NCBI GenBank assembly: GCA_043805855.1
Contig: JAZDHP010000005.1
Location: 1,132-65,131 of the forward strand
Length of the DNA: 64,000 bases
Source: Candidatus Micrarchaeota archaeon
Lineage (GTDB): Archaea; Micrarchaeota; Micrarchaeia; Norongarragalinales; UBA8480
Reading direction: 5' to 3'
Part shown: positions 1 through 64,000 of the stretch, piece by piece
Layout of the letters: every line of letters starts with the position of its first letter
Position numbering within the stretch: the stretch's first letter is position 1
The notes under the pieces: generated by a model
Told to the model about the DNA's origin: nothing
Database searches by the model: none
The model's input: the letters and a program-made list of their open reading frames with translations, nothing else
Program-made: the position numbers and the translations under genes

Positions 1-3000
1 ATCTTGGTTTACCCATGCTACAGTCCAGTTCATCTGTGCGTTCATTCTACTAATGTCGAACATGCCGCCACTAGACGCATCTGGGTATCCAGATGAACCA
101 AATTGACCGTTGTACATACCTACGCTATTTTGACCATTCATACCATTCGCGCCATATGCATTTTGCTGCCCAAATGCTCCGTATTGATTTTGTGCAAATG
201 GATCAGTGCCAAGCGCAGCTGACCGCGGCACTCCAACTGCCCCGTATTGTCCAGGTGCCGCTGCATATTGCTGCACTGGATTACCGTATTGATCTGTTAA
301 GCCCATTCTCTGGTAAGTTTGCGCGTAGCCGCCCATTGGAGGGGATAAGTAAGAAGCTGCGTCGGGGAATCGCGGGTCGTACAAATTAGTTGGCTGGTAC
401 GAGCCATAAAACATGTTGGAAAACGTGTCAATTATCAAGCGCGGCGGTTGAAAAACATTTCCGTTAATGTAAATTATTCCATTTGCAGTTGTGTTTCCAT
501 TTGTTGAAGTTGAAGTGCAAGAGTTTTCAATTTGTATAGGCGCGTCTAAACTGCGCGTTCCAGTGCGCGGGTCAGTTGAGCTAATTTCAATTTGACATGA
601 CTCGCGCGAGTTTGGAATAAGCGTCAACACACGCGTACGCCCTGGCTTAAAGTTAGGCAAGCGGTATTCCAATGTTCCGTTTTGCCCACCTTGTGCGCTT
701 ACCTGCGTTAAGCCCGGCCCGTTTACAACAACGCACGCTGGGTCAACGTAAATATCTGCAGTTAGTTCAACGTCAAGATTATTTGTAACACGCAGTTGTG
801 TCGAATTGCAGGATAGAGAAATAAAATCAGGTTGGTCAAATTCAAAAAATAGTGAAACTTTGCTTGTAATTTCTTCAGTTACAGGAACAAACCTATCACG
901 CGAGGCAGTTACAACAAAAGTTCCAGGCGCAACTGTACGTATACGTTTCATTACGTAAATTCCATTTTCGCCGTTGTTAGTTGTACTATCGCCTGTGATT
1001 TGTGCGGGTACGTCGCCGTCAAACGGAGAACCACTCTCTTCTTCAAAAGAAAGCGTGGCATCTGTCACTGGAGAACCACTTGAAGTTTTAATTGTAATTT
1101 TTAAATCTTTTGCTTTTCCAACTTCAAATTCAGAAGGAGTTAACTGCGTTATTGAAAGCGCACCAGTTCCTTGTATAACTGCAAAAGAGCGAGAGTGAGT
1201 TGCAATTGCACCTCGTGCGTCGCCGAATTCAACTGTAAATGGAACAAAGTCAGCTGGAATTGCACCAACTGCGTTTATAGAACCAGTGTACAATTCTTTT
1301 GCCTCTACTAAAAGTACGCGGCTGCTTGTATCATCATCGTTGAACGTCGCCGTACCATCTCCACTGTAATCACTTAAAGTTGCAAGTGGAGTTGTAGATG
1401 AAATTTTTACATATGCGCTTGAACCTTCAACTGCACCAAAGCTACGCACTTCATAATTTAACGTAAATGGCCGGTTTATTGTTGAGATAAACGGAGAGCC
1501 AACTGGTTGCAGCTGCTGGCTAGAAGTAAAGTAAATTGTTATACACGCTGAACCGTCGTCGTTGCAAACGTTGCTTCCCTCTACAAGGCCAAATTCTTTG
1601 TCAATTGTAGTTGCGTAGCACTCGTCTTTTCCCTGGCTTCTACGTTCAAGTTTTAACTCTTCGTCAAAAGGAGCTCTTGCAAATTTACCATTTTGCACTG
1701 CAAATGCACGGTAGTGAAATGCTAATTTATCTTTCGATGGATCTGCAGTTGGCTTTACAAAAACCCTAGCCGTTAGTTCAACTACTCCACTTATTCCATT
1801 GTAGTCAACTTGAACCCATTTCTTCCCCTCACTGTTCACGTCGCTGTTTAGCAAATCATTTGTGCACTCGCTTCCAGCGTTGTAAGTTGTTGAGTGAGTT
1901 GCAACTGGGTTGCCAATTGCCGACGGCGTAAAGGAAAATGCCTTAATTACAATTGGGTCATTTGCAGTTGACTGTTCTTCGCCAACACGTAGGAAAATTC
2001 CCTGGCGGTTTGAACCATTTGCAAAACTCGCTGCGAATTTAGCAGTGTACATTCTGCCTTTTTCAATTGCCGGCGCGTTTAGAATGTCTCTACCTTTGTC
2101 GTCGACAAGTGAAACTAAATTAATTATAGTTTGGTCGCGAAACGCTTGCGCTAAGAGGAAAACGTTAAGTTGCTTAGTTTGATCTGGAGAAACGAAAACT
2201 TTGTCAGAAAGGTAAGATTCAAACCCGTCGCCAGATGCAACTAGGTAAATATCGCGGTTTGCCCAAACTCCTTCAAGTAAACATGAACCTTCACTGTTCG
2301 TAGTGCAGTTTGAAACCGCTTGGCCGCCTTGCGAGTCGACAAAAGCAGTTACGTGGCTGTTTGCAACTGGGTTTGAGTCGACTAAATCTTTTGCAAATAC
2401 CCTTATTGCACCAACTGGACGCGTTAATGTAAATGTAATTACGCGTTCTTCGTTTTCTGAAAATGCAACTTCAAAAACGTCGCTTTGTCCAGTTGCACTG
2501 TCAAGCGTTGCGAATAAACGTAGTGAAACGTCAGTGGGGATTCCTTCAAAAGTAGCTTTTCCATCTGGACCAGTTAATGCAAATATTCCATATAGCCTAC
2601 CAGCTGCGTCTTGTAATTCAATGTGTGCTCCGCTTGCTGGCGTTAAATCTGCGTTTAAAACTTCCGCATCGAATTTAACGTTGTTCCCAGCTGCAAATGC
2701 AACTAACATAAATGTAGAATCACGGTTTGCCACTGTTGAAATTAAAGGAAGAAACCCATCTGCGGTTATTGCAACGTAAATATCTTCAAGTGCAATGTTA
2801 GACGCGAGGTTTAACTCAACGCGACCGTTGTCGTCAGTTACACCACTTGCAATTTGGCGGTTAGAATCACTTGCGAATATCAAAACATTTGCAGCTGGAA
2901 TTTCCGCGCTTGCGTCGTTGTTAACTGTAATGGAAATTTTTTGGCCTGCACCAGCAGTTATTGAAAGTAGTTGAACTGAAAATTCTAACTCTTCATCGGC

Positions 3001-4008
3001 AGTTATTTCGCTGGAATTAGTAGTGTATTGAGAGAGATTATCACTTTGCGGAATTACCTTTACATAAACACTAGTTCCAATTGATGCAACTTCTGGAAAG
3101 CGAGCTACTCCGCTTTCAACTAAATCTTCGGCAAGTGGAGTTGACGTACCATCTTGGAATAACTCTACGCGAGCGTTCACTAAATTACCTTGGCTGTCTG
3201 TAACTCTAACAATTACAGTTCCTTTTATAGATTGGTCACCGCCATTATCGCGGTCGCCGTTCACTTCGGTTAATTGAATTGTAACTTGACCATCATTTGC
3301 CTGTACACTACGCTGTGCGTCTTCAAAATTTTCAGCTTGTACATTTAACGAAAGTACAGTGTCAAGAGAATCTAACTTAAGCACAGCTGTGCCGTCTGGC
3401 TGCGTTTCAACACTCCCCTGCACTCCAGTTGAAAGAGATTGAAAGTTTACAACTGCACCGCGCACTGGCGAATTCGTCGCTGCGCTTATAACCGTGACAA
3501 GAAAATCAACAGTTGTAGGCGTCAGTGAATTTAACCTAACATTTACACTCGTTGCTGCACCGCTAAAAGAAATTCGTTGGTTAACTGGAACAAAGCCATC
3601 TTTAGAAATTTTTACAACTGCTTGTTTGTTAGTTGGAACATTTTCAAAAGTAACAACGCCATTAACTGTATTTTTCGTTGCAAAATCAGTTCCGTCAACT
3701 ACAATTGTCACTGGAATAGTTGAATTTTCAGCTCCTGCAACATGCACAGTTACAGTTGCAGACGAGGGTATAAACGAAGACGAAGCAACGAAGAAAATGC
3801 CACCAAGCACAAGCAGGATAAGCGCAATTGCAACTGGAAATGAAGGAATTCCCCGACTTTCAATTGGCTCAACAAAATACTTGTAAAGGTCAACCCCTTT
3901 GTCGTGCAAATTATCTAGTAAAGCGTAGTACTTGTCTTCGACTTTATAGTAAAAAGCCTTTAATTTTCCAAGTAACCCAGTATCCTCTTCCTCTTGGTCG
4001 TACGGCAT
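1..4008 (-). CDS. Giant surface protein, 5' portion (gene continues beyond window start). N-terminal cytoplasmic tail plus TM anchor, repeated Ig/CARDB-like beta-rich domains, Q/Y/G/N-rich low-complexity tail. Paralogous in architecture to the 14660..21940 protein.
   Basis: Reverse-strand ATG at 4008-4006. Manual translation gives MPYDQEEEDTGLLGKLKAFYYKVEDKYYALLDNLHDKGVDLYKYFVEPIESRGIPSFPVAIALILLVLGGIFF... The frame checked open at 4008, 420, 360 and 60 with no stop. It is absent from the ORF track only because it runs off the edge. Only short plus-strand ORFs are listed in this 4 kb. Confidence 0.8.
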   Translation of the reverse strand, partial: MPYDQEEEDTGLLGKLKAFYYKVEDKYYALLDNLHDKGVDLYKYFVEPIESRGIPSFPVAIALILLVLGGIFFVASSSFIPSSATVTVHVAGAENSTIPVTIVVDGTDFATKNTVNGVVTFENVPTNKQAVVKISKDGFVPVNQRISFSGAATSVNVRLNSLTPTTVDFLVTVISAATNSPVRGAVVNFQSLSTGVQGSVETQPDGTAVLKLDSLDTVLSLNVQAENFEDAQRSVQANDGQVTIQLTEVNGDRDNGGDQSIKGTVIVRVTDSQGNLVNARVELFQDGTSTPLAEDLVESGVARFPEVASIGTSVYVKVIPQSDNLSQYTTNSSEITADEELEFSVQLLSITAGAGQKISITVNNDASAEIPAANVLIFASDSNRQIASGVTDDNGRVELNLASNIALEDIYVAITADGFLPLISTVANRDSTFMLVAFAAGNNVKFDAEVLNADLTPASGAHIELQDAAGRLYGIFALTGPDGKATFEGIPTDVSLRLFATLDSATGQSDVFEVAFSENEERVITFTLTRPVGAIRVFAKDLVDSNPVANSHVTAFVDSQGGQAVSNCTTNSEGSCLLEGVWANRDIYLVASGDGFESYLSDKVFVSPDQTKQLNVFLLAQAFRDQTIINLVSLVDDKGRDILNAPAIEKGRMYTAKFAASFANGSNRQGIFLRVGEEQSTANDPIVIKAFSFTPSAIGNPVATHSTTYNAGSECTNDLLNSDVNSEGKKWVQVDYNGISGVVELTARVFVKPTADPSKDKLAFHYRAFAVQNGKFARAPFDEELKLERRSQGKDECYATTIDKEFGLVEGSNVCNDDGSACITIYFTSSQQLQPVGSPFISTINRPFTLNYEVRSFGAVEGSSAYVKISSTTPLATLSDYSGDGTATFNDDDTSSRVLLVEAKELYTGSINAVGAIPADFVPFTVEFGDARGAIATHSRSFAVIQGTGALSITQLTPSEFEVGKAKDLKITIKTSSGSPVTDATLSFEEESGSPFDGDVPAQITGDSTTNNGENGIYVMKRIRTVAPGTFVVTASRDRFVPVTEEITSKVSLFFEFDQPDFISLSCNSTQLRVTNNLDVELTADIYVDPACVVVNGPGLTQVSAQGGQNGTLEYRLPNFKPGRTRVLTLIPNSRESCQIEISSTDPRTGTRSLDAPIQIENSCTSTSTNGNTTANGIIYINGNVFQPPRLIIDTFSNMFYGSYQPTNLYDPRFPDAASYLSPPMGGYAQTYQRMGLTDQYGNPVQQYAAAPGQYGAVGVPRSAALGTDPFAQNQYGAFGQQNAYGANGMNGQNSVGMYNGQFGSSGYPDASSGGMFDISRMNAQMNWTVAWVNQD

Positions 4009-4041
4009 GTTTTAAACGAGCCCCCCTCTACAAAAGATAGC

Positions 4042-4110
4042 GTTTATAACTATTTAAATGCCATCACCTCCCGAAAATAAGTAACGAGGTGCAGGCGTGG
4101 CCAAAAAGAA
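4042..4110. repeat. Direct repeat copy 1 (gtttataactatttaaatgccatcacc-tcccgaaaataagtaacgaggtgcaggcgtggccaaaaag)
   Basis: Near-identical to 4170..4246. Differences are a 14-C homopolymer in copy 2 versus CCTCCC here, plus a few substitutions. Confidence 0.85.
4051..4058 (-). promoter_or_regulatory. Archaeal TATA-box-like element (TTTAAATA on minus strand) about 43-50 nt upstream of the giant-protein start codon
   Basis: Minus-strand TTTAAATA sits inside the first copy of a duplicated ~70-bp element. Its position fits an archaeal TATA/BRE promoter with a short leader. Confidence 0.35.
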
Positions 4111-4169
4111 ACTATTAGCACTAAGCAATAATTTTGGCGACTCAAAGCACCTTTGTGAAAGGGGCTTTG

Positions 4170-4246
4170 GTTTATAACTATTTAAATGCCATCACCCCCC
4201 CCCCCCCCGAAAATAAGTAAAGAAGTGCAGGCATGGCCAAAGACAA
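4170..4246. repeat. Direct repeat copy 2, containing a C14 homopolymer tract (4195..4208)
   Basis: tttataactatttaaatgccatcacc + C14 + gaaaataagtaaagaagtgcaggcatggccaaagac. It lies between the divergent giant gene (-) and the 4406 gene (+). Confidence 0.85.
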
Positions 4247-4405
4247 AACACCTTAATTTCATTTCTTTTTGTCCACTTTTTACCCCCTTGTTATTAAAAA
4301 CCCAAAAATAGTTACGCTAATATGGTGTTAACGGCCAATACAGAAAACCTTAAATATGACTTCATCACTTTTAGTTATTAATTCGTAATCAGAAGTGATG
4401 TAAAC

Positions 4406-4678
4406 ATGTCTAAAAAAGTAAAAGGAATAAAAAGTGCACCAACGCTAAATACCGTCTTCATGGTGGAAAATGTCTTAAAAAAAATGAACAAAAGTGTTAT
4501 TAAAGTAGCGGAGTTGAAAAAAATGTTACCTCGGCAAGTTAATCACAACACGCTCATTACTATTTTAGAATACCTTGAAGAGAGTAACAAAATTGCCGTT
4601 TCCTTAAAAGGAATTTCTTGGATACATAACGCAAACAAAAATTTAAGGCGCGCCATTAGCCGGGGCTTAGAATTATGA
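4406..4678 (+). CDS. Small DNA-binding-like protein, putative antitoxin partner of the downstream RelE/ParE-like gene
   Basis: 90 aa. It overlaps the next ORF by 4 nt (ATGA). A TATA-like tttaaat sits about 30 nt upstream. Assignment is by operon position only. Confidence 0.35.
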   Translation: MSKKVKGIKSAPTLNTVFMVENVLKKMNKSVIKVAELKKMLPRQVNHNTLITILEYLEESNKIAVSLKGISWIHNANKNLRRAISRGLEL

Positions 4679-5031
4679 ACAAAATCGTCAGAGTAGTACT
4701 TTCTCCAGAAGCTGAAGAAACGTATAAAATCTTGAATAGCCGCGCTGCTAGTTCTAAACTTGACAGTAGTATTTTAAAAGCGATTAACAAAAAAGTGGAA
4801 TTAATAAAAGTAAACACTCATTATGGAAACCCAATTTCAAAAGATAAGATTCCAAAAGAGTATAAACAAAAATACGGTGTGACTAATTTATTTCGAGTTG
4901 AACTGCCTCAATTTTGGCGAATGCTATATTCATTAGTTGACGGCAACTCACAAGTGGAAATAATTGCATTTGTACTAGAAATAAGCAACCACGGCAAATA
5001 CAATAAACTATTCAGGTACCACAAAAAATGA
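4675..5031 (+). CDS. RelE/ParE-superfamily toxin-like protein
   Basis: 118 aa. The C-terminal segment NLFRVELPQFWRMLYSLVDGNSQVEIIAFVLEISNHGKY resembles the RelE/ParE core (LWELR..G.YRIIY.V.D...V.IL.IGHR..Y). Small, with overlapping operon partners. Confidence 0.45.
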   Translation: MNKIVRVVLSPEAEETYKILNSRAASSKLDSSILKAINKKVELIKVNTHYGNPISKDKIPKEYKQKYGVTNLFRVELPQFWRMLYSLVDGNSQVEIIAFVLEISNHGKYNKLFRYHKK

Positions 5032-5459
5032 ACCACGAAGGACACTGGATTGTTGGTTGTATTACTGCACTAATAGCAATGCTTTTACTTCACGTTTTTT
5101 CACTGGAGTTAGTAGCGTTAGCGCTACTTGCCTCTATTTTGCCAGACGTTGATTTACGACACAGCACTGCGAGTAAGATCGTTGTTCCAATTGCTGCAAT
5201 TGCATTGGCTGTTTTTATTCACAATTTTATGACAATTGAAAACTTATCGTTCATAGCATCGTGGCTAGTTGCGCTTATTCTAGCGATTGTTTTACTAGCT
5301 TTATTTTTATTGCCTTTGCGTAAAAAGCACCGCGGAATTACGCATTCTTGGAAAGCAGCTGTTGTTTTTGGAATTACTGGAGGGATTTTTCTCGGTTTTT
5401 CAGGAGGTGTAGTTGCTTTTGCGAGCTACGCTAGCCATTTAATTGTTGACAAACTATAG
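5028..5459 (+). CDS. Membrane-bound metal-dependent hydrolase-like protein (YdjM/DUF457-like)
   Basis: 143 aa, 4 predicted TM segments. HRGITHS motif and an early His/Asp pair (PDVDLRHS) are typical of the YdjM family. Confidence 0.4.
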   Translation: MNHEGHWIVGCITALIAMLLLHVFSLELVALALLASILPDVDLRHSTASKIVVPIAAIALAVFIHNFMTIENLSFIASWLVALILAIVLLALFLLPLRKKHRGITHSWKAAVVFGITGGIFLGFSGGVVAFASYASHLIVDKL

Positions 5460-5481
5460 CACAAGGTTACTGCATTTTATT

Positions 5482-6378
5482 TCACTTTCTTCTCGGGAAA
5501 CGCAGTTCAGTGAAAAGCACTTTTCCAACGCGAGTTTCTTTAAAGCGATTTAAATTAGTTCTTGCAGTTTGTTCAACTATTCTACGCGGTTTTGACTTTT
5601 TGAAATCTGCAAATGCCTGTTTATCTGCAGTGTGTTCCATCAAGTGAGAAAATGCCAGGTAAGGTCCTTGCTTTTGCACAACTTTTTCAGTGAGGGTGAA
5701 AAGTTCCCCCATTCGCGCTAGTATTTTTTTCTTTTGTGCTTCTGATTTTCCGCGAAGTAAGCTCGAGAACTGGCGCCCTAGGGCAACTAGTTCCGCGGGA
5801 TAAATTACCCCTTCAGCGTGTGCTTTGTGCAACGTAACGATTAAACCCGGATTTTTTCTAAGTAACCCCACATAAGTCATTCCCGTGCTTTGAAGCCCAA
5901 CAATGGATTGGTCAACATTTGCTTTAGCTGGAGATAAATCTAGTTGTGTTTTAGGAAGTTGAGTTGTTCCGCTAAATAATTTACTCATCGCCACGTAAAA
6001 TTTGCTTTTTGTAGCTAGGGCAAGGGCTTGTTGGCTAGCTGTGGCTGAAGTTAAAGTGTCAATAGCTTTCGCGTATCGTTTTGCACCTAGATGCTTTTGA
6101 GCATTTAAAAAAACCGCGTCAAGCTGTTGGAGCACTGCTGGTTTTTTCTCAGCTGGTAGACGCGCAAATAAGTTAGCAAAGTTTCTCCCAACCTCTAGCA
6201 ATTCCGCGTCAGTTACGTTGCCAGTTCGATGCGCATTGTGTAAACCAACTAAAAAACTAGGGTCGCGCCTCAGCAAGCCGTGATACGGCATTTTGATTCT
6301 TGCAAAATTTTCAACGGCACTTTTAACCTCGGCAGCAGTTGGTTTTTTCAATTGAACAATAGCCACTAGTGAAAACAC
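5482..6378 (-). CDS. Hypothetical protein with two internal copies of the 'HG(W/L)L' module
   Basis: 298 aa. Internal repeat MPYHGLLRRDPSFLVGLHNAHRTGNVTDAELLEVGRNFANLFARL versus MTYVGLLRKNPGLIVTLHKAHAEGVIYPAELVALGRQFSSLLRGK. Confidence 0.6.
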   Translation of the reverse strand: MFSLVAIVQLKKPTAAEVKSAVENFARIKMPYHGLLRRDPSFLVGLHNAHRTGNVTDAELLEVGRNFANLFARLPAEKKPAVLQQLDAVFLNAQKHLGAKRYAKAIDTLTSATASQQALALATKSKFYVAMSKLFSGTTQLPKTQLDLSPAKANVDQSIVGLQSTGMTYVGLLRKNPGLIVTLHKAHAEGVIYPAELVALGRQFSSLLRGKSEAQKKKILARMGELFTLTEKVVQKQGPYLAFSHLMEHTADKQAFADFKKSKPRRIVEQTARTNLNRFKETRVGKVLFTELRFPRRK

Positions 6379-6381
6379 CTT

Positions 6382-7080
6382 TTACCTTGTTCGCTTTGAC
6401 CTGCGTTCAACTGCATTTAACTGTTTTGCCACTCGCTTCGCTTCTCTTATTCTCACAGCTTCTTCAGCTTTTGCTTTTTTCTCAGCCGTAGTTCGCGAAC
6501 GCCAATCTGCTTTCGATGCAAGATAACCTCTCAAGGCAGCAATGTGTAACTTGTGTCCTTCGTTAGCAGTTGTTAAATTTATAACCGCTTGGTCGATCAA
6601 ACCACTATGCCGCTCGCGGTCAGGTCCTTGTAGTTTAGCCGGTGCAACAAAAGCAAGCAACGTATTTTCCGGAGAGTGCCGCATTCGTTCAACAATTGAC
6701 AAATATTTTGCAACAGTAAAGCCACCTACTGCACCAGAAATTAAGCCAACAGCTGCCGGGTCTATTTTTTTAGCCAAAACTAACCCAACGCCACCTAAAG
6801 CTATAGCCGCGCCAACTGCAGTTTCAATTTTATCTAACCTAGCAGCACGCTTAGTCCTACCAGCAGTCCAAGGAACTTGGCCATCAAGCAAGTTTTCCTT
6901 GTGACTTTTCAACAGTTGGCCTAATCGTAAATTGAAAGCCATTGAATCATTGTGCTGATCGATAAGTCGCTTGGCTCCCCAACCAGTAAAAGGTTCTTTA
7001 CCCAACGCTTTTCCATCAGGAGTAGCGAGCGTTTTTCGCCTAATCCACTTAGTTTTTGCTATTGCTTTTGCATCTGCCAT
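6382..7080 (-). CDS. Hypothetical membrane-associated protein (glycine-zipper hydrophobic segment, basic coiled C-terminus)
   Basis: 232 aa. AVGAAIALGGVGLVLAKKIDPAAVGLISGAVGGF. It sits 3 nt from the upstream gene, which implies an operon. Confidence 0.55.
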   Translation of the reverse strand: MADAKAIAKTKWIRRKTLATPDGKALGKEPFTGWGAKRLIDQHNDSMAFNLRLGQLLKSHKENLLDGQVPWTAGRTKRAARLDKIETAVGAAIALGGVGLVLAKKIDPAAVGLISGAVGGFTVAKYLSIVERMRHSPENTLLAFVAPAKLQGPDRERHSGLIDQAVINLTTANEGHKLHIAALRGYLASKADWRSRTTAEKKAKAEEAVRIREAKRVAKQLNAVERRSKRTR

Positions 7081-7108
7081 TTTTTACATCACCGTTTTGA
7101 ATTTTTAC

Positions 7109-8125
7109 TTAAGGTCTTTCTCTTTCTTTTACCGCCTCAATGGGCTTTTCTAATAAACGTAAATCACATGATTTATTGCGACCAATTACAAACCTTCTCT
7201 CTTTACGCGGGTCAAATGTAAACTCCATATTTGCTGTTGCCCCTATTATCCCTCCAACAAGTGTAACTTTTCTCGGAGAAGCGCGTTTAATTACAAATAT
7301 ATTATGCCCAACACCAAAAGCGTGCCCTTGAGCTAGTTGATACAACGCCCCAACCCAACCACGTCCTTGGCTAGGATCAGACGGAAAAGATTCTTCGACC
7401 GTTTGGCCATCCTTAGTGAGTTTAAAAGTTTCTACTTTTGAATTCCACTTAAATACTGGGGTAAACCCAATTGACGCCTCTAGCCTTTTAGGCTGGGGTT
7501 TAGTATGCAAGTCTCTTACAAAAATTGCGCCGTCTTTGAAAAATACTTCAGCGTGGCGTGGCGAAACAATTGCGTTATCAGCGTGGACAACCGTATTTTT
7601 TCTCATTTCTCGATTTTCACGATAAGCACTAACGGCGGAAAGTATTGCTCTTGAGCCTCTTACAATTGGAGAACGTCGGAATTCAATTAATTTCTTTGCT
7701 GAATGAAGAATTAGCGCTCTTGGCTGGCGTGGTGCGCTAGACACGGCTGTCACTATTGGCAGTTCATCTGTACCGCTAAACCATTCTTGTTCTAACACCT
7801 CTGGTCCAATAAGCTCCGCTGTTCTTTGCAGTAAACGAACAGTAACTTCTCCAATATCGTGAACTCCAACCATAGTTGTTGCATGTGAAAGTGTCTTGGC
7901 AAACGCTTGCTTAGCTTTTTGTCGCTGTACTTCTGGCAGTTTGTCAAGTGTTTCAAAGTAAGTACCTAAACGCAGCAAATTTAAATGAGATACTTGTTTA
8001 GCTTGAGCTGCTTTTGCAAGAGCAGTATATAGTACATCTCCTTTTCCACGTAGCCAGCCGTAGCGTTTCATTTTAAGCCGTTTATAAACCTCTTCAGCTT
8101 CGTGTGGAGAAAATGCTTCAGACAT
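7109..8125 (-). CDS. FHA-domain protein with N-terminal RHGWL-type module
   Basis: 338 aa. N-terminus MKRYGWLRGKGDVLYTAL...LLRLGTYFETLD matches the module of family B. The FHA-like core is IVRGSRAILSAV...NAIVSPRHAEVFFKDGAIFVRDLHTKP, and a second degenerate RFVIGRNKSCDLRL sits at the C-terminus. Confidence 0.55.
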   Translation of the reverse strand: MSEAFSPHEAEEVYKRLKMKRYGWLRGKGDVLYTALAKAAQAKQVSHLNLLRLGTYFETLDKLPEVQRQKAKQAFAKTLSHATTMVGVHDIGEVTVRLLQRTAELIGPEVLEQEWFSGTDELPIVTAVSSAPRQPRALILHSAKKLIEFRRSPIVRGSRAILSAVSAYRENREMRKNTVVHADNAIVSPRHAEVFFKDGAIFVRDLHTKPQPKRLEASIGFTPVFKWNSKVETFKLTKDGQTVEESFPSDPSQGRGWVGALYQLAQGHAFGVGHNIFVIKRASPRKVTLVGGIIGATANMEFTFDPRKERRFVIGRNKSCDLRLLEKPIEAVKERERP

Positions 8126-9265
8126 ACTAATAAAATAGATAAATTACTATTTAACAATATGCACACGGCGCAACGAGTTAGAGAAGTAATAGAACGCCAA
8201 CAGTACGATGATTTGCTATTTTGGAAAAACCCGCTTTTGTTGCGAGAAAAGGGCAGATTAGCAAAAGGCGCAGAAGTGCACGGCAGCGCGTTGTCAATTC
8301 ACAATAAAGGTATAATTATAAGTGGCAAATCTGAATCTGGAAAAACAACAACTTGGTTTAATCTATTGCGCCACGGCGGCAAAGCAATAAGTGAAGATTT
8401 AACAAACTTAGTTTTCACTCCAAGCGCTGCGTTATTGATCTCTCCTGGTACGCGCCATGCATTTAGAATACACGGCAAATATCACCGCAGGTACACGAGT
8501 CAACCTGCGTATGGCGAAGTTGGACAAATGAAAAGCGGCGGCATTATTCCAAAATATATAGAGGCGCCTATGGACCCAACTGCACAGCAAACTGGAAGAC
8601 CGTTACACGCAGTGTTCTATATTGAAAAACAGCGCCTGCACCCTCGCGCCTATCCTCGCGTCGTTTTAATGGACGAAAATAAACTAGTTCACCATTTTCA
8701 AAGTGAAGATACTTCAACTTTTCCCTCTTCGTTCGACTTACCGGAAACGCACACCCGCGAATCAATACGTAGATTAAGCTGGAAAAGAAAAGAAGAAATA
8801 GCGCAGCGTGTGGTGCAACAGTTAAGAAAAGTAGGCGTGAATTTCTTTCAAGTTTACGTTCCAGAAACTAAAGAAGCTAAAAAACAAGCGTTAACTGCAA
8901 CGGCAATATCTAAATTTGCTAGAGGTTTTGTAGGTGGCTTTAAACCTGGGCTAAATTTACTTGCAATTAGTCACGAACATTCAGGCAAAGTTTTTCCAAT
9001 ATCTCGTTCAACAGTTATTGGAACAGCTGGAGACATTCGCTTAAAAGAAGATAAAACAATTGCCAGTAGGCACACTGCGTTTGAAAAAATAAAAGGCAAA
9101 TGGACTGCACGCGATTTAGGTACAAAAGCGCACACGCACATATTGAAAAAAGAACGCGTTGAAGCAGGTAAAGTTGACTGGCGCCGCTTGAAAGGCACAA
9201 TGGAAATTCAAGATGGGGATTTACTTGCAATTGGACACACATTTGTTCAAGTTGTCATAAAATAA
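8102..9265 (+). CDS. HprK-fold P-loop kinase-like domain fused to a C-terminal FHA domain
   Basis: 387 aa. HGSALSIHNKGIIISGKSESGKTTTWFNLLRHGGKAISEDLTNLVF aligns to the HPr kinase C-terminal P-loop (LHG.L....G.GVLI.G.SG.GKS..A..L...G..LV.DD). The C-terminus IGTAGDIRLKEDKTIASRHTAFEKIKGKWTARDLGTKAHTHI...DGDLLAIGHTFVQV is FHA-like. The annotated start overlaps the divergent gene by 24 nt, so the real start may be the Met at 8159. Confidence 0.55.
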   Translation: MWRKCFRHTNKIDKLLFNNMHTAQRVREVIERQQYDDLLFWKNPLLLREKGRLAKGAEVHGSALSIHNKGIIISGKSESGKTTTWFNLLRHGGKAISEDLTNLVFTPSAALLISPGTRHAFRIHGKYHRRYTSQPAYGEVGQMKSGGIIPKYIEAPMDPTAQQTGRPLHAVFYIEKQRLHPRAYPRVVLMDENKLVHHFQSEDTSTFPSSFDLPETHTRESIRRLSWKRKEEIAQRVVQQLRKVGVNFFQVYVPETKEAKKQALTATAISKFARGFVGGFKPGLNLLAISHEHSGKVFPISRSTVIGTAGDIRLKEDKTIASRHTAFEKIKGKWTARDLGTKAHTHILKKERVEAGKVDWRRLKGTMEIQDGDLLAIGHTFVQVVIK

Positions 9266-9320
9266 CACTTAGAAACACAAAACAGTAATCAAAAAAGGAC
9301 AGTTATCGAGGCGAATAAAA

Positions 9321-10103
9321 ATGGCGGTAAAAAATCGAGAAGAAAAGAGAAGGGAACTTGCAGAGTCGCTTATAGCTGGACGAAAAGCAGAGCGTGACGG
9401 TGGTTATGAATTAAGCCGAGGAATAAGCTCGTACAATAAATGGCTCGGGGTTACAATTCAAACTGAAGCACGGAAACTTGCAAAGAAGCATAAAACTCCA
9501 ATTGTAGCGCTTGATGCCGGCGGGGGAATTGGATTCGCAATGGCGGATTTGAAAAGCCGAATGAGAAGCAAATTAAAAACTGCTTACGTAACTAGCTTAA
9601 CCCAACATTTTCCACTCATAGGGGTAACTGACATTGCAACTAGAAAAACAACTTATAGCCCGATGCCTAGACCGTATCCAGCTGAAATCGCTCCAACTAT
9701 GCTCGTGGCGCACACTGAAAAAATACGCCTTCCATCTAGTTCAGTACACTTAATTACATCAGTAAGGGGAGCAACTTGGTACACGCCGCGCACTGTGCAC
9801 CGTTCAATAAAGGAACTTGCGCGTTTGCTAGTGCCGGGTGGAAAGGCGTTCTTGCATTTAACTGAACCTAACAAAGATATGGAAGCTAAGCTAAAACAAA
9901 TATTCAAAGGAGAAAATATCAGAGCACATTACTTATATGGCGTTGTTGCAGCTAAGCGCGGAGAAGGGACAAACGTAGAAAATATACGGCACGTGGTTGA
10001 AACTCAAGCGGAACGGGACAGGCTAGCAGAAGAACTCCAGCGAGGAAAGTACGACTACGTTACTAAATATAGATCACTGCGTTTAGAAAAAAGAAACCCA
10101 TAA
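9321..10103 (+). CDS. Class I SAM-dependent methyltransferase-like protein
   Basis: 260 aa. ALDAGGGIGFAMADL is a motif-I-like GxGxG, and VPGGKAFL is LKPGG-like. Confidence 0.4.
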   Translation: MAVKNREEKRRELAESLIAGRKAERDGGYELSRGISSYNKWLGVTIQTEARKLAKKHKTPIVALDAGGGIGFAMADLKSRMRSKLKTAYVTSLTQHFPLIGVTDIATRKTTYSPMPRPYPAEIAPTMLVAHTEKIRLPSSSVHLITSVRGATWYTPRTVHRSIKELARLLVPGGKAFLHLTEPNKDMEAKLKQIFKGENIRAHYLYGVVAAKRGEGTNVENIRHVVETQAERDRLAEELQRGKYDYVTKYRSLRLEKRNP

Positions 10104-10112
10104 AAGAGGCAA

Positions 10113-11366
10113 TTAACTTTTTTCCATTATGCGCGCAATTGCTTCAGCTGCGGCAGCGCGGTTGTCAAATGGCGTTCCGTGGCGTACGTCGCGCGATGGC
10201 TTTACAACTGGAATTTCTTTCGGGTCTGGCGGAACACGTACACTATAGAACCTTACCCCTTTTTGCGCTAGTTTAGAAACAACTAATTGTGAAAGTGCAA
10301 GTCGCTGTTCTTCATTTAGTTTAGTTTTAAGTGGATAAGTTTGCGGATATCCAAAGACTGTTGGAACGCCAACATCGTCTCGCTTTGCAAGGTAACGTGC
10401 CACGTGTTCTGCATTAACTTCAACAACTGCAGTTGACGGTGCAGCGTGAGTTTCCATGAGAAAAACCGCGTTGAGACGTGCTGGATTTACATTATCATGC
10501 AGTGGCGCGTTTTTAACTGACGGCACTGGCTTTCCTTTGAATATAATTTCAGGGTCCGACCCGTGTTTCCAAAAAGTTTCCTTTACCTCGCGCGGAAAAT
10601 CAGGAGAATCTGGAGAACCAAAAACTCCTTGGTGAAACATCCGTCCTCTTGAATAATATTGACTTGCCGCGCGGAATCCATATTTTCTATAGGGCCCGAC
10701 GACGTTTGCCCCTTTGGTTGAAAAAAGTATATGTACTCGGTCATCAGCGATTATTGAGCACCCGTGTAGATAACTAAGCAGAAAAGATAACCTACCTTTG
10801 CCAATTCGGGGATCTCCAATTAAAGCAAAGGCGCCTTTTTTTCCACACAGTACGTTACCGTGCAGCTCTGCGCCGGTTCTTCCAACTACGTTTTCTTTTT
10901 TCAAAGTGTGCTCTGGATCTTTGTGATAGTGAGTACCGTAAGCTTCTGGGTCAAAAAATTGCTGCTTATTAATTAATCTAGTTAAAGCAGTTGAAACGGA
11001 GCCAAGGTTAGCTTCGGGAACGTCAGAAATTCCCTGCATGGCTATTGGCGTTGCACTTTTTTGTAAATGGTGAAGGTCATCTAGCAATAAACTAGCAGCT
11101 AGAGCTGGATTTTGTTCAACTACTCTAGCGTGAGTTGCGACAAGTGGCAAAACATGTTGACGTACAAAATGATCTCCACGTGCATGGTAAAGCCCTAGAA
11201 TAGCATCGTTTATTCCTTTTACTGTTTTTGCAGCGTCTTCATTTTTTGAACCAATATCTGCAAGGCGAATGGCCATTCGGTCTCCACCGTGGCGCAGTAA
11301 GCCATAGGCGCGGATTCCATTTTTTTCAAACCACATTTTTGCATGTTCCATTTTTTCTATTGTCAT
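10113..11366 (-). CDS. HprK-fold P-loop kinase-like protein with N-terminal HG(L)L module
   Basis: 417 aa. LHGNVLCGKKGAFALIGDPRIGKGRLSFLLSYLHGCSIIADDRVHI aligns position-by-position to the HprK C-domain (degenerate Walker A, GKG). The N-terminus RAYGLLRHGGDRMAIRLADIG resembles the repeats of the 5482 protein. Confidence 0.5.
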   Translation of the reverse strand: MTIEKMEHAKMWFEKNGIRAYGLLRHGGDRMAIRLADIGSKNEDAAKTVKGINDAILGLYHARGDHFVRQHVLPLVATHARVVEQNPALAASLLLDDLHHLQKSATPIAMQGISDVPEANLGSVSTALTRLINKQQFFDPEAYGTHYHKDPEHTLKKENVVGRTGAELHGNVLCGKKGAFALIGDPRIGKGRLSFLLSYLHGCSIIADDRVHILFSTKGANVVGPYRKYGFRAASQYYSRGRMFHQGVFGSPDSPDFPREVKETFWKHGSDPEIIFKGKPVPSVKNAPLHDNVNPARLNAVFLMETHAAPSTAVVEVNAEHVARYLAKRDDVGVPTVFGYPQTYPLKTKLNEEQRLALSQLVVSKLAQKGVRFYSVRVPPDPKEIPVVKPSRDVRHGTPFDNRAAAAEAIARIMEKS

Positions 11367-11384
11367 AAACTTTCACTAGTTAAA

Positions 11385-13070
11385 TTAAACATTTTTAACT
11401 GCAGCTAGCACTTGCGGCCAAGTTTCTATTAAACCGGCATATTCGTGTAAACTTTGATGCATTTTTTCTGGAGGAATTACTGCATCGTAAACTTCGTTTC
11501 TTTTACTTGAACCAAACAGCGCCAAATTCCTTGTCAATTGTAGTGTTGCTTTTCTTAACTTAGGGTCGCCGTGCCACCAACTGCGTTTATCTGCTAACAT
11601 TTGGCTAGAACTTTTCACTTGGCTGTCCCACTTTGCAAATTCAGACGAAACGAGCCTTCGTATTTTTGCATGTCCAACTCGAATTGCCTCTGGAGTTGCG
11701 TTTATTTTTATTTGGCGAGCTAAATGTGCTGGCGAATCAGAGCGAACTATTTGTTTTAATACATCGTAAACTGGAAGAAAACTAATGCTTTGGCCATACT
11801 CGCGAAAGATTCCTCGCGAACTAGCTTTATGATGAAGCACGGGCAAATTAATTCGGTAAACTCCACCGTCAAGTAAACGATGCATTAACATGGACCAAGT
11901 TGAATCTTCACCGCGTAAATTAGCAGTTGGGTAAGGCACACTACGCGCAAGTATATCAGCCCGTAGAGTAACGTTTGCGCCGCCTAGACTTGAAGTTTTT
12001 TCAATTTCAGTTAACACCGGCGCATTTGGATCATAGTAGCGAACTCCTAAATTAAACGCGCCTCTTCGATTTATCCCTTGAGAGTAAGCTGAAAGTAAAC
12101 GAAACGCTTGGTTATAGCGCAAGTGTCGTCCAACTTCAGGCACTTCAGTTAATTGAGACGCTAGCCCACCTACTAACTCAGTTGGTTTTTTACCGCGTGC
12201 AGTTTTAACAAAAAGTCCAACTTTTTCAAGGAAAAACGGTATAAGCCGCTGTGGTTCTTTGATATCTTTAGTTACTCGGCCGCTCACTAATTTCACTCTT
12301 GAATTTGAAAACACTGAGTCAAGTTGGCTAAAGAAATTAAACAAATGGCTACGCGTAGGAACTGTTACTCCATTTGTTTTAGTTAAATGTAAATTTTCAA
12401 GTGCAATGTCATCGTCGAAGAAAGTTACTAAATCAGTGGGAGCAGCGTGGCGCATTGCAACTAGTAGAGATAAGTTGCGTACGCCGCCAAACCCGTGTTT
12501 TAATCTGCTTTTGTCAGGAAAGAGAAAAGGATCTAAACTAACACCCGATTTGGCACCTAAGCGAGAAATAAATTGCGCTTGTTTAGCTTTGTCATAATGC
12601 ACAACTTCAGCTAAGTGCGGGTACTTTTTACCAAAGCGTTCGAGAACCCTGGCATTGGCTTTTTCAAAACGCGGTTCAGTTGAATCATCAACAACCACAA
12701 TTTTTATTTTACGACTGTAACCAAAGCGCCTCATGTTTTCAACGATACTCTCAACACATCGATTCAAAAACAAAGGCCTATTTTGAGTCGGTATAACTAC
12801 TACGTGGCCAAAATTACCACGAGCAGTAGACGTAAAAGTAGCTGCTGGCCGTTGAAGCTGTGATTCGACATGCGGTGGTCTGCCGGGCGTTCCACCAACT
12901 GGCCCAAATAATAGCTGCGCTTTATCTGCAATTGACACTGGCCGCCCAGGTGACAACTGCTCGCGTCTAGCAAGTGGGTTTTGAAGCCCTAACCCGGTTG
13001 CTACAGCTCTAGATTGCTGCTCACGCTCAAGTGGGTTTCGAAGCCCTAAACCCGTTTTTACAACTGCCAT
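11385..13070 (-). CDS. Family 2 glycosyltransferase-like protein with N-terminal tandem peptide repeat
   Basis: 561 aa. VVIPTQNRPLFLNRCVESIVEN...KIKIVVVDDSTEP is the canonical GT2 N-terminus. The N-terminus carries TGLGLRNPLEREQQS/TGLGLQNPLARREQLS, a ~48-bp DNA direct repeat at 12960..13060. Confidence 0.6.
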   Translation of the reverse strand: MAVVKTGLGLRNPLEREQQSRAVATGLGLQNPLARREQLSPGRPVSIADKAQLLFGPVGGTPGRPPHVESQLQRPAATFTSTARGNFGHVVVIPTQNRPLFLNRCVESIVENMRRFGYSRKIKIVVVDDSTEPRFEKANARVLERFGKKYPHLAEVVHYDKAKQAQFISRLGAKSGVSLDPFLFPDKSRLKHGFGGVRNLSLLVAMRHAAPTDLVTFFDDDIALENLHLTKTNGVTVPTRSHLFNFFSQLDSVFSNSRVKLVSGRVTKDIKEPQRLIPFFLEKVGLFVKTARGKKPTELVGGLASQLTEVPEVGRHLRYNQAFRLLSAYSQGINRRGAFNLGVRYYDPNAPVLTEIEKTSSLGGANVTLRADILARSVPYPTANLRGEDSTWSMLMHRLLDGGVYRINLPVLHHKASSRGIFREYGQSISFLPVYDVLKQIVRSDSPAHLARQIKINATPEAIRVGHAKIRRLVSSEFAKWDSQVKSSSQMLADKRSWWHGDPKLRKATLQLTRNLALFGSSKRNEVYDAVIPPEKMHQSLHEYAGLIETWPQVLAAVKNV

Positions 13071-13095
13071 TCAACCGCCAGACTTAATTTTATAT

Positions 13096-14643
13096 TTACT
13101 TGCGCAAAATGCTGCTCACTATGTGCAAACGCTGTTCAGGTGAAAGCGAGTTATTGTGCGCTTCTGCTAAGAAAGCTAAAGCCACCCTTGCTTTATCCTT
13201 TGCATCTACTTCTATTGGCGCAAGTTGAAGGTTGCTAAAGTTCCTTACATTAAGGTTGCGTAACCCGCGACTGTGATAAGCTAATGTTGCTAAACTTTCT
13301 CTTGGCAATTCATGAGGCGCACCTGCAACAGAAGCGCCAACTTTAGCTAGTTGAGCCGACGTGTGAAAGGCAACCATCTGCTTTTGCAAAGGCGTTAACT
13401 TAATCGCATCTTCAGCGGTTTTTCCTATTCTAAGTTCATCTAGATTGTCAACTGAAGGTTTAGCACCTCTTGGACCTATGAAAAACTTATGCCCTTCGGG
13501 AATTAACCGGCTAATTATTTTGCTATTACCCCCTTGTGCCATTATAACCGTCTTTAACCTACTTTGGAAGTTTCTAATACTAGACGTGTTTAAAGCTGCA
13601 TTTGCAAATGACCGCATGTGGTCTGCGTTTATACTAGAACCAAACCCAGCAGCACTGACCTTAGCGCTGAATTCATTTGCATGGTACAGTAACTCATTAA
13701 GAGCATCACTGCGCATTGGTTCTTCGTTGCCAGCAAAGAAATGACGTGAAGGTTTATGAAGTGCTAAACCCCGCATCATTAAAGAGTGTAAGTGTAAATC
13801 TCTATCAGCGTACACTTCTCCCAAAGTGGCTTTAAGTATTCCAGCGCCGCTAGTTGCTTCGCCGCTAACTGCTGCTGGGTCTTCGCCGCTAACTGCCACA
13901 GTTGCAGCTGCACCTGTGCCATCTGGTTCAGAAACGTCAACATGCGCTGCACCCCCATGATCGCCTGGTTCTGATACATCTGGAATGTCGCCACTATGCG
14001 GCGCAGCTTCACCTTCAGAAACATCAACTGGATCTGGGTCAGGATCGTGTTTGTTTGGCTTTAACCCTAGGTCTTCAATTGCAGACAATATACCAGAAGC
14101 GATTTCGTCGCGAGCCGTGCTTTTGCTAAATAGCTCTCTCAAGTTAAAGCCTTTTCTACCTTTTGCAGCTTTCATGTAAACCGCAGCTACGTTTTTGCCA
14201 AAGAATCTCCTTCCGGCCACGTCAACCTGCTCTACAACGTCCTTGTGAGTCAAAACCTTTTCTAAATAACTTTTCCCTTGACGTGCAACTAAACGGCTAA
14301 ACTCCTTCTTAGCTTCAGTTCTACCTTCTTCAGTTGAAAGACTTTCATCTGTAAGTTTATACTTTCTATTTAAATATCTTAACTCTCTCTCTGGCAGTGA
14401 AAGCATAAACGAATGTATAAACGATTCCCGTACAATGGGAGGTCTACTAGCTAGTATCTTACCAGTTTTAAGAATAGCATTTTCCTGCCGGCGAGTCATT
14501 TGACCCATCGTGCCTAAAACGTCTGCAGTGTCTCTAAAGTAGTCCAACCTACCGCCGCGACGAGCCGCAACGAAACCAGGACGCAACCGCCTAACCGTTG
14601 CCTCACTTAAATTTCCCCTAACTGCCTTTTTCCACAAACCCAT
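13096..14643 (-). CDS. Hypothetical protein with acidic low-complexity linker (DPDPDPVDVSEGE...)
   Basis: 515 aa. Co-directional with, and 25 nt from, the GT2 gene. Confidence 0.55.
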   Translation of the reverse strand: MGLWKKAVRGNLSEATVRRLRPGFVAARRGGRLDYFRDTADVLGTMGQMTRRQENAILKTGKILASRPPIVRESFIHSFMLSLPERELRYLNRKYKLTDESLSTEEGRTEAKKEFSRLVARQGKSYLEKVLTHKDVVEQVDVAGRRFFGKNVAAVYMKAAKGRKGFNLRELFSKSTARDEIASGILSAIEDLGLKPNKHDPDPDPVDVSEGEAAPHSGDIPDVSEPGDHGGAAHVDVSEPDGTGAAATVAVSGEDPAAVSGEATSGAGILKATLGEVYADRDLHLHSLMMRGLALHKPSRHFFAGNEEPMRSDALNELLYHANEFSAKVSAAGFGSSINADHMRSFANAALNTSSIRNFQSRLKTVIMAQGGNSKIISRLIPEGHKFFIGPRGAKPSVDNLDELRIGKTAEDAIKLTPLQKQMVAFHTSAQLAKVGASVAGAPHELPRESLATLAYHSRGLRNLNVRNFSNLQLAPIEVDAKDKARVALAFLAEAHNNSLSPEQRLHIVSSILRK

Positions 14644-14659
14644 AATTCAATTCACCTTT

Positions 14660-17600
14660 TCAATCATTATCTCCATTTTTAGCATTGTTACAATTAACGT
14701 CTGGTTTGAAATCTTTTCCTTCAAGCTCATCACTTACTCCATCGTTAGATATGACTGCACATACTTGTGGCAACGTCACTTTATTACCGCTGCGTAAATT
14801 ATACTCTCGCTCTGCGGTTTTTAAAACACGAACTGAAATTCCTGGGCTAAGGCCGCTAGCGGAACAAGATATCGTATCGTCAAGTTTAGCGGGTAAGAAG
14901 AATGGCCCGGGATTTGCAGCTTTCCATAAGTTTTCCACTGAAATTCCGCCAATGGCGCCAGCTAATCCAAGAATTATTGGACACCCAGCAATGTTTGTGC
15001 CCGGAGCAAAGCAAAGTAAACCAAGTGCAAAGCCAGTTAGTCCAATTGAATTGCCTCCACCGCAATTTCGCCCGATGGCTTTTTCATTATCGCGAACTTC
15101 AAACAAGTACTGGCCATTATTATTTCCTGTCCCTACAAACCGTAAGATAGCGGTAGTGCCACTTATCTTAAGCTTTGTAACATCATTTACACTAAAATTG
15201 TAAATTCCTTCGGTATTATCTGAGTCCGAAATTGCAAAATCCGCTAATTTCTTTATTGGTTTTCTAAATTTAACTTGGCGAATTAATTTATCCTCATCGC
15301 TATACACGTCAAAATTATAATGATAGTCTTCATTTAGCCACTTATCAAGTGGACCAAAAACAGAATAGAGTTCAACTTCAGCGACATCGACATCAACGCT
15401 ACCAACCCCCGTAAATGCCTTTGGTTTCTTTTTTAATTGTATAAACTTAGCTAATAAAAGAGGCGTTTCTACATTATCTATAGATTCTCCGCATATACGA
15501 GAATTGCCAACCCCAACACCTTCTCCAGATCGACCTAATACGTCTCCTAAACCTATCGGGTTGTCATAATGCAAATTACAGTCCATTTTATCACTGAATG
15601 CAGGGTCGTAAGCTGTAACAAACTTTATTTCTGGTTTTGATAAGTCAATTCCACCTAATCTAAAGTATTGCCCAGTAGCAAGTTGCACCGAATCACCGAT
15701 TTCTAACTGACATCTTAGCCAGTTTGGATTAGGCGCACTTATCTTTACACAATTTTTATCATAGTAAGCCGTATTATCAAGTCTAAAAGAAGCTTTAGCT
15801 TCACTAGTGTGGCAATCTTCATTTAAGTTTGGCCAATACTTACACATGTACCTTGTAGAGCTAGGCCTACTTTCTATTTCTGCTCTGAATGCAACTGGCT
15901 TTTTCACTTTGATGTGATTATTAGATATAACGTCAGCAGCAAGGAAAGAACTAGCGTCAAATGACACAGAACTGACCCCGTTATATATCTGCTTTGAACC
16001 TAAATCAATTAAACCAATTTGATCTATTTCGTTTTGATATTCAACGCGAAATTTAGCGGTCTCACCATCATATTTTGGATCAGTGCACAAACGTAAGATA
16101 AAACTATCTCCAGGAGCTATAGCATCGCCATCTTTCAAGTAACTAATTGTACCATCTACGTTGGTTTTTTGAAGTTCAATTGCGCTTGTAAGCGGTGCGC
16201 CTATTCTACCGCAAGCGTCGAAAGTTGCTTTGTTTAACTCAGTCGGCAAAGAAAACGGCGTTTCTGGGTAGTTTACAAACGATAACGGCGTAGCTTGCCC
16301 TTCTGCTTTTTGACCTGCCTGAGTCGTAACGATTGTTGGCCTAAAGCAATCAGCTGGATCACCATTCTTTTGCACACATTGATAGTATCGAGTTTCTAGA
16401 GTTGAAACGCCTCCTCCAACAGGCGCAGCTGTTTGTAGTTCTACTTTTATAGTATATTCATTTACCGCGTTTACTCCGACGTCACAACGGGAGAATTCAA
16501 GCGAATCAACTGCAGTTTCAGCAAGTGTTTTGTCAGCAACTTTGTAATTAGGCGCTTTTAGCGTGTACTTCTTTTGGTTTAGCTCGGTTACTTTTTGCGT
16601 TGTTTTATCTTTGCATGAATACTGAACCGCTATATACACGTCTTTTTTTCCTAGCGTTGCTAATCGTGTTTTGTCTAGTTCCACTTTAGTTGACACTTTA
16701 GTTAAACGATTCAAGTGTTCTGGAAAAGTTAGTCGAAAGATGTTAAACGTTGCTGGAGTTGCTGGTTTAAAGTAGCCGGGAGTTATTTTGTCAATTAGTA
16801 ATTGTCGGTCTGTTAAAGTAACTATACAATCATCTGAAACTTTTTGACCTGTTGGGTAAATTGCGCTTGCTTTGAAGCCAAATCTTTGACCCGTATCTCC
16901 TTTTACAGTATACTTTTGAGTATCGGCTTCTTTCGCACCGGTAAATGTTTGTTCATCAGTGAAAGAACCTCCAGTTTGTTGTTTTGTTACAATTACTTTA
17001 CGTTCATTTCCACCAGATGGAAAACTAGATTTTATTGTTAGTTCTTCACCAGACATGGCGTTACCATTGCAAACATCTTTTGTTCCGGCTAAAACTTGAA
17101 TTTTAGGTTGCTTGTTAGACGCACTTACTATTGGAGCCTCCACATGAGCCGGAGGTTCTGCTGGTTCAGCGGGGTTTAATTGTACTTGAGCCTCTGGTGC
17201 TTCTTTTGCTACTTTTGTTTGTTCGTAGGTAGCCATTATTTTAACTTCTACTTTTGCGTTTACATTTTGTGCTGAGGACACAAGTAGCTTTACAAATACT
17301 TTGCCGTCGTTTTCAAGTGCTTTTATTGCTCCTGCGTCGTCTTTAAAGTCGCAGTTTGTAATTAGCTCGTTGTCTTTTAGTTCAGCGTTGCAGCTAGCTT
17401 GTGATAGTTCACTGTTGTCTTTTGTTTGCACTGAAATTATCTTATACTTGTCAAATACAATTGGGCACGTTAGCTGCACTGTGACTGGGCTTGCGAATTT
17501 CCAAGCTGGCGTTACACTGACTTTCCTTGTTTCAGTTTCTCCGCATGCTGCGTCCCAAGTTTGTGCACCAAATGGAATTCCCGTTGGGCCGCCCATCATT

Positions 17601-20600
17601 GGACCTTGTGGTGCTGCAATTACATTTACGCGGATTGTCTTGCGCGCTCCATCTGGAAGTGTAACTTCGAGGTTTCCAGTTGCAGGGTAAGGTTGGCCAA
17701 CAAAGGAATAGTCGGCAGTTACTGTGATTGCGTCTTTTGTGCATTCGTCGATTTGTACAGCGTCTTTAACTGAATTTTGTGAAAACCCGTTGCCCATCTG
17801 GTATTGATTGTAGCCGTTTCCATTGTAATTATTGTAATTTGGCCCATATTGAGAGCCAGGTAATCCAACTGGATACGCACCTGGTCGATTGTACTGGTTT
17901 GCACCGTAGCCGTAATCTTGCCTTAGGATCCCGCCTGTTGAGCGGTCGTAGCTTACTTGTTGTTGCTGGTTGTAAGGTTGAAACGCTTGGTTGTACGGCG
18001 TTTGGTAGCCGTTGTAAGATAAAGGCGACATAAATGCTTGGGCTTGGTAAGCGCCTTGGCCAGTTTGGCACGCGCTGCAAGTTGCGCTAAGATGTACTGG
18101 CAATTGACTGCTTGTTGGTGCAGTTACTGGATTTGGAACGCATGCGCCGCACCCCCATTGCGAGGGAGTAACTTGCTGGCATTGGTTGCATTGCGATTGG
18201 CCGTTCATTGGCATTGTACACGCGGTGCACCACCATAAAACTGGAGTTGGCATTCCGCCTAGCACGCCACCTTGGTAAGTTTGACCGTAACCTTGACCAT
18301 ATCCTTGGCTATAACCTTGCTGGTATTGGCCAGCGTAGTTCATTCTCAAGCCAGATAAACGACAAGTTGGATCTGCTGATAAGCGTAGTGGAATTGAATA
18401 CGAGTCTTGCAAAAATGGCGGCATTGTAATTAATGTAATTGCGCCTGGCAATGGCGATGAATCGCTTCCAGTTGCAGCTGAGTTAATGCAACCTGGGCAT
18501 TCAACATCAACCATTAGAGGCAATTCTTCTGCTACTCTATACGTGCCAGCGCGTGCGGTAAACGTAGCAAGGCAGTTTGTGTTTGAAGTGACGTTGTTGA
18601 GAATTTTCAACGATAGCGTAGAGTCGCTGTTTGGCTCTATTGTTATAGATGTGGGAAATACTTTTAGTGGCACTGGATCGCCACCGCAATTAATTGACGT
18701 AGCAACGCGTATTGGTTCGTTCAATGCATTTGAAAGTGTAACTTGCTGTGCTTGTGGTTCAAGTGAAGACCCGGTAAATTCCATTGACTCGGGGTCAATT
18801 GCCAAGAAGTTTTTACCTTGCACAGTTACAGAGCATGTTTCAAGTGTCTTGAACCCTTCTGCTTCGACGCGGGCGCCGATTTCTCCAAGCCCAGTTGGGT
18901 TAACGTCAACTCGGTAGCGGCCAGTTAAACCATTGTTCTGCGAGCCGTCGCCTAGAAGTTGTTCTGGTTCGTTTCCAGAAAACGGCGAATTAGCACATTC
19001 GTATAAACCAACTGCTGCGGTTTCAACGTAGTTGTTGTTCTTGTCACGCACAACTATAGTTATTTTACTGTCTTGAAGTGCTGGCACTGTTGACGGCGCT
19101 ATTGTTGCTGTAAAGGCGTTTGTTCCAGATACAGTTAATTGCACTGGAATTTGAAATGTTTTACTTCCGCTGCGTAGTGTAAATGTCAACGGCGCGTCTT
19201 GGCTTACTTGCAACGGCGTTAAAGTCATTGACATTTTTGCTTTTTTGTTTGGAAGCGAAGTAAAGGGAAGGTTGAAAGTGCGGCCGCTTGTTGTTATTGC
19301 GCTAGCTGTAGTTGTAGCTGTTCCATCGTCTGCGAATGAAACTTTTTCTAAGCCGCTTAGAGTTTGGCGTGAGTTTTTCACGTTGAAGTGCTCAGTAGTT
19401 AAGCCAAGTGAATCAATTGAAACTGGCGAAAGTAATTCTAGTTCAAAGGTAAAGTCTTTTGCAATTTGCGGTTGGTATGTTGACGGGTTTCCCTGCGATG
19501 CACTATCAAAAAGGATTGCTTTCCAGCAAACGTCATCTTCAGTGCAAGTTAGTGTTTGTTGCGTTACTGGGATTGATTGAGTTACAACGCGCATTTGACA
19601 AGTGTCTTCTGGAGTTAAACGTAAACCTTCATCAATTTGTTGGCGTAGCGAGTCAAGTAGTTCAGTGTCGCTTGGGTAAATTAAAGGTAAGCCGTCTTTG
19701 AATGCAAATGCCTTGTAGTTTATTTTAATTTCAGCTCCTGCTTCTGCGGTTTTTGAAACTTTTACATTAACGACAAATTCTCTTGTGCCTGTAAAGCCAC
19801 GTGGGAACGAGAAGTAAACCCATTTCATTTCTTCACCAGCGTTGGTTTTGCCATTGTAACAAGATGAAGTTGAAGTGGCTGATGTTGACGTGGTTGAATT
19901 ATCTAACTCGCCGTTGTTTTCAGTGCTTTCCACGCTTTTTAATTCAGAGTCACTTTGAACATAAGGCGCGCCGTTGGAGTTGAATGAAGTTATAACCGCT
20001 GAACTCTCCGCAGTTGTTTGTTCGTCGCCAACTTGAACGTAAAACCCGGCGTTTTCGTCAACGTTTTGCGGCATGTTAACTGCGAATTTTGCACTGTACG
20101 TTTCTGCGTTGGCAACTTCTTTTGCTTTTACTCCCCGCGAGTCAAATAAACCAAGGAAGTTTACAGTTGCGCTTTGCGCGAGTGAAACTGGAAATAGTGT
20201 AACTGTTTCTTTTGCCTGTTCTGCTGGCGAAAATGTTTTTGTTGAAGTAACATAAGTTAAATATCCTGGCGCAGTTGCGCGTATTGTAAATTCTTTATTT
20301 GCAGCAACTGGCAAAACACAAGTACCGTTTAGCACGGTGCACGAAGAAACTGGAATTCCCTCTACAAGCGCTTCAATTGCACCGTTTGGGATTAGCTGGT
20401 CTGTTGCTAAATCTTTTAACGTAATTGAAACATTTGCAGGCATCGCAACTAAGTCAACCGTTAAAGATAACGGGGCGCTTGTTACGTCGACAACGTCACT
20501 TTGTCCACTTGCGGATTGTTTGGAAGCCTTTGCGTAAACTTTGTAAGCTGCACCTTCAACGGCTAATGGGATTGTCGCGTTTGCAATTCCTTCTCCGCCG

Positions 20601-21940
20601 GCAGTTAATGCTGGAATACCAAGGAAGTAGCCGCCGAATCTATATAAGGCAACTTCTGCGTTTGAAGCGGGAAACCCATCTTCGCGTACAACTACAGTAA
20701 CTGAAACTGAGTTTCCAGGAAGCACTTCTTCAAGGGCAATTGTTTTAACTGCGCCTGCTGCGATTCCAGCTAGGAAGCCAGGTAAGTAACCTTCACTATA
20801 AGCAGTTGCATATGCGTTTGTACTTTGCGAAACTGTAAATGTTGCTTCGCCGTTTGCGTTTGTATCTTGAGATTCAATTAAATTGTTAGACGCTGCGTCG
20901 AATAATTTTACAACGCCTTCAATTCCAGTTCTCTCGGCGTTTAGCAAAGTTATTGTAATTGTACTTTGCGGTGTTGAACGGCGAGCTAGTTGAATTGGTA
21001 ACTCGTTTGCGTTTGCAGTTGGAGTAAATTCCTGCGAGTAAGTTTCAAACTGCGGGTGCTTTACTTGAACTGTGAAAGCTTCGCCATATGAAACGTTTTC
21101 AAAAACTACACTGCCATCTTGATAAGTGCGTTCTTTTTTCTTTTCAACGCTAGTTGCAACGTCGATTAAAGTTACAACTGCATTTTGTACTCCGCTGCCC
21201 GCGGAAGAAACGTGAATTGTGAAATCTCCAACGCTAGTTGGATCCCGCTGCGTAAGCTGTACTGTTATTGTTATTGGCGTTGTGCTTTCAAGTTGTTCTA
21301 CTGTTACTGGCTGTTGAGTCGCTTGTACTCCAACAGCAGTTACAGAAATTGTTCCCTGCGATAGCATTGACTGCTCAACAGTTATTATCGCGTTGCCGCT
21401 TGCATCGGTTGTTGCCAACGGTGCGAAGTCACCGTTTGCAAATGTTAATTGCACTTGCGCACCTTGAACAGATTGACCTTGCGAGTCAACTACTCTAACA
21501 TTTACATCTTGAGTTTCTGGTTGCAGCGAGCGTAATGTAATCGAACCTGAAAGTGAAGAAACATCACGCGATGCTGGCGTAAATCCGTCTGCACTTACAC
21601 GTATAATTGCATTTACTGGAACGCCTTGTAGGCTAACAGTTCCATCTTGGCCTGCGCGTGTTTCTGAAATCGATTGGTTGTTTACTAGCACTTGTACAAC
21701 TGCTCCTGAAACTGACCTGCCGAGAGTGTCTTTAACTGTTAGTGAAACATTTTTCTTTTCTACAAACACCCCTGGCGCGAGGTAAAAAGCCGCAATTGCG
21801 AGTATTAATATTAAAACAAGCGGCACAATTAAATGTGGAAACGGCAATCCCTTTTCTGCTAGTTTTTCAACTAACTCTAGGTATTTTTCTTTTATATTTT
21901 GTAAAAAGTTTGGTTCAGCTTGTTCGGCCATTACACGCAC
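14660..21940 (-). CDS. Giant (2426 aa) cell-surface protein: N-terminal TM anchor, many Ig/CARDB/carboxypeptidase-regulatory-like beta domains, Cys-rich and Q/Y/G/N-rich low-complexity region
   Basis: Single uninterrupted 7.3-kb ORF. N-terminus ...PFPHLIVPLVLILILAIAAFYLAPGVF is a signal anchor. Motifs such as TVxDxxGxPVxGAxVxL recur. The low-complexity stretch is QYQQGYSQGYGQGYGQTYQGG...YNQAFQPYNQQQQ. Confidence 0.85.
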   Translation of the reverse strand: MRVMAEQAEPNFLQNIKEKYLELVEKLAEKGLPFPHLIVPLVLILILAIAAFYLAPGVFVEKKNVSLTVKDTLGRSVSGAVVQVLVNNQSISETRAGQDGTVSLQGVPVNAIIRVSADGFTPASRDVSSLSGSITLRSLQPETQDVNVRVVDSQGQSVQGAQVQLTFANGDFAPLATTDASGNAIITVEQSMLSQGTISVTAVGVQATQQPVTVEQLESTTPITITVQLTQRDPTSVGDFTIHVSSAGSGVQNAVVTLIDVATSVEKKKERTYQDGSVVFENVSYGEAFTVQVKHPQFETYSQEFTPTANANELPIQLARRSTPQSTITITLLNAERTGIEGVVKLFDAASNNLIESQDTNANGEATFTVSQSTNAYATAYSEGYLPGFLAGIAAGAVKTIALEEVLPGNSVSVTVVVREDGFPASNAEVALYRFGGYFLGIPALTAGGEGIANATIPLAVEGAAYKVYAKASKQSASGQSDVVDVTSAPLSLTVDLVAMPANVSITLKDLATDQLIPNGAIEALVEGIPVSSCTVLNGTCVLPVAANKEFTIRATAPGYLTYVTSTKTFSPAEQAKETVTLFPVSLAQSATVNFLGLFDSRGVKAKEVANAETYSAKFAVNMPQNVDENAGFYVQVGDEQTTAESSAVITSFNSNGAPYVQSDSELKSVESTENNGELDNSTTSTSATSTSSCYNGKTNAGEEMKWVYFSFPRGFTGTREFVVNVKVSKTAEAGAEIKINYKAFAFKDGLPLIYPSDTELLDSLRQQIDEGLRLTPEDTCQMRVVTQSIPVTQQTLTCTEDDVCWKAILFDSASQGNPSTYQPQIAKDFTFELELLSPVSIDSLGLTTEHFNVKNSRQTLSGLEKVSFADDGTATTTASAITTSGRTFNLPFTSLPNKKAKMSMTLTPLQVSQDAPLTFTLRSGSKTFQIPVQLTVSGTNAFTATIAPSTVPALQDSKITIVVRDKNNNYVETAAVGLYECANSPFSGNEPEQLLGDGSQNNGLTGRYRVDVNPTGLGEIGARVEAEGFKTLETCSVTVQGKNFLAIDPESMEFTGSSLEPQAQQVTLSNALNEPIRVATSINCGGDPVPLKVFPTSITIEPNSDSTLSLKILNNVTSNTNCLATFTARAGTYRVAEELPLMVDVECPGCINSAATGSDSSPLPGAITLITMPPFLQDSYSIPLRLSADPTCRLSGLRMNYAGQYQQGYSQGYGQGYGQTYQGGVLGGMPTPVLWWCTACTMPMNGQSQCNQCQQVTPSQWGCGACVPNPVTAPTSSQLPVHLSATCSACQTGQGAYQAQAFMSPLSYNGYQTPYNQAFQPYNQQQQVSYDRSTGGILRQDYGYGANQYNRPGAYPVGLPGSQYGPNYNNYNGNGYNQYQMGNGFSQNSVKDAVQIDECTKDAITVTADYSFVGQPYPATGNLEVTLPDGARKTIRVNVIAAPQGPMMGGPTGIPFGAQTWDAACGETETRKVSVTPAWKFASPVTVQLTCPIVFDKYKIISVQTKDNSELSQASCNAELKDNELITNCDFKDDAGAIKALENDGKVFVKLLVSSAQNVNAKVEVKIMATYEQTKVAKEAPEAQVQLNPAEPAEPPAHVEAPIVSASNKQPKIQVLAGTKDVCNGNAMSGEELTIKSSFPSGGNERKVIVTKQQTGGSFTDEQTFTGAKEADTQKYTVKGDTGQRFGFKASAIYPTGQKVSDDCIVTLTDRQLLIDKITPGYFKPATPATFNIFRLTFPEHLNRLTKVSTKVELDKTRLATLGKKDVYIAVQYSCKDKTTQKVTELNQKKYTLKAPNYKVADKTLAETAVDSLEFSRCDVGVNAVNEYTIKVELQTAAPVGGGVSTLETRYYQCVQKNGDPADCFRPTIVTTQAGQKAEGQATPLSFVNYPETPFSLPTELNKATFDACGRIGAPLTSAIELQKTNVDGTISYLKDGDAIAPGDSFILRLCTDPKYDGETAKFRVEYQNEIDQIGLIDLGSKQIYNGVSSVSFDASSFLAADVISNNHIKVKKPVAFRAEIESRPSSTRYMCKYWPNLNEDCHTSEAKASFRLDNTAYYDKNCVKISAPNPNWLRCQLEIGDSVQLATGQYFRLGGIDLSKPEIKFVTAYDPAFSDKMDCNLHYDNPIGLGDVLGRSGEGVGVGNSRICGESIDNVETPLLLAKFIQLKKKPKAFTGVGSVDVDVAEVELYSVFGPLDKWLNEDYHYNFDVYSDEDKLIRQVKFRKPIKKLADFAISDSDNTEGIYNFSVNDVTKLKISGTTAILRFVGTGNNNGQYLFEVRDNEKAIGRNCGGGNSIGLTGFALGLLCFAPGTNIAGCPIILGLAGAIGGISVENLWKAANPGPFFLPAKLDDTISCSASGLSPGISVRVLKTAEREYNLRSGNKVTLPQVCAVISNDGVSDELEGKDFKPDVNCNNAKNGDND

Positions 21941-22036
21941 CCACTTGCAGCTCTTAAAGCATTTAGTTTAAATTGTCTTTTTCTTAATTTAAAAAGCATC
22001 GTATAACCCACCCTTCCCATTACCGGCAATGGCTTA

Positions 22037-23524
22037 TTATTTAAACTTGAAAGTCATTGTGCTTTGCAAGGCGTTTGATTCATCTTCGTTTACTTTAAAA
22101 CTAGGATCGCCGTCGACAATTTTTACATTTAATTGCAAACTAGCACCTAAATAAGGACTATAACCTTGGCCATCTAGATTGAGAAACGCGTCGCTTTGGT
22201 CGTAAATTACTTTTTTAATCGCGTCTTCACCAGTGCAAGTTACTGCAGTTCCAACGTGCGTACATCGCCCAACTGGAATATTAGCTTGCATAAATTCAAC
22301 GAAAATTAAATCAGGCATTTTGCCAACCGCAGGTTTAACAACCTGTTCGAAAAACCTTTCCACAAGTTTTTCCCGCGCGCCTTCGCGAGTTGCGTCGGTT
22401 ATTGATCCGCTTGACTGTGTGAATCCAATGTCATTTGGTAACGCGTTGGACGCACAAACTGCGCCATGGCACACGCCATCGAGTATTCCTTCTCGATCCA
22501 TATCATTTACTCCAATTTGCGGACCGTATGCTAAAAGTGAATAGAACTTAAACGCTGCATCTTCGTATTTCATTAACGGAAAAGCAATTGGAAGGTAAAA
22601 ATCTGCAGAGTCAGACAACGCGCCGGTGCGTAGATAATTTCCCGCGTCGTCTTTCACTTGCAAGCGCGGTAAACTTGCATAAACTTGGGGATTATTTGGC
22701 GTAACTTTGACAAAGAAAATTCCAGAATCACAACCCGGGATAATATTATCACCTTCGCATATATCGCCCGGATTTAATGTATCACGCTTGCAGCACTGTA
22801 AATTCCCGCGGCTAAATGCAGCGCAGTCAATTGTAACTCCTTGCATTAAATTTTTACAATTTGTAATATAAGTCTGGTAGTCAAAATCAGCACCGTTTCG
22901 CGGGTCAAAAAACTCTTGGAATTTAACAGCATTGCTTGGTGAGAGCGTCATACCTTCAAATTCAAATTTTTGGTTTATATTGCTCAAGAAATTTTGCAAG
23001 CCATACTTGTGGTTATTCATACAAGATGGTTCAGTTGCACGGCAGTCTGCTCGATTTCCACAATTACGATCACATTCAGTATCGCCAAGCGAATCTCCAG
23101 TGCTTGAACAAACTACGCTGTACAAACTATCTCTAATTCTAGTGCAACGCGTAAAACGCTCGGTTTTCAACGCCTCTTCCTTTTCACTTAGCAAATAACT
23201 AGGGCTGTTTGTAACTTCAATTCCGAAAATATCCCAACCTACACTTGTTAACGCTTGTTCAGTAACTGTTTTCAAATCTTCTCTAAATAAAGAACCAGCA
23301 TCGCTGCGGTAAAGTTCAATAATTGCAGAAATTCTATTCTGGTAAGCAGACTGCGCTATTTGCGAAACGGCGTTACTCTCCGCTTTGCTAATGCTAACAA
23401 CAAACACAATCGCAGTTACAAAAATAATCGTGCCAATGAGTGGCGCAGCGATGAAAGCTTTCTTCATGGAAAAAACAACACAAGCGTAATATAAAAAGTA
23501 ACTTCGTAAAACAATTAATGGCAA
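22037..23524 (-). CDS. Cys-rich secreted/anchored protein, unknown function
   Basis: 495 aa. N-terminal TM/signal MKKAFIAAPLIGTIIFVTAIVFVVSISKA, with many Cys in the mature part. Lies immediately upstream of, and co-directional with, the giant gene. Confidence 0.65.
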   Translation of the reverse strand: MPLIVLRSYFLYYACVVFSMKKAFIAAPLIGTIIFVTAIVFVVSISKAESNAVSQIAQSAYQNRISAIIELYRSDAGSLFREDLKTVTEQALTSVGWDIFGIEVTNSPSYLLSEKEEALKTERFTRCTRIRDSLYSVVCSSTGDSLGDTECDRNCGNRADCRATEPSCMNNHKYGLQNFLSNINQKFEFEGMTLSPSNAVKFQEFFDPRNGADFDYQTYITNCKNLMQGVTIDCAAFSRGNLQCCKRDTLNPGDICEGDNIIPGCDSGIFFVKVTPNNPQVYASLPRLQVKDDAGNYLRTGALSDSADFYLPIAFPLMKYEDAAFKFYSLLAYGPQIGVNDMDREGILDGVCHGAVCASNALPNDIGFTQSSGSITDATREGAREKLVERFFEQVVKPAVGKMPDLIFVEFMQANIPVGRCTHVGTAVTCTGEDAIKKVIYDQSDAFLNLDGQGYSPYLGASLQLNVKIVDGDPSFKVNEDESNALQSTMTFKFK

Positions 23525-24228
23525 AAGTTGTTTTGGTTTGGAACGAGCACCCGACTGAAGTTGTTGCGGGTTTCCATGCGAGGAAAGTTGCCGAAATTCT
23601 GAAAAATAAATACGGACACGACGTTGTAATTGAAAAAATTCCAGTTGCCGAGACTAACTATGGCATAATTAGAAATGGAAAGGGAAACAAAGCAAATCAA
23701 TTGCTTGCGCTTAGAGATTCTATAGATTTTTTTCCAAAAGATCCAAGTGGCACAAAGTTTATGTTTAATTTCCACGCTGCACCCGCAGAAAGAATAGGAA
23801 AAAGCACACAAATGCCAGCTAGACTTTTCAAGGTGAGTCATAAAAGATGGCAAGATAATCTTGAAAGATTTGCAACTGAAATTACAATAATTAAAGGAAA
23901 AGGCCGCCAATATGCAATTGAAATGCCTGGATATTTCACTCGCATCCCGGGAAACGCTTATAGAAAAATGCTAGAACAAAAACGAGAATTTGAAACTAAA
24001 GAAAGATCAAAAATTGATAGAAAAATCAGCGCTGGAACATACACCGCTAGAGACATACTTAAGCTAATGGAATTTGCAACTGCAACGCAAAACACTTACA
24101 CTATACAAAGAACCGCACTTCATACTAAAAGACAAAAGAAATTTTTGTCAAGCGACGTTTCCAAAAAAATCGCAGCAGCGATTCACGAGAGAATCAACGC
24201 CAGTAATACCAAACCGCGTAGAACGTAA
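23518..24228 (+). CDS. Paralog family A member 1 (MAKVVLVWNEHPTEVVAGFHARKVA... / ...KIAAAIHERI). Putative metal-hydrolase-like N-terminal domain.
   Basis: 236 aa. One of four paralogs, with 28486, 52914 and 53627. Conserved HxxE (NEHPTE), FNFH, IE(M/L)PG and a C-terminal S.KIAAAIH. A TATA-like gtaatataaaaag lies ~30 nt upstream. Confidence 0.7.
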   Translation: MAKVVLVWNEHPTEVVAGFHARKVAEILKNKYGHDVVIEKIPVAETNYGIIRNGKGNKANQLLALRDSIDFFPKDPSGTKFMFNFHAAPAERIGKSTQMPARLFKVSHKRWQDNLERFATEITIIKGKGRQYAIEMPGYFTRIPGNAYRKMLEQKREFETKERSKIDRKISAGTYTARDILKLMEFATATQNTYTIQRTALHTKRQKKFLSSDVSKKIAAAIHERINASNTKPRRT

Positions 24229-24688
24229 CCAGTCCAATTATGAGCGTTAACCGAAAGAGCACGTCGTGCAGTGGGACAAAAGCAGCTGTACCAAAACTAT
24301 TAATTGTAAACGCGATGCGAGCAGCGTTGAACAGCAAAAAGAAAACCACGCCAACAACAATTCCTTTTATTCTATAGTTGACGCTCCTATCTGCGCTGGC
24401 AGAAATAAAGCCAATTAACAACGCTAGCTCTAAAGCGCCGGAGCACAAGTCGCTAATTTCAATATCTCCACCTGGAATGAGCAAATGAGGAAATAACGGA
24501 GAGCCGGTGAAAACTAGCGAAGCGGATTTTCCAAGGAGCGTGAGGAAGAATTGTGCACCGCGTGCGGCAATTTCGTGGAGGAAAGTTGTGAACGTGAACA
24601 AAAAGTAAAGCGGAACTGCTATTGCAGCGGTTGTCACGATGAATTTAACTGCTTTTTGCAAATCATTAATTGCCATAGCTCTAATCAT
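24194..24688 (-). CDS. Mini archaeosortase/exosortase-like membrane protein
   Basis: 164 aa, about 5 TM segments. A Cys-Ser-Gly motif (DLCSGAL, C82), an Asn-x-x-Arg (FNAARIAF, R124) with Cys-to-Arg spacing of 42 aa, about the 41 aa I recall between the catalytic Cys173 and Arg214 of Haloferax ArtA. The family call is weak. Confidence 0.4.
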   Translation of the reverse strand: MIRAMAINDLQKAVKFIVTTAAIAVPLYFLFTFTTFLHEIAARGAQFFLTLLGKSASLVFTGSPLFPHLLIPGGDIEISDLCSGALELALLIGFISASADRSVNYRIKGIVVGVVFFLLFNAARIAFTINSFGTAAFVPLHDVLFRLTLIIGLVTFYAVWYYWR

Positions 24689-24867
24689 TTTTTACATTAC
24701 TCTTTTTAATTAAATAACCACACACTTTCAGCTGGACACATCGTAATGGAAAAAAGTACATAAAAGTTTCCATTATAATATTACAAATTGAATAAAATTA
24801 ATTTATAGCGGTGTTTTTTAATTAAACAACTTCTTTTATCTATTCAACTTAAGGAGTTTTAGCTACA

Positions 24868-27747
24868 ATGGTTGACTTTACAAGTATAGAAAACAAATGG
24901 CAAAGCAAGTGGTACACTGAAAAGATATTTGAACCAAAAACTGAAAAAAATAAAGAGAAATTCCTTTTTACCGTGCCATACCCGTATGTTTCTGGCGCGT
25001 TGCACGTTGGCCACGGGCGAACCTACGTCAACGGAGATATCGCTGCGCGGTTCAAGCGCATGCTTGGTTACAACGTTATGTGGCCAATTGCGTTTCACAT
25101 AACCGGTACTCCAGTGCTCGCGGTTAGCTCAAAAATTGCAGCTGGCGACGAAGCTACGATTAAACTTTACAACGAATACGTTTCCATCTACGAAGAGGAC
25201 AAGAGCAAAGTTCCCGCGATTGTAAAAAGTTTCACTGAACCATGGAAATTGGTGAATTACTTTTCTAGCAAAATGATTCAGGATTTCAAGTCAATTGGTT
25301 TTTCACTAGATTTGTCGCGTCAATTTACAACTGGCGACAAGGAGTACAACGCGTTTGTCACGTGGCAGTTTCACAAGTACAAAGACGCTGGCTATTTGAA
25401 ACAAGCTAGCTACCCAATTCTATATTGCGTTAATTGCAAAAACGCAGTTGGGGAGGACGACATTCAAGACGCTGACACTGAACCAGTTGAAGTGCAGAAG
25501 TTCACCGCACCGAAATTTAAATTAAAAGGAGAAAAGGCGTTTCTCGTTACCGCCACTTTAAGGCCAGACACAATTTATGGCGTTACTAATCTTTTTGTTA
25601 AACCCGGCGTTACTTACGTTCGCGGCAAAGTGGAAATAAACGGAAACCCCGAAGAGTGGATATTATCACCGCAAGCTGCAGAAAAATTAGCGTTTCAGCA
25701 AATTAAATTTACAAAAATTGCAGAGATAAATGGAGATTCTTTAATTGGTAAAGAAGTTGAAACACCAACTGGTTCTATTGTACCAATTGTACCTGGAGAA
25801 TTTATAGAAGAAGAAACGGGAACTGGAATCGTTCACTCTGAACCTTCAGATGCTCCGTTTGACTTAGTTGCAATTGAAGAGTTGAAACGCGATGAAAAAA
25901 CACTTGCGCAATACCCCGGCTTGAAGGAAAAAGTAAACGCGATAAAATTCAAACAAGTAATTTCATGTTCAGGGTATTCAGAATGCCCCGCGTTGGATTT
26001 AGTGAAAAAGTACAACGTAAAAACTACAAAACAAGCAGATGTGCTTAACAAAATTACTAAACAACTTTACAAAGATGAGTTTTACGGCGGCAAAGTTGTA
26101 AACAGCGGCGAGTTCAATGGATTGCCAGTTGAACAAGCAAAGGAAAAGATGGCAGCTTGGCTTGAAAAAACCGAAAAAGCTCATCACATTTACGAAACTT
26201 CTCGGTTAGCAAAGTGCCGCTGCGGTGGAAAAGTTGTAACCGCTGTTATGAACGACCAGTGGTTTCTTGATTTCAATGCAAAGGGCTGGAAGGAAAAATC
26301 CCACGCTTGCCTAGCGCAGATGAAAATCTACCCGGAAAATTACCGAAAACAATTTGAAGATACATTCGCGTGGCTTGACAAACGTCCATGCGCGCGGCGA
26401 CGCGGGCTAGGAACGCAATTACCGTTTGCAAACGAGTGGATAATTGAATCTCTCTCTGACTCGACAATTTACCCAGCGCTTTACACTGTTATAAAAGAAA
26501 TTCGAGTGAAAAAATTAAAACCAGAACAACTTACGGTTGAATTTTTCGACTACGTTTTCCTCGGAAAAGGAAAACCTGAAGACGTCGCGAAGAAAATAAA
26601 GTGCAAAGCGAAAGATCTTGAAGATATACGCGCGGAGTTCGTTTACTGGTACCCGTGCGACCAGCGGCACACGGCAATTGCACACATTACAAACCATTTA
26701 TCGTTTTACGTTTTTGCCCACGCTGCGATTTTTGACAAAAAATTCTGGCCAAAAGCAATCACAGTAAACGAACTTCTCATCAGCGAAGGTACAAAGATGA
26801 GCAAGAGTAAAGGCAACGTCATAACGCTCGACGCTATTCGTAAAAATTACTCTGCTGACCTTTACCGCTTGTACTCAGTTGCAACTGCTGATTTTGCAAG
26901 CGTGCTTGACTTTCGCAAGGCGGATATTGAAAACTCGCGGAAAAGCTTAACGAGGCTTTACGGCGTGCTGGAAAACTTAATTGAACTTTCAAAGAAGAAA
27001 ACAAGCGCAAAAAGTGGAAAGAAAAAAGAATCAAATTTAACTGCGTGGATTTTAAGCAAATTCGAAAGCCGACTTGAGAAAAGCACAGCTGCAATTGAAG
27101 GGCTTGAATTGCGTTTATATGCACAATCCGCAATTTATGGCATTTTAAACGACTGGGAATATTTCGCGAAGCGCGCAAGCGAAGAAGAAAAAATAACCAC
27201 AGCAAAGCACATTGTCAAAAAATGGATTTTACTGCTAACGCCTTTGATTCCCCACTCGTGCGAGGAGTTGAACGAACAGCTTGGCGAAAAAACCTACGCT
27301 TCCCTATCACAATGGCCTAACGTTGAAAAGAAATTGATAAACCCTAACGTTGAACAGCGCGAGGAGTACGTAAAAAACATTTTTGAAGACGTTACAAAAA
27401 TTAAAGATGTAATCCAGCGCAAGAACAACAAACTGAAATTAACAAAGTGTACGTTAATCGTTGCAAGCGACGCGAAATGGGCTGAACTCTTCGCCGCGTT
27501 GAAGAAAGATTCGCTTGAAAAGGTGAAAACAACAAGCGAAGCAATGCAGAAACACATGGAAAAGCACTTTTACTCACTGCAAGAACAGCACGTTAAGCAA
27601 ATTGACGAAATGGAAGTTATTAACCAAGCTAAAACATTTCTAGAAAAGGAACTCACACTGACAATTGATGTTGAAAGCGAAGAGAAAAGCTCGCATGAAA
27701 AAGCAATTCGCGCAGTGCCGTTGAAACCAAGCATTGTGCTGGAATAA
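24868..27747 (+). CDS. leuS: Leucyl-tRNA synthetase (archaeal/eukaryal type)
   Basis: 959 aa. Class I HIGH motif (PYPYVSGALHVGHGRTY), KMSKS motif (KMSKSKGNV), CP1 editing-domain-sized insertion. GGAG-type RBS 8 nt upstream. Confidence 0.93.
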   Translation: MVDFTSIENKWQSKWYTEKIFEPKTEKNKEKFLFTVPYPYVSGALHVGHGRTYVNGDIAARFKRMLGYNVMWPIAFHITGTPVLAVSSKIAAGDEATIKLYNEYVSIYEEDKSKVPAIVKSFTEPWKLVNYFSSKMIQDFKSIGFSLDLSRQFTTGDKEYNAFVTWQFHKYKDAGYLKQASYPILYCVNCKNAVGEDDIQDADTEPVEVQKFTAPKFKLKGEKAFLVTATLRPDTIYGVTNLFVKPGVTYVRGKVEINGNPEEWILSPQAAEKLAFQQIKFTKIAEINGDSLIGKEVETPTGSIVPIVPGEFIEEETGTGIVHSEPSDAPFDLVAIEELKRDEKTLAQYPGLKEKVNAIKFKQVISCSGYSECPALDLVKKYNVKTTKQADVLNKITKQLYKDEFYGGKVVNSGEFNGLPVEQAKEKMAAWLEKTEKAHHIYETSRLAKCRCGGKVVTAVMNDQWFLDFNAKGWKEKSHACLAQMKIYPENYRKQFEDTFAWLDKRPCARRRGLGTQLPFANEWIIESLSDSTIYPALYTVIKEIRVKKLKPEQLTVEFFDYVFLGKGKPEDVAKKIKCKAKDLEDIRAEFVYWYPCDQRHTAIAHITNHLSFYVFAHAAIFDKKFWPKAITVNELLISEGTKMSKSKGNVITLDAIRKNYSADLYRLYSVATADFASVLDFRKADIENSRKSLTRLYGVLENLIELSKKKTSAKSGKKKESNLTAWILSKFESRLEKSTAAIEGLELRLYAQSAIYGILNDWEYFAKRASEEEKITTAKHIVKKWILLLTPLIPHSCEELNEQLGEKTYASLSQWPNVEKKLINPNVEQREEYVKNIFEDVTKIKDVIQRKNNKLKLTKCTLIVASDAKWAELFAALKKDSLEKVKTTSEAMQKHMEKHFYSLQEQHVKQIDEMEVINQAKTFLEKELTLTIDVESEEKSSHEKAIRAVPLKPSIVLE

Positions 27748-27814
27748 TAGCGAAAGACAAAAAAAACTTTAACGAAAGCCATTCGCTACAACCGCCGATC
27801 TACGAAAGTATGGT

Positions 27815-27838
27815 TTTCATAAAATCGATTTTATGAAA
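27815..27838. promoter_or_regulatory. Perfect 24-nt palindrome TTTCATAAAATCGATTTTATGAAA between leuS and the TA operon
   Basis: Exact inverted repeat, verified by hand. Lies 70 nt upstream of the antitoxin start and 68 nt after the leuS stop. Candidate antitoxin operator or terminator. Confidence 0.4.
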
Positions 27839-27908
27839 GCGACAATTTCACAAAATCTCAACTAAAAGCTTTTTAAATGTATTTTACCATTAATATAATG
27901 GTGATTTA

Positions 27909-28145
27909 ATGGTAATGTTAAGTGTTGAGGTGTACGGCGTCACTGAACAGGTTCTAAACGACTTGGTACTTGCAGGTTACGCTAAAACCAAAACAGAAGC
28001 AGTGAGACAGGCAATTATTCATCTAGGCCAGGAACTTAACTTATTACGCAGCAAAAAACGAACCGAAGATGAGGAATGGCAAGAATTTGCTGCAAGAGAA
28101 GCCTTAGGGGACTGGGACGATGCAAGAAAATTATTCAAGTTTTAA
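27909..28145 (+). CDS. Putative antitoxin of the MazF-type module
   Basis: 78 aa, acidic C-terminus (EDEEWQEFAAREALGDWDD). Overlaps the toxin gene start by 26 nt. Confidence 0.45.
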   Translation: MVMLSVEVYGVTEQVLNDLVLAGYAKTKTEAVRQAIIHLGQELNLLRSKKRTEDEEWQEFAAREALGDWDDARKLFKF

Positions 28146-28476
28146 ACAAGGCGATATTGTTATCATGAAAATGCAATTCTCTACTTTTGAAGAGGCAAAG
28201 ATAAGGCCCGCTCTCGTCATCAGCTCAAATACATATAACCAACACGGCGAAGACATAATACTATTGAAAATAACCTCGCATGGAAAAGATAGACCATATA
28301 GCGTGCCAATCGCACAAAACGATTTGGTCTCAGGTACACTTAACTTAGATAGCTTTGTAAAAGCCGATTTTCCAATTACTGTAAAAAAGGATAAATTATT
28401 CAAAACAATTGGCAAAGTAAGCCCAAAAATCGTGCAACAAACAAAAGAAAAGCTAAAACAAATATTAGAACTGTGA
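28120..28476 (+). CDS. MazF/PemK-family endoribonuclease toxin
   Basis: 118 aa. KQGDIVIMKMQFSTFEEAKIRPALVISS...EDIILLKITSH...SVPI...SFVKADFPITV matches the PemK/MazF signature (GDIV...K.RPALVIS...ITS...V.I). Confidence 0.7.
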   Translation: MQENYSSFKQGDIVIMKMQFSTFEEAKIRPALVISSNTYNQHGEDIILLKITSHGKDRPYSVPIAQNDLVSGTLNLDSFVKADFPITVKKDKLFKTIGKVSPKIVQQTKEKLKQILEL

Positions 28477-28485
28477 ACAAAAAAC

Positions 28486-29193
28486 ATGGCAAAGGTTGTT
28501 TTGGTGTGGAATGAACATCCAACTGAAGTTATTGCAGGACACCACTGCCGGCAAGTTGCAAAACTCTTACGTGAAATGGGACACGAAGTTATTGTAAAGA
28601 AGATAGCCGCTCGCGACACAATATACGGAACAGTACAACACGATAATTACGCAGCTGCTGGGAAAAAATTACTAAACACAAAGCCAACCGCAGAGATTAC
28701 TGAAGAGTTTGCAAAAAATTTTAATGCAATTACTTTTAATTTTCACGGCTATGCTGCAACTGCTTTACGGCGGTATCGAGCTAAAAAACCAGAAAGATTA
28801 AAGATAAAAGAAAAGTTAGGCAAAAGCTCCTTGATAATACGTGGCGATATATGCTTTTATAGAATTTCACCGCATGCGTTTGCAATTGAAATTCCAGGCA
28901 TTATGGAAAAATTGCCAAGAGAAAAAAGAGCGGTTCAAAAAGAACGATTAAACCAAGCGCTATACGGGGCAATCAAAGCAAAGGAAAGGGCAAACGTAGG
29001 CAAATCATTATTAAAACGAATCGGGGATCATTCAATGCAAATGGATCAAATACTAAACACGACTGACGCTAAGTATCACCTAAACCGCATGCCAATGAAT
29101 TTGCCAGCACAGCAGAATTTTAAATCTCCAGTTATTTCTGAAAAAATCGCAGCTGCTATACACGAGCGGCTTACTTCGCAACGCGTAAAGTGA
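28486..29193 (+). CDS. Paralog family A member 2
   Basis: 235 aa. MAKVVLVWNEHPTEVIAGHHCRQVA...FNFHGYA...FAIEIPG...SEKIAAAIHERL. Confidence 0.7.
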   Translation: MAKVVLVWNEHPTEVIAGHHCRQVAKLLREMGHEVIVKKIAARDTIYGTVQHDNYAAAGKKLLNTKPTAEITEEFAKNFNAITFNFHGYAATALRRYRAKKPERLKIKEKLGKSSLIIRGDICFYRISPHAFAIEIPGIMEKLPREKRAVQKERLNQALYGAIKAKERANVGKSLLKRIGDHSMQMDQILNTTDAKYHLNRMPMNLPAQQNFKSPVISEKIAAAIHERLTSQRVK

Positions 29194-29231
29194 AAACGCA
29201 GTCATTAATAGACAAGTTAGCGTAAAAATAA

Positions 29232-29639
29232 TTGGTAACTTTTCAAATGGCTGAAACAAAACGTAGACTCGCTAAACCCAAATTACCAAGAACATTGGCG
29301 CTAGACGAACCAAGCGAATTCGAAAAAGTATTAGACGCAGCTAGGTATTTTGAAAGACACCGTGTGTTTAGCCACAGCTTACTAACTACACATCCACAAT
29401 TAGCAGTTGCAATACACGAAGCAGCTATGCGTAAAAGAATCAAAACCGCGCATCTACTCGAACTTGGAAAACACTTTTTTGATTTATCCCAACACGAAGA
29501 ACAAATTCACGAAATTCTCGCAACAGCAGAAAACAAAATAGTACAAGGGAAAAAAACACCTGCAGTGTTTAAGGAGATGCGCGAAGCAATTAGCCAACTT
29601 CACAAAAAGCACAGCCATCCAGCTAGAACCTGGTGCTAA
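29232..29639 (+). CDS. Small protein carrying a degenerate RH...LxxLGxHF module
   Basis: 135 aa. RHRVFSHSLLTTHPQLAVAIHEAAM...LLELGKHFFDLSQHEEQ parallels RHGWLPGPLKKAI...LREIGNHFVTISDVQ. Confidence 0.45.
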   Translation: MVTFQMAETKRRLAKPKLPRTLALDEPSEFEKVLDAARYFERHRVFSHSLLTTHPQLAVAIHEAAMRKRIKTAHLLELGKHFFDLSQHEEQIHEILATAENKIVQGKKTPAVFKEMREAISQLHKKHSHPARTWC

Positions 29640-29835
29640 CAAAGAAGAAAAATTAAAAAAACTACGCTTGCTTTGAAGTGAAAAGCAAAAAACAGTACAA
29701 AAATAGCTATTATAGCAATTCTGAACAGCATTGTAAATAATTGACAGAATTGCTAGTTGCAATACGCGTTACATAAGCTAAAAAAACTCAGCGTATTGCT
29801 TTAATATATTGCCGCTGTTGTTTTTCTAGATTTTT

Positions 29836-32109
29836 ATGACTGGCGAGTTCGTTATCAAGCAAGAGGGCAGCAAGCGTTTACTAATTATTGACTATAAAGG
29901 CGCGAGCGTTGCCCCAGACATTGCACTTTACCCGCAGGTAATGCGCGACGTTATTGAAAAGTTACAAACAAACGACGCAGACGAAGTTGTACTAGCTGAA
30001 TATTATGAGAGAATTTACAACGCTGAACAAACGTCAATGCTACGCGGAATAGCAGATTTAATTACAAAGATGGAAACTGAAACAGTTTGGAGTCCATCGC
30101 ACTTAGGCGGGGAACACAGTGACAAGAAAACTATCGCAGCGCGGCACGATGCTGTACTCGCAATTGTTAACCAAACGTACGTTGACCCGTTCACTGCTTA
30201 TCTCGAGTTAATAAAATTAGTAAAAGAAGGCGCTGGCAGTTATGCAAAGGCGCAAAGTGCTGGCGATGAAAAGGCTCTTGAAGATTTCAAAATTTTCCTC
30301 GGCACACTGCAGTTCATGAAAAGTTTGTTCGACAACACGTCGTTGATAAAAAAGAGCAAGCAATACCTGGCACAAATTGGTAAGATGCCAGAAGGCCGAG
30401 CGATTTACCACTCAATGTTCGAAAGCGCAATCAAACCGTCATTCATCGGGAGTAGGATTTTCTTCACTGGCGCGGAAACATTAGAGTTAGTTGACCAGTA
30501 CGAAGTGCTCGGCTCAAAAGTTTACATCTATAAACATCCGGAAAAAATCGAGTACCTTTACTACATTAACCCGCCAGAGTACACACTTTCGCCGGATAAA
30601 TACTTCCTCCTCCAGAAGACAAAAGAAGTTGTCGCGGGACATCGGCCAACTAATGTTGGGTTCATGGATATGGGTCAAGCGCGTAAATACTTTAGAAAGA
30701 TTTACGTTGCAACAATTGCAGATATTGCTAACAAGAACGATATTAAATTAACAGTAGACGAAAAAGAAGAGTTGGCAACAATTGTCTCGCGGTATACAAT
30801 TGGCTACGGTATTTTGGAACTGCTACTTTCAGACCGGCAGCTTACTGACGTTTACATTGACTCTCCACTGGGAGACAAGCCAATTTATTTAGTGCACTCA
30901 AAGTACGGACAGTGCCAGACGAACATTATTTTCTCTGAAGAAGAGGCAAAGGCAACTGTTTCGCGTTTCAGAGCTTTGTCAGGACGGCCGTTTGACGAAG
31001 CGCACCCGATTCTTGATTTTGACTTGGCTGATTTGCAAACTCGTATTGCTGCTATTGGAAAGCCACTTGCAGTTGACGGCACAGCGTTTGCGTTGCGTTT
31101 ACACAAGGACACACCGTGGACATTATCGCAGTTCGTAGATTTCAAAATGATGCCAGCATTGGCAGCAGGGCTCCTATCTTACTTCGTAGATGCACAGGCA
31201 TCGATGTTAATAGTCGGCTCTCGTGGTTCTGGAAAGACATCTCTCCTCCAGGCAATGATGCAGGAAATCCCGCAAAACTTGAGGATTATTGTGCAGGAAG
31301 ACACCCAAGAATTACCAATCCCGCAGTTGAAGCAACTTGGCTTTAATGTACAGCGTCTAAAAACACGACCGCCGCTTGGAGCGCAAAGTGACGCTGAAGT
31401 AAGTGCAGAAGATGCGCTGCGTACTGCACTGCGTTTAGGAGATTCAGTGTTAATTGTCGGCGAAGTACGTTCAGGAGAAGCAAAGGCGCTCTATGAGGCC
31501 ATGCGTGTCGGCGCAGTTGGAAACGTCGTCATGGGAACAATCCACGGCGAAAGCGCATATTCAATTTGGGACCGAGTAGTAAACGACTTAGGGGTTCCAA
31601 CAACTTCGTTCAAGGCAACTGACATGGTCATAGTTACAGCACCTATACGATTCAAAGGCTCTCTCAAGAGACAACGTCGTTTAGTTGAAGTTACTGAAGT
31701 TAAAAAAGAATGGACTGAAGACCCAGGAAAGGAAAATGGTTTCTTAAACTGGATGTTGTTCGACGCACACAAGGATAACATGGAGTTGTTCAGAGACGAC
31801 ATTAAGCAAAGCGAATGGATAAAGAAAGTCATGCGCAACCGCGGTATAAATTACGAAGACATCTGGAGCGAAATTGTAACCCGCGCTGCAAGCAAACAAC
31901 ATTTAGTCGACGTGAAGAACAAGCACAATATTCCAAAAATCCTCGAGGCAGAGAACAGTATACGCGCACACACGAAGTTAATGATGCTAGGCGAACGCCA
32001 GCGCGAGGAAAACGGCAAAGTTGACCACAAAGAGTTATTGTCAGAGTGGCAAAAGTGGGTCGACACCGTACTCGCGAAGGAAGTAATTGGATTAAAAACA
32101 CTGGGTTAA
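29836..32109 (+). CDS. Type IV pilus/archaellum-type secretion ATPase (FlaI/TadA/GspE superfamily)
   Basis: 757 aa. Walker A VGSRGSGKTSLLQAMM, Walker B/Asp box DSVLIVGEVRSGE, His box TIHGES. First gene of the pilus-like locus. Confidence 0.85.
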   Translation: MTGEFVIKQEGSKRLLIIDYKGASVAPDIALYPQVMRDVIEKLQTNDADEVVLAEYYERIYNAEQTSMLRGIADLITKMETETVWSPSHLGGEHSDKKTIAARHDAVLAIVNQTYVDPFTAYLELIKLVKEGAGSYAKAQSAGDEKALEDFKIFLGTLQFMKSLFDNTSLIKKSKQYLAQIGKMPEGRAIYHSMFESAIKPSFIGSRIFFTGAETLELVDQYEVLGSKVYIYKHPEKIEYLYYINPPEYTLSPDKYFLLQKTKEVVAGHRPTNVGFMDMGQARKYFRKIYVATIADIANKNDIKLTVDEKEELATIVSRYTIGYGILELLLSDRQLTDVYIDSPLGDKPIYLVHSKYGQCQTNIIFSEEEAKATVSRFRALSGRPFDEAHPILDFDLADLQTRIAAIGKPLAVDGTAFALRLHKDTPWTLSQFVDFKMMPALAAGLLSYFVDAQASMLIVGSRGSGKTSLLQAMMQEIPQNLRIIVQEDTQELPIPQLKQLGFNVQRLKTRPPLGAQSDAEVSAEDALRTALRLGDSVLIVGEVRSGEAKALYEAMRVGAVGNVVMGTIHGESAYSIWDRVVNDLGVPTTSFKATDMVIVTAPIRFKGSLKRQRRLVEVTEVKKEWTEDPGKENGFLNWMLFDAHKDNMELFRDDIKQSEWIKKVMRNRGINYEDIWSEIVTRAASKQHLVDVKNKHNIPKILEAENSIRAHTKLMMLGERQREENGKVDHKELLSEWQKWVDTVLAKEVIGLKTLG

Positions 32110-32161
32110 AACAACTTATTTAAAAACTCGTTTACAGTAAACTACTTTAGGTGAAAACTTT

Positions 32162-32719
32162 ATGCCGCAACGAAGACTGAAGAGAAACGAATTAAGCTCT
32201 GGAGAAATTAGACACTTGTTAACTACTACGAGACACCCGGTTGGACTAGCTGATACAATAGCTAAAGAACGGGGGCCAAAAGCAGCGAGTAAGTTATTGT
32301 TAATAGCTGAACAACAGACAAAAGCACCTTGGTTAAAAGCGCATACAAATTACTGGCCACGCGTAGGCGGTGCGGCTTTTCACACTAGTAATTATTTTGA
32401 GCGCGCTGGGCAGCATAAAGAAGGAGCTGCACTTTTATCTACATTTGGACAACATGTTGTAGCTGCAAGACTACTTGAAAAAGGTGGACACACTGAGCTA
32501 GCTGCAAAAGCGCATGAAAAAGCTGCTCGCGTTTGGCTAAAAGAAAGAAAATATTACCAAGCCGCTCACGCTTTTGAAAAAGCTGGAAAGCTTTTAGATG
32601 CCATGACCGCGTATAAAAGAGACGCTGCAAATGCAAAAAACCCAATAGACCAAGAGGAGTCACTTAACGAGGCAGCTAGACTTGCAAAAGTAACAAAAAG
32701 CCGATGGCAAAGAAAATAG
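32162..32719 (+). CDS. TPR-like helical repeat protein
   Basis: 185 aa. Repeated A/K/E-rich helical hairpins (ELAAKAHEKAARVWLKERKYYQAAHAFEKAGKLLDAMTAYK). Shares a PW(H)LKA motif with the next two genes. Confidence 0.45.
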   Translation: MPQRRLKRNELSSGEIRHLLTTTRHPVGLADTIAKERGPKAASKLLLIAEQQTKAPWLKAHTNYWPRVGGAAFHTSNYFERAGQHKEGAALLSTFGQHVVAARLLEKGGHTELAAKAHEKAARVWLKERKYYQAAHAFEKAGKLLDAMTAYKRDAANAKNPIDQEESLNEAARLAKVTKSRWQRK

Positions 32720-33123
32720 CTAAGTTGAGCACAATGGCCGAACAACTTGAAAAGCCGTGGCACTTGAAAGCTGCAGAAAGTTTAGGCCGCAGCGTAACGC
32801 CTCTATTTTCTGGAAAAGGCAAGTTAAAAGGACATGTAGCTACGTCGCCGGCGTTTGCGCCCTATTCAATTAGTTTTGTTGTGGATAGCAGACATCCTAA
32901 AGCGCAAGTGGTTAAAATAATCAACGGACGCAGCAAACGCGCGTATGTTTCAATTTATCCTGATGGCAGATTTGGTTCTTTAGCGCAGGGCACTCTTGGA
33001 ATAAGAACTTTAGCTGAATTTACAAGAGCAGCGCCTAAATCAAAGTTACTTAGGGACGTCCCGCAGTTAATCGCAGCTGCGAGAGCGGCGAACAAAGCTT
33101 TAAAGCAACACGCGCCCAAATAA
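32704..33123 (+). CDS. Small conserved hypothetical, tandem paralog 1 (PWHLKAA...ALKQHAPK)
   Basis: 139 aa. Aligns end-to-end with 33128..33511. Confidence 0.55.
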   Translation: MAKKIAKLSTMAEQLEKPWHLKAAESLGRSVTPLFSGKGKLKGHVATSPAFAPYSISFVVDSRHPKAQVVKIINGRSKRAYVSIYPDGRFGSLAQGTLGIRTLAEFTRAAPKSKLLRDVPQLIAAARAANKALKQHAPK

Positions 33124-33127
33124 AATT

Positions 33128-33511
33128 ATGGCTGAAGAACCTTGGCATTTGAAAGCTGCTAGAAGTTTAAACGGTGCAGTGAAGCCGTTGCTTATACAAG
33201 ACCGCCGAGTTTATGGTCACAGTGTAGCATTATCTGAACAACCAGTGTACACTGTTAATTTTGCTGATGGAAAAACTAACGGAGTAGAAGGTGCAAAAAT
33301 TCAAAAAGTACACTTAGGGGTATCCAAACGGCTATTAACAGTTACAAGAAATGGCAAGATAAACTGTCGCGTACCGAAATTAACTGGAATAAAGACATTA
33401 GCTGCGTTGAAAAAAGTTGACCCTAGAAAAACTAGTTTGCATGACTTGCCTATTTTAATTAAAATTGCAACTGCAGCGCACGAAGCGTTGAAAGCACATC
33501 AGCCAAAGTGA
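33128..33511 (+). CDS. Small conserved hypothetical, tandem paralog 2
   Basis: 127 aa. EEPWHLKAARSL...LIKIATAAHEALKAHQPK. Confidence 0.55.
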   Translation: MAEEPWHLKAARSLNGAVKPLLIQDRRVYGHSVALSEQPVYTVNFADGKTNGVEGAKIQKVHLGVSKRLLTVTRNGKINCRVPKLTGIKTLAALKKVDPRKTSLHDLPILIKIATAAHEALKAHQPK

Positions 33512-33957
33512 AAAAAATGAACATTCCGGGACTTGAACGACATTTGGGAAGCGTTGAGCTGAACCAACTTTCAAGTACATTGCGGCGTTTAGCAAGTCGA
33601 TTACAAATGGAACAAGTTGACCTTACTCGACAGAATAGAGACTTGGCAACTAGAACACGTGGCGGGGCGTATTACGGCCCAGAAGAAAGAAGGCTAATTG
33701 TCCAAGCAAAAGAGCGTTTAAAAAAAGTAGAAACTGCATTTAGAGCTAGATTTACTCATCGTGGCGAACACCGCACAAAAGTATTTCGTCCATTTGTTGA
33801 AAAAGGTGCGACACACGCTGCTCTAGATATATCTAGCGAAAAAGTTCACTTTTACAAATTGCCAAAAGCACATGCAGGCAGAGTTTACGCGCCAATTGCC
33901 GGTAGCCAAAGATTGCCACTTTTCAAGGAAGTGAAGAAAAAGAGGGAATCAAAATGA
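33508..33957 (+). CDS. Small hypothetical, member of second tandem pair (IPGLE...HFY...P.AHAG)
   Basis: 149 aa. Shares N-terminal IPGLE and C-terminal (K)HFY..LP(K/E)(A/K)H(A/S)G..(Y/F).PI.G with the next ORF. Overlapping start and stop. Confidence 0.5.
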   Translation: MKKMNIPGLERHLGSVELNQLSSTLRRLASRLQMEQVDLTRQNRDLATRTRGGAYYGPEERRLIVQAKERLKKVETAFRARFTHRGEHRTKVFRPFVEKGATHAALDISSEKVHFYKLPKAHAGRVYAPIAGSQRLPLFKEVKKKRESK

Positions 33958-34283
33958 TCCCGGGACTTGAAAAGAAAATTGCAGTTGTGAAAAGAGCTAG
34001 TTTACCGGCTCGTGTTTTTGACGAATTAGTAGTTTTACAACAAACTCAAGCAATGCCAAGCAGAACAATGCGTTATAAAAGAATATTAGAAAGAGACTGC
34101 GCTAATTTAAAAAAAGCAGTTAGAGCAAGTAAAAAACACGCAGAAATTGCACCTGCTATTGCGCGAGGTTCAACTCACTTTTACCACACGCGAAACGGTT
34201 TGGTTTTTGTTAGACTTCCTGAAAAACATTCAGGCAAGGAATTCAAGCCAATAATTGGAAGAACTCGTTTTGCAATAGACTAG
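33954..34283 (+). CDS. Small hypothetical, second member of tandem pair
   Basis: 109 aa. Overlaps the previous gene by 4 nt. Confidence 0.5.
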   Translation: MIPGLEKKIAVVKRASLPARVFDELVVLQQTQAMPSRTMRYKRILERDCANLKKAVRASKKHAEIAPAIARGSTHFYHTRNGLVFVRLPEKHSGKEFKPIIGRTRFAID

Positions 34284-34335
34284 CTCCCCGACGTTACAAC
34301 TAACATATTTATACTTAGTTTGAATTGTTATTGTC

Positions 34336-36423
34336 ATGCCAGTGAAGAAGGAAGTTAAGGGGCTTTACAGCGGAGACAAGCCAACAAAGCAGTACGCTGA
34401 AAAACCGCGCGTCGACTGGTTTGTTAAGTTCGTCAACTTTTCCAACAAATATTTCGACAGTCTTGGAAAAGGCGCGAAGTTAACTAAAGAACAGCGGGAA
34501 GTTTTTGAATTTCTAAACTATAGAATTACTGGCGAGCAGTTCCGCGCAGCTGAAATCGCCGCAATGTTTTTGGGTTTATTCGTAACTATTTTTGCAGTTC
34601 TCGTACTTGCAATTATTTTCGGAACAGGCAGCCCGCTCTTCTTGATAGGTTCGTTGCTGTGCTTTATGGCGCCATTAGCGGCGTTTATGCTAGTTGCATT
34701 TCACCCGCAGCAAGAGGCAAAACGCGAGCAAACAATGGCGCTTGGTTACCTTTCAGAAATTGTTAACTACATGGTTGCTAGTATGCGACTTACTCCCAAC
34801 TTGGAAAAGGCCGTTGAGTTCACTGCATCGCATGGCCGCGGTAAAATCGCGGAGGACATGAAAAAGTTAATTTGGGACGTGCAAATTGGAAAATATTTAT
34901 CAGTTGAAGAGGGGCTTGACGACTTAGCGTACCGCTGGGGAAAGTACAACGAGGATTTCAAGCAAGCGCTGATGTTAATTCGCTCGAGTTTACTTGAGTC
35001 CGACGACGCAAAGCGCGAAATACTCCTAGAAAAAGCATCGGCCGATGTTCTTGAAGGCAGTAAGGAAAAGATGGACCAGTTCGCTCGCGCGCTATCGCAG
35101 CCAACTGTATATTTGTATTACTTTGGCGTGTTGCTACCGCTAATGCTCGCAATTGTGCTGCCAATTGGCGGAACGCTTTCAGGCGGCGATTTTCCACTAG
35201 CTCGTCCAGAGATACTTGCTTTGATTTACATTGTTGCGCTGCCAATTGGAATTTACTTCCTTGGGATTAACATCTTGGGCAACAGGCCGCCGACGTACAT
35301 TGCGCCTGACATTAAAGAAGATTACCCCGGGCTTCCAGCAAAAGGAACAATGAGAATTCTCGGCGCCGAACTTCCAGTTTTGCCAATTGCGTTGCTCGTA
35401 CTAATAGCTGTACTTGGCGCTGGTTTTTACCTAGATCAAATAATTACAGTTGCACCGCTAGAGCTTTACGAAAAAGCTGAAGCGCTAGCTGCGATGCCAC
35501 ACATTGAACTTTTTGGGGTACCGCCATCTGAACTATTTCTAGGACTATTTTCGCTATTAGGAGTAGTTGTTGGGCTCGGTTTTGCAATTTCAATTTACTT
35601 GTACGGCACTTACATCGCTAGGAAGAAAGTGCAAGATGAAATCCGCGCAATGGAGCGGGAGTTTAAAGACGCGATTTACGTTCTGGCAAGTCGACTTGGT
35701 GAGAACCGTCCGCTTGAAGACGCGTTGAAGTATGCAGTTGCGTTTCTTCCAAACAGTAAAGTTGCAAGTAAAGTTTTTAGAAAGATTCTCGACAATGTAA
35801 CAACAATGGGAATGACAATAGACGAAGCTGTGTTTAACCCGCAGTTTGGAGCGTTGAAAAACTTACCGTCAAAAACAATTCAAAGCGGAATGCGAATTAC
35901 AATTGACTCAATTGGACTCGGGGTAAACGTTGCGGCAAAGTCGCTCATTGGCTTAGCTTTACAGTTGAGAAACAGTGAAAAAATTGACTTACTTTTGAAC
36001 AACTTACTATCAAGCGTTACTCAGATGTTAAAAACAATGGGCACTTTCATCGCGCCAATCGTGCTGGGAGTAGTGACGAGTTTACAAGGAGTAATTGTAA
36101 AGGCAATGTCTTCAAACTGCGCTGACACACCAGCAACTTCAACTTCACCTGGCGTTTCGGGTTTTGGTGGCGCGAGTAATTTAAGTTCAATGTTCTGCAG
36201 TAAAACCGGCGAAGCAAATAGTTCAACTGACCCCGCTACGTTTACATTCATAATGGGAATATACGTACTTGAAGTCGTGATTCTACTTACTTATTTCAAC
36301 TCGCAAGTTGAAGACTCAAATAACAAGTTACACACGTACATTGAAATTGCAAAGGCGCTTCCAATCGCTACACTTATATTTGCCGCAGTGGCGTATTTTG
36401 CAGGGACAAGCATAGGCGTATAA
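34336..36423 (+). CDS. Polytopic membrane platform protein, TadC/FlaJ (T2SS-F)-like
   Basis: 695 aa with at least 8 hydrophobic helices in two blocks separated by soluble helical domains. Sits directly downstream of the ATPase and upstream of the pilin genes. Assignment is by architecture and context, with no diagnostic motif. Confidence 0.6.
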   Translation: MPVKKEVKGLYSGDKPTKQYAEKPRVDWFVKFVNFSNKYFDSLGKGAKLTKEQREVFEFLNYRITGEQFRAAEIAAMFLGLFVTIFAVLVLAIIFGTGSPLFLIGSLLCFMAPLAAFMLVAFHPQQEAKREQTMALGYLSEIVNYMVASMRLTPNLEKAVEFTASHGRGKIAEDMKKLIWDVQIGKYLSVEEGLDDLAYRWGKYNEDFKQALMLIRSSLLESDDAKREILLEKASADVLEGSKEKMDQFARALSQPTVYLYYFGVLLPLMLAIVLPIGGTLSGGDFPLARPEILALIYIVALPIGIYFLGINILGNRPPTYIAPDIKEDYPGLPAKGTMRILGAELPVLPIALLVLIAVLGAGFYLDQIITVAPLELYEKAEALAAMPHIELFGVPPSELFLGLFSLLGVVVGLGFAISIYLYGTYIARKKVQDEIRAMEREFKDAIYVLASRLGENRPLEDALKYAVAFLPNSKVASKVFRKILDNVTTMGMTIDEAVFNPQFGALKNLPSKTIQSGMRITIDSIGLGVNVAAKSLIGLALQLRNSEKIDLLLNNLLSSVTQMLKTMGTFIAPIVLGVVTSLQGVIVKAMSSNCADTPATSTSPGVSGFGGASNLSSMFCSKTGEANSSTDPATFTFIMGIYVLEVVILLTYFNSQVEDSNNKLHTYIEIAKALPIATLIFAAVAYFAGTSIGV

Positions 36424-36502
36424 TACACAGCTAAAGTGACATTATACCAATCAATAGCTACTTGGAAACGCTTTTATAAAACCGCTGCTAATTGTAGTAC
36501 AG

Positions 36503-36985
36503 GTGATATTTGTGCAGTTTAGGAAAAGACGCGGTCAAGCTTTCGAGACGATGATGTTAGTTATCAGTGTAATCGTAGCGCTTGCAATTTTAGGTGTGCT
36601 TCTAGGTATTTTAAACACGTTTAGTTTTAGCGGGAGTGACGCGGAGCAAGTGTTTAAAGAAGAGTTGAAAAAAGTCGGGGGAAGTTATTCTCCAGGTTCA
36701 ACACCTAGAGATGCAACTATGAAAGCGGGAAAAATAATCAACGCTCGCGTAGTAACTGAAGACACGACAATTTTAGAAGAGTCAGTTAAATTTGTAGTAG
36801 CAAATGAATTAGAGAGCTCAATAGCCACTGTCGAGGGAGGAGTAAGAGCTACAAAAGACGTTACAGTTACTTTTTCAGTGTGTGGCGACCCAACACTTGG
36901 AAATTCAGGCACTTACGTAATTAGCATTGCTCCGGTAACGCGAGGTACAATTGCAATAGATGCTTGTTTAGCCGCTCTTGGTTAA
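36503..36985 (+). CDS. Pilin-like protein with class III (type IV prepilin-like) signal peptide
   Basis: 160 aa. MIFVQFRKRRGQ|AFETMMLVISVIVALAILGVLLGI: basic n-region, [KR]G[QA] cleavage-like site, then a hydrophobic stretch. Confidence 0.6.
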   Translation: MIFVQFRKRRGQAFETMMLVISVIVALAILGVLLGILNTFSFSGSDAEQVFKEELKKVGGSYSPGSTPRDATMKAGKIINARVVTEDTTILEESVKFVVANELESSIATVEGGVRATKDVTVTFSVCGDPTLGNSGTYVISIAPVTRGTIAIDACLAALG

Positions 36986-37010
36986 ACCTGAAAGTTAAAG
37001 GAATTGAAAT

Positions 37011-37229
37011 ATGAAACTTTTTTCTTTTTTTAAAAACCGAAAGGGCGCTAGTGACTGGTCTTCAATCTACTTGCTGATTGTTGTTATCATTGGCGTCATT
37101 TTGTTGGTTACTCTTATAAAACCAACTTTGAAAGCAGCCGGTCAATCTGCAGTTGCAGGCGGTCAAGAAGCAAAGACAATCGCGGGCATTGGAACTTACT
37201 TCTTGTCAAAGGCACGGCGTCCAAAATAA
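37011..37229 (+). CDS. Minor pilin-like small protein (class III signal peptide)
   Basis: 72 aa. MKLFSFFKNRKGA|SDWSSIYLLIVVIIGVILLV. Confidence 0.5.
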   Translation: MKLFSFFKNRKGASDWSSIYLLIVVIIGVILLVTLIKPTLKAAGQSAVAGGQEAKTIAGIGTYFLSKARRPK

Positions 37230-37366
37230 GGCAAACCACATGAACAAACTGCTATTAGTTGGAATGGCGCTCTGACTACGTGTGGTCAAAAGCGCAGAAA
37301 GCTGTTGTTGAACAGTTTTGACAAAACACTGGAAAAAGCGGTGAGAATAAAAGCAATAAATAGCTA

Positions 37367-38056
37367 ATGGTAACCATGTATAGACGTGGCCAAGCTAGTG
37401 GACCAATTGAACTTGTCGTTGCAGTTATTATTCTAGTTGCGAGCATGAGCTTGGCGTTTATCGTTATGCAAAGCACTAGCGACGCCCAGTGTATTGACAA
37501 GCTGAAGAGTCAAATGCGTGACTTGAACAGCGTAATGATTGACGTTTCTCTAGGTTCTCCTTCTACGTCGCGCGAAGCTAATGTTGAACTCGCTAGTTGC
37601 GGCGGGCAGAGCATTGAAGGAGTTAGAATTGTTTATTTTGAAAACGCACTTTATTGTGGCGCTTGCGGTGCAACTGAAAAAGGTTGCTGGATGATACAGC
37701 CGATAACTTACGATAAAACTGCAAACATATATGGAATTTCTCTACACGCTTCGACTTGCATAAACATGCCGGGCGGCATTGTACTAGAGCAAGATTTAAA
37801 TTGCGACGACGATATTTTAACACCTGGCGAAGTTAGTGCTACAGCTTGTCCATCAAACATTGGAGCGCGAAGTACAAACGATCAAAACTGCGGGTTACCT
37901 CCAGATATAGCAACTTCAAGCACAACTAAATTATTAACAATGTCAAAAGAACCTGGCGAAACCCAGTACAAAGTTAGAATTACAAAAGGGTTTTCAACCG
38001 CAGCTAATGAACCAATGCTTAACGTGTGCTTTTTAAAAAAGGGGCGTAGTTCATGA
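37367..38056 (+). CDS. Pilin-like protein (class III signal peptide), Cys-rich globular domain
   Basis: 229 aa. MVTMYRRGQA|SGPIELVVAVIILVASMSLAFIV. Confidence 0.6.
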   Translation: MVTMYRRGQASGPIELVVAVIILVASMSLAFIVMQSTSDAQCIDKLKSQMRDLNSVMIDVSLGSPSTSREANVELASCGGQSIEGVRIVYFENALYCGACGATEKGCWMIQPITYDKTANIYGISLHASTCINMPGGIVLEQDLNCDDDILTPGEVSATACPSNIGARSTNDQNCGLPPDIATSSTTKLLTMSKEPGETQYKVRITKGFSTAANEPMLNVCFLKKGRSS

Positions 38057-38673
38057 AATCCGCACAAATTGAACTATTTATGCTGACGAAAATGGCAATG
38101 CTATTTTTTATCATTTCACTAGCGTTCATCGCGTTGAACATAAGTAACATGGAAAAAGAAGCTCTATGCGGAGAGCAGGCGCTGTCAACTGCAAAGATAA
38201 TTTCCTCTAACATTAACCAAGCTCTCAACGCGGCAGTTGAAGATAGTAGAACTGTTTACAAATTCGAACCTACAATTTCAACTAGCCGTGAACGATATTC
38301 TCGCTATGTGATTTGGCTAGCTGAACGGGAAACACCAGGAAATGACCGAGTTCAGTTAAGCGTAGTTGTAAAGCCAGAAAGTGAACCCAACTGCATGCGC
38401 AGGGTAAGCGTAGTTTATGACAAAAATAAAATTAAAACAAATTTCGCACAAGATACTAACCCAAAATCACTAGATCCCACTATTAGCCCTGGCGAACAAG
38501 TGTTTGTAATTGAACCAACCAACCGCGAAACTCCATCTAAATTTTTAGTTATTGTAAAATGCAGGGATAAACTTCTACCTCAACAAAGTTACCTCTTTTT
38601 TGACGATTGTAAAAGCAGCAACCCAAGTTCATGCAGCACACTTGAGCCACCAGCATATGATGCGTGTAAATGA
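38053..38673 (+). CDS. Pilin-like protein (class III-like signal)
   Basis: 206 aa. MKSAQ|IELFMLTKMAMLFFIISLAFIAL. Overlaps neighbours by 4 nt. Confidence 0.5.
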   Translation: MKSAQIELFMLTKMAMLFFIISLAFIALNISNMEKEALCGEQALSTAKIISSNINQALNAAVEDSRTVYKFEPTISTSRERYSRYVIWLAERETPGNDRVQLSVVVKPESEPNCMRRVSVVYDKNKIKTNFAQDTNPKSLDPTISPGEQVFVIEPTNRETPSKFLVIVKCRDKLLPQQSYLFFDDCKSSNPSSCSTLEPPAYDACK

Positions 38674-39245
38674 AAATGATGAAAAAACGTGGTTTTATTG
38701 GCCCGCTTGGCGATGACATTCCAAGCATCTTTCCAATAGTTGCCGGCATGTTACTTTTCATCAGCACTATACTTTACGTAAACGCACAAGTTGACACTAG
38801 AAATTTAGACTTGCGTCAAAAAGAAGCAACTCAAAAACTCGCTTACCTCGCAACGCAAAAAGCTTCTTTTCAAATCGGAGAGTTCGACAGCTTGTGCGAA
38901 AATGCACTGCAGCCATTTGCCGAGAATAACGGTTTGAAATTCGCAATTGTAATAAAACGGTTCTGCAACCAAGGCTGTCTAACGTGCACTAAAGGCATAG
39001 ATTTACAAAATTCAAACGCTTTTAACGAGGATGAAATGATAACCAACTCCAATGACTTCAATAAAAATTACGTTTGTACAAATGAAAAGCCAGAAGTTGC
39101 TCTAGAATACGCCGCAGCGAGAGCTAGTAAAGCCGCTGCTCCGAAGAACACAATTACTTTAATTTATCCATTTACCGTACCGTGTCCAGATTATGATTCG
39201 TCTAACAATGGCTTGGCAACGTTGAATGTATTAGTGTGGAAATAA
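38670..39245 (+). CDS. Pilin-like protein (class III signal peptide)
   Basis: 191 aa. MKMMKKRGF|IGPLGDDIPSIFPIVAGMLLFISTILYV. Confidence 0.55.
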   Translation: MKMMKKRGFIGPLGDDIPSIFPIVAGMLLFISTILYVNAQVDTRNLDLRQKEATQKLAYLATQKASFQIGEFDSLCENALQPFAENNGLKFAIVIKRFCNQGCLTCTKGIDLQNSNAFNEDEMITNSNDFNKNYVCTNEKPEVALEYAAARASKAAAPKNTITLIYPFTVPCPDYDSSNNGLATLNVLVWK

Positions 39246-39266
39246 AGTAGAAGAGAAAAATAAAAA

Positions 39267-39989
39267 ATGAAAAAAGCACAGGCAGCAGTGTTTGACGGCA
39301 TCATGTTTCTACTTTTAGTTAGCTTTTCAGTTACGCTTATGTTTTCTTTTCTCTCAGATTATGGCAACGCCCAGGCTAAAACTTTGCAAAGTAGTCACAC
39401 TTTAAACTACGTACAAGGAATTGGTAAAGCGCTTTACACTTTGGATGTTTCAATGTTACAGAGCACGGACTTGGACACGCTGGGCAACTCATGGAACTAC
39501 GAAAATTGCGATACACTTGAAAAGTTTAAATCCAACGCAGTTTCTGATTTAATCAAGCGAGATATAAGCGATGGTTTTTTTAACAATAAGTTTGGCGATA
39601 GCGATGACATAAGCAACGCGCCTGGCAAACTTGCACTGCGCTGTGCTTTGTTTGAGTTAATGAAACCAGTTACAGGTAGTGGTTACGACTATTTAGCAGA
39701 GGTGCTAGATGGAGATAGAAGTCCAAGATTTGCGCCGTTTCCAATAATAAATTCTCCTCAAAATCGCGTTGATTTGGAGCCAGTGTTGGTGACAAATTTA
39801 CCTACGAGCGATTCAATTTACTTCGCTGCTGAAGAAAGCGGGTGCGATAGCGTTTCCCGTACGCTAAAAGGAAAGCAACTAATGGCTGTAGCGACGCCGT
39901 TTCGTGTTTTCGACAAAGACGGAGGGGCGCATGACCACCAGCTACGTATATGCATGTGGCCAAGCGAAAGAATCAACAACAACCCCTAA
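39267..39989 (+). CDS. Pilin-like protein (class III signal peptide)
   Basis: 240 aa. MKKAQA|AVFDGIMFLLLVSFSVTLMF. Confidence 0.55.
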   Translation: MKKAQAAVFDGIMFLLLVSFSVTLMFSFLSDYGNAQAKTLQSSHTLNYVQGIGKALYTLDVSMLQSTDLDTLGNSWNYENCDTLEKFKSNAVSDLIKRDISDGFFNNKFGDSDDISNAPGKLALRCALFELMKPVTGSGYDYLAEVLDGDRSPRFAPFPIINSPQNRVDLEPVLVTNLPTSDSIYFAAEESGCDSVSRTLKGKQLMAVATPFRVFDKDGGAHDHQLRICMWPSERINNNP

Positions 39990-40025
39990 TAGGTTTTTTA
40001 ATCAAAAAACACAAATGTAATCGTT

Positions 40026-41099
40026 ATGGCTAAAGAAGAATTGGAAAAGGCAAGGAAAGCACTAGAAAAAATGCCTAGACACGGCTGGCTGCCTGTACCT
40101 TTGAAAATAGCGCTTTGCAAAAGTCACCTGGATGGCGAAATAACTTCAGCTGAATTAAATTCACTCGGGGAACACTTTGTCACTATTGAAGACCCAAAAG
40201 ACGCGCAAGACATGTTGAAAAGCGCAACTGAACAATTACAAACCACTAACGCCAGAGTTGTGTTTTTAAATTTACATAGAGAAGCTGAAAAACTTGCCCT
40301 TCAAGTTAAAGCAATTAAAAACGCACCAGCTAATGATAGACTTTTCGTTGAAACAGTTGACCGCGATTCAAGACAAAAGTTAGAAATTCTCCCGCTAGAT
40401 TTACTTAATGAACTTAAAGCTGGGTTTGCTGAAAAAAAGCTAGATAAACTCGAGCTTGAAAACGCACGCTACGCGACTAACTTTTTCATTACCTTAGCAA
40501 GGGTAATTCCAAGCCCCTCAACCGCCGCGAAAATCCCCCCCACTTGGAGAAACGCAGTAACCGCAATTGCAAATAAAACAATGGAAATTCCCGAAGTTGA
40601 AGGTAAAGCTAGATACTTACACCGCGCGTTAACTTACATTGCCTATTGCGAAAAAGATTTACCTTTTTGGCACCGGCCTTTGACTCCTCAAGATGCAGTA
40701 CATATTGAAAACTTTGCAAAAGCACAAACCGCGCGGCTTGGAACACGGCACATTTCACCAACTACTTTAAGTGAATTACTTTACGTAAAAGGAATTAAAC
40801 CAAGGGACAAATATGGCCGCACAATTAAACTAAATGGTAGAATGACTTTGAAACATGCAGATATATTTAAACGAGAAATTGAACGTAGGCTTGACCCAAT
40901 TCACTTTAAAGTGCGAGTTGCACAAACTACATTAGAACCAAAGGCAAAAAGAAACATAGAAGTAACCGCACTTAGCTCAGAAGGCGACGATTTCTTAAGT
41001 GAAATAAAAACCCCAATATATCGAAGAAGGGTGGCTTTAACATTTAAAAAAATTACTAGACCTTTGTGGCCAAGGGCAAAAAGAGCAGAATTTAATTAA
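40026..41099 (+). CDS. Paralog family B member 1 (RHGWL module at N-terminus)
   Basis: 357 aa. KMPRHGWLPVPLKIAL...LNSLGEHFVTIEDPKDAQ, and C-terminal LDPIHF. Confidence 0.65.
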   Translation: MAKEELEKARKALEKMPRHGWLPVPLKIALCKSHLDGEITSAELNSLGEHFVTIEDPKDAQDMLKSATEQLQTTNARVVFLNLHREAEKLALQVKAIKNAPANDRLFVETVDRDSRQKLEILPLDLLNELKAGFAEKKLDKLELENARYATNFFITLARVIPSPSTAAKIPPTWRNAVTAIANKTMEIPEVEGKARYLHRALTYIAYCEKDLPFWHRPLTPQDAVHIENFAKAQTARLGTRHISPTTLSELLYVKGIKPRDKYGRTIKLNGRMTLKHADIFKREIERRLDPIHFKVRVAQTTLEPKAKRNIEVTALSSEGDDFLSEIKTPIYRRRVALTFKKITRPLWPRAKRAEFN

Positions 41100-41130
41100 T
41101 AAAAAGCAACAAATAAACTGGTGAAAAACA

Positions 41131-42468
41131 ATGGCAGAAAAAGCAACACCCCTTGAAGAATATTTCGGGTCGATGTCGCGTCATGGTTGGCTTCCTGGCC
41201 CGTTGAAAAAGGCTATTTTCCGCGATTTAGCTGGCAGGCCAGGAACGGCAAAAACGCTACGCGAAATTGGCAACCACTTTGTAACAATAAGCGACGTACA
41301 ACGCGCTCAACCAACAATCACACGAGCAACCCAAATGCTAGCAACACACGGCGCACAAAAAGCGCTACAACACCTGCTAACCGAAACAAAAAAACTAGCG
41401 GCAACTATTCCTTCCCCATTGCCAACTGCAGCTTCAACTGTCAACGCAACAGCAACACGTGCTGCAGCAGCTAAAATTCCACGGCCAAGCGAAAGTCCAA
41501 CTGAACCAACAACAGCTAGAATTCCTAGACCTGGAAATAACCCGCCAGAGTCAAAATCTCTTGTTGGCGGGGTTTCAGTTGTGGAGCTTGAAAAAATAAA
41601 ACCAGTTAGACGTGAAATTCCAATTACAACAGTAGCATATCAAGTTGTACCGTTTGGACAAGAACCTTGGTTCTTGCATGAAACTGAAGCACCAAAGCCA
41701 AAGCTATTACACCAAGCACAACCTTATGCACATGCACTATACCTGCGAGACACGCGCCCAGAAGCACAAGCAACTTTAGAACAATATTTACCAGCACCGC
41801 TATTAGATGAAATTAAAACAGCATATGCCCGCGGTTTGCTTGATAGAAAACTACACGAACCAGGCGATGAATACCACGAAAACGTTTTTCACGAAATAGC
41901 TGACTACTTAGATTATGGCAGTCATAACTCAAACACTTCAAACCATAAACCGCAATGGACTGCCTTATTGCACGCCGTTCTACAGCGAGTTGATAGACAA
42001 AGAAGCACGCGGCACAAAGTAGATTATCTACTTAGCGCATTGAACCGCACGGCTGCAACTGCCAACTTAGAAAACCCATTTGAACTTGGCCTTATAGAAG
42101 CTTTAACAAAAGCGCATGAAAAAGAACTAGGCGTTAGAGGCAAACACATTTCGTCATACGATTTACGCTACTTACTCTACGACGAAGGGTATGCCGTAGC
42201 ACCCCGCAGTGAAGCAGCTAGCATTTCAATCAAACATCCACTAAACACAAAAACTAACCGAATAACAGCGGCGCAATTACAAACTCATCTAGACCCAGTA
42301 CATTTTAGCATACAACGAAATGGGAGAAATGAAGTTTCAATACACGCCAACACAATGGAAGGCGTCGCGTTTATAGATCGAATGGAACTACTGAGAGGAA
42401 AAAGCTTAAGTTTAAGACGCCGCGTAGCTCGCTTGGGCAAAATGGCAAGTCTAAAATTCGGCAAGTAA
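41131..42468 (+). CDS. Paralog family B member 2
   Basis: 445 aa. MSRHGWLPGPLKKAIFRDL...TLREIGNHFVTISDVQRAQP...THGAQKALQHLL, then a Pro-rich linker. The first ~250 nt are near-identical to 49767..50951. Confidence 0.7.
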   Translation: MAEKATPLEEYFGSMSRHGWLPGPLKKAIFRDLAGRPGTAKTLREIGNHFVTISDVQRAQPTITRATQMLATHGAQKALQHLLTETKKLAATIPSPLPTAASTVNATATRAAAAKIPRPSESPTEPTTARIPRPGNNPPESKSLVGGVSVVELEKIKPVRREIPITTVAYQVVPFGQEPWFLHETEAPKPKLLHQAQPYAHALYLRDTRPEAQATLEQYLPAPLLDEIKTAYARGLLDRKLHEPGDEYHENVFHEIADYLDYGSHNSNTSNHKPQWTALLHAVLQRVDRQRSTRHKVDYLLSALNRTAATANLENPFELGLIEALTKAHEKELGVRGKHISSYDLRYLLYDEGYAVAPRSEAASISIKHPLNTKTNRITAAQLQTHLDPVHFSIQRNGRNEVSIHANTMEGVAFIDRMELLRGKSLSLRRRVARLGKMASLKFGK

Positions 42469-42481
42469 AAAACTTAGCTAG

Positions 42482-44509
42482 CTACCCGGCTTTTTTCTTT
42501 ACGTTTACATCTTCGCTGCACTTGGGGCAAGTGTAGACAAAGCTATTTTCAAGTGGTTTAATTGACGGAGAGCAGTTCGCGCACATTCCCGTACCACAAT
42601 ACGGGCAGAAAATTATCCTGCCAGTTTTAGAATGACAAGTTGGACAGCCGGTTGTCTTATCCGCTTGCATTTGTACAAAAGAAACGTCAGACCTTTGCGA
42701 TTCAGGCGCTGCCCGTACAGGAGATTCAGTTGCCTGGGATAACCTTGCAAAAATATCGTTGCCGCCGCTTGAACTTTCAGAGGAAGAAACTGAAGCAGAT
42801 GACATAGCAGCTGAAGTATTTGCAAACAAATCATTACCACCAGTACTGGACGCTGATTCTTGCTTTGGCGCTGGAGAAGAAGCGAATAAATCATTTCCAA
42901 GAATATCTGACACTGACAACCCAACTTCTGGTTTTGTTTGCTGTGCAGCAGCGGCGCTTGCTACCGACGCAGCTGTCCTTACATGCGCGACAGATGCGAC
43001 TGCAGTTGCAACTGGAACTTTCGGCGCGTTCACATTTACAACGTCGCTTGGCTTAACTGCCGGCGTTTTTATTTGCGAGTAAACATCTTGCACCATCAAC
43101 CCGAATTCTTCAGTTTGTGCAACATCTTTATTTGCAATTACATTCACTTCATCACTTAGCAAATAGCGACGGTGAACCGGCCCACTAGTAGTTTGCGCTT
43201 TTATTTGATCTTCTTTTGTAACTGAACTGACTAACTCTTGAATTTCACTTTCTTCTTTTTTCTTAGTTTCAAGCGCCTTACGCTGCGCTTCAAGTTTCTT
43301 GCGCTCAGCTTCCTTTATACCGCGCCACGTCGCAAAACTCGGCGGCTCGTTTGGGTTAACTTTAGCGGGAACCGCTACTACTTTCTTAGTAGGAACAACC
43401 ACGCCCACTTTAGCCGGAACAACCGCCACTTTAACAGGAGTCTGTTTTTTGTTTCCGCCGAATAAAAATCCAAAAAATCCACCGCCACTACTACCTTGCT
43501 TTTTAGGAACTGCTGCAACCGGCACCGGTTTAACTTCAAGTGATTTTTTATCAATAGACGGTTTTAACTGCGAAGCTATTGCAGCTTTACCAACAGCGGG
43601 TTTTGTAACTACTTCACTAGAAACTACAGGATTAACTTCTAGAACCGAAGGTGGGAAAAGCGTTGACGGAGAAGCAATCGCAACTGGCGGCTGTGAAGTA
43701 ATTTGAAATTTTACCTCAACTGGCTTTTCAATTGTTTGTCTTTTCAAGTGTTCAAGCTGCGCTTCGTCTTTTACTTCTCTTGGCTTTTCAATTACAATAG
43801 GCGCAATTTCGACAGGCGCAACGTTGGGCTTTTCAACTTTTGCACTTTTCGCTTCAACTTTTTTAGTTTCAGGCTTTTTAGCATCTACTTTTCTAGTTTC
43901 TATTTTTTTCACTTCAACTTTTTTCGTTTCTGCTTTTTTTATTTCAACAACCCGTTGTTGAACTTTTTCAACATAAGTTTGCGTTTCGCCAATCGAAGTC
44001 ATTAGCCTTTCTTTTCTCGCTTCATTTTTCTTAACTTCTTTATCTTCAACTTTTTTAATTTCTGCAAGTGCAACTTTACTTGCTTTTAACGTGACTTTTT
44101 GCGCTTTTCCAGAGGCACTAGAGGCAGCTACATGTACAGCCGTTGGAATTGGAGCAATTGGAATTCCAACTGTTACAAATTTACGCGAAGTTGCGCCAAA
44201 TAGGAAAAACACACGCATTACTAAGAAATAGAATAGCATAACAATGAACAATAGCGGCATTGCAAATGAATCTAGTTTAAACGCGCGTTGTCCAGATATG
44301 CCAAAGTCAAGCAGAAACGCAGTAAACGCAATTGCAAGCGAAACCACTATAACCGTGACTAATTTTTTCTTACTGTCAAAAGTTCTTATCTCAGGATATA
44401 CAAAACGCAGGACAAGATAACCTATTGAAAAAGCGCCTGCTAGATAAAATAAAATAAACACAGCGGCAATTGCTTCTTCTAACATAGATAAAAAAACACA
44501 GAGGCGCAA
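42482..44509 (-). CDS. Membrane protein with K/E/V/P-rich repetitive linker, three GGND(L/I)FA repeats and a C-terminal double zinc ribbon
   Basis: 675 aa. Four N-terminal TM helices. C-terminus CPTCHSKTGRIIFCPYCGTGMCANC...YTCPKCSEDV. Confidence 0.6.
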   Translation of the reverse strand: MRLCVFLSMLEEAIAAVFILFYLAGAFSIGYLVLRFVYPEIRTFDSKKKLVTVIVVSLAIAFTAFLLDFGISGQRAFKLDSFAMPLLFIVMLFYFLVMRVFFLFGATSRKFVTVGIPIAPIPTAVHVAASSASGKAQKVTLKASKVALAEIKKVEDKEVKKNEARKERLMTSIGETQTYVEKVQQRVVEIKKAETKKVEVKKIETRKVDAKKPETKKVEAKSAKVEKPNVAPVEIAPIVIEKPREVKDEAQLEHLKRQTIEKPVEVKFQITSQPPVAIASPSTLFPPSVLEVNPVVSSEVVTKPAVGKAAIASQLKPSIDKKSLEVKPVPVAAVPKKQGSSGGGFFGFLFGGNKKQTPVKVAVVPAKVGVVVPTKKVVAVPAKVNPNEPPSFATWRGIKEAERKKLEAQRKALETKKKEESEIQELVSSVTKEDQIKAQTTSGPVHRRYLLSDEVNVIANKDVAQTEEFGLMVQDVYSQIKTPAVKPSDVVNVNAPKVPVATAVASVAHVRTAASVASAAAAQQTKPEVGLSVSDILGNDLFASSPAPKQESASSTGGNDLFANTSAAMSSASVSSSESSSGGNDIFARLSQATESPVRAAPESQRSDVSFVQMQADKTTGCPTCHSKTGRIIFCPYCGTGMCANCSPSIKPLENSFVYTCPKCSEDVNVKKKAG

Positions 44510-44587
44510 TAAAAACTTGCACTTTTACATGGCAAAGGAGTTTAAAGCCGAAAATCGTAACAAGAATAGCAAAAAAAGTGGTTTTGT

Positions 44588-44839
44588 ATGATTGACTTCA
44601 GTGCATTGCTTTCCCAAAGTTGGTTCATTTTACTATTATCTCTACTATTAACGCTCATTACCTTGCCATTTGTGCTAGTATTTTCATTTGTTTATGACTA
44701 TCTAATAAAGCACCATTCTAAAACGCCGAAAATCCTAGTTATGTTAATTTGTACGTTTCTAGCAGTTCTAATCGCGGTTATAATAATTGAAATTTATCTA
44801 GGGTACACCCTACCCCAGCTATTTACCGCTACGAGCTAA
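44588..44839 (+). CDS. Small two-TM membrane protein
   Basis: 83 aa, entirely hydrophobic. May be a leader/ORF-like small protein. Low confidence. Confidence 0.3.
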   Translation: MIDFSALLSQSWFILLLSLLLTLITLPFVLVFSFVYDYLIKHHSKTPKILVMLICTFLAVLIAVIIIEIYLGYTLPQLFTATS

Positions 44840-44893
44840 CTGCCCAAGAGGTATTTAAAGTAAAAACTCCTTTGTATTTACTGAAACACTCCC

Positions 44894-47800
44894 ATGAATT
44901 TAAAAGGCAATTTAAGCGCATTTTTCATAATTATATTTACTCTTGAAATCTTCTCTCCATTAGCGTTCGCTTATACTCCGCTTCCACTTGGTTCGCCAGC
45001 AACAACAATACCAACTACAATTGGCTCGCGTTACAACGTTCCTGGCCAGTGTGAAGTTAATGAAATGACTCCCGAACAAGTGCAACTATTCTGGATACAA
45101 ACGCAGAACTTCCGCGGCGACCAAATTAACTCAAAAACAGACGAGGCGTTAATGACTACAAAACCATCTGGAACTACGATTAATTTAAACGTCAATAATT
45201 TTCCAGCTGACTCTGGCGAAAAAGTCCATCCATTTGTAGATATTGCACGGTTATTAGGCCTAGATGAAAAAAAGAGAAAAGAAGCAGCGCAGTTTCTTGG
45301 AAAAAGAGAAACAGATCGGATAAGCAACAAAGAAGCGCATCAACTTGCAAAGAAATATGAAAAAAACGAAGGTGAGTTCGGCACTTTGTTAGATGCTTTC
45401 CGCGGAACTGCAAGTGAAGAGAGTCCTGCTTATGAAAGCTATAAGTTGAAAACTAATGGCGGCGGCGAAATTCCTTCAACTGCATTGCAAGGCAAGACGC
45501 CAATTGACGAGTGTATAATTAACAACGCGCACGTGCAAGGCAAAGCTTCTTACGTTGTGTCAACTTCCAAAGACGTTGCAATTGCAGCTGACAGTTCCCA
45601 AACTCAAAGCGAAAAAGTAAACTTTTTACATTCAACTAACACGCTTGGCAGTTTAGACTTGCAAGGCGCAAGCACGTTGATAATACCAAAGCACTATAAG
45701 GAACTTGTAACTAGATTAAAAAAATGGCTAGCAGCTGACTTATTAGCTTCAATTGGGCAAACTACTGTTTTCTTTGGTGAAAAAAATGCACTTAGCAAAA
45801 GCCAAGAGAAGCTAAAGGAAATTGTAGAACGCAAAAGAGACTTTGGTTTAGACCAAATCGCTTTTAGCCGCATTCAAGACAGCCCACTGAAACTGGAAGT
45901 TTATGGACTCGGGAGTAGGCTAAGCGTTACAAAAAGCGAGCTACAACAGTCTGTTGAAAAAATGCAACTTAATTTCATACGAATGCATGCGGGAAACGTA
46001 GAAATCACAGACGACGTCATTGCGCGGTTAAACACAGACCCGCAGTTTGCAACGCGTTATAATTCATTGCAAAAAATTCAAAATGAACTTGAAAGTGCTA
46101 CGTCACTTAAACCAACTGACCCTGCAGATGATATTTATCAAAAGTATAAAAATGACCTTCACGGAGTAGCAGGAATAAATGACGCCGATCAAATTGAAAT
46201 TCAAAATGCGCAAGAACGATTAAGGACAAATCAAGATTATGTTAAAACACTTAATGATTTAAATGGAAAAACTTACAAAGCTGATCTAGAAAAGGTTAAA
46301 AGAAAACTGGCAGGTAGAACTGGGGAGTCTTGGTTTCGTTTAGCAATGGGAATGGCGTGGCTTGGACCTGGCCGCTTTGTGTTTGAATTAGCTGATGGCG
46401 TTGACTTTGTTCCAATTTCAAACAAGGCATTTGCAGAAAACTACGTTACAATAATGGCAGATAATACCGACTTAGCGGGAGAATTCAGGCGAGCAACAAA
46501 CTGGGTGTTATCTGGAACAGTTACTGACATGCTTTCAGATGCAACTGGCGAAGGCATTCCAACTGCAGCGTACCGCGTTGGGAATTTAATTATAGTTAAC
46601 AACCCAGTTGAAGATCAGACGGTAACCGGCACTTCAGTTACTAGCTTACAAAACAACGGCGGCAAATGGAACATAGGCACAGAATGGAAAGGAAAGTCAG
46701 ATGCATTAGTTGCAGAACAGCTAACAACTGAAAATGAATACGCTCGCTTGCCAATGGAAGTAAAAGGACAAGCTTGGAATTTGAAAATAAGGGCAAGGCA
46801 AGAATTTTCTACTTTTTATGACACAATGATATACCTAGCGCCGCTACTAAGTTGGCGAATACTAGGCGCAACAGATTATGCTGTAACAATTTTTAGAGTA
46901 GCAGTTTATGACTTTTACGTTACAGATTTTGTTAACCCTGCCGCGTTTAAGAAAGACGAAGTTTGCTCAGATGAAGAAATTGACAAATATGTAAATTGGT
47001 ATATGGGAGCAACTTTGGTAAACCAAGGCTTAGGTTGGGCGCCAATCTTAACCCCCTGGTTTAAAGGACTCAGTACAGTTACAAAAGTAAGCGCTGCTCT
47101 AAACAGCAAGACGAAGATTTTTACAGGGCCATTTATTGATAAATACGTAAAGTCAATAGGAAAGGTGCTTGACCCAGTTACCTTAGCACAGATGTACATT
47201 GCAGGTGAAGCATTGGACTACGCTTCAAATTGCAAGGACGACCAGTATACTATTTTAGCATACCAGCAGTTAAAGAAAAAGAGCGCAGCTACAATTTCAG
47301 ACAGATTACAGTCAATTGGAGGTAGTGATTTCTTAAGCAAGTTAAACGTCGGACAAGCAGTAAAGGGAGTTGGCCAGCAAGTTGACACAGCTACAATGTC
47401 TGAATACGTTAACTTCCGAGCTGTTTTGGAAAACCAAGTTTCTTCAATAACTGCAGATGAAATTTACTTCCTGCACTTTAAAGGCGATTCAATAGAATGG
47501 ATTAACAACATAAAAACAAACACGGCACAACCAGAAATGTGCCAACGCGAGTGCCTTGACAGTAAAACTAAAGTTTGCTGTAGAGATGCAACTGGAACCG
47601 AATGCACAGATAAAGCAACCGGCGTAAAAACACAAATAGCCGGCAAAGAAAGAAGTTTAATGGCAAAAAGATTTACCAACTTAGCGTTGGTTTTAACTCC
47701 AAACAAGTACATTTCAACTTCGCTTGGCGGCTGCCCCGGAAATATTTTACAAATTGACAGTAGTAAAAACATTCAATTAACAAGCGGTACAACTTGCACC

Positions 47801-48958
47801 GGCGGAACGTGCATCTTGAATCAATTACAGTATTTAACCGGCAGGCAAGTGAACAGTGACTTGACAAGCGTGCTTGGAAAAGTTACTGGAATTTACACTA
47901 CTAGCGGTTCAGTTCAAATTTCAGATGGAGCAATTAGGTTCAACCCGAGCGAAGCAATTAATGACCAAATGGAAATAAGAAGCCCAGGCGCAGGCGTAAT
48001 ACAAACCGCAAGTTCAAGCGAAGAGTTGGCTTACAAACAAGCAGCGATGCTTGCAATTGACAACAACGGCGGCGTTACACTCAGCGGTTACATTACTTCT
48101 AAATCACCTGAACAAGTGCCAGCCGGCGAACTTATAACAATAATGACCGAACGCGGTCGCATAAACTATATGGGCGGCGGGAGAGTACAAATATTCTTAC
48201 ACACACTAGCACAGGGAGACGCTGGTTTGATAAATGGATTTACAACAATGCCAGTTCAATACAACCAATGCCCCGGCTACAACGCACCTGGAATAAAAAT
48301 ATCTAATTTACAGGGATACGCTGGCCCCGGCGACCAAGTTGCCGCACAGTTAAACGCAGCTTTACAACAAATTCAAGGCTGTAACGGAATGCAAGTGCTT
48401 GAAACAAAAGATAAGAAAATAATGTTCGGAACAAACGCAAACGGAGAACCAGTTTTGAGAATTATTGACAAAAACACAGGAGAAGTTACCGAAGCGCGTA
48501 TAAATGGTCCAATTCGCCGAGAGGGTAACGAAATTATAGTTCCAACTGACAAGGGAGAATTTAGGTTCAATATAGGAATGGGCGAAAACGGCCAGCCAAT
48601 GCTTTCACTAACAGGACCAAACGGGTTACAAGAAAATGGCCCATTGTTAAGAGCAAATGGACTTGGCGGCATGTTAGTTTTTGACCCGGCAACAGGACAA
48701 TGGCATGTGTTAAACGGCCAAGATTTGGCAATGAACGACAACTTTGCAAAGTACGGCACATCATACGGCCGCGATACAAAAGGAAACTTCGTCGGCTCAC
48801 CTGGAGCAGACTTCCTGTCACCTTCATCTAAAAGAGTTTCAACAAGCGGCAACTCACTCGCTTCGCTACCTTCATGGCCAGAGGAATCGCCAATTTTGCT
48901 AGTAGTTATTGTACTTACGTTGTTAGCCGTTGCGTTTGTACGCTGGAGAAAAGTTTAA
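44894..48958 (+). CDS. Large secreted protein (1354 aa) with N-terminal signal peptide and C-terminal motif-TM-basic tail (sortase-type sorting-signal architecture)
   Basis: N-terminus MNLKGNLSAFFIIIFTLEIFSPLAFAYTP. C-terminus ...SLASLPSWPEESPILLVVIVLTLLAVAFVRWRKV-stop. Confidence 0.75.
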   Translation: MNLKGNLSAFFIIIFTLEIFSPLAFAYTPLPLGSPATTIPTTIGSRYNVPGQCEVNEMTPEQVQLFWIQTQNFRGDQINSKTDEALMTTKPSGTTINLNVNNFPADSGEKVHPFVDIARLLGLDEKKRKEAAQFLGKRETDRISNKEAHQLAKKYEKNEGEFGTLLDAFRGTASEESPAYESYKLKTNGGGEIPSTALQGKTPIDECIINNAHVQGKASYVVSTSKDVAIAADSSQTQSEKVNFLHSTNTLGSLDLQGASTLIIPKHYKELVTRLKKWLAADLLASIGQTTVFFGEKNALSKSQEKLKEIVERKRDFGLDQIAFSRIQDSPLKLEVYGLGSRLSVTKSELQQSVEKMQLNFIRMHAGNVEITDDVIARLNTDPQFATRYNSLQKIQNELESATSLKPTDPADDIYQKYKNDLHGVAGINDADQIEIQNAQERLRTNQDYVKTLNDLNGKTYKADLEKVKRKLAGRTGESWFRLAMGMAWLGPGRFVFELADGVDFVPISNKAFAENYVTIMADNTDLAGEFRRATNWVLSGTVTDMLSDATGEGIPTAAYRVGNLIIVNNPVEDQTVTGTSVTSLQNNGGKWNIGTEWKGKSDALVAEQLTTENEYARLPMEVKGQAWNLKIRARQEFSTFYDTMIYLAPLLSWRILGATDYAVTIFRVAVYDFYVTDFVNPAAFKKDEVCSDEEIDKYVNWYMGATLVNQGLGWAPILTPWFKGLSTVTKVSAALNSKTKIFTGPFIDKYVKSIGKVLDPVTLAQMYIAGEALDYASNCKDDQYTILAYQQLKKKSAATISDRLQSIGGSDFLSKLNVGQAVKGVGQQVDTATMSEYVNFRAVLENQVSSITADEIYFLHFKGDSIEWINNIKTNTAQPEMCQRECLDSKTKVCCRDATGTECTDKATGVKTQIAGKERSLMAKRFTNLALVLTPNKYISTSLGGCPGNILQIDSSKNIQLTSGTTCTGGTCILNQLQYLTGRQVNSDLTSVLGKVTGIYTTSGSVQISDGAIRFNPSEAINDQMEIRSPGAGVIQTASSSEELAYKQAAMLAIDNNGGVTLSGYITSKSPEQVPAGELITIMTERGRINYMGGGRVQIFLHTLAQGDAGLINGFTTMPVQYNQCPGYNAPGIKISNLQGYAGPGDQVAAQLNAALQQIQGCNGMQVLETKDKKIMFGTNANGEPVLRIIDKNTGEVTEARINGPIRREGNEIIVPTDKGEFRFNIGMGENGQPMLSLTGPNGLQENGPLLRANGLGGMLVFDPATGQWHVLNGQDLAMNDNFAKYGTSYGRDTKGNFVGSPGADFLSPSSKRVSTSGNSLASLPSWPEESPILLVVIVLTLLAVAFVRWRKV

Positions 48959-49011
48959 AACCTCCTTGCAAGTAATATTTACGAAATTAGCAATCACCCA
49001 CCGTGAATTAA

Positions 49012-49719
49012 ATGGAAGAAGAAACCCAATTGCAAATCACCCAAGAGAATCTAAACTTAGAAACGCTAGTCCTGGAACCAACTTGGCGCGAAATTTTACT
49101 CGAATTAGTTCGCACTAACCAAATGAACCCATGGGACCTTGACCTTGTTCTAATCGCTGACAGTTATTTACAAAAAGTACGCGAAATAGCTTCAATTGAC
49201 TTACGCCTACCGGCAAATGTTATACTTGCAACTTCCCTACTCCTACGTTTCAAGGCAGACGCGCTTTCACTAGAGGAAACAGTGCAAGATGAATTGTTCG
49301 TCGAGGAAACTACACCGCGGGAATTAATCCAAGAAGAGATACCGCAACTAATCTTACGCACGAACAACGCACGTAGCCGCAAAGTAACTCTCTCTGAATT
49401 GCTAAGCGCAGTTGAAGAAGTAATCAACAGTACAAACACAACGCAACTAATGTTGCCTGTCCCAAAGATACTTGAACTTGAATTGCCAAAAGAAGACTTA
49501 CACGAGTTAATTAAAAAAATATACGCGCTGGCAAACGAGTTGAAAGACGAAAATGGAACAACTTTATTTTCTTCACTGCTTGACCCAATTCTATTACAAC
49601 GAAACAAAGGCCACCACGTTGCAAGCCGGCTAATTCCCCTCCTCCATTTAGTGCAAGAGAGAAAGGCAGACGTGTGGCAAGAACAAATGTTCGGCGAAAT
49701 TAAGATTAAAGTACTGTAG
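49012..49719 (+). CDS. scpA: Segregation and condensation protein A (kleisin ScpA)-like
   Basis: 235 aa. The N-terminus EPTWREILLELVRTNQMNPWDLDLVLIADSYLQKVREIASIDLRLPANVILATSLLLRFKADAL matches the ScpA N-domain pattern (PLDLLL.LI....LDI..I.I..I.DQYL.Y........L..A..YLVMAA.L..IKS..L). Confidence 0.65.
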   Translation: MEEETQLQITQENLNLETLVLEPTWREILLELVRTNQMNPWDLDLVLIADSYLQKVREIASIDLRLPANVILATSLLLRFKADALSLEETVQDELFVEETTPRELIQEEIPQLILRTNNARSRKVTLSELLSAVEEVINSTNTTQLMLPVPKILELELPKEDLHELIKKIYALANELKDENGTTLFSSLLDPILLQRNKGHHVASRLIPLLHLVQERKADVWQEQMFGEIKIKVL

Positions 49720-49766
49720 AAAAAGCCACAAAGCATTTTTATAAACTGCTCCTCTTATTTTAAAGT

Positions 49767-50951
49767 ATGGCAACTGTTGAAACTCCTGAAAGTAGATTTT
49801 TTGCGCCGATGTCTAGGCATGGTTGGCTTCCTGGCGCGTTTAAAACCGCGATTCATCGCGATCTTGGCAAAAAGCCGGAAACGGCACAAACGCTACGCGA
49901 AATTGGCAACCACTTTGTAACAATAAGCAACGTACAACTCGCCAAACCAGCAATTGAACAAGCAACCCAAACGCTCAAAACACACGGCGCACAAAAAGCA
50001 CTACAACACTTATTGAGAGAAGCTAAGCGTATTGCAACTGAATCACAACCTGTTGCTCCGAAAAGAGTTCTGCGTCCTCCAAAACCCCCGGCTTCTTCAA
50101 GCGCAACTGGAGAAAGATTATCACAAGACCCTGCGGTACCAATAGCCGAAAGCGACATAGTTGAAGCTACTTCTATTCCAATTCCACGCGGTCCACCTAG
50201 ACCTGGAGAAAAACCGCCCGCGCCTGACCGCGCTTTAAAAGTACCGCAACGCGCTTTTGACGAACGCTTACTTTCGTTCAGAATTTCTGCAATTGACCAC
50301 CAAACTCTTCAAGGCGCATTGCCAAAGCAGTTACTTGAAGAAATTATAAAAGAGGATATAACAGGTTTTAGATTAAAGAACATCGCAGACAATGTACGCA
50401 GGGCAACAACCGCCACTCCTTTAATTGAACGTAGCTTTAGAACCACACTAGGCGCAGTTGTTTTGCGAACAGAAACTTTAAAGACACCTGCAGAAAAGCT
50501 TACGCACTTAAAACAACAAATTGAAACTCTAGCAACTTGGGCACAGCACTATGCAGATAACAGAAAAATTCACCCGTACGCACTTGATGCGCTCACACAA
50601 GCACATGGAAAGAGACTCGGCTCAAAAACACACGTTACGCCAGAAACACTTGCAAGTGACTTACAAGCAGATGGACTGAAATACAACTGCGTTTCAGAAC
50701 CAGGCACTGAAAGTATCTTAATCTCACCAAACTCAATCAAAGCCAGACGGAACAAAACTTCTCTAATCGCTGCAGTTGTAGGCGAATTTGACCCAACGCA
50801 CTTTAATGCAACTCCGTATATGCTTAATTCAGACAAACTAATAGTTCTCCCAAGAACAGAACAAGCTAGAAAATTCTTAAGAGCAATTCCAAGACAGCCA
50901 ACCTGGAGAGAAAAACTAGCAAAAATCTTTACACGCAAAAAGAAAAAGTGA
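49767..50951 (+). CDS. Paralog family B member 3
   Basis: 394 aa. MSRHGWLPGAFKTAIHRDL...TLREIGNHFVTISNVQLAKP...THGAQKALQHLL, Pro-rich linker, C-terminal FDPTHF. Confidence 0.7.
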   Translation: MATVETPESRFFAPMSRHGWLPGAFKTAIHRDLGKKPETAQTLREIGNHFVTISNVQLAKPAIEQATQTLKTHGAQKALQHLLREAKRIATESQPVAPKRVLRPPKPPASSSATGERLSQDPAVPIAESDIVEATSIPIPRGPPRPGEKPPAPDRALKVPQRAFDERLLSFRISAIDHQTLQGALPKQLLEEIIKEDITGFRLKNIADNVRRATTATPLIERSFRTTLGAVVLRTETLKTPAEKLTHLKQQIETLATWAQHYADNRKIHPYALDALTQAHGKRLGSKTHVTPETLASDLQADGLKYNCVSEPGTESILISPNSIKARRNKTSLIAAVVGEFDPTHFNATPYMLNSDKLIVLPRTEQARKFLRAIPRQPTWREKLAKIFTRKKKK

Positions 50952-50969
50952 ATTTACAAACGATTTAAT

Positions 50970-51509
50970 ATGCCAAAAATATTATCTGAGAAGACAACCC
51001 ACGTCGGTAAACTTTTCCACGTGAAGCAAGTTAAGCTGCGATTTCCTAGTGGCGAGTACCTCCATGAGTATACTGATTCCAACACGAGAAAAAGCGCCAT
51101 GATAGTTCCCGTTGATGACAATGGAAAAATAATTTTAATAGAAACTTATTGCACCGCGATGAAAAAGCGAGAGTTAATGTGTCCAGTTGGACTAATTGAA
51201 AAAAGCGAAACTGCGGCTCAAGCCGCGCGGCGCGAGTGTCAAGAAGAAATTGGCTTTCTACCGCGAACATTGCAACACATCGGCGCAGTTGAAACTTCTC
51301 CTAGTTACATTGTGCACACGAGCGAGTTGTTCATTGGAACACAATTAGTTCCTAGCAAGCTAGAGGGAGACGAGCCTGAAGAAATGAAAATCGTGCGCGT
51401 TTCGTGGAAGCAAATTGCACAGTTGATAAAGAAAAAGAAAATCCAATACGCAACAACAATAGCAGCGCTGCTAATGGCGGAAAAAATATTAAAGCGAAAT
51501 ACAAAATGA
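50970..51509 (+). CDS. NUDIX hydrolase
   Basis: 179 aa. Nudix box GLIEKSETAAQAARRECQEEIGF (Gx5Ex7REuxEExGu). Confidence 0.75.
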   Translation: MPKILSEKTTHVGKLFHVKQVKLRFPSGEYLHEYTDSNTRKSAMIVPVDDNGKIILIETYCTAMKKRELMCPVGLIEKSETAAQAARRECQEEIGFLPRTLQHIGAVETSPSYIVHTSELFIGTQLVPSKLEGDEPEEMKIVRVSWKQIAQLIKKKKIQYATTIAALLMAEKILKRNTK

Positions 51510-51524
51510 GGTGACTAAGCTTGT

Positions 51525-51806
51525 ATGAAACTATATAAAATTAGAATTATTAAGCAGGACGAAAGAGGAATAATTTATGATTGTGGCAAGTCGCGTTTTA
51601 TTTCTCGAAAGAAAAATACAGTTAGCGCCAATCATAAACACAAAGATTCTGAAATCGGGTATCTAGTTAAAGGAGAAGTGGAATTAACAATTGGCAATGA
51701 GACAAAAATTATCAAAGCGCCAATAAGGTTCAAAATGGGCGCCAATATTTACCATAAACTAGTTGCGCTAAGCGATATAGAGATCGTTATTGAACGGAAC
51801 TACTGA
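51525..51806 (+). CDS. Small beta-rich (cupin-like?) protein
   Basis: 93 aa. No diagnostic motif. Call is by size and composition only. Confidence 0.25.
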   Translation: MKLYKIRIIKQDERGIIYDCGKSRFISRKKNTVSANHKHKDSEIGYLVKGEVELTIGNETKIIKAPIRFKMGANIYHKLVALSDIEIVIERNY

Positions 51807-51971
51807 GTTTTCAGAAAAAATTAGCTAAACAGCTATCTATACCTGGATGAGCAAGCAAAAGCTCACACTGACTAATTTTTAAAAATAATTCGAAAAAAGT
51901 TTTTAAGGCACAAAACCTAGTGCCTACGTTTAACCACTATATTTAAATATAAGTAGGCACCATGTTTAGCT

Positions 51972-52892
51972 ATGGCATTTGTTCGGAGAAAGAAAAAGGG
52001 GAACACTTTCTTTTATGAATTAGTTGAAAATACGTGGGAAAAGGGAAAAACAAAACAAAAGGTAGTACAATATTTCCCTACACTGGAAGCGGCTAATCTT
52101 TATTGCGAGCAAAGGGGAATACACAAACTAGAAACAAAGCTACTAATTTCACCACACTTAGAAAAACAATTAAACGAAAATTTAGATATCCTAAACAAAG
52201 CGAGGCCGTTGCCAGAAAGTACCCTTAAGAACTTGAAGGACATTTTTGAAATCGAAATAACATATAACTCCAATGCAATCGAGGGAAATAGGTTAACGCT
52301 TCGAGAAACTTGGCTCGTTATTAGAAAGGGAATGACAATCGGCGGTAAAACTGTTGAAGAACACCTGGAAGCAAAAAATCACGCTGAAGCACTTGAATTT
52401 TTGTACGAATTAGTTGACAAGGGAAGAGAAATTAAAGAAAATGACGTTTTACAGTTGCATAAGCTAGTGCTTGACAAAATTAGTTCAGAGTACGCTGGAA
52501 AATACCGAGACAGGCAAGTTTTCATTTCAGGCGCAACGCATATTCCCCCTGCGGCTTCTGAAGTTCCTAAGCTAATGAAACAAGTTATTATTGAACTGAA
52601 CAATCGCGACAAAAAAACAAAGGCAGTTATTTCAGCATCTAAAGTACATTACTTAACAACTAAAATTCACCCGTTTATTGATGGCAACGGGAGAGTAGCG
52701 AGGCTGTTGCTAAACTTGCGCTTAATGCGCGCAGGGTTTCCGCCAGTTGTATTACACAAAACTGAGAGAAGGAGTTACTACTCTGCACTTGAAAAAGCCG
52801 ACGATGGCGACTTATACCCAATAACAACCTTAATAGCAAAGAACATAGAAAAATCACTAGAAACTTACCTAAGTGCACTGGAAAAAAAGTAA
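51972..52892 (+). CDS. Fic/Doc family protein (AMPylation-type Fido domain)
   Basis: 306 aa. Canonical Fic motif HPFIDGNGRVARLLLNL (HPFx[DE]GNGR). Confidence 0.8.
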   Translation: MAFVRRKKKGNTFFYELVENTWEKGKTKQKVVQYFPTLEAANLYCEQRGIHKLETKLLISPHLEKQLNENLDILNKARPLPESTLKNLKDIFEIEITYNSNAIEGNRLTLRETWLVIRKGMTIGGKTVEEHLEAKNHAEALEFLYELVDKGREIKENDVLQLHKLVLDKISSEYAGKYRDRQVFISGATHIPPAASEVPKLMKQVIIELNNRDKKTKAVISASKVHYLTTKIHPFIDGNGRVARLLLNLRLMRAGFPPVVLHKTERRSYYSALEKADDGDLYPITTLIAKNIEKSLETYLSALEKK

Positions 52893-52913
52893 AATAAAGT
52901 GAAAAAATAAAAA

Positions 52914-53621
52914 ATGGCAAAAGTTGTACTTGTTTGGAACGAGCACCCGACAGAAGTAGTTGCGGGTTTCCACGCGAGGAAAGTTGCTGAAATTCTGCGC
53001 GAAAAATATGGACACGAAGTTATACTAGAAAAGATTCCAGTAAGCGAAACGAATTATGGAATAATCCGAGACGAACCTAGTCCAAAAGTTGCAGCAGAGC
53101 GTCTAGCAAAACTTAAAGGCTCAAGTTTAATTGCAGAGGACTACGCTAGAAAATACGGCGCGCCTGCATTTAACTTTCATGCATCACCCACTATGGCTCA
53201 AGGACAATCTGGCAGAAAACCGGCGTGGCGGTTTAAAGTGGGCAAAACAGACCCAACTAAAAGAACCTGGACTCAACATGAAATTGACTTTTTACCTTGG
53301 AAACAAGGAACTGTAATCGAATTACCTGGAGAGTTATACGCCTCAGGCGCGGGCTCCCTTGGAAGAATGGAAGTAAAACGAACAAGAGTTGAAGATGAAG
53401 CGAAAAAACTTCAAGGAGATGCTAAGATAGTTGCAGAAATGGCAAGTCAAATTAACTACGTTAGTTTGTCAATGCCGTTGCATGAAGAAACGCAAAAGAA
53501 GTATTTATCGCCAATAATTTCCCGCAAAATAGCGGCGGCCATTCATAAACAAGTTACCGGGGAGAAATGGTTCCACATTGGGAGAAAATTGAAAAGAGTT
53601 ATAAACCGTAATCGAGTCTGA
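52914..53621 (+). CDS. Paralog family A member 3
   Basis: 235 aa. The first ~150 nt are about 95% identical to member 4, 5 nt downstream. The middle is unrelated. C-terminal KKYLSPIISRKIAAAIHKQV. Confidence 0.7.
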   Translation: MAKVVLVWNEHPTEVVAGFHARKVAEILREKYGHEVILEKIPVSETNYGIIRDEPSPKVAAERLAKLKGSSLIAEDYARKYGAPAFNFHASPTMAQGQSGRKPAWRFKVGKTDPTKRTWTQHEIDFLPWKQGTVIELPGELYASGAGSLGRMEVKRTRVEDEAKKLQGDAKIVAEMASQINYVSLSMPLHEETQKKYLSPIISRKIAAAIHKQVTGEKWFHIGRKLKRVINRNRV

Positions 53622-53626
53622 AAAAC

Positions 53627-54319
53627 ATGGCAAAAGTAGTACTTGTTTGGAACGAGCACCCGACAGAAGTAGTTGCGGGTTTCCACGCGAGGAAAGTTGC
53701 TGCGATTCTGCGCGAAAAATATGGACACGAAGTTGTATTAGAAAAAATCCCAGTAAAAGAAACTAACTATGGAATTGCTACAGCTTTAGATTCCGGAACA
53801 TCAGCACTAAATATAGCTGCTAAAATAGATAAATTAAAACCATCCATACAAAGGGCTCGAGAACTTGCAGAAAAGCACAGTGCAGTTGTATTCAATTTTC
53901 ACGCAGCTGAATCTGCTAGAATGGCAGACGCAGATAAGAAAGAACCAAAAGAATTTCGCGTTATGAATATTAAAGATAGCGAAGAACATTATCCCGCAGA
54001 AATCACAATACAAGCCAAAGATAGAGAACAAAAACACCACGTAATCGAATTACCAGGAATACAAATAAATTTGCCAACTAAAAAAAGAGAAAAGGCACTT
54101 GAACGAATTAGAAAAATTCTAGAAGCTGCAAAACACTTAAAAAGATCAGACCCCGTAGAGAAATACATTACACAAGTAAGGCTTAATGTCGAACTACACG
54201 AATACTATCACGCGCAAAGAATGGCAGTAACCGATTCAGCACAAAAAAAATACCTTTCGCCAGCAATTTCTGAAAAAATCGCAGCCGCAATCCACGAACG
54301 AATAACAAGACAGCGCTAG
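53627..54319 (+). CDS. Paralog family A member 4
   Basis: 230 aa. Tandem with member 3. C-terminal KKYLSPAISEKIAAAIHERI. Confidence 0.7.
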   Translation: MAKVVLVWNEHPTEVVAGFHARKVAAILREKYGHEVVLEKIPVKETNYGIATALDSGTSALNIAAKIDKLKPSIQRARELAEKHSAVVFNFHAAESARMADADKKEPKEFRVMNIKDSEEHYPAEITIQAKDREQKHHVIELPGIQINLPTKKREKALERIRKILEAAKHLKRSDPVEKYITQVRLNVELHEYYHAQRMAVTDSAQKKYLSPAISEKIAAAIHERITRQR

Positions 54320-54705
54320 CGCTAATCTAATTCTAAATTAAAATAAAAAGTTTCGAAAAAAGTTTTTAAGGCTGATATTTAACGAGCTGTTAAGCAGGAT
54401 TAGAGGGAAGAGAAAAGCCAGTATTAATAATAATTTTGGCAATGGCAGTGTAGATATTACTATGTTTTTTGTATTGACCTTTAGTGACCGTTAGCTCGCC
54501 ACTCGCCCTTACGGGCTCGCGGTTTACACTTCGATTCTATCAAACCCATCTGCTATGGGCGGTCTAAGCTGGCTCGTTTTAGGATTGACTTCGTCCTTAG
54601 ATGCTTTCAGGACTTATCCAAATAGCGCGTGGCTACGCTGCGTGCCGTTTAAATCCAATTGACAACAGCTTAACTAGCGGCGCCGATTCCCCGTTCCTCT
54701 CGTAC

Positions 54706-55404
54706 TTAGGGAGTCTTACCCTCAGCCAGCAATGCACTTCTAGGAGATGCCACCGAACTGTCTTTGTCGCCTTTCTTAACAGCTTTCAACAATTCAAAAC
54801 GTAAAATCTTGTCATTATGACAAGAACCAACAAAATTATAGAATTTCAAAACTTCAGCACTTCCATGAATAATCAAGGCATACATCTTTACAGAAGTGCC
54901 TTTTTTCACGTAAGGGCCGCATACGCGGCCACACTTGATTCCAAAATTCAATATTATTTTTCTTATTTCTTCAAGAACACCTTTATTGGCCTGAGCGAGG
55001 TAAATTCGAATGTTTGCTTCAGGAACTATTCCCATTTTTTCAAAAGAGTTTATACTTCCTTCAGCGTCGAAAAAACCTTTAACATAAGCTGCTTTTACTT
55101 CTTGCGAACCACAATAAATCCAACTTGGAGTTAACCAAGTAGCTTGATCGCCCGTAAATTCAGCTAATTTTGAAAGTTTTTGAAAAACTTCCTTTGATGT
55201 TATACTCAAGCACCAGACACCATGTCTCTTGTCAAGATAAAAACTTGGTTTTTTGTTAAAATTATTTATTATAATTCTAGAAAGAACCTCAAGCCATTCT
55301 TTATTTTTTTGATAAAGCCGAATGCGATAAATTCCTTCTTTAGGAACGATGGAAAAACTTCCATCTCGCAGTGTCCCAATCAAATAAGCTACTTCTTTAT
55401 TCAT
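54706..55404 (-). CDS. LAGLIDADG homing endonuclease (intron-encoded, double-motif)
   Basis: 232 aa. YLIGTLRDGS and KGFFDAEGSI motifs. C-terminus reads into the downstream exon. Confidence 0.75.
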   Translation of the reverse strand: MNKEVAYLIGTLRDGSFSIVPKEGIYRIRLYQKNKEWLEVLSRIIINNFNKKPSFYLDKRHGVWCLSITSKEVFQKLSKLAEFTGDQATWLTPSWIYCGSQEVKAAYVKGFFDAEGSINSFEKMGIVPEANIRIYLAQANKGVLEEIRKIILNFGIKCGRVCGPYVKKGTSVKMYALIIHGSAEVLKFYNFVGSCHNDKILRFELLKAVKKGDKDSSVASPRSALLAEGKTP

Positions 55405-55493
55405 AGCTTGAGAACGGATTTTTAGTTTTTAAATCTTAAGCGACACGTGCTTGCCGGTGTTCCAGTGAATTGTTTACTTTTTGCTAAGAGAGG
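54768..55493 (-). mobile_element. 23S intron 1 (rRNA 3'-proximal) carrying a LAGLIDADG homing endonuclease ORF
   Basis: Conserved block GGGTTCAGAACGTCGCGA is interrupted (E. coli ~2595 region) and resumes at GACAGTTCGGTG. Boundaries +/-10 nt. Confidence 0.6.
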
Positions 55494-55651
55494 TCGCGAC
55501 GTTCTGAACCCAACTAACGTGACTTTTTAATGGATGAACAACCCAACCCTTGGTGGCTCCTGCACCACCAGGATAAGTCGAGCCGATAGCGATGTACCAA
55601 ACCGCGCCGTCGATATATTCAATCGAAAACACCTTTGCAGATGTTTTATCA

Positions 55652-56600
55652 AAACCGCAGAAGAAAAATAAATTCACTTCCGGATTCTGAAACGAACAAA
55701 CGGAGCCTACGAGTCGTATGGTTCAAATGTTCTTGCGTTTCTCCCTTTTTTACAAAGTTAACACTGATCTGAAAAAGCCACTAACAATTAAATTAATTCC
55801 TAGTTGCAATTCTATCTAGTGCAACTTTGCCAAGGAAAAACGAAGACTTTGAATAAACTCGTTGGTTCTATTGCCGAATGTTCATGAAAAATGAACTCTC
55901 GGGCGCGACGAGCCTGTATAGAGTTTTCGATTTCAATTCATCACTAGCAAATTAAAATAATTTGTTTAAAGCATTTAGCTTTTCTGGATGCTCGATGCCA
56001 ATACAATCGCGAAAACGTGCAATGTTCTGCACGCCGCGTATGTTTAGCTGCCCAATGTCTCTGGAATTAGTTATCTTGTTAGAAACTATTCCAAAACTTT
56101 CAAGCATCTGCGCTATAAGCGCAAGTTTCAACGTGTCTTTTTGGTATATTTCAATTCTATAAGACGTTCCAGGTTTTCTTTTTGGAACGCTCCCCTCTGC
56201 GTCGAAAAATCCCCTTATGAAATGTGCTTTCACTTGAAGATCTTCATCCAACAGAGAAGGTAGATTTTGCATTGCGTTTTTTATTTCAAAAAACGCTTGC
56301 TTTGAATATATCCTTACTCGATAAAGTTCGCCTTTTGCCTCGCGTTTTCTAACTTTTGTATATTTGCCATAGACTTTTTCAAATCTAGGTAAAATAGAAT
56401 TAGCGAGCCAAGCGGCTACTTTCTGCTCATACTCAATACAATATTCCCCTCTTGCCTTGCATTGATACAAACAACCATCACCAAAAGCGCCTAGTAAATA
56501 GGCGAAATCTTGATTCATATTGATTGCAAGGAAATGTTGAATTTAAAGCTTGAGCTACACGTCGTTGCCAGTGATTTTGCGAATTGAAAACGAAATTACC
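55652..56600 (-). mobile_element. 23S intron 2 carrying a LAGLIDADG ORF. Inserted after GCTACCCTGGGGGTAA (the I-CreI/I-DmoI-type region of domain V).
   Basis: The exon sequence GGGGAUAACAGG is broken after GGGGGTAA at ~56600 and homology resumes near 55650 (..ATATCGACGGCGCGGTTTGGTACATCGCTATCGGCTC). Boundaries +/-25 nt. Confidence 0.55.
55952..56518 (-). CDS. LAGLIDADG homing endonuclease (intron-encoded)
   Basis: 188 aa. YLLGAFGDGC and RGFFDAEGSV motifs. Confidence 0.75.
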   Translation of the reverse strand: MNQDFAYLLGAFGDGCLYQCKARGEYCIEYEQKVAAWLANSILPRFEKVYGKYTKVRKREAKGELYRVRIYSKQAFFEIKNAMQNLPSLLDEDLQVKAHFIRGFFDAEGSVPKRKPGTSYRIEIYQKDTLKLALIAQMLESFGIVSNKITNSRDIGQLNIRGVQNIARFRDCIGIEHPEKLNALNKLF

Positions 56601-56811
56601 CCCAGGGTAGCTTGTCTGTCAGAAAGGACTCCCATTAACGGAGATGCCTTTGTTCGTTAAGCCCCACTTTCGTGTCTGCGTTCCATTTTGTTAAGAACAC
56701 AGTCAGGCCAGCATTTGTCTTTAACCCTCTACAGCGGATTTCTAACCCGCTTGAGCTGACCATTAGGCGCCTTTGTTATTTTTTCGAAGGCGTACCGCTT
56801 ACTGGCTTTCC

Positions 56812-57590
56812 ATAGCAAGCAAAAGTCCATAAAAAATATTTTACTTAACGAAGCAAATGCTTCGTTAAGGCCTTACACCTTTTAAGGTGTAAGTTAACCG
56901 GCACGGAGGTGTCGGTTAAAGTTTAAAAGCAACTAACTTCATCTCTTTGGTCGATGGATGAAAATTTAGCTACGCTTATTGGCATGTTATTGTCAGATGG
57001 ATCTGTATATTTCGACAAATCCAAGGGAACCTATTGTATTCAGTTCACTAACAAAAACAGCCAAATGCTTGAGTATTTCAAATTTTTAGTTCTCCAATGT
57101 TTTGGACGGCGCAATTTTCACATTAATAAATGTAAAAACGCGGTTTCTGTTCGCTTCTTCTCTAAAGGAATTGCTGAATTTCTTTTTACATTTTCTCCAT
57201 CTTTCAGAACCTTGCGGTTTAAAAATGGAACGTATCCAGAAACTAGAATTCCAAAAGAAGTGTTTGCTGAACAAAAATTCGCCGTTGCATTTCTACGCGC
57301 TTATGCGTCTTGCGATGGATGTATTTATTCCAACGAAAGTCACAACGCAGTTATAGAAATTGCATGCGTTCATCCTAAATTGAAACAGCAACTTTTTGAG
57401 TTACTTGAAACTCTCGGAATCGAAAGTTTAGTAACTGCAAAAGGAATTCGAATTTATCGTAGAAGCGAAGTTGAAAAATTCGCAACTACAATTCGTTTCC
57501 TTCCAGAAAGTACCGTTGTTCAATCTAGTTCTCCTAACTTAGGAAAACTAAAGAATGAAATTTTGGACTCTTGTTTATCTTGCCACAAGA
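56812..57590 (-). mobile_element. 23S intron 3. Its homing endonuclease ORF is on the plus strand, antisense to the rRNA.
   Basis: Exon homology (GGTGGATAGTTTGACTGGG, ~E. coli 2235-2255) stops near 57590 and resumes near 56810 (GAAAGCCAGTAAGCGGTACGCC). The rRNA-3' side of the intron carries the 60-nt element shared with the 16S ORF-less intron. Confidence 0.5.
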
Positions 57591-57619
57591 AAACACCCAG
57601 TCAAACTATCCACCTGTAG
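56954..57619 (+). CDS. LAGLIDADG homing endonuclease encoded antisense to the 23S rRNA
   Basis: 221 aa. LIGMLLSDGSVYF and LRAYASCDGCIY motifs. Last ~10 codons overlap the exon. Confidence 0.65.
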   Translation: MDENLATLIGMLLSDGSVYFDKSKGTYCIQFTNKNSQMLEYFKFLVLQCFGRRNFHINKCKNAVSVRFFSKGIAEFLFTFSPSFRTLRFKNGTYPETRIPKEVFAEQKFAVAFLRAYASCDGCIYSNESHNAVIEIACVHPKLKQQLFELLETLGIESLVTAKGIRIYRRSEVEKFATTIRFLPESTVVQSSSPNLGKLKNEILDSCLSCHKKTPSQTIHL

Positions 57620-57908
57620 CTGTTCCACTTCTTACATGAAGTGGTGAGATTCGCAGTCAAAGCAGAGCAGTGTTACACTTTCGCCTATTCGCACCCCGGA
57701 AGGTGCGACATAGCGGCTCCTGCTTACGCTGTGCAGTTTCAACCGTGAATCAACCACAGGCTATAGTTAAGCTCCATGGGGTCTTCGTTTCCCCCTAGAA
57801 GTTCCTGGCATGTTCACCAGGTAGTAAGTTCACCAGGTCCAAAGCAGGGACAGTGGGAGGCTCGTTACGCCATTCATGCGAGCCGCCAATTAAGCGGCGA
57901 GGTATTAC

Positions 57909-58628
57909 GCTCATGTCTGTTACACGCGTTTAAAAAATACGCGGGGTCAACCATTTCTGTTGACCTCTGCATATCGCTATGCAGATCGGACTATATCTTC
58001 ACCATTTCTGGCGTTTAGCGTATAGTCTCTGAGGATTCTAAATAAAACGGAATCGTCTTTCTGTTCATTGTGGAAATTATTCCAGCTATTTTGTCAAGTC
58101 CTTCCTTTGTTAAGTGTTGCTTTGCTTCCATGATTGAAAGAATTTCTGCAAATTTTTCCAAGTTCTTTTGTTTGGAAGTTTGCAATTTGTACCGTTTGAA
58201 GAATTCTACTATTAATTTCAAATTCTTTAAACCGCGTACGCGAAATTCTTTTCGATCACCGTGGTTTACAGTTACTTCTCCAAAACCAAAATATTCTTTG
58301 ATTCGGTAAAGCACTTGTTCATCACGTTGATGCTGCACAACTCTAAATTCTGGAAGAACCGTCCAGCCGGCGGACATTTTCTCTAGCTTGTTTATAGCTA
58401 CATGAAAACATCCTTCTCCGTCAACGAACCCAACGATCCAGTTTGGATTTAGTCTTTCCTGCTGATTGTCTGCACTCATAACATTGTCATTACAGCTCAC
58501 GTGTTTTTGATTTAAATTTAAATCGCAACACGTCATTGCCGGTAATAGTTTGAGATACCCCAGAGTTTCCAGCATATAGCTAAATTTTGTTAAGGCAAAT
58601 GTAATCTTACCTTAAGAGACTCAGAGTT
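57909..58628 (-). mobile_element. 23S intron 4 carrying a LAGLIDADG ORF. Inserted after ..CTTAAGGTA (E. coli ~1917 region, a known archaeal LSU intron site).
   Basis: CCUAAGGUA|GCGAAAUUCC is interrupted. The exon resumes at GCGTAATACCTCGCCGCTTAATTGGCGGCTCGCATGAATGGCGTAACGA (~57905). Confidence 0.55.
58015..58575 (-). CDS. LAGLIDADG homing endonuclease (intron-encoded)
   Basis: 186 aa. WIVGFVDGEGCFHV motif. Confidence 0.7.
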   Translation of the reverse strand: MLETLGYLKLLPAMTCCDLNLNQKHVSCNDNVMSADNQQERLNPNWIVGFVDGEGCFHVAINKLEKMSAGWTVLPEFRVVQHQRDEQVLYRIKEYFGFGEVTVNHGDRKEFRVRGLKNLKLIVEFFKRYKLQTSKQKNLEKFAEILSIMEAKQHLTKEGLDKIAGIISTMNRKTIPFYLESSETIR

Positions 58629-59227
58629 TAGACTGTCAGAGTTCCGTAGAACGCTGAATTAGTCCCGCTCTTTAGCAGTCCTTCATTGGGTTGAAACCCA
58701 ACTTCAGATACTACCAGTGAGCAGGCGTCACCCTCCGTACAAAACGTTTCCATCTTGCGGAGAGCTGTGTTTTTGATAAACAGTCGACCTCCCCTAGTTA
58801 TTGCAACCTACAGGTCCATACTTGATGTAATCTCGTACAAAAGTGTAGGCACCCCTTTTCCCGAAGTTACGGGGCTGACTTGCCGAGTTCCCTTGCTTTG
58901 GTTCTCCTGCCACGTCTTGGCTTTCTCTGCCAGGGGCACCTGTACTGGTTCTAGGTACGATCTCACGACTCGCTTCTTGCACTGTTTTCAGGGGCTCATG
59001 GATTCGGTTTGTATTTCCTAGCTTGAACAAGTGCTCTTCACAACGAAACTTCCTTGTTCTATTCTAGTTAAACGCTCAAGGAAATGAGCGCCAAACTTAT
59101 CCACAAGCGTCTAATGCAAGCTTGTGTTACCACGAGCTGTCGCGAGGCACACGAATATTAACGTGTTTCCCTTTCCGCTTTAATCACCGTTACGTGTAGC
59201 GTTAGGATCGGCTTACTCTTGGTCGAC

Positions 59228-59330
59228 TCGCTGAACCTTTTCTTTCTCAAAGAAATAAAACGTTCACGAAAAGAAAGATTTTAATTTTCTTTTCCGTAGA
59301 CGCTTTTCTTTTCCCAAAAGAAAAGGGTCT
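59228..59330. repeat. Cluster of three short A/T hairpins (CTTTTCTTT-N-AAAGAAAAG type) forming an expansion segment inside 23S
   Basis: ccttttctttctcaaagaaataaaacg / cgaaaagaaagattttaattttcttttccg / cgcttttcttttcccaaaagaaaaggg. Same hairpin family as in the ITS and tRNA introns. Confidence 0.6.
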
Positions 59331-60961
59331 CTAGCGTTGCCAAGAAACCCGTGCCCTTCCGACGTTGGAGTTTCTCACTCCAAATTGATGCTACTAATAC
59401 CAAGATATTCATTACTATTTAGTCCACACGTCCTCACGAACGTGCTTCGACCCAAACAGTACGCCCTCCTACCAAATCTACGCTTGTCTGCGTAGTTTTA
59501 CAGTATCGGTGACTGACTTTAGTCCCGATAGTTTGCAGCGCTTCGATTCTTGATGGATCCGCTGTTACGCGTTGTTTAAAGGATGGCTGCTTCTGAGCCT
59601 ACCTCTCCACTGTCTGAGAATCAAAACGCCTTTTGTTTACACTTAGCCAGTACTTTGGGACCTTAACTACAATAGGGGTCGTTCCCCTTCAGGAGTACGC
59701 GCTTACCTCGTACATCCCAACTCCCACCTTCTAAGGCAATACTAGCTTCGGAGTTCGACAAGAAAGTGAGGATTTTACTCCCCGCTCTTTCTGATCGGTC
59801 GCTCTACCTAGTATTCGCCTCCAGCGAGGCTGTCCTGCGGGACACTTCGGAGGGAACCTGCTAATGCCCAGCTCGAATGAACTTTCATCCCTAAACCCGA
59901 GTCACCCGATCGGATAAACCAGAAACGGTTGCAGGCCTCCACCAACCTGTAGGTCGGCTTCGCCTTACTCGGGCATAGATCGCATGGGCTTCAGGTTTCA
60001 CAATAGTGACTTATGGCCAGTTACGACCACTCTCCTGGCGTCTTGCGACGTTGCGAGAATTTTGGTTTCCCTGTGCATATTGCTCGCCACTCTCGTGAAC
60101 TCCTTGGCTCTTGCTTCGAGAAGTATGACGCAACGCTGGTCCCCCTTGCGGAGGTCCTTTCACGCCGCGCCTTCTTGTTACCATTTAGTTTCAGGCACTT
60201 TGAACTCCCCTTTCGGGGTTCTTTTCAGTTTTCCCTCTCGGTACTTAATTCACTATCGGTCTTGAGTTATATTTAGCGTTGCAAGTTAATACTCGCGCGT
60301 TCACATTCCCAAATCGGGGAACGCTACTCTGGACACTCGCACACCTTGAACTTCAGCGCTTACAGGGCTATCACCTTGTTGCGCGAAACTTTCCAGTTCT
60401 CTTCAGCTAAGAAATTCAAGTGTTAAAAGCGAGGCCAAACACCACATGTACGCCTCCTTGCGGGGCGAATTCGGTTTGCACTATTCTGCGTTCGTTCGCA
60501 CTAATAACAGAATCTCGAGTTTGATTTCTTTTCCTCTCCCTACTAAGATATTTCAATTCAGGAGGTTCGCAATCCTTTCGGATCAATTAAGACACCCACG
60601 GTTCAATGCCTGCATGCGGCTACCCGTGGCTTTTCGCAGCTTGCCGCGTCCTTCATCGCTACTCAAGCCTAACCATCCACTAAACGGTTTTAAAAGCAAG
60701 TAACATCTATTCTACCATTGCCAAAACGTATTTGAAACTTATACTTCTAAGTTTAAAATTGTTTTAACGTGGCTTTTTCTTCCCTCTAATTTTTGCCTAC
60801 TTAACAGCTTCACGTCTACAGCGGCTCGGAGCCACTGCATTATCAGCCTTATTCAGATTTAGCAAAGCCCGCATAAGAGGAACGGGTTTATATTTTGCAA
60901 ACCTACATTTTTTCGAACAACAAAACGCGCCATTTAAACGCATTCTATTTAGAAACTTGAA

Positions 60962-61225
60962 TGGACTCGACGGGATTTCCTTCACCCGTTTTCTTTTAAG
61001 GCAAAAGGCCTTTCATTCCAAAAGAAAAAAAATCAAAACAGTTTTTATGAAAACTATTTTTTCTTTTGGGGGTGACGGACCTTTTCTTTGTAAAAGAAAA
61101 GGGATGTCTTTGAACCCGCGACCTCCTGCTTTTCTGAGAAAAGAAATTTTCTTTTCGTCGACGTTTTCTTTTTGAAAAGAAAAGGTCGCTGCAAAGCAGG
61201 CGCGCTACCACTGCGCTACGAGCCC
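60962..61225 (-). tRNA. tRNA-Ala (anticodon UGC) with two introns: canonical 37/38 (59 nt, 61131..61189) and T-loop 59/60 (133 nt, 60976..61108). No encoded CCA.
   Basis: Hand-folded. Exon 1 GGGCUCGUAGCGCAGUGGUAGCGCGCCUGCUUUGCA (61225..61190). Exon 2 AGCAGGAGGUCGCGGGUUCAAA (61130..61109). Exon 3 UCCCGUCGAGUCCA (60975..60962). Gives a 7-bp acceptor with the G3:U70 Ala identity pair, 4-bp D stem, 5-bp anticodon stem (CCUGC/GCAGG), and T stem GCGGG/CCCGU. Lies in the 16S-23S spacer, as in typical archaeal rRNA operons. Confidence 0.7.
60976..61190. repeat. ITS / tRNA-intron hairpin repeats (CTTTTCTTTT-N4-8-AAAAGAAAAG family)
   Basis: ccttttctttgtaaaagaaaaggg (61080-61103), cgttttctttttgaaaagaaaagg (61161-61185), ttttcttttaaggcaaaaggcc / ccaaaagaaaaaaaatc (60988-61035). 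Both tRNA introns are built largely from these hairpins. Confidence 0.6.
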
Positions 61226-61929
61226 ATTTATTGTAAATAGAGTTTTTTGAAATTGTTTTTGGAAAGAAATGGCGTTTGAAAATTTAGGGACTAGATCTAG
61301 TCTGTATTCTATCGATTGCACAAAAAATGTTTGGAGGTGATCTAACCGCAGGTTCCCCTACGGTTACCTTGTTACGACTTAACCCTCCTCACGAACTAAT
61401 AGCTTGAATCAATCCGTTGGACTGAGCCTCACTAAAAGCTCGCTTGGGTGGCTTGACGGGCGGTGTGTGCAAGGAGCGGGGACATATTCACCGCGCGATG
61501 ATGACACGCGATTACTAGTCATTCCAGCTTCACGAGGATGAGTTTCAACCCTCGATCCGAACTTAGGTAAAGTTTTGGGGATTGCCTTCGCCTTTCGGCG
61601 TCGGAACTCATTGTCTTTACCATTGTATGCCACGTGTGGCCCAGGAAATTCAGGCCATACTGACCTAGCGTCGCCTTCTCCTTCCTCCCACTTAACGTAG
61701 GCAGTCTTCACAGAGTGCCCCTTACATTACTGTAAAGGTAGCAACTGTAAACGAAGATCTCGCTCGTTGCAGGACTTAACCTGACACCTCACGGCACGAG
61801 CTGACGCTGGCCATGCAACACTTCTCAGCTTGTCGGCCAAGATCTTTAGTCTGGGCTTCATTCTGCTGTCTTTCCTGGTGAGTTTCCCGGCGTTGAGTCC
61901 AATTGAACCGCAGCTTATGGAGCTAAGAG

Positions 61930-62242
61930 AAACACGGAAAATAATTATTAAATTTTCCCAACTAAGTTTATAAAAAAAGCTAAATGCTAATTTTTATTTT
62001 TTTAAAAATAGATATTAGTGGCTACAGGTTATTTAGTAAAAAAGTTAACTTACACCTTTTAAGGTGTAAGGCCTTAACGAAGCGAAAGCTTCGTTAAGTA
62101 AACTGGAAATTTTTGCGATCAATTGGCATATTGAGCTCGCTGAATTTTGTTGGTAACTTTACGTGTGGTAAATTTACCTTACAGTTTTCTTTTTAATTTA
62201 CGAAATAAAATGTAGCAGTGTATTCTCGAAGCTTATCCACGA
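61930..62242 (-). mobile_element. 16S intron B (~310 nt, no ORF), inserted after GCACCACAAG (E. coli ~920 region)
   Basis: The exon continues canonically to CACAAG at 62243. Homology resumes at ..CTCCATAAGCTGCGGTTCAATTGGACTCAACGCCGG (~61925). The intron contains the palindromic 60-nt element shared with 23S intron 3. Lower boundary +/-10 nt. Confidence 0.55.
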
Positions 62243-62278
<36 letters not shown>

Positions 62279-62384
62279 ATCTTGCGACCGTACTCCCCAA
62301 GTGGCAGACTAAACGGCTTCCCTACGGCACTGCATTCGCTCGAAGCAAATGCAACGCCAAGTCTGCATAATTTACTGCTAGGAC

Positions 62385-63011
62385 TTTCCGGCACTAGCTA
62401 GCTATATAAAAAGTTAAACCTATTCACGTTCAACGCGCCTGTGATGTCTATTCTAAAGCCACCATCAGAGCATCGACTGAGCGAACAGGCAATTTTATCT
62501 GCTTTTAACACTTTCACTATTTTCGTTATCGCTTTCTCGTTGTATATCTCAAAAGCGATACGTGGTTTGTTTCTCCACAGATAGCTATAAGCTTCTGCAT
62601 CGAATAAACCTTTTGTAAAAGCGCGGAAAAACTTTTTATTACTAAAATTTGGAATCACAAAAGTTTTACTTTTGTTTCTACCTTGGCAATGTAATAATTT
62701 TCTCAATTCAGCTTCAATTTTTACTGAATAAATTGAAATTAAATACATTTCGTGACCGTCGGAATATTTTCTCTTTTTTACTATTGGTTTTTTGCCAAAA
62801 ACTCTTTGCATTAGTTCAGCAATTTCAACTGACCTTTGTAAATATTTTGTACCAATAGAAATTCCGCGGCTTTGAAACCACCCATCTCCGGCAAATAATC
62901 CAAGTAAATAACAAAAATCCTTTGAATACATAGATTAGTTATTTGTATTGAATTATTAAGCTCATCGAGACAGGTCGTTGCCGGTGATTCCGGCTAATTA
63001 GCTAACTAGTG
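62385..63011 (-). mobile_element. 16S intron A (~627 nt) with LAGLIDADG ORF, inserted between GGATTAGATACCCGGGTA and GTCCTAGC (E. coli ~800 region)
   Basis: Exon homology breaks at 63011 and resumes at 62384 (GTCCTAGCAGTAAATTATGC). Confidence 0.6.
62398..62931 (-). CDS. LAGLIDADG homing endonuclease (16S intron-encoded)
   Basis: 177 aa. YLLGLFAGDGW and KGLFDAEAYS motifs. Confidence 0.75.
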   Translation of the reverse strand: MYSKDFCYLLGLFAGDGWFQSRGISIGTKYLQRSVEIAELMQRVFGKKPIVKKRKYSDGHEMYLISIYSVKIEAELRKLLHCQGRNKSKTFVIPNFSNKKFFRAFTKGLFDAEAYSYLWRNKPRIAFEIYNEKAITKIVKVLKADKIACSLSRCSDGGFRIDITGALNVNRFNFLYS

Positions 63012-64000
63012 TACCCGGGTATCTAATCCGGTTTGCTCCCCTAGCCTTCGCCCCTCACCGTCGGACGTGTCTTGGTACGACGCTTTCGCCACTGGTGGTC
63101 CTGCAAGGATTACAACATTTTACCGTTCCCCCTGCAGTACCTCGTACCTCCTCCACTCCCTAGTCTGGTAGTGTTCCCTGCTCGCCTCTAAGTTAAGCTT
63201 AGAGATTTGACAGGAAATTTTCCAAACCGGCTACGGGCGCTTTAGACTCAATATTCGTGGACACCACTCGTGCTACCTGTATTACCGCGGCGGCTGGCAC
63301 AGGATTTACCCACCACTTATTCTCCAAGCTATTCAAGCTTAGTAAAAGAATCCCTTTCGGGAATCACTCGGATTACCCCCGTCACGCTTTCGCGCATTGC
63401 GGAATTTTCGCGCCTGCTGCACCCCGGAGGGCTTGGGCCCTTGTCTCAGTGCCCATCTGGGGGCCATCACTCCCATGACCCCTACTGATTATAGGTTTGG
63501 GGGTCCGTTACACCTCCAACAGCCTAATCAGCCGCAGTCCCATCCTAGAGCGAAACCATTCCAATTCATGGCTCTTTTTACTCTTTCACCATTCCAGGTT
63601 GAAAGAGCTATGCAGTATTAGCGACACTTTCGCGTCGTTATTCCACTCTCTAGGGTAGGTTGACTACGTGTTATTCAGCCGTACGCCAAGACTCGAAGTC
63701 GAGTCTTTAGACTTGCATGGCTTAATCGCAATCCGATAGCGGTGTCCTCCAGCAGGATCAACTGGTGTTGAAGAACCGGTTTACCCGGTTCTCTGCTTGA
63801 GTCGCAATTTCAAGTAGGAATTGACTTTCTCTACTCCGCTAAATTTTTTTCTCACCCATTTCTTTCGAAATTTCAAAAAACCCTACGTCAAACCCAAGAC
63901 GAATGACTACGCGGTAGTTTGACTCGTTTAATTGAGTTTCCATAAAAAACTAGCACAGCTCGTAAACGTTTACTCGCCGAAGGAGAAACCTAAAGGTTCC

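Follow-up and report, generated by a model that had tools for sequence, protein, structure and literature searches.

Four paralogous genes in the window

The window, by which we mean the whole stretch of 64,000 nucleotides analyzed here, contains four genes (c1 to c4) of a single protein family, and a tblastn search of the 64 kb returned these four copies only. As had been proposed in an earlier reading of the DNA that used the letters alone (hereafter, the sequence-only reading), each is an intact plus-strand ORF, encoding 230 to 236 aa:

23518..24228, plus strand: c1 (V1722_00280), ORF of 236 aa, identical to P0029; H11 at 23548-23550, E14 at 23557-23559, FNFH His (aa 86) at 23773-23775, IEMPG Glu (aa 135) at 23920-23922, KIAAAIH tail at 24166-24186
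28486..29193, plus strand: c2 (V1722_00305), ORF of 235 aa, the most divergent of the four; H11 at 28516-28518, E14 at 28525-28527, His (aa 87) at 28744-28746, Glu (aa 135) at 28888-28890
52914..53621, plus strand: c3 (V1722_00430), ORF of 235 aa, first of the tandem pair; H11 at 52944-52946, E14 at 52953-52955, His (aa 89) at 53178-53180, Glu (aa 136) at 53319-53321
53562-53618, plus strand: C-terminal extension of c3, 20 aa, basic, of low confidence in the model
53627..54319, plus strand: c4 (V1722_00435), ORF of 230 aa, second of the tandem pair; H11 at 53657-53659, E14 at 53666-53668, H92 at 53900-53902, E141 at 54047-54049

The gap between the stop codon of c3 and c4 is 5 nt, and c2 has an ortholog from another sample, P0046, to which it is 85% identical. 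The shared start and tail that had been noticed in the four proteins are also present: MAKVVLVWNEHPTEV opens all of them, and KIAAAIH lies near each C terminus. The window further contains rRNA genes, LAGLIDADG ORFs, and two long ORFs:

54706-55404 and 55952-56518, minus strand: two LAGLIDADG_3 ORFs, outside or at the 3' edge of the LSU rRNA gene
56452-60704, minus strand: archaeal LSU rRNA gene, 4253 nt versus 2987 in the Rfam model
61332-63768, minus strand: archaeal SSU rRNA gene, 2437 nt versus 1478 in the Rfam model
56954..57619 (plus strand), 58015..58575 (minus strand), and 62398..62931 (minus strand): LAGLIDADG ORFs inside the rRNA genes
14660-21940, minus strand: giant ORF of 2426 aa, with only CarboxypepD_reg and Big_1 domains, near its N terminus
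44894-48958, plus strand: ORF of 1354 aa, without a Pfam match

The excess length of the rRNA genes and the LAGLIDADG ORFs within them suggest several homing-endonuclease introns. Two family copies had been described as abutting the rRNA operon, which needs correction: c4 ends 2.1 kb from the 3' end of the LSU rRNA gene, and two LAGLIDADG ORFs separate them. In another MAG (locus L019), the homolog of c4 is also adjoined by a LAGLIDADG ORF. ARAGORN detected no tRNA gene in the 64-kb window. The 2426-aa and 1354-aa ORFs may encode large surface proteins.

A small family restricted to DPANN archaea

The window ORFs are identical to proteins of a Candidatus Micrarchaeota MAG whose locus tags begin with V1722_. 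At least three further members are encoded on other contigs of this MAG (V1722_00545, V1722_04665, and the 131-aa fragment V1722_03110), bringing its copy number to at least seven, the fragment counted in. A word-indexed search of 5.8 billion proteins yielded 51 homologs of the window proteins; all of the named ones are from Micrarchaeota, and no Pfam domain was found among them. An exhaustive search of 1.84 billion cluster representatives with a family HMM retrieved 174 at an E value of ≤1e-3 and 56 at ≤1e-30, the named distant members coming from Candidatus Diapherotrites and Micrarchaeota. Just 8 family loci, all from Micrarchaeota and three of them copies in one MAG, were found in 185,579 species-representative genomes. 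Since the named homologs all belong to Micrarchaeota or Candidatus Diapherotrites, the family, which is small and has not been described before, is restricted to DPANN archaea.

None of the Pfam or NCBIfam models matched c1 to c4, even at an E value of ≤10, including AstE_AspA (PF04952) and Peptidase_M14, the families against which the sequence-only reading had suggested that they be checked. Nor did the PADLOC and PHROGs models match them. The 43 distant members gave no informative match to Pfam at an E value of ≤0.1, a single one of them matching SpoIIP at 0.026. PDB sequence searches with two family profiles returned chance matches only, a second homolog search, with a distant-tier profile, led to no further family, annotated or new, and we found nothing in the literature on Micrarchaeota or DPANN amidases.

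Conserved residues are concentrated at both ends of the protein

Residues invariant in 46 Micrarchaeota homologs are, in c4 numbering, W8, E10, H11, P12, E14, H20, R22, L28, H34, F91, H92, E141, P143, A219, and I222. Among these are the four residues to which the sequence-only reading had drawn attention, namely, the HxxE pair, the FNFH histidine, and the IExPG glutamate. In 43 distant homologs (18-28% identity), E14 and H92 are invariant and E141 nearly so, and the N-terminal motif broadens to HP[TN]E. Many of the distant members (among P0082-P0163) carry very basic tails, in which 10-16 of the last 30 aa are K/R; these tails, like the c3 extension, could bind nucleic acid or RNA. Majority-residue frequencies along the protein are as follows:

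Residues 1-50, beta1-alpha1-beta2: 0.82
Residues 51-85, alpha2-alpha4: 0.34
Residues 86-93, beta3 and FNFH: 0.74
Residues 94-124, loop and beta4: 0.35
Residues 125-144, beta5-beta6: 0.41
Residues 145-200, alpha5-alpha6: 0.25
Residues 201-226, tail helices: 0.74

We read this mosaic as a constant core for catalysis and packing, with lids free to vary.

The predicted fold resembles that of zinc amidases

The AlphaFold2 model of c4, built on a 46-sequence alignment, has a pLDDT of 96.9 and a pTM of 0.91. It begins with beta1 (3-9), alpha1 (15-30), beta2 (35-41), and three helices at 47-84, and it continues with beta3 (87-95), beta4 (112-116), beta5 (126-130), beta6 (137-144), and an all-helical part (151-228). 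In the c3 model (pLDDT 92.7), strands and helices follow one another in the same order, with the low-confidence basic extension added. A Foldseek comparison of the model with the PDB and BFVD gave no significant match. The nearest solved structures are those of Amidase_3 (PF01520), zinc N-acetylmuramoyl-L-alanine amidases such as CwlV (1jwq), AmiC (4bin), PlyPSA (1xov), and CD27L (3qay). In the model, the family shares with them a six-stranded alpha/beta sandwich core and a C-terminal helix, and H11, E14, H92, and E141 of c4 are predicted to lie on secondary-structure elements equivalent to those that bear the zinc ligands and catalytic glutamate of Amidase_3.

AmiC has four strictly conserved catalytic residues, His196, Glu211, His265, and Glu373 (PMC9966196), whose positions we confirmed in the AmiC sequence. 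When the family was compared by hhalign with an Amidase_3 profile of six sequences (Escherichia coli AmiC, from its genome record, and five PDB chains), three weak local alignments were obtained, and these were collinear: E14-alpha1-beta2 paired with Glu211-alpha1-beta2 of AmiC (P 0.01-0.03), AVVFNFH92A with ADLFVSIH265A (P 0.19), and the conserved family tail with the AmiC C-terminal helix (P 0.31). H11 and E141 were left unaligned; neither a forced global hhalign nor a comparison of the profile with AmiC alone was informative. Against a four-sequence AstE profile, VVLVWNEHPTE paired with LVISAGIHGNE at a nonsignificant P of 0.12-0.6. Since the control alignment of Amidase_3 with AstE was also nonsignificant (P 0.21), such small profiles are too weak to decide superfamily relations at this distance.

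The family differs from Amidase_3 in several respects. Its His-to-Glu spacing is 3 residues (HPTE), compared with about 15 in Amidase_3 (HGGxDxGAxxxxxxE), its model has no helix between beta4 and beta5, and its last helix is preceded by an insertion of about 55 variable helical residues. Amidase_3 enzymes act on peptidoglycan and are exported or phage-encoded, usually with wall-binding domains, whereas the family N terminus is strand beta1 itself (MAKVVLVW), without a signal peptide or extra domain; unlike phage-linked Amidase_3, c1 to c4 match no PHROG, and the hosts of the family are all DPANN archaea. Archaea are not known to make murein, and peptidoglycan therefore cannot be the substrate of a family with such hosts.

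The sequence-only reading had likened the residue spacing of these proteins to that of AstE/AspA (PF04952; succinylglutamate desuccinylase and aspartoacylase), which it called M14-like. As in AstE/AspA and the M14 carboxypeptidases, an HxxE directly follows the first strand, near the N terminus (HP[TN]E in the family and HGNE in AstE/AspA), with a His and then a Glu downstream, and by analogy the chemistry of the family would be the deacylation of small amides. The HxxE-His-Glu pattern is present but not specific to AstE/AspA, and neither the AstE/AspA HMM nor that of Amidase_3 matched c1 to c4 at an E value of ≤10 or the 43 distant members at ≤0.1. Moreover, AstE/AspA are two-domain proteins of ~300-350 aa with a C-terminal beta domain, an architecture that the window copies, at 230-236 aa, do not share, and the family has neither the HMM match nor the eight-stranded carboxypeptidase fold of Peptidase_M14. 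Specific membership in AstE/AspA or M14 is unsupported. Further small metal-dependent amidohydrolases in this fold class, such as N-formylglutamate amidohydrolase (2odf), the poly-gamma-glutamate hydrolase PghP (3a9l), and creatininase (3lub and 1j2t), have structural scores below those of Amidase_3 and no sequence similarity to the family, which is set apart from them by its own motif spacings and its C-terminal helical module.

We read the family as a minimal and very derived representative of the Amidase_3/M14-like fold class of zinc amidohydrolases; fold class and chemistry are known, and the divergent family is what is new. The explanation that we favor is that c1 to c4 are ancient paralogs of an undescribed DPANN family and, most likely, compact cytoplasmic amidohydrolases that depend on a metal, likely zinc. 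Among the earlier suggestions, that of an unrecognized small hydrolase family is the best supported, with metal binding and hydrolysis as predictions. In such an enzyme, the six-stranded Amidase_3/M14-like sandwich would form the catalytic core, His11 and Glu14 after strand beta1 (HP[TN]E) and His92 at the end of strand beta3 (FNFH) would form the metal site, and the general base would be Glu141 on strand beta6 (IExPG). A constant core is made up of the first 50 residues, which are nearly invariant (beta1-alpha1-beta2, with H20, R22, and H34), and the C-terminal helix ISEKIAAAIHERI. Alpha2-alpha4 and the ~55-residue alpha5-alpha6 insertion, which separates the Glu strand from the last helix, diverge freely; these variable helices probably shape substrate recognition, differing in each paralog.

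It is also conceivable, if rather unlikely, that these are nonhydrolytic flavodoxin-like or lumazine-synthase-like domains whose conserved histidines and glutamates serve to bind a partner protein, a cofactor, or a phosphate ligand. The likeness to zinc amidases would then come only from the common three-layer alpha/beta sandwich.

Family genes recur beside aminoacyl-tRNA synthetase genes

Two of the window copies flank a synthetase gene:

24194-24688, minus strand: neighbor of c1 with a subthreshold Exosortase_EpsH match (E value of 1.6e-4), its 3' end overlapping the 3' end of c1 by 35 nt
24868..27747, plus strand: leucyl-tRNA synthetase (LeuRS), 959 aa, with Pfam tRNA-synt_1, Anticodon_1, and LeuRS editing domain

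The LeuRS gene has c1 640 nt upstream and c2 downstream, past an inserted toxin-antitoxin pair. The adjacent gene that had been called archaeosortase-like matches Exosortase_EpsH only below threshold (21.6 bits versus a cut-off of 25.7). Elsewhere, a MetRS gene is followed by a family gene after a gap of 2-7 nt (L006, L010, L021, L028, and L030) or with a small-ORF and PemK pair in between (L002 and L023), and in L001, L020, and L024 a family gene and an AlaRS gene are divergently oriented. No operon partner is fixed, but aminoacyl-tRNA synthetases (aaRSs) recur: they account for 13 of the 133 ORFs within 1.2 kb of nonredundant family genes (9 MetRS, 3 AlaRS, and the window LeuRS) and for none of the 98 ORFs listed on the same contigs at distances of >2.5 kb (Fisher p = 7.7e-4). 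However, the MetRS-linked loci have a common upstream block (arginase and Orn/Arg decarboxylase) and together amount to roughly a single ancestral event; as only about three events overall are independent, the enrichment is no more than suggestive (a post hoc p of roughly 0.01).

A narrower version of the favored explanation, with the same fold assignment, would tie the enzyme to the aaRSs, either as an N-acyl-amino-acid deacylase feeding the synthetase or as an aminoacyl- or peptidyl-tRNA hydrolase, the amino acids being divided among the paralogs. Besides the gene order after MetRS, divergent from AlaRS, and around LeuRS, other neighbors (NFACT_N, HIT, and DRG GTPase) are consistent with this, as are the strongly basic tails of many distant-tier members, which could bind RNA. 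Still, about half of the loci, those of c3 and c4 among them, have no aaRS nearby, translation genes make up a large share of small DPANN genomes, and a neighbor-joining tree of the gene bodies, which are too saturated, did not resolve context-defined, aaRS-specific clades. We regard this version as improbable; given the few independent events and the saturated tree, the aaRS link is a functional lead, not a result.

Toxin modules are insertions at the junctions

Two of the window copies lie directly downstream of toxin-type genes:

27909..28145, plus strand: antitoxin-like ORF, 78 aa, overlapping the PemK/MazF toxin gene
28120..28476, plus strand: PemK/MazF toxin gene, 9 nt upstream of c2
51972..52892, plus strand: Fic/DOC-domain gene (Pfam Fic, E value of 1.4e-19), 21 nt upstream of c3

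The Fic/DOC gene is probably cotranscribed with c3 and c4; Fic pairing was not seen elsewhere, Fic being absent from the 25 families listed in the near-neighbor census. Such positions, together with the toxin-type ORFs among the 133 of the near census (PIN, 8; MazE, 4; PemK, 3; HepT, 2), would fit a role of the family as a third component or accessory of toxin-antitoxin or defense modules, for example as an enzyme that reverses the modification made by the toxin. Yet the toxin families vary from one locus to the next (PemK, PIN, HepT, and Fic), no PADLOC model matches, and such modules abound in these genomes (L002 has three toxin-antitoxin-type pairs in 10 kb). Orthologous junctions differ in this respect: a HepT-MNT pair is present at the AlaRS/family junction in L020 and L024 and absent in L001, and a MazEF-type pair is present at the MetRS/family junction in L002 and L023, compared with direct abutment in L006, L010, and L021. 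Because these junctions exist both with and without them, the modules are insertions, and we take the window pair (27909..28476) to have entered the aaRS/family junction secondarily. A toxin-antitoxin partnership was rejected on this basis and for want of a fixed pairing with one toxin family, and an accessory role seems very unlikely.

Inserts at the exact junction are found in the window (27909-28476), L002 (4430-4991), L023 (3410-3987), L020 (3309-3937), and L024 (3306-3937), so the aaRS/family junction looks like an insertion hot spot. Three other kinds of gene recur near the family:

L011 1484-2047, L023 4660-5223, and L028 4694-5257, minus strand: PF06821 serine hydrolase genes
L029 3-3787, L037 3-3876, and L034 3-1623 (partial): ribonucleotide reductase
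Window 50970-51509, L009 3406-3960, L001 883-1404, and L002 2511-2819: NUDIX hydrolase genes

The PF06821 hydrolase (~188 aa), of which the census counts four, is convergent just after the family gene, and in L023 and L028 it occurs together with a MetRS upstream. The ribonucleotide reductase, with a TSCPD domain and 1039-1056 aa long, lies upstream of the family gene in three metagenome loci, where two small minus-strand ORFs are also found upstream. The NUDIX hydrolase is located within a few kilobases upstream in four loci and is adjacent (13-nt gap) in L009.

Ancient paralogs with a homogenized 5' end

The tandem pair is homogenized at its 5' ends:

52909..53062, plus strand: homogenized 5' tract of c3, partner 53622-53775 in c4
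53622..53775, plus strand: homogenized 5' tract of c4, partner 52909-53062 in c3

The tract runs from about -5 to about +148 relative to the ATG, with 138 of 149 coding nucleotides identical (92.6%) and chance-level identity beyond both bounds. The 5' ends of the four genes had been called near-identical: this holds for the tandem pair, at 92.6% rather than ~95%, and less so for c1, which is 83% identical to c3/c4, and for c2, at about 70-80% over about 74-120 nt only. At identical residues, c3 and c4 use the same codon in 38 of 45 cases (0.84) in the first 50 codons, compared with 12-14 of 31-32 (0.45) in the body.

The bodies tell of a much older divergence. They are saturated at synonymous sites, and with the first 50 residues removed, the window paralogs are 23-34% identical among themselves, compared with 82% for c2 and P0046, 39-40% for c4 and P0004/P0006, and 38% for c3 and P0005. 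Since their bodies are at least as close to proteins of other genomes, c1 to c4 are ancient paralogs. A recent tandem duplication was rejected as the source of the 5' identity, the bodies being saturated and closer to other genomes.

In the first 90 nt, c3 and c4 are identical at 87 positions, with a 64-nt identical run, and two genes on separate contigs of MAG nzgw34 (L009 and L010) are also identical at 87, with a 50-nt run. Among 125 between-genome pairs, the highest count is 79 and the longest run is 31 nt. Even the between-genome pairs matched at the protein level (≥28/30 identical residues; n = 18) have a mean of 74/90 identical nucleotides, so no nucleotide-level constraint lies behind 87/90, and a nucleotide-level functional element in the 5' 150 nt was likewise rejected. 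The nucleotide alignment that the sequence-only reading had called for thus supports gene conversion for c3/c4 (87/90, versus a between-genome maximum of 79); conversion within the tandem pair, confined to the sole segment similar enough to recombine, is the best explanation. A second tandem family pair, in a Micrarchaeia MAG (L013 6001-7320), is not homogenized at its 5' ends (61/90 nt identical). The near-identity of the 5' 150 nt would then have two causes, strong purifying selection on this module family-wide and, between paralogs of one genome such as c3/c4, occasional gene conversion limited to the module.

A variable-cassette or diversity-generating family, in which unrelated middles are swapped between constant ends, would also produce a mosaic and homogenized tandem 5' ends, but we give it hardly any credence: the middles of c3 and c4, which had been called unrelated, align end to end, as does every pair of c1 to c4 (31-43% protein identity, tblastn), and keep FNFH, E125, and IExPG; segment lengths are narrow (44-60 aa for H92-E141 and 48-74 aa for E141-Q206); the c3 and c4 models have the same order of elements; the bodies, saturated at synonymous sites, have closer relatives in other genomes; and no repeats or retroelement were seen beside the genes in the window ORF lists. 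The same mosaic is found between genomes (mean identity over the 125 pairs, 71% in the N-terminal part and 24% in the middle), which makes it a property of the protein family rather than the outcome of a locus-specific cassette mechanism. The cassette alternative was rejected in favor of a fixed scaffold.

Significance

These findings contribute to the annotation of protein dark matter and provide an aaRS lead, without overturning current understanding. The signature HP[TN]E ... FNFH ... IExPG ... ISEKIAAAIHERI, the confident models, and ~170 cluster representatives make a new Pfam entry possible, and the family is a tractable biochemical target. It probably embodies the Amidase_3/M14-type zinc site in its smallest form, here in the cytoplasm of archaea. 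The 150-nt conversion tract within saturated paralogs offers a small example of selection-maintained identity allowing localized gene conversion.

DPANN genomes are tiny, yet this protein, unnamed in databases, is retained in at least seven copies by the Micrarchaeota MAG studied here; such retention argues for an important lineage-specific function. The recurrent place of the family directly downstream of MetRS and beside AlaRS and LeuRS is a concrete and testable functional lead. We tentatively put forward, as a long shot, that the proteins are DPANN-specific zinc deacylases functionally coupled to aaRSs, each paralog, with its variable helical lid, serving a different amino acid or tRNA. 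They would either hydrolyze aberrant aminoacyl- or peptidyl-tRNAs or liberate amino acids from peptides or N-acyl amino acids that the cell has scavenged. If true, such coupling would represent a previously unknown supply or proofreading of translation substrates in genome-reduced symbiotic archaea.

Follow-up and report, generated by a model that had tools for sequence, protein, structure and literature searches.

Mobile hairpin-forming sequences that encode no protein have been described from compact mitochondrial genomes, in which they occupy introns, spacers and variable regions of rRNA genes. As far as they are summarized in PMC2800124 and PMC4478555, the double-hairpin elements (DHEs) of Allomyces (Paquin, Laforest and Lang, 2000) are organellar sequences present in many copies; according to the summary in PMC2800124, they were reported without target duplications. 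In these accounts, DHEs and the hairpin elements of sponge mitochondria (PMC2800124) consist of two adjacent hairpins with conserved stems and variable loops, and their mobility was inferred from presence or absence in close relatives. The GC clusters of yeast mitochondria, e.g. GC42, are palindromic mobile sequences of 40-50 nt (PMC4478555); both in GC42 (PMC4478555) and in the sponge elements (PMC2800124) substitutions are concentrated in the loops.

In the 64-kb stretch of archaeal DNA analyzed here (the window) we found a 50-bp double-hairpin module that is present in two introns of one rRNA operon, in opposite orders, and that we hold, with somewhat better than even confidence, to be a miniature non-autonomous palindromic insertion element. 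It shares with DHEs and sponge elements, in so far as the cited accounts portray them, the two adjacent hairpins, the conserved stems and variable loops, the location in introns and the lack of an encoded protein, and the mobility of its 23S copy, like theirs, is judged from presence and absence in close relatives. In contrast to the organellar, multicopy DHEs, for which these accounts give no target duplications, it resides in an archaeal chromosome, is known in two copies and is flanked by TTA. With the GC clusters it has in common the size, the palindromic nature and the loop substitutions (PMC4478555); however, it is AT-rich (37% GC) and not mitochondrial. In its behavior the element thus appears most like mitochondrial double-hairpin or hairpin-forming elements and GC clusters, but since its host is an archaeal chromosome, it is best regarded as an analogue and not as a member of the organellar hairpin families, to which no relationship in sequence would be expected.

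The rRNA operon is encoded by the minus strand; both of its rRNA genes are matched by the archaeal SSU and LSU models of Rfam. The 16S rRNA gene (61332-63768, minus strand) is interrupted by two introns. As to the 23S gene, the full-window alignment stops at 56452 and a local search extends the gene to approximately 54476, which agrees with the position of a 35-nt inverted repeat (54434-54468 / 60692-60726) that flanks the gene in the manner of a processing stem. Inserts of 732, 985, and 799 nt were detected in the 23S gene; in addition, there is a further intron with a sub-threshold group I match (at 57967-58146, E = 1.4e-6), and a 105-nt hairpin insert of the CTTTTCTTT type is located within exon sequence at 59227-59331. 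Five ORFs of the operon encode predicted LAGLIDADG endonucleases (Pfam), one of which (58015-58575) is a single-domain LAGLIDADG_1 enzyme, presumably homodimeric. Group I introns have already been documented in Micrarchaeota at LSU positions 1923, 1931, and 2593 (PMC6125680). The relatives retrieved through the endonuclease gene adjoining the element are MAGs of Micrarchaeota and Aenigmatarchaeota, which identifies the source of the window as a Micrarchaeota-like DPANN archaeon.

A repeat finder detected the element as an inverted match of 59 nt between 56840-56898 and 62044-62102, 90% complementary. Comparison of the whole host introns (56797-57595 vs 61915-62234) with blastn, which took the place of the dot-plot proposed in the earlier note, returned the same inverted match (E = 2e-16); the remaining matches were direct and trivial, each palindrome matching its own sequence, and beyond the 59 nt blastn found no similarity between the two introns on either strand. 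Copy 1, in the 23S intron (56840..56898), reads on the plus strand TTTA, hairpin A, GC, hairpin B, TTAAC. Hairpin A (56844..56869, CTTAACGAAGC AAAT GCTTCGTTAAG) has a perfect stem of 11-12 bp, and hairpin B (56872..56893, CTTACACCT TTTA AGGTGTAAG) one of 9-10 bp; together they form a core of 50 nt (56844-56893) that is bordered by TTA direct repeats at 56841-56843 and 56894-56896. Copy 2, in the ORF-less 16S intron (62044..62102), reads on the plus strand GTTAA, hairpin B (62049-62070), GC, hairpin A (62073-62098), TAAA, the order of the hairpins being inverted relative to copy 1. The general pattern is therefore CTTAACGAAGC-N4-GCTTCGTTAAG (11-N4-11) for A, a GC linker, and CTTACACCT-N4-AGGTGTAAG (9-N4-9) for B. 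With up to three mismatches allowed, each hairpin pattern occurs exactly twice in the 64-kb window, where shuffled sequences would lead one to expect 0.00 occurrences of A and 0.02 of B. When folded as RNA, both strands give the two hairpins (z = -6.7 to -9.4), as they do when folded as DNA (z about -7).

The hairpin sequences quoted in the earlier note are thus present as described in both introns, and the assignment of the hosts to a 23S intron and to an ORF-less 16S intron, both in genes of the minus strand, is right. The argument for homology that it offered has to be given up: the linker AAGGCCTT, considered to be non-palindromic, is itself a palindrome and is no proof of homology. True homology stands on other grounds. 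Since two different hairpins follow each other in opposite order (A-B vs B-A) and the flanks TTTA/TTAAC match as well, the comparison establishes both the homology of the two copies and the inversion of their hairpin order. Both are bracketed identically, T-TTA before the core and TTA-AC after it, and from these shared brackets the target can be reconstructed as TTTAAC in both introns.

The stems of the two copies are 100% identical, and all six mismatches (6/6) fall within the eight bases of the hairpin loops (P = 6e-7 under random placement). Read on one DNA strand, the loop of B is TTTA in both copies and that of A is AAAT vs GAAA; in other words, the order of the hairpins is inverted between the copies and the loops are not. 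Possibly each loop was flipped, or the units were shuffled instead of being inverted en bloc. Flips of loops at perfect inverted repeats are a common event, as in plastid genomes. Shuffling of the kind described for the yeast GC clusters ("merger and shuffling" of palindromic units, PMC4478555) would account for the A-B vs B-A order with unflipped loops. Either way, the need for a history of flips or shuffling counts against a simple insertion element.

The 23S host intron (approximately 56799-57595, minus strand; cmscan insert of 799 nt) is located in the P-loop region, with junctions reading GACUGGG / ... / GCGGUACGCC, and contains no match to the Rfam group I model (RF00028). It carries a LAGLIDADG endonuclease gene (56954..57619, plus strand; LAGLIDADG_3, E = 6.6e-16, Pfam) that is antisense to the 23S gene, starts 56 nt past the element and extends with its last eight codons into the antisense strand of the exon. 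In all homologous loci that were fetched (the endonuclease has 24 homologues) the gene is antisense to the 23S gene and has the same exon junction (GGCGTACCGC / TTRCTGG...). As every homologous intron fetched shares this arrangement, the antisense orientation was already a feature of the ancestral intron, is unconnected with the element and does not reflect a local inversion.

The nearest orthologous intron is that of locus L014, whose endonuclease is 77% identical. Its empty site reads ...AATTTTCACCGGCAAC... / ...TATAAAAACAATTTTCACCGGCAACGAGGTG..., while the window has at the same position ...TATTTTA, 53 nt, ACCGGCAC..., the filled site being ...CATAAAAAATATTTTA (CTTAACG...GTGTAAGTTA) ACCGGCACGGAGGTG.... 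The same empty site is found in L015-17 and L004; in L007, L008-13, L018-21, L022, and L023 the leaders are shorter and the element is absent. It is thus missing from the orthologous 23S introns of eight related lineages. When excision lengths from 46 to 60 nt were scanned, removal of 52-53 nt gave the best fit to three empty sites, and with the 50-nt core and one TTA removed, the local alignment of TTTTAACCGG with TTTTCACCGG of L014 is free of gaps. As the orthologues are empty and the excision restores a gap-free alignment, the comparison demonstrates that the 23S copy is a clean insertion of 52-53 nt, acquired after the split from the nearest sampled relatives. The endonuclease gene has a conserved proximal TATA-like box, and this copy is situated upstream of it, about 45 nt from the 3' terminal hairpin of the intron. 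A scan for promoters and terminators of the bacterial type, a method ill-suited to archaea, gave nothing relevant around this copy.

Outside the shared element, the 23S intron contains a third hairpin, C (56894..56919, plus strand; TTAACCGGCAC GGAG GTGTCGGTTAA), whose counterpart in L014 is TCACCGGCAAC GAG GTGTTGATCAA. All 11 of its pairs form only in the plus-strand RNA, by means of one G-U pair, and the covariance model built on A-B gives 32 bits at 56862-56922 on the minus strand. Hairpin C is largely ancestral sequence that was sharpened in the window into an A-like palindrome, similar at the foot.

This apparent correction in situ toward a better palindrome would suit a history without any dedicated mobility, in which ectopic recombination or gene conversion between the introns copied a short patch once, during repair. 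The following arguments can be put forward for it: only two copies are known, in one operon and at sites 5 kb apart; the five LAGLIDADG genes make the operon prone to double-strand breaks; the border microhomology TTA/TTAAC resembles the CTTAAC end of the element, which suits a template switch; and palindrome-mediated template switching readily gives inverted copies. Such an event would, however, leave the origin of the source copy unexplained; both copies have an exact 3-bp repeat and share 9 nt of identical flank, which suggests a site-specific event more than a random patch, and the hairpin families found in the relatives at four sites or more (see below) argue for a repeatable process. We therefore consider a single event of gene conversion rather unlikely.

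As for the second host, the ORF-less 16S intron is 320 nt long (approximately 61915-62234, minus strand; cmscan insert of 330 nt) and lies between GUGGAU and GCUGCGG, its junction being ambiguous inside a repeated AUAAGCU. The closest relative with a 16S gene is L004, the exons of which are 94-96% identical. At the same 16S site it has an ORF-bearing intron of 663 nt with similar ends, and the ORF has a match to HTH_3 (helix-turn-helix) in the precomputed annotation. One internal motif, GCGAG..CCAATTGATCGC, is common to the two introns at a concordant position, but it is marginal, the score of this alignment being reached in 6/300 shuffles; with blast, the window intron has no match in any fetched locus. 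The ORF-less intron is probably, to judge from these similarities, a shortened relative of the ORF-bearing one. The element is situated 17 nt beyond the shared motif, roughly at the position where the ORF of L004 starts. In a strain that is 98.4% identical (L037) the contig stops 30 nt short of the ORF-less intron, and the contigs of L038 and L039 also end just before reaching it. We infer that the 16S copy, too, is an insertion; before it, the intron would read ...CCAGTTTAACTTTTTT... without the 53 nt.

Since TTA direct repeats are present on both sides of the element and the same structure is formed on either strand, we infer that the insertion occurred at the level of DNA. The 3-bp repeat in an AT-rich context could, on the other hand, be microhomology or a target preference, and this weakens the case for an insertion element. 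Miniature inverted-repeat elements (MITEs) are known in archaea, of the Sulfolobus and Haloquadratum types, and are usually 80-500 bp long; 3-bp TWA target duplications are made by IS5/Harbinger-type elements. The window element is MITE-like in being small and non-autonomous, in its TTA direct repeats, in its inverted ends CTTA...TAAG and in its occurrence in both orientations. It is unlike MITEs in having 50 bp, two separate palindromes and terminal inverted repeats of 4-5 bp instead of the approximately 10 bp or more expected. The element begins with CTTAAC... and ends with ...GTGTAAG, so that the inverted part is CTTA/TAAG only, 4 bp, or 5 bp with a shift (CTTA(A)C / G(T)TAAG). Membership among the MITEs was rejected for this shortness of the terminal repeats, which also speaks against an insertion element in general.

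Immediately 5' of hairpin A, both copies have TTAC. This tetranucleotide recalls the target of IS608. The element is unlike the IS200/IS605 family in that hairpin A lies 0-1 nt from the border without a guide segment and in that the window contains no Y1 transposase. Indeed, no transposase family (including Y1_Tnp and OrfB) was found with Pfam among the 42 ORFs of the window, a further point against an insertion element. With REP/BIME sequences, the substrates of RAYT (PMC3733652), the element shares the mosaic of palindromic units with short linkers, the location in non-coding DNA and the occurrence in both orientations. Membership in this group was rejected because no GTAG/CGTC tag (PMC3733652) adjoins either hairpin, the feet being CTTA/TAAG.

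The perfectly conserved stems with variable loops, together with the very strong folding z-scores, would also be expected if the hairpins were selected for a function: stabilization of the endonuclease transcript or of the excised or circularized intron RNA against exonucleases, a signal for transcription or processing, or a site for a dimeric protein. In agreement with this, the loops on the same strand are the same or similar in both copies; arrays of perfect hairpins recur in the rRNA-operon spacers and introns of the relatives; and the 9-N4-9 / 11-N4-11 geometry resembles that of operators and of the targets of homodimeric LAGLIDADG enzymes, such as the presumably homodimeric single-domain LAGLIDADG_1 protein encoded in the operon. 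Yet in eight lineages the orthologous 23S introns function in its absence from them, and the order of the hairpins is opposite in the two rRNA-sense transcripts. The perfect stems, as read from the sequence, are devoid of the K-turn, pocket, bulge or box motifs of known guide and regulatory RNAs, and Rfam 15 gave no match over 56840-56898 or 62044-62102 at E <= 1, C/D, H/ACA, and group I families included. As for the identity of the stems, recent copying explains it equally well when there are just two copies. A selected function is, in our opinion, quite unlikely. The "mobile structured RNA module" proposed earlier survives accordingly in its first half: the sharp limits at 59 nt and the clean 52-53-nt insertion support a discrete transferable module, while a role of its RNA in the intron is disfavored because the orthologous introns lack the element and the rRNA-sense transcripts carry the hairpins in opposite order.

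Transposition through RNA was considered in the form of a nested bulge-helix-bulge mini-intron that is moved by the RNA splicing machinery, as was proposed for archaeal tRNA introns. Micrarchaeota (ARMAN) possess a splicing endonuclease of broad specificity and many non-canonical introns (PMC3239211; reviewed in PMC4090602), which would provide a setting for such a process, and the 105-nt hairpin element in the 23S exon, with similar units in the spacer tRNA-Ala, could be regarded as parallels. However, the borders of the element pair neither with each other nor with the flanking sequence, which leaves no way of drawing a bulge-helix-bulge. Neither the minimum free energy folds nor the centroid folds contain this motif (3-nt bulges, 4-bp helix); they show two independent perfect hairpins in both contexts, and the candidate was rejected. 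Furthermore, the RNA route requires reverse transcription, but the search of the window revealed no gene for it, and flanking TTA repeats are unexpected from reverse splicing. A nested mini-intron is very improbable.

The neighborhood of the antisense endonuclease gene had led the earlier note to regard the element as a possible remnant of an inverted endonuclease-bearing intron. This idea did not withstand the comparison: the introns have no similarity outside the 59 nt on either strand, there is no ORF remnant (tblastn of the intron ORFs of the relatives against the 16S intron gave no match), and the antisense arrangement is ancestral. As to an artefact, the duplication of a palindromic read fragment during assembly, palindromes do disturb assemblies, and in L009 a gap of 100 N falls exactly at the double hairpin of L008; but an artefact would not give two clean in-frame insertions that agree in their 3-bp repeats and differ in their loops. 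Both the intron remnant and the artefact are hardly credible.

The reading as an insertion element is limited by the fact that its two known copies come from a window of 64 kb. The additional copies envisaged in the earlier note were not found: no third copy is present in the window, and the A-B covariance model, run over the window and 24 loci (339 kb) of relatives, revealed no diverged copy, its extra matches being the reverse strand of the element itself and the B+C hairpins only. Fuzzy patterns of A, B, and C gave nothing above chance in all loci. The exact pattern of hairpin A with a free loop had 0 matches in 185,579 GTDB species genomes, the source genome being outside the searched collections, and three matches in JGI metagenomes, all in unrelated bacterial coding sequence without hairpin B; the exact A-B junction pattern had 0 matches in viral contigs.

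The operons of the relatives do contain comparable modules of other sequence. In L015 and L016 a double-hairpin insertion of 66 nt (X1-X2; CATTTGCC.., CAAATGCC..) is nested in another small element, at a point where neither the window nor L014 has an insertion; X hairpins occur in at least four places in L015, and pairs of X and Y hairpins occur in both orientations. In L008/L023, L018, L027, and L033, between two and six different perfect hairpins are arranged in tandem. The 105-nt element of the CTTTTCTTT type occupies the same 23S site in L015/16 and is absent in L004; L014 has a copy of this 102-105-nt hairpin element, 87-89% identical, at another 23S site, at which the window has no such insert, and units similar to the 105-nt element occur inside the spacer tRNA-Ala. 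The perfect hairpins form a separate family in each lineage. From these lineage-specific sets and shifting sites, small hairpin modules can be said to come and go in these operons, the set differing from lineage to lineage. The apparent presence and absence of a double hairpin in L008 vs L009 was rejected as an example, the difference being the scaffold gap in L009 and not an indel. Counts of a common "foot" motif across the lineages were dominated by A/T-rich feet, and no claim is based on them.

We suppose that the window element, as a miniature insertion element, was copied into dispensable parts of two unrelated rRNA introns, once in each orientation, by cut-and-paste, copy-and-paste or a template switch that duplicated or used the 3 bp TTA. 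The mobilizing enzyme or repair process would act in trans and recognize the hairpin or cruciform form, and for this reason the stems would be kept while the loops drift or flip. The 23S intron can evidently dispense with the element, given that its orthologues lack it, and the element is unlikely to contribute to splicing, to homing or to the mature ribosome. Its survival may be explained by the tolerance of spliced-out non-coding DNA to an insertion of 50 bp, as introns and spacers would be almost the sole harmless DNA in a compact DPANN genome.

A broader and quite speculative suggestion, which we regard as doubtful, is that DPANN archaea (Micrarchaeota and their neighbors) may harbor an undescribed class of protein-less, fast-evolving double-hairpin modules with lineage-specific sequences (A-B in the window, CATTTGCC/CAAATGCC in L015, others in L018, L027, and L033), which colonize introns and spacers of rRNA and tRNA genes, spread in a hairpin-dependent manner and would correspond in archaea to the DHEs and GC clusters of mitochondria. 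Such spread could depend on the machinery of the operon itself, e.g. the repair of breaks made by homing endonucleases, or template switching at extruded cruciforms in heavily transcribed rDNA. A literature search, which was not exhaustive, brought up no earlier account of elements of this kind from the rRNA introns of DPANN archaea.

The known picture of splicing and homing is unchanged by these findings. For genome analysis, palindromes like those described here break short-read assemblies of rRNA operons, as seen in the gap of L009 and in the contig ends of L037-L039 next to the 16S intron, and they can confuse the annotation of rRNA genes and introns and the extraction of phylogenetic markers in DPANN MAGs. 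If the element is genuinely mobile, no smaller palindromic insertion element would have been noted in an archaeon so far, and none would have been described before inside DPANN rRNA introns. In this case even symbiont genomes of approximately 1 Mb would keep, in the rRNA operon, a niche for selfish DNA nested in selfish DNA.

The two copies of the double hairpin, at 56844-56893 in a 23S intron and at 62049-62098 in the ORF-less 16S intron of the window, carry their hairpins A and B in inverted order, while the loops are the same or similar when read on one DNA strand: loop B is TTTA in both copies, and loop A is AAAT in one vs GAAA in the other. Such a pattern could mean either that both loops were flipped following an inverted insertion or that the units were shuffled without inversion.

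Perfect hairpins of 8-13 bp are also found in the related genomes, each of which has a separate family of them, in rRNA-operon spacers, in introns and in some intergenic regions. They often stand in tandem, with 2-6 different hairpins per array and spacers of 0-6 nt. Such sites occur in the related loci L018 (10305-10487), L027 (5071-5240 and 6505-6559), L033 (8195-8279 and 8506-8527), L008 (11102-11149) and L015 (2925-2983, 4698-4760, 6107-6162, 7323-7379 and 7518-7575); in the last of these, pairs of hairpins occur in both orientations and a nested double-hairpin insertion of 66 nt is present. Locus L009, otherwise 99.8% identical to L008, has a scaffold gap of 100 N (11101-11200) exactly in place of the L008 double hairpin, and three independent contigs (L037, L038 and L039) each stop just short of the position of the ORF-less 16S intron. 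Palindromic modules seem to interrupt the short-read assembly of these operons.

At the site of the ORF-less 16S intron, the closest relative (L004) harbors an intron whose ORF (12845-13372, minus strand) specifies a 175-aa protein matching HTH_3, a helix-turn-helix family, and not a homing endonuclease. A helix-turn-helix protein is an unusual cargo of rRNA introns. The window also contains four paralogous genes of ~235 aa with the N-terminus MAKVVLVWNEHPTEVVAGFHARKVA, all on the plus strand (23518-24228, 28486-29193, 52914-53621 and 53627-54319), for which the bulk Pfam scan reported no family; two of the four are in tandem and directly adjoin the rRNA operon.

As for the 23S gene, the full-window Rfam match places its end at 56452, but the gene actually runs on to ~54476 and, with this continuation, occupies 54476-60704 on the minus strand. 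The extension crosses two further endonuclease-containing introns, at ~55604-56588 and ~54763-55494, the site of the latter being homologous to E. coli 2593. The intron at 56799-57595, located in the P-loop region of 23S rRNA, contains a LAGLIDADG homing-endonuclease gene (56954-57619, plus strand) antisense to the rRNA, preceded on its own strand by a conserved TATA-like box. This antisense layout is kept in all homologous introns fetched from Micrarchaeota and Aenigmatarchaeota MAGs (loci L004-L036). A sub-threshold group I intron match (57967-58146, minus strand; 35.5 bits, E = 1.4e-6, gathering score 50) overlaps the intron of the ORF 58015-58575 (minus strand), whose product, a LAGLIDADG_1 protein with a single domain, is presumably homodimeric. 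This agrees with the group I introns reported in Micrarchaeota at LSU 1923/1931 (PMC6125680).

In the 16S-23S spacer, a tRNA-Ala(UGC) gene, G3:U70 pair included, was recognized by eye at 60962-61225 (minus strand), where ARAGORN detected no tRNA. By the same inspection, two introns of ~190 nt together interrupt the gene, one following the anticodon loop and the other within the T-loop. Both contain CTTTTCTTT-type hairpins, as does an insert in the 23S gene at 59227-59331 (minus strand). This insert is a copy of an element of 102-105 nt, made of CTTTTCTTT...AAAGAAAAG hairpins, which splits the mature 23S sequence. The same 23S site is also occupied in L015 (2831-3026) and L016 (2990-3185), and the element is absent from L004. 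In L014, the nearest orthologous 23S intron locus, a copy 87-89% identical (318-419) lies at another 23S position, corresponding to 56687/56688 of the window, which is empty. In its behavior the element resembles a mobile insertion or mini-intron.

Follow-up and report, generated by a model that had tools for sequence, protein, structure and literature searches.

The short U4CU4/A4GA4 hairpins in the rRNA operon of a 64-kb stretch of Micrarchaeota DNA (referred to below as the window) are probably the arms of three mini-introns of the BHB (splicing-endonuclease) type that belong to a mobile family. The hairpins are strongly non-random and, in the 64-kb window, restricted to three inserts of the operon, one in the 23S rRNA gene and two in the tRNA-Ala(UGC) gene (Table 1). 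They are building parts of these composite, ORF-less inserts rather than independent units. A sequence-only reading of the same DNA had counted at least eight copies and likened them to miniature palindromic insertions; we find three composite inserts with one colinear architecture instead, and the idea of a selfish mini-element, which that reading also raised, comes close to the explanation that we favour.

The hairpins are confined to three inserts

The LeuRS encoded in the window shares 100% identity with an NCBI protein assigned to Candidatus Micrarchaeota archaeon, and archaeal SSU and LSU matches (Rfam) lie on the minus strand of the window. The exact hairpin pattern CTTTTCTTTN{2,12}AAAGAAAAG was matched twice in the 64 kb, at 59303-59325 and 61081-61101, against an expectation of 0.00 in 100 shuffles. 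A composite pattern, defined as U-arm, loop, A-arm, linker and A-arm, retrieved three sequences (59285-59324, 61059-61100 and 61147-61183; expectation 0.00), one per insert and none elsewhere in the window, all on the minus strand, which is the RNA sense. The 9-mer TTTTCTTTT occurs 27 times in the window compared with 6.9 expected, and ten of these occurrences fall between 59285 and 61183; for the 8-mer TTTTCTTT, 12 of 41 occurrences on both strands are found within the 296 nt that constitute the three inserts. We also scanned the window, with filters off, with a covariance model of the cassette described below, whose training set included hairpin 1 of the 23S insert. Matches with E < 0.01 were obtained only within the three inserts, and every match elsewhere in the 64 kb had E > 0.3.

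As can be seen, the hairpins go beyond generic AT-rich sequence, and the positions at which they had first been noticed are confirmed both by the pattern matches and by the covariance model. The earlier count of at least eight copies agrees with the 15 purine/pyrimidine arms (6 + 5 + 4 in the RNA sense) that make up 7-8 hairpins, provided that these are taken as parts of three inserts and not as separate units. Of the locations originally proposed, the 23S gene and both tRNA introns do contain the hairpins, whereas the ITS outside the tRNA introns has no copies.

Table 1. Features of the hairpin-bearing inserts in the window and homologous cassette introns in related genomes.
Feature	Position	Strand	Description
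tRNA-Ala(UGC) gene	60962..61225	-	16S-23S spacer; three exons
tRNA-Ala exons	61225-61190, 61130-61109, 60975-60962	-	
tRNA-Ala intron 1	61131..61189	-	composite insert; 59 nt, canonical position 37/38, two hairpins
tRNA-Ala intron 2	60976..61108	-	composite insert; 133 nt, T-loop 59/60, nested rod
23S insert	59227..59330	-	composite insert; ORF-less, predicted BHB mini-intron; 104 nt, apical loop of domain III hairpin
23S insert hairpin 1 (cassette)	59299..59329	-	foot GAC/GUC, C59326.C59302 mismatch, C:G pair, UUUUCUUUU-GGG-AAAAGAAAA
23S insert hairpin 2	59267..59296	-	CGG-AAAAGAAAA-UUAAAAUC-UUUCUUUU-CG; central in MFE fold
23S insert hairpin 3	59236..59260	-	UUUUAUUUCUUU-GAG-AAAGAAAAGG
23S insert 3' tail	59227-59235	-	UUCAGCGAG, directly after hairpin 3
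Homologous cassette intron, L186	23S, ~1920 site		
Homologous cassette intron, L206	16S, position equivalent to 63389/63390 of the window		
Homologous cassette intron, L153	23S domain I		
Homologous cassette intron, L188	23S variable region		

Two introns interrupt the tRNA-Ala gene

ARAGORN called no tRNA in the raw 64-kb window. When both introns were removed in silico, the same program returned a 72-nt tRNA-Ala(tgc) with G3:U70. Since the unspliced gene goes undetected and removal of both inserts yields an accepted tRNA-Ala, the inserts behave as interrupting introns, and both must almost certainly be removed. Rfam gave only a partial, below-threshold tRNA match for this gene.

The first hairpin of intron 1 reads CGAC-C-UUUUCUUUU-CA-AAAAGAAAA-C-GUCG, with a C61184.C61163 mismatch, and the second AAAAGAAAA-U-UUCUUUU. 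A BHB motif, read from the sequence, is present at its junctions and consists of the anticodon stem CCUGC/GCAGG, a central helix UUUG/CAGA and the bulges CA|G and AA|A. The predicted cuts leave a 7-nt anticodon loop, UUUGCAA, and the inner helix is predicted to fold as a three-way junction of the two hairpins. The covariance model matches this intron at 61157-61190 (29.2 bits). Orthologous cassette introns are found in L055, L135 and L206/L209.

The rod of intron 2 is formed by CAUCC-C-UUUUCUUUUA pairing with UAAAAGAAAA-C-GGGUG, with a C61101.C60988 mismatch and further A/U hairpins enclosed; its MFE fold has z = -6.4, and the covariance model matches it at 61075-61107 (30.3 bits) and 60988-61029 (17.8 bits). 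The BHB of this intron is imperfect: next to the T-stem GCGGG/CCCGU, the central helix UUCA/AGGA has three of four pairs and an A.A mismatch between the bulges AA|G and AA|U, and in the fold the T-stem is separated from the intron stem CAUCC/GGGUG by a symmetric 8x8 internal loop. Cuts in these bulges would leave a T-loop UUCAAAU. An intron at the same T-loop site in L061 has a cleaner BHB (UUCA/UGAA, bulges AAU/AAU), and in the L135 orthologue of intron 2 the C:G pair has moved on both arms together.

The 23S insert is probably an intron as well

In the Rfam LSU alignment, the third insert shows up as 106 additional nt within a hairpin loop (model positions ~1455-1458). G59331 is the last nucleotide of exon 1 and U59226 the first of exon 2, although a repeated AG leaves an ambiguity of 2 nt in this boundary. 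Hairpin 1 of this insert, itself part of the training set, gave the best covariance-model match in the window (47.2 bits) and scored higher on the minus than on the plus strand. According to the predicted fold, AGCG of the 3' tail pairs with CGCU of the exon (59336-59333) and thereby forms the 4-bp helix CGCU/AGCG of a BHB, with a 5' bulge AGA and an inner helix GA.C.CCUUUUCUUU/AAAGAAAAGG.U.UC. The 3' bulge and the outer helix are relaxed (a 4-nt 3' bulge and a CAA/CGA internal loop are seen in the folds), so that the motif, like that of the T-loop intron, is of the “relaxed” kind. Enforcing the BHB costs +0.5 kcal/mol relative to the MFE in the window and +0.8 in L186; in L130, the BHB fold equals the MFE.

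Excision of the insert by the BHB rule produces GCUAG|UCGACCAAGA, which is identical to the uninterrupted allele found most often in 83 related 23S genes (GCTAGTCGACCAAGA, 27 occurrences). No insert of any kind is present in 79 of these 83 genes, which have an uninterrupted 15-nt loop region; the closest relatives, L135 and L171 (flanks ~88% identical), are among them, and the insert is also absent from L055. L130 and L186, with flanks ~84% identical, have filled sites; a cassette insert occupies this position in only three of 84 related genes. In L186 and L130 we again find CGCU/(A|G)GCG as the helix, bulges of 3 nt and the inner helix, and the 3' module of the insert is conserved in both and in introns at other rRNA sites. 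Judged by these folds and alleles, the 23S copy is rather likely to be spliced out and its exons religated.

The alternative is that the 23S copy is either kept as a lineage-specific expansion segment or cut without religation to give a fragmented 23S rRNA, only the tRNA copies being true introns. The insert adds helical RNA to the end of a conserved 23S hairpin, as do rRNA expansion segments and the intervening sequences of bacterial 23S rRNA; it folds as a compact rod (z = -3.95), its outer BHB helix is weak, and unrelated inserts of 124 and 182 nt are present in the same loop of L134 and L164, which means that the loop may simply tolerate extra RNA. Against this, the insert is missing from most relatives including the two closest, a pattern unlike that of a lineage-wide expansion segment (the sequence-only reading had placed these copies in an expansion segment), and its removal exactly restores the consensus loop. 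Moreover, the insert is homologous to and colinear with the operon's own bona fide tRNA introns, and the 4-bp helix and 3-nt 5' bulge are kept in three orthologues through a U:A to U:G change. We therefore regard retention or fragmentation as unlikely.

One cassette recurs in other genes and other archaea

By their sequences, the three inserts are paralogues with a common cassette, which can be described as a covarying foot helix with a conserved C.C mismatch, a U4CU4/A4GA4 helix and then a trailing A4GA4. Similar introns at different positions and in different genes were found both with the composite pattern and in a colinear alignment, which joins introns at 23S domain III, 23S ~1920, 16S and tRNA-Ala 37/38 (from the window, L186, L206 and L055). 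The L206 16S intron and the L186 domain III intron have nearly identical 3' modules. The rRNA target sites have a GCG motif in common, with which the intron's own 3' tail pairs.

A scan of genomes with the exact pattern retrieved at least 118 loci, at least 65 of them archaeal. Excision of the cassette, with an additional canonical intron allowed, restored a tRNA in 24 of the 126 matches listed and in none of 122 shifted controls. Among listed matches with an ARAGORN tRNA within 300 nt, 18 of 21 share the strand of the tRNA. Covariation of the foot helix, computed on 42 equal-length cassettes, scored 0.270 versus 0.104 in shuffles (0 of 500 reach the observed value) and at most 0.094 in slid controls; a MAFFT alignment of all 72 cassettes was set aside, since its gaps fell at the ends and not in the loop, which put it out of register. 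The C.C mismatch at foot position 1-2 is present in 28 of 69 archaeal and in none of 45 bacterial matches among those listed. Conservation of the core is overstated by the exact-pattern scan, because the scan selects identical arms; in orthologues the arms drift.

Archaeal hosts of the cassette include DPANN, ANME-1, Altiarchaeota and Thermoplasmata; among DPANN it is seen again in tRNA introns, and in ANME-1 in spacers between genes. The confinement to the rRNA operon suggested from the window alone thus does not hold: the same cassette is present in many other tRNA genes, tRNA trailers and intergenic spacers of other archaea. Look-alike hairpins were also found in bacteria and phages, groups that lack the BHB splicing system; the bacterial ones have a perfect foot and no C.C mismatch and were set apart from the family. 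A scan of viral contigs gave 14 matches, mostly of the bacterial perfect-foot type and one archaeal-like, with no clear viral vector. No Rfam family reached its gathering threshold over the cassette at 18 matched loci or E <= 1 on the spacer, and weak matches to PyrR and plant miRNA families were dismissed as AU-hairpin noise.

Given its sporadic presence at other 16S, 23S and tRNA sites and in other phyla, the family behaves as a mobile, selfish intron family, and we think it fairly probable that it is or was mobile. A patchy distribution can also be obtained from one gain followed by loss.

Movement at the DNA level and other explanations

The cassette could instead be a DNA-level element of the MITE/PATE kind, moved as ssDNA by a hairpin-recognising transposase, with intron behaviour as a by-product and with survival in RNA genes only where a BHB forms. 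Like MITEs and REP/PATE repeats, the cassette is short, non-coding, hairpin-forming and multi-copy, and intergenic copies in ANME-1 and other archaea are found in every gene configuration, including promoter-side spacers. ANME-1 spacers and the introns of Micrarchaeota have linker subfamilies such as CCUG(U/C)(G/A)CU and GCGUUNACGG in common, the hairpin is strand-asymmetric owing to its conserved C.C mismatch, and in CPR bacteria it coincides with the 5' boundary of a repeated element. Yet neither a transposase nor terminal inverted repeats nor a clean target-site duplication was seen: at the insert junctions there are no terminal inverted repeats beyond the internal hairpins, and the only repeat, GCUAG/GCGAG, is imperfect and arises because the BHB helix is near-palindromic. 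Unlike in MITEs and REP/PATE repeats, insert orientation is tied to the host RNA, and the boundaries coincide with predicted splice sites; within genes the cassette is nearly always in RNA sense, as are all copies in the window. Pairing of the target GCG motif with the intron 3' tail points either to site choice at the RNA level or to selection. On this evidence we consider a DNA-level element improbable as the primary explanation. The IS200/IS605 omega-RNA (PMC12558985) proved irrelevant to the cassette.

It is very unlikely that the hairpins are functional cis-elements, be they sites for RNA-binding proteins (Sm-like, L7Ae, Alba), rRNA-processing signals or oligo-U terminators. Some archaeal copies do lie 1-9 nt past tRNA 3' ends or between convergent genes, and the core sequence and C.C mismatch are conserved beyond the needs of pairing, but a terminator would do harm inside a tRNA or rRNA gene, the same operon is processed without the hairpins in most relatives, copies are also found in promoter-side spacers, and no known motif or Rfam family was matched. 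The protein-binding role suggested earlier finds no support here. Triple-helix, ENE-like, H/ACA, K-turn and terminator readings were rejected, their defining features being absent from the sequence.

Equally doubtful is that there is neither family nor mobility, only neutral AT-rich introns in which palindromes grew by local inverted duplication or slippage and came to look alike through convergent low complexity: the arms are indeed of low complexity, they drift in orthologues while an exact-pattern search enforces core identity, and the L130 insert has gained a nested 63-nt block of another repeated hairpin (AAAUGCC/GGCAUUU), but the inserts also have in common parts outside the arms, namely the linkers (G)CGUCNACG(G), the 3' module AGUCGAGG...GUCGGCG, the C.C mismatch and the way in which the parts are ordered and oriented, whereas other mini-introns of the same relatives lack the cassette and the rest of the 64 kb contains nothing of the kind.

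Comparison with known introns and repeats

Archaeal BHB introns at non-canonical tRNA positions have been reviewed (PMC4090602, PMC4033280), and intron “transposition” has been described in Thermoproteales (Fujishima et al. 2010, as cited in PMC3239211). Our inserts resemble these systems in the presence of several introns in one tRNA (here at 37/38 and in the T-loop), in relaxed BHB motifs, in similar intron sequences at different positions and genes and in the broad-specificity endonuclease of the host phylum. In contrast to the transposed introns of Thermoproteales, a single family is common to tRNA, 16S and 23S genes, and its cassette recurs across phyla and in intergenic DNA. We found no description of such an intron family with a cross-phylum cassette in the open-access literature, nor any open-access text on the hairpin motif, on DPANN/Micrarchaeota tRNA or rRNA introns or on MITE-like elements in introns.

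Small hairpin-type BHB introns are known in the 16S rRNA of Thermoproteales (Jay & Inskeep 2015, PMC4496867, category iii). They too are ORF-less rRNA introns in which a hairpin maintains the BHB, and they are sporadic among relatives; the introns described here differ in their mesophilic DPANN host, greater length (53-169 nt), several hairpins and homology to tRNA introns of the same operon.

The rRNA of Micrarchaeota has been reported to contain LAGLIDADG-encoding group I introns, which can stand side by side with BHB introns in one rRNA gene (Nawrocki et al. 2018, PMC6125680). The host genes and the phylum are the same, but the hairpin inserts (59-133 nt) are too short for a group I core and have no ORF, and no Intron_gpI match was found over them (Rfam). 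The rRNA operon in the window also contains large LAGLIDADG-bearing inserts, five in 23S and one in 16S. A group I match below threshold lies at 57967-58146, within a different large insert.

Proposed splicing and spread of the cassette introns

If the inserts are BHB mini-introns, the identical U4CU4 and A4GA4 arms would pair in the primary transcript, either locally or as a nested rod, and this pairing would zip both ends of an insert together. The exon-intron junctions could then form a 4-bp helix between two 3-nt bulges. The tRNA splicing endonuclease, which in Micrarchaeota is of the broad-specificity epsilon2 type (PMC3239211, PMC3488258), would cut within each bulge, and RtcB ligase would join the exons and circularise the intron. 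More tentatively, the cassette may be the cis-acting core of an undescribed, archaea-wide class of mobile elements, non-autonomous and capable of creating BHB introns, that move among tRNA, 16S, 23S and intergenic sites and among phyla (DPANN, ANME-1/other Euryarchaeota). One possible route would be pairing between the 3' tail and the target, which might pick the site as in endonuclease/ligase-mediated RNA recombination.

These observations bear on the question of how archaeal BHB introns are gained and move. To our knowledge, the “transposition” of introns in Thermoproteales has been inferred without a mechanism or a cis-element. Several features offer a handle on the spread of archaeal introns. 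The cassette can be recognised by its covarying foot and conserved mismatch; close relatives have filled as well as empty alleles at several of their rRNA and tRNA sites; a 16S intron and a 23S intron from different genomes contain near-identical modules; and the same subtypes are present in ANME-1 intergenic DNA. A mobile-cassette family, if true, would be a direct and testable source of non-canonical archaeal introns.

The introns also have a bearing on annotation. Cassette introns hide tRNA genes from ARAGORN, and the Rfam LSU call in the window has its 3' end wrong by ~2 kb. Because introns distort rRNA gene calls and hide tRNA genes, estimates of MAG completeness and rRNA-based surveys of DPANN are expected to be biased.

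A Cassette Shared by Three Inserts of the rRNA Operon

The 64-kb window belongs to a metagenome-assembled genome of a Candidatus Micrarchaeota (DPANN) archaeon; coordinates refer to its plus strand, and sequences are written in the sense of the RNA, the minus strand. In this window, the exact hairpin pattern of the sequence-only reading has two matches against none expected, and a composite pattern (U-arm, loop, A-arm, a linker of 7-15 nt, A-arm) has three against none expected, all on the minus strand (59285-59324, 61059-61100 and 61147-61183). Ten of the 27 window occurrences of the 9-mer TTTTCTTTT fall within 59285-61183. With filters off, a search of the entire window with the cassette covariance model gave significant matches in three inserts only (in 23S domain III and in both introns of the spacer tRNA-Ala), and at each of them the RNA-sense strand scored above the opposite strand. 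Thus, the hairpin family is real, and equal frequency elsewhere does not hold within 64 kb. The hairpin count claimed also stands, since the purine or pyrimidine arms read in RNA sense number 6, 5 and 4 in the three regions, for a total of 15 arms or 7-8 hairpins; the copies reported from the ITS were not found in the spacer outside the tRNA introns.

The family is more structured than was first supposed. The three inserts are alike in order and linkers as well as in arms, with the common layout foot, (C.C), U4CU4, loop, A4GA4, (G)CGUCNACG(G), A4GA4, U-arm, and the C.C mismatch is present in each (C59326.C59302, C61184.C61163 and C61101.C60988). The arms are complementary, and the sequences fold far better than shuffles (z = -3.95 for the 23S insert and -6.36 for tRNA intron 2). 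Outside the A/U helix, archaeal copies share features that are not part of the search pattern, namely, a foot helix of 3-5 covarying pairs beyond a C.C (or pyrimidine) mismatch. The foot covariation score, computed on 42 equal-length cassettes, was 0.270 vs. 0.104 in shuffles (none of 500 reached 0.270), and slid controls did not exceed 0.094; 24 of the 42 lack a pair at foot position 2. Among the matches listed, the C.C mismatch occurs in 28/69 distinct archaeal copies and in 0/45 bacterial ones. No Rfam family covers the cassette element.

A bacterial and phage look-alike, X-U4CU4-loop-A4GA4-X'-(1-3 nt)-A4GA4, whose foot is perfectly paired and covarying and which has no C.C mismatch, was observed in CPR/Patescibacteria (L006, L009, L018, L020, L039, L082, L084, L085), Clostridia (L002-L003, L015, L025, L033, L040, L042 and others) and viral contigs (L217, L218, L223, L224). 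In CPR genomes, a repeated element of about 300+ nt begins sharply at this hairpin on its 5' side and has a similar hairpin at its other end. No Rfam family matches this look-alike.

Features of the window and cassette-bearing inserts of related Micrarchaeota operons
Feature	Coordinates	Strand	Remark
Leucyl-tRNA synthetase	24868-27747		100% identical to NCBI Candidatus Micrarchaeota archaeon protein
tRNA-Ala(UGC), three exons	61225-61190, 61130-61109, 60975-60962	-	16S-23S spacer; located by eye
tRNA-Ala intron 1	61131-61189	-	59 nt, position 37/38
tRNA-Ala intron 2	60976-61108	-	133 nt, T-loop position 59/60
23S domain III insert	59227-59330	-
Large 23S inserts	55617-56595, 56799-57595, 57912-58655, from ~55494 downwards		carry LAGLIDADG ORFs
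LAGLIDADG ORF	55952-56518	-	in large 23S insert
LAGLIDADG ORF	56954-57619	+	in large 23S insert; antisense to rRNA
LAGLIDADG ORF	58015-58575	-	in large 23S insert
Further ORF	start near 55403	-	after GUUCAGAACGUCGCGA, LSU/2593-type site
16S insert	61915-62234		320 nt, AT-rich, ORF-less, without cassette
16S insert	62392-63020		629 nt, with LAGLIDADG ORF 62398-62931
L186 23S insert			92 nt, GGUAGCGUAA^...^UACCUCGCC; window has a 744-nt LAGLIDADG insert there instead
L206 16S insert	at window 63389/63390		86 nt
L153 23S domain I insert			53 nt
L188 variable region			cassette copy
L186, immediately after tRNA-Ala			cassette copy

Introns of the Spacer tRNA-Ala

No tRNA was detected by ARAGORN in the raw window. 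When both introns were removed in silico, the resulting 72-nt sequence was recognized as tRNA-Ala(tgc), with the G3:U70 identity pair present. [quoted passage not shown] In intron 2 a relaxed form is predicted: the T-stem is followed by UUCA/AGGA with three of four pairs, bulges AA^G and AA^U and then the stem CAUCC/GGGUG, and in the predicted fold the motif lies in a symmetric 8x8 loop. Unless both inserts are excised, the tRNA-Ala is almost certainly non-functional.

Nearly all tRNA-Ala genes of 15 relatives have a T-loop intron, usually of unrelated and often GC-rich sequence; A/U cassettes are found there only in the window, L135 and L146, and few of these relatives have the 37/38 intron. 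In the L135 orthologue of intron 2, a C:G pair lies one step over on both arms (CCUUUCUUUU/AAAAGAAAGG against CCUUUUCUUU/AAAGAAAAGG), a compensatory change that supports the hairpin. The other mini-introns of these relatives lack the cassette.

The 23S Domain III Insert

The third insert lies at the tip of a 23S domain III hairpin (Rfam model positions ~1455-1458), which we take to be the helix 53 region in E. coli numbering. The sequence-only reading treated this copy as part of an expansion segment. A metagenome scan with the 5' flank of the insert retrieved 93 related 23S fragments, 83 of them informative; 79 have an uninterrupted 15-nt segment at the site, two (L186 and L130) have an orthologous cassette insert and two (L134 and L164) have unrelated inserts. 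The related operon L055 also lacks the insert. Among the five closest 23S sequences, the site is filled in the window, L130 and L186 and empty in L135 and L171, the latter two being the nearest to the window, which argues against an expansion segment.

The excision rule that fits both tRNA introns (a cut after base 2 of each 3-nt bulge flanking a 4-bp helix), when applied to the 23S insert (helix CGCU/AGCG, bulges AG^A and AG^U), yields GCUAG^UCGACCAAGA, which matches the commonest empty allele among the 83 fragments (n = 27) at every base. Since both junctions carry the AG repeat, cutting anywhere inside it restores the same length, and the match is better evidence of precise insertion than of the BHB register. 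The energy penalty for enforcing the BHB is 0.5 kcal/mol in the window and 0.8 kcal/mol in L186, and the BHB is itself the minimum-energy fold in L130; as modeled, the motif would be energetically reasonable. Its 3' bulge and outer helix are loose, and in L186 a U:G pair replaces U:A in the central helix and the bulge letters differ from those of the window. On sequence grounds, we lean towards predicting that the 23S copy is spliced and religated.

The unrelated inserts of L134 and L164, members of a different sub-clade, are 124 and 182 nt long and occupy the same hairpin loop, with neither a cassette nor an obvious AGCG tail; the loop may be either an insertion hot spot or tolerant of expansion. 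In the L130 intron, a nested 63-nt insertion, missing in L186 (flanks 98.5% identical), splits the first A-arm and consists of three hairpins with another repeated arm, AAAUGCC/GGCAUUU. Introns at this site seem to gather further hairpin elements.

One Family at Several Sites

Of the 93 related operon fragments, only 8 have matches to the cassette model, and several of these matches lie at other sites. A near-identical 3' module, AGUCGAGG-U-arm-loop-A-arm-GUCGGCG, is shared by the L206 16S intron and the L186 domain III intron, and the whole set is colinear in alignment with the tRNA-Ala 37/38 introns. In the rRNA target sites, ...GCGNAR^ leads up to the insertion point, and G(G/A)CG in the 3' tails of the introns pairs with it. 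The proposal of selfish mini-elements was broadly right when applied to whole mini-introns that share one cassette.

The proposed confinement to the rRNA operon fails, since cassettes are also present in many archaeal tRNA genes, tRNA trailers and ANME-1 spacers. The composite pattern matched at least 118 loci in a species-representative genome collection, of which archaea are a small minority. By the names of the records, 65 loci among the matches listed are archaeal, an excess that is taken as qualitative enrichment only, as the scan order is not known; the groups listed are Micrarchaeota, Aenigmatarchaeota, Nanoarchaeota/Woesearchaeota, Altiarchaeota, Undinarchaeota, ANME-1/Methanophagales, other Methanomicrobia and Thermoplasmatales. 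When the cassette region was excised from the matches listed, ARAGORN found a tRNA across the junction in 24/126 cases vs. 0/122 shifted controls, a lower bound since this test overlooks tRNAs interrupted by several non-canonical introns (L004, L034); all but one of the 24 are archaeal. Where ARAGORN placed a tRNA within 300 nt of a listed match, the cassette was on the tRNA's strand in 18 of 21 cases. Positions in tRNA genes include the D-loop, 37/38, the variable region, the T-loop and the 3' trailer; the spacers that hold ANME-1 copies are short, and the genes on either side are divergent, convergent or tandem. The window 23S shares linker subtype GCGUUNACGG with ANME-1 spacers, a Nanoarchaeia contig and the tRNA-Leu of an uncultured archaeon, and subtype CCUG(U/C)(G/A)CU is common to ANME-1/Methanomicrobia spacers and Micrarchaeota introns of tRNA-Ala and 23S; judged by sequence, linker subtypes are common to several phyla.

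The tRNA-Leu of an uncultured archaeon (L004) has three cassette-bearing introns, at the D-loop, 37/38 and T-loop, and a Micrarchaeota tRNA-Leu(UAA) (L061) has two cassettes, diverged at 37/38 and exact, with a clean BHB, at 59/60. Such multi-intron genes escape standard tRNA finders. In L016, L041, L075, L077 and L186 (1-200), cassettes begin 1-9 nt past the tRNA 3' end on the same strand, and in L077 the last tRNA bases form part of the foot helix. These copies may be terminators, processing signals or remnants.

Proposed Splicing and Mobility

The predicted cuts yield canonical products, tRNA-Ala as called by ARAGORN and the commonest empty 23S allele. The arms would pair and zip the intron ends together, the junctions would then adopt the BHB, and the splicing endonuclease would cut there, with RtcB ligating the exons. 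The Micrarchaeota endonuclease is of the epsilon2 type, which accepts relaxed motifs at non-canonical positions (PMC3239211, PMC3488258). With identical arms, two folds are open to each insert, tandem hairpins or a single nested rod; only the rod would bring the two ends together in the 23S and T-loop introns. Speculatively, insertion sites could be chosen at the RNA level, which would agree with the near-palindromic GCG pairing of the intron tail with its target, and endonuclease-mediated RNA recombination has been shown experimentally (PMC8707768). Selection among random DNA insertions would account for the pairing equally well.

Multiple and non-canonical tRNA introns are known in ARMAN/Micrarchaeota (PMC3239211), which also cites intron "transposition" in Thermoproteales (Fujishima 2010). 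[quoted passage not shown] In the open-access literature, we found no description of one ORF-less intron family common to tRNA, 16S and 23S genes, of a conserved cassette with a C.C mismatch or of such a family in intergenic DNA of unrelated archaea.

Other Features of the Operon and the Window

The Rfam matches to archaeal SSU and LSU rRNA are on the minus strand, and both genes are far longer than the models. The LSU 3' end given by the first Rfam match, 56452, is incorrect: searching a sub-range extended the LSU to 54476 (model position 2973 of 2987), and thus the 23S gene (54476-60704, minus) is about 6.2 kb long, of which inserts make up roughly 3.2 kb. By blastn against the related operon L136, 55500-55616 is 23S sequence, presumably the E. 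coli ~2500-2593 region. A group I intron match at 57967-58146 is sub-threshold (35.5 bits vs. a gathering score of 50); the large 23S inserts may be group I introns such as those described from Micrarchaeota. Two inserts interrupt the 16S gene when it is compared with L055 and L136; in relatives such as L184, 16S inserts are far more numerous and lie at other sites. A 2426-aa ORF lies at 14660-21940 on the minus strand, and neighboring ORFs contain T2SSE and T2SSF domains (29836-32109 and 34336-36423), which suggests a pilus or archaellum-like secretion cluster unrelated to the hairpins.

Follow-up and report, generated by a model that had tools for sequence, protein, structure and literature searches.

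A tRNA-Ala(UGC) gene between the 16S and 23S rRNA genes is a known feature of archaeal operons, and its textbook version is uninterrupted. The locus described here raises the question of whether a 264-nt stretch in that same spacer can be a working gene for a 72-nt tRNA and, if so, how the intervening nucleotides would be removed. It lies in a stretch of 64,000 nucleotides, analysed as a whole and called the window below, from a Candidatus Micrarchaeota MAG (DPANN): the leucyl-tRNA synthetase encoded at 24868..27747 matches a protein of a 'Candidatus Micrarchaeota archaeon' MAG at 100% identity, all of its close homologues are from Micrarchaeota, and the 16S rRNA is 95-98% identical to that of another Micrarchaeota MAG, L002. 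The gene runs from 61225 to 60962 on the minus strand as a 264-nt precursor within the 16S-23S spacer (Table 1). A first-pass annotation had placed it at 60962..61225, an interval that proved exact; by Rfam, its strand is the same minus strand as that of the 16S and 23S genes. It resembles the textbook archaeal spacer tRNA-Ala(UGC) in identity, place, strand and flanking rRNA processing stem, and differs from it in its introns, of which the window and most sampled Micrarchaeota relatives have one or two, intron-less versions being found for example in L006. The evidence set out below indicates that this is most likely a real and functional gene.

Table 1. Coordinates of the spacer tRNA-Ala gene, its parts and the surrounding rRNA operon in the window.
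Feature	Coordinates	Strand	Remarks
16S rRNA gene	61332..63768	-	Rfam; upstream of the tRNA; two insertions
16S insertion, 620 nt	62392..63011	-	Relative to L002 16S; carries a LAGLIDADG ORF
LAGLIDADG ORF	62398..62931	-	In the 16S insertion
16S insertion, 320 nt	61915..62234	-	Relative to L002 16S
16S processing stem, 3' strand	61236..61328	-	Pairs with 63788..63887 upstream of 16S; ends ~10 nt before the tRNA 5' end
Exon 1, 36 nt	61190..61225	-	tRNA positions 1-37: acceptor 5' strand, D arm, anticodon stem 5' strand, loop to A37, anticodon UGC
Anticodon-junction central helix, exon strand U32-U33-U34-G35	61192..61195	-	Predicted pairing with intron CAGA 61133..61136
Intron 1, 59 nt, canonical 37/38	61131..61189	-	Two U4CU4/A4GA4 hairpins; predicted three-way junction with the central helix
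Intron 1 hairpin A	61159..61188	-	
Intron 1 hairpin B	61138..61156	-	
Exon 2, 22 nt	61109..61130	-	A38, anticodon stem 3' strand, variable loop AGGUC, T-stem 5' strand GCGGG, T-loop U54-A59
T-junction central helix, exon strand U54-U55-C56-A57	61111..61114	-	Predicted pairing with intron AGGA 60978..60981
Intron 2, 133 nt, T-loop 59/60	60976..61108	-	Long nested hairpin; base helix CAUCC/GGGUG adjoins the splice junction
Intron 2 base helix CAUCC/GGGUG	61102..61106 with 60983..60987	-	
Exon 3, 14 nt	60962..60975	-	U60, T-stem 3' strand CCCGU, acceptor 3' strand CGAGUCC, discriminator A73
23S rRNA gene	54481..60704	-	Starts at 60704, downstream of the tRNA, and extends to about 54481; six insertions
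23S insertion, ~99 nt	59232..59330	-	BLAST vs L012
23S insertion, 744 nt	57912..58655	-	BLAST vs L012
LAGLIDADG ORF	58015..58575	-	23S
23S insertion, 797 nt	56799..57595	-	BLAST vs L012
LAGLIDADG ORF	56954..57619	+	23S; strand opposite to the rRNA
23S insertion, 678 nt	55918..56595	-	BLAST vs L012
LAGLIDADG ORF	55952..56518	-	23S
23S insertion, 274 nt	55617..55890	-	BLAST vs L012
23S insertion, 730 nt	54764..55493	-	BLAST vs L012
LAGLIDADG ORF	54706..55404	-	23S

When the three exons are joined in silico, the resulting 72 nt are called tRNA-Ala(tgc) by ARAGORN. The spliced product has a cloverleaf structure, the alanine anticodon UGC, the G3·U70 pair that marks alanine identity, and discriminator A73. 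Its acceptor stem comprises 7 bp, the D stem 4 bp, the anticodon stem 5 bp and the T stem 5 bp, with G49·U65 among the last, and its D-loop is one nucleotide short. The cloverleaf had earlier been described as perfect; all of its stems do pair, but two of the pairs (G3·U70 and G49·U65) are wobbles. The sizes proposed for the introns (59 and 133 nt), the product (72 nt) and the gene (264 nt) were reproduced exactly. CCA is not encoded at the 3' end of the tRNA, where the next bases are TTC. The acceptor, D, anticodon and T stems all form in the unconstrained minimum free energy (MFE) fold of the 264-nt precursor as well (-94.3 kcal/mol).

Prediction from the unspliced DNA is another matter. ARAGORN makes no tRNA call there, with or without its intron option, and the Rfam tRNA model scores 26.5 bits, over the 5' part of the gene only, which falls below the gathering score of 29. 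The first-pass annotation had named a failure of the tools, or a different placement of the exons, as grounds for giving up the gene; ARAGORN accepts the exons once they are spliced, and relatives place them identically. Removal of intron 2 only led ARAGORN to a tRNA-Leu(taa) with an intron at 33/34, a candidate that we rejected in view of G3·U70 and the intron-less orthologues. A 'tRNA-Phe' with a 1100-nt intron, called at 20315..21505 by ARAGORN -i on the whole window, is spurious, being located inside an ORF of 2426 aa, and no other tRNA was detected in the 64-kb window by ARAGORN or by Rfam at E ≤ 0.05. The 2426-aa ORF itself (14660..21940, minus strand) has N-terminal CarboxypepD_reg and Ig-like repeats, and a second giant ORF (44894..48958, plus strand, 1354 aa) is without a Pfam match, as are more than half of the scanned ORFs ≥150 aa in the window. 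Both giant ORFs are typical of DPANN surface proteins. The annotation gap at the tRNA gene has practical consequences. The gene goes unreported by ARAGORN and by Rfam at its curated threshold, so a Micrarchaeota MAG annotated with such tools would appear to have no spacer tRNA-Ala, and a tRNA missed in this way lowers the tRNA counts that genome-quality standards use.

Relatives of the gene were sought with the 36-nt exon 1 in species-representative genomes and with its 30-nt core in metagenomes. The 19 loci retrieved correspond to 14 distinct complete genes and one further gene, L014, that is cut by a contig end. Because these loci were retrieved by exact match to exon 1, the conservation of that exon (identical in 18/19 by search design) is circular, and the independent evidence is limited to exons 2 and 3 and to where the introns sit. 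With the inserts at 37/38 and 59/60 removed, all 14 complete genes yield a 72-nt tRNA-Ala(tgc) in ARAGORN. These spliced orthologues are identical to the window tRNA at 66-72 of 72 positions, the differences being mostly compensatory stem changes, and in relatives whose loci span both rRNAs the tRNA is again found in the 16S-23S spacer.

Introns are distributed among these loci in every possible way. There is none in L003, L006 and L019; L012 has the 37/38 intron only (51 nt); the 59/60 intron occurs by itself in L001 (37 nt), L004/L010 (44), L005 (48), L011 and L017 (43) and L015 (35); and both are present in the window (59+133), L002 (62+145), L008 (63+135), L009 (35+33) and L014 (59, the second being truncated by the contig end). 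The anticodon-loop introns, 35-63 nt in length, are always at 37/38. The T-loop introns, which range from 33 to 145 nt and are shared with 10 other distinct complete relatives and the truncated L014, are always at 59/60 and are unrelated in sequence. What the orthologues have in common is therefore the positions of insertion, with intron sequence and length free to vary and intron-less alleles among them.

Both junctions of the window gene are predicted to fold in the same manner. Intron nucleotides n-5..n-2 form pairs with the start of the loop (its first four nucleotides, 32-35 or 54-57), and the last two intron bases together with the first base of the next exon form a 3-nt bulge against the stem. 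At the anticodon junction the central helix is complete (U-A, U·G, U-A, G-C) and has 3 nt on each flank (C36-A37/G and A-A/A38, where the slash marks the cut); 4/4 pairing of this kind is reached by 2.3% of random position pairs in the window, and only one of the 24 central-helix cells across six lineages is unpaired. At the T junction three of four pairs form (U-A, U·G, C-G, followed by an A57·A mismatch) above the 3' bulge A-A/U60; with one G·U among its three pairs and a mismatch at the fourth position, this T-junction motif is weaker than that of any relative. Over nine distinct T junctions 92.6% of cells are paired, as opposed to 31-64% with slid partners, and 0/500 shuffles reach either the pairing or the covariation score observed. 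Three of the T-junction pairs show compensatory changes; at 57:n-5, two lineages have A-U, two have G-C, four have A·G, and the window by itself has A·A. The partner proposed for each 5' site, with 5/5 outer-helix pairs and ≥3/4 central pairs, is the sole one of its kind for the T-loop and the best for the anticodon loop.

The 3' side of each motif is that of an archaeal BHB, with a 3-nt bulge between the exon helix and the central helix at both introns. The strict hBHBh' arrangement of the 5' side, a 3-nt bulge followed by an inner helix, is seen at neither window intron: the central helix and two hairpins meet in a three-way junction, with the 5' site of intron 1 in one of its linkers, 3 nt long, and the 5' site of intron 2 is located in a 5×2 internal loop that precedes the helix CAUCC/GGGUG. 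In these predicted folds the window motifs belong to the relaxed hBH/BHL class. The BHB-competent precursor fold is calculated to lie ~6 kcal/mol above the MFE (-88.2 vs -94.3). Compensatory changes among the window, L002 and L008 (CGAC/GUCG, CAAC/GUUG and GAG/CUC) preserve the helix beyond the 5' site of intron 1. Strict motifs occur in L009 and L012, and near-strict ones, in which the 5' site has a 3×1 internal loop, in L004, L010, L011 and L017. Inspection of the four junctions for BHB motifs, the check that the first-pass annotation had recommended, has thus found BHB-type geometry at all of them, strict at the 3' sites and relaxed at the 5' sites.

The exact boundaries need more than the window itself. 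Runs of A leave the intron ends ambiguous in its sequence (36/37 or 37/38 for the first intron, 56/57 to 59/60 for the second), and it is the 3-nt-bulge rule together with the relatives that sets them at 37/38 and 59/60. We consider it quite unlikely that the gene is real but has its T-loop intron at 56/57, 57/58 or 58/59. Such a shift draws on the sequence TTCAAA/G...GGAAA/T of the window, which allows four equivalent cuts with the same mature product, and on the loose internal loop in which the 5' site lies. However, U60 cannot pair with U54 and the 3-nt bulge adjoins the T stem, which fixes the 3' cut before U60; moreover, in L011 (intron end ...GAAAU) and L001 (...AAAG) only a 59/60 position restores the UUCAAAU of the intron-less orthologues.

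Substitution patterns bear on whether the gene is still in use. Between the window, L002 and L008, where intron 1 has homologues of 62 and 63 nt in the latter two, exons are 98.6-100% identical whereas introns drop to 52-68% with many indels, and the window exons show no substitution relative to L002 and 2/72 differences from the intron-less L006. Conserved exons alongside diverged introns suggest selection on the mature tRNA only. This counts against a decaying pseudogene, that is, a former spacer tRNA-Ala broken by hairpin-rich junk after which alanine decoding was taken over by another copy. Invisibility to standard tools, insertions that litter the whole operon and a T-junction motif that is the most degenerate of the series would all suit such decay, but the insertions in the tRNA are exactly where a BHB-type motif forms, and they occupy the same two positions in many lineages. 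An intact intron-less tRNA-Ala(UGC) elsewhere, which the first-pass annotation had said would point to a pseudogene, did not turn up: each of the six GTDB representative genomes with the exon-1 36-mer, among them that of L002, the closest double-intron relative, has a single copy of it. A pseudogene is accordingly very improbable. That the T-loop insertion escapes EndA and is retained, self-spliced or cleaved to leave a two-piece tRNA is hardly credible, for although the 5' site in the window departs from a strict BHB and group I intron matches occur in the window operon (sub-threshold) and in relatives' rRNA, the tRNA region (60600..61400) has no match to group I or any other ribozyme family among Rfam covariance models even at E ≤ 10, T-loop introns of 33-37 nt in relatives are too small for a ribozyme, a retained 133-nt insert would abolish the T-loop/D-loop interaction, and a substrate of EndA requires a central helix such as the covarying one.

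Judged from sequence comparison, the locus is very probably a tRNA-Ala(UGC) gene that functions and carries two introns of the EndA type, one at 37/38 and the other at 59/60. Its expression might proceed as follows. The operon would be transcribed as a single 16S-tRNA-23S precursor, in which the anticodon stem and the T stem would each extend into a short central helix made of loop nucleotides 32-35 or 54-57 and the last intron nucleotides. This helix would set the 3' splice site in the 3-nt bulge and the 5' splice site two nucleotides past its end. The archaeal splicing endonuclease EndA could then cut all four sites, an RtcB-type ligase would join the three exons, and RNase P, RNase Z and the CCA-adding enzyme would finish the ends. 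Position 59/60 is the structural twin of 37/38, as both follow the sixth nucleotide of a 7-nt loop on a 5-bp stem, and this equivalence would explain why the same enzyme can use it. In Micrarchaeota we would expect EndA to be of the broad-specificity ε2 type, which is known from ARMAN-2 of the same phylum (PMC3239211, PMC3488258). The tRNA_int_endo domain of EndA is absent from the 39 scanned of the 42 window ORFs ≥150 aa.

In archaeal rRNA operons generally, spacer tRNAs are coupled to the processing of rRNA, and we infer the same for the maturation of this tRNA. The strands flanking the 16S gene form a processing stem of -63.7 kcal/mol, compared with -32.2 ± 4.3 (minimum -44.4) in 100 shuffles, and the predicted position of this stem next to the tRNA is consistent with co-processing. 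A clean, strict BHB was not found in the 16S processing stem; what it has is an untidy 1×3 / 4-bp / 3×3 region that could, as modelled, be a degenerate BHB. The downstream strand of the stem also contains the palindrome ACUAGAUCUAGU. The role of EndA in archaeal rRNA and tRNA maturation is reviewed in PMC7714728.

The rRNA genes on either side are themselves heavily interrupted. By BLAST against the uninterrupted L012, the 23S gene has six insertions and measures ~6.2 kb, not 4.25 kb; because of the insertions, the 3' end that Rfam assigns to it at 56452 is wrong, the true end lying ~2 kb beyond. Five LAGLIDADG homing-endonuclease ORFs are located inside or overlap rRNA insertions, one in 16S and four in 23S. 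A sub-threshold Rfam group I intron match at 57967..58146 in 23S (minus strand, 35.5 bits vs a gathering score of 50) adjoins one of them and is the only such match in the window. Matches above the gathering score are present near the 16S 3' end in L008 (100..334) and L010 (2852..3102). Group I introns have been described in archaea, Micrarchaeota among them (PMC6125680).

The two tRNA introns had been described as largely A/T hairpin repeats, and the folds bear this out with U4CU4/A4GA4 hairpins in both: intron 1 is little more than two of them, and intron 2 is a nest of such hairpins. A strict form of the motif has five matches in the window against 0.00 expected. These come from three sites, two of which match on both strands, and none falls outside the two tRNA introns and a single 23S insertion. 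That insertion (59232..59330, minus strand, ~99 nt) holds three U4CU4/A4GA4-type hairpins, the same module as in the tRNA introns. A hairpin of the U5CU5/A5GA5 type (CCCTTTTTCTTTTTACGAAAAAGAAAAAG) also closely follows the tRNA in the spacer of L002 (around 7431+279, minus strand), so the hairpin module is not limited to introns in that genome. The further copies that would mark a dispersed, MITE-like mobile element were not found within the 64 kb: blastn-short searches of the window with both introns returned only the introns themselves and low-complexity matches of 11-21 nt (E ≥ 0.002). C/D-box sRNA signals, which the euryarchaeal tRNA-Trp intron carries, were looked for in both introns and none was seen.

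In the reading preferred here, polypyrimidine/polypurine hairpin modules have inflated both introns in the sub-lineage made up of the window, L002 and L008. A bolder proposal, which we regard as unlikely, is that the U4CU4/A4GA4 hairpins are a lineage-specific self-accreting insertion module that inflates EndA-dependent introns and small rRNA insertions in this clade. Were it true, an ordinary T-loop intron of 35-50 nt would have become one of 133-145 nt, and a strict BHB would have turned into a three-way-junction substrate still accepted by the ε2 endonuclease, so that the orthologues would form a natural series for the growth of archaeal introns and the limits of the enzyme's substrate tolerance.

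The closest known systems come from the same phylum. In ARMAN-2 (Candidatus Micrarchaeum acidiphilum) 56% of tRNA genes are disrupted (Fujishima et al. 2011, PMC3239211). Its pre-tRNA-Cys(GCA) has a 13-nt intron at 59/60 with a relaxed hBH motif, its pre-tRNA-Pro(GGG) has introns at 53/54 and 59/60 with strict hBHBh' motifs, and the ε2 endonuclease cuts both strict and relaxed ARMAN-2 substrates in vitro (PMC3239211). The window gene resembles the pre-tRNA-Cys(GCA) in phylum, in intron position and in a relaxed hBH/BHL motif of which one site has a proper bulge and the other a loose structure. It differs in the length of that intron, 133 nt as opposed to 13; the ARMAN-2 gene is for another isoacceptor and is interrupted only once, and no rRNA-spacer location is described for it. 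With the pre-tRNA-Pro(GGG) it shares the property of being a multi-intron Micrarchaeota tRNA interrupted at 59/60; there, however, both introns are in the T-loop, whereas the window gene has one at 37/38 and relaxed 5' sites at both.

The first-pass annotation had cited Thermoproteales as a precedent for non-canonical intron positions. Position 59/60 is indeed among the recognised non-canonical tRNA intron sites (review PMC4090602), but the proper comparator is ARMAN-2, in the organism's own phylum (PMC3239211). According to Marck & Grosjean 2003 and Sugahara et al. 2008, summarised in PMC4090602 and PMC4033280, Thermoproteales and other archaea with (αβ)2-EndA have multi-intron tRNAs with canonical and non-canonical introns and relaxed hBH/HBh' motifs, and their introns show signs of transposition between tRNA genes. 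The window gene is like these in combining a canonical with a non-canonical intron, in the use of a listed position (59/60) and in its relaxed motifs. It is unlike them in phylum and in the endonuclease architecture expected, and its introns have no second copy in the 64 kb. Since relaxed 59/60 introns of ARMAN-2 are cleaved in vitro, the split gene is less unusual than the first-pass annotation had implied.

Mechanism, position, relaxed motif and phylum all have precedent. What is specific here is that the tRNA is an rRNA-spacer tRNA-Ala, that a canonical and a T-loop intron occur together, that the T-loop intron reaches 133 nt, and that every combination of intron presence and absence is found in one orthologous gene across the phylum. 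Our literature search found no published description of the window gene, which is weak evidence of novelty as literature coverage is incomplete. We regard the gene as a solid new example of a documented type of split tRNA, with no new mechanism. What ARMAN-2 had shown in a single genome becomes, with the comparative series, a phylum-wide pattern for one orthologous gene, and the series supplies natural substrates with which to probe the tolerance of the ε2 endonuclease for relaxed BHB motifs.
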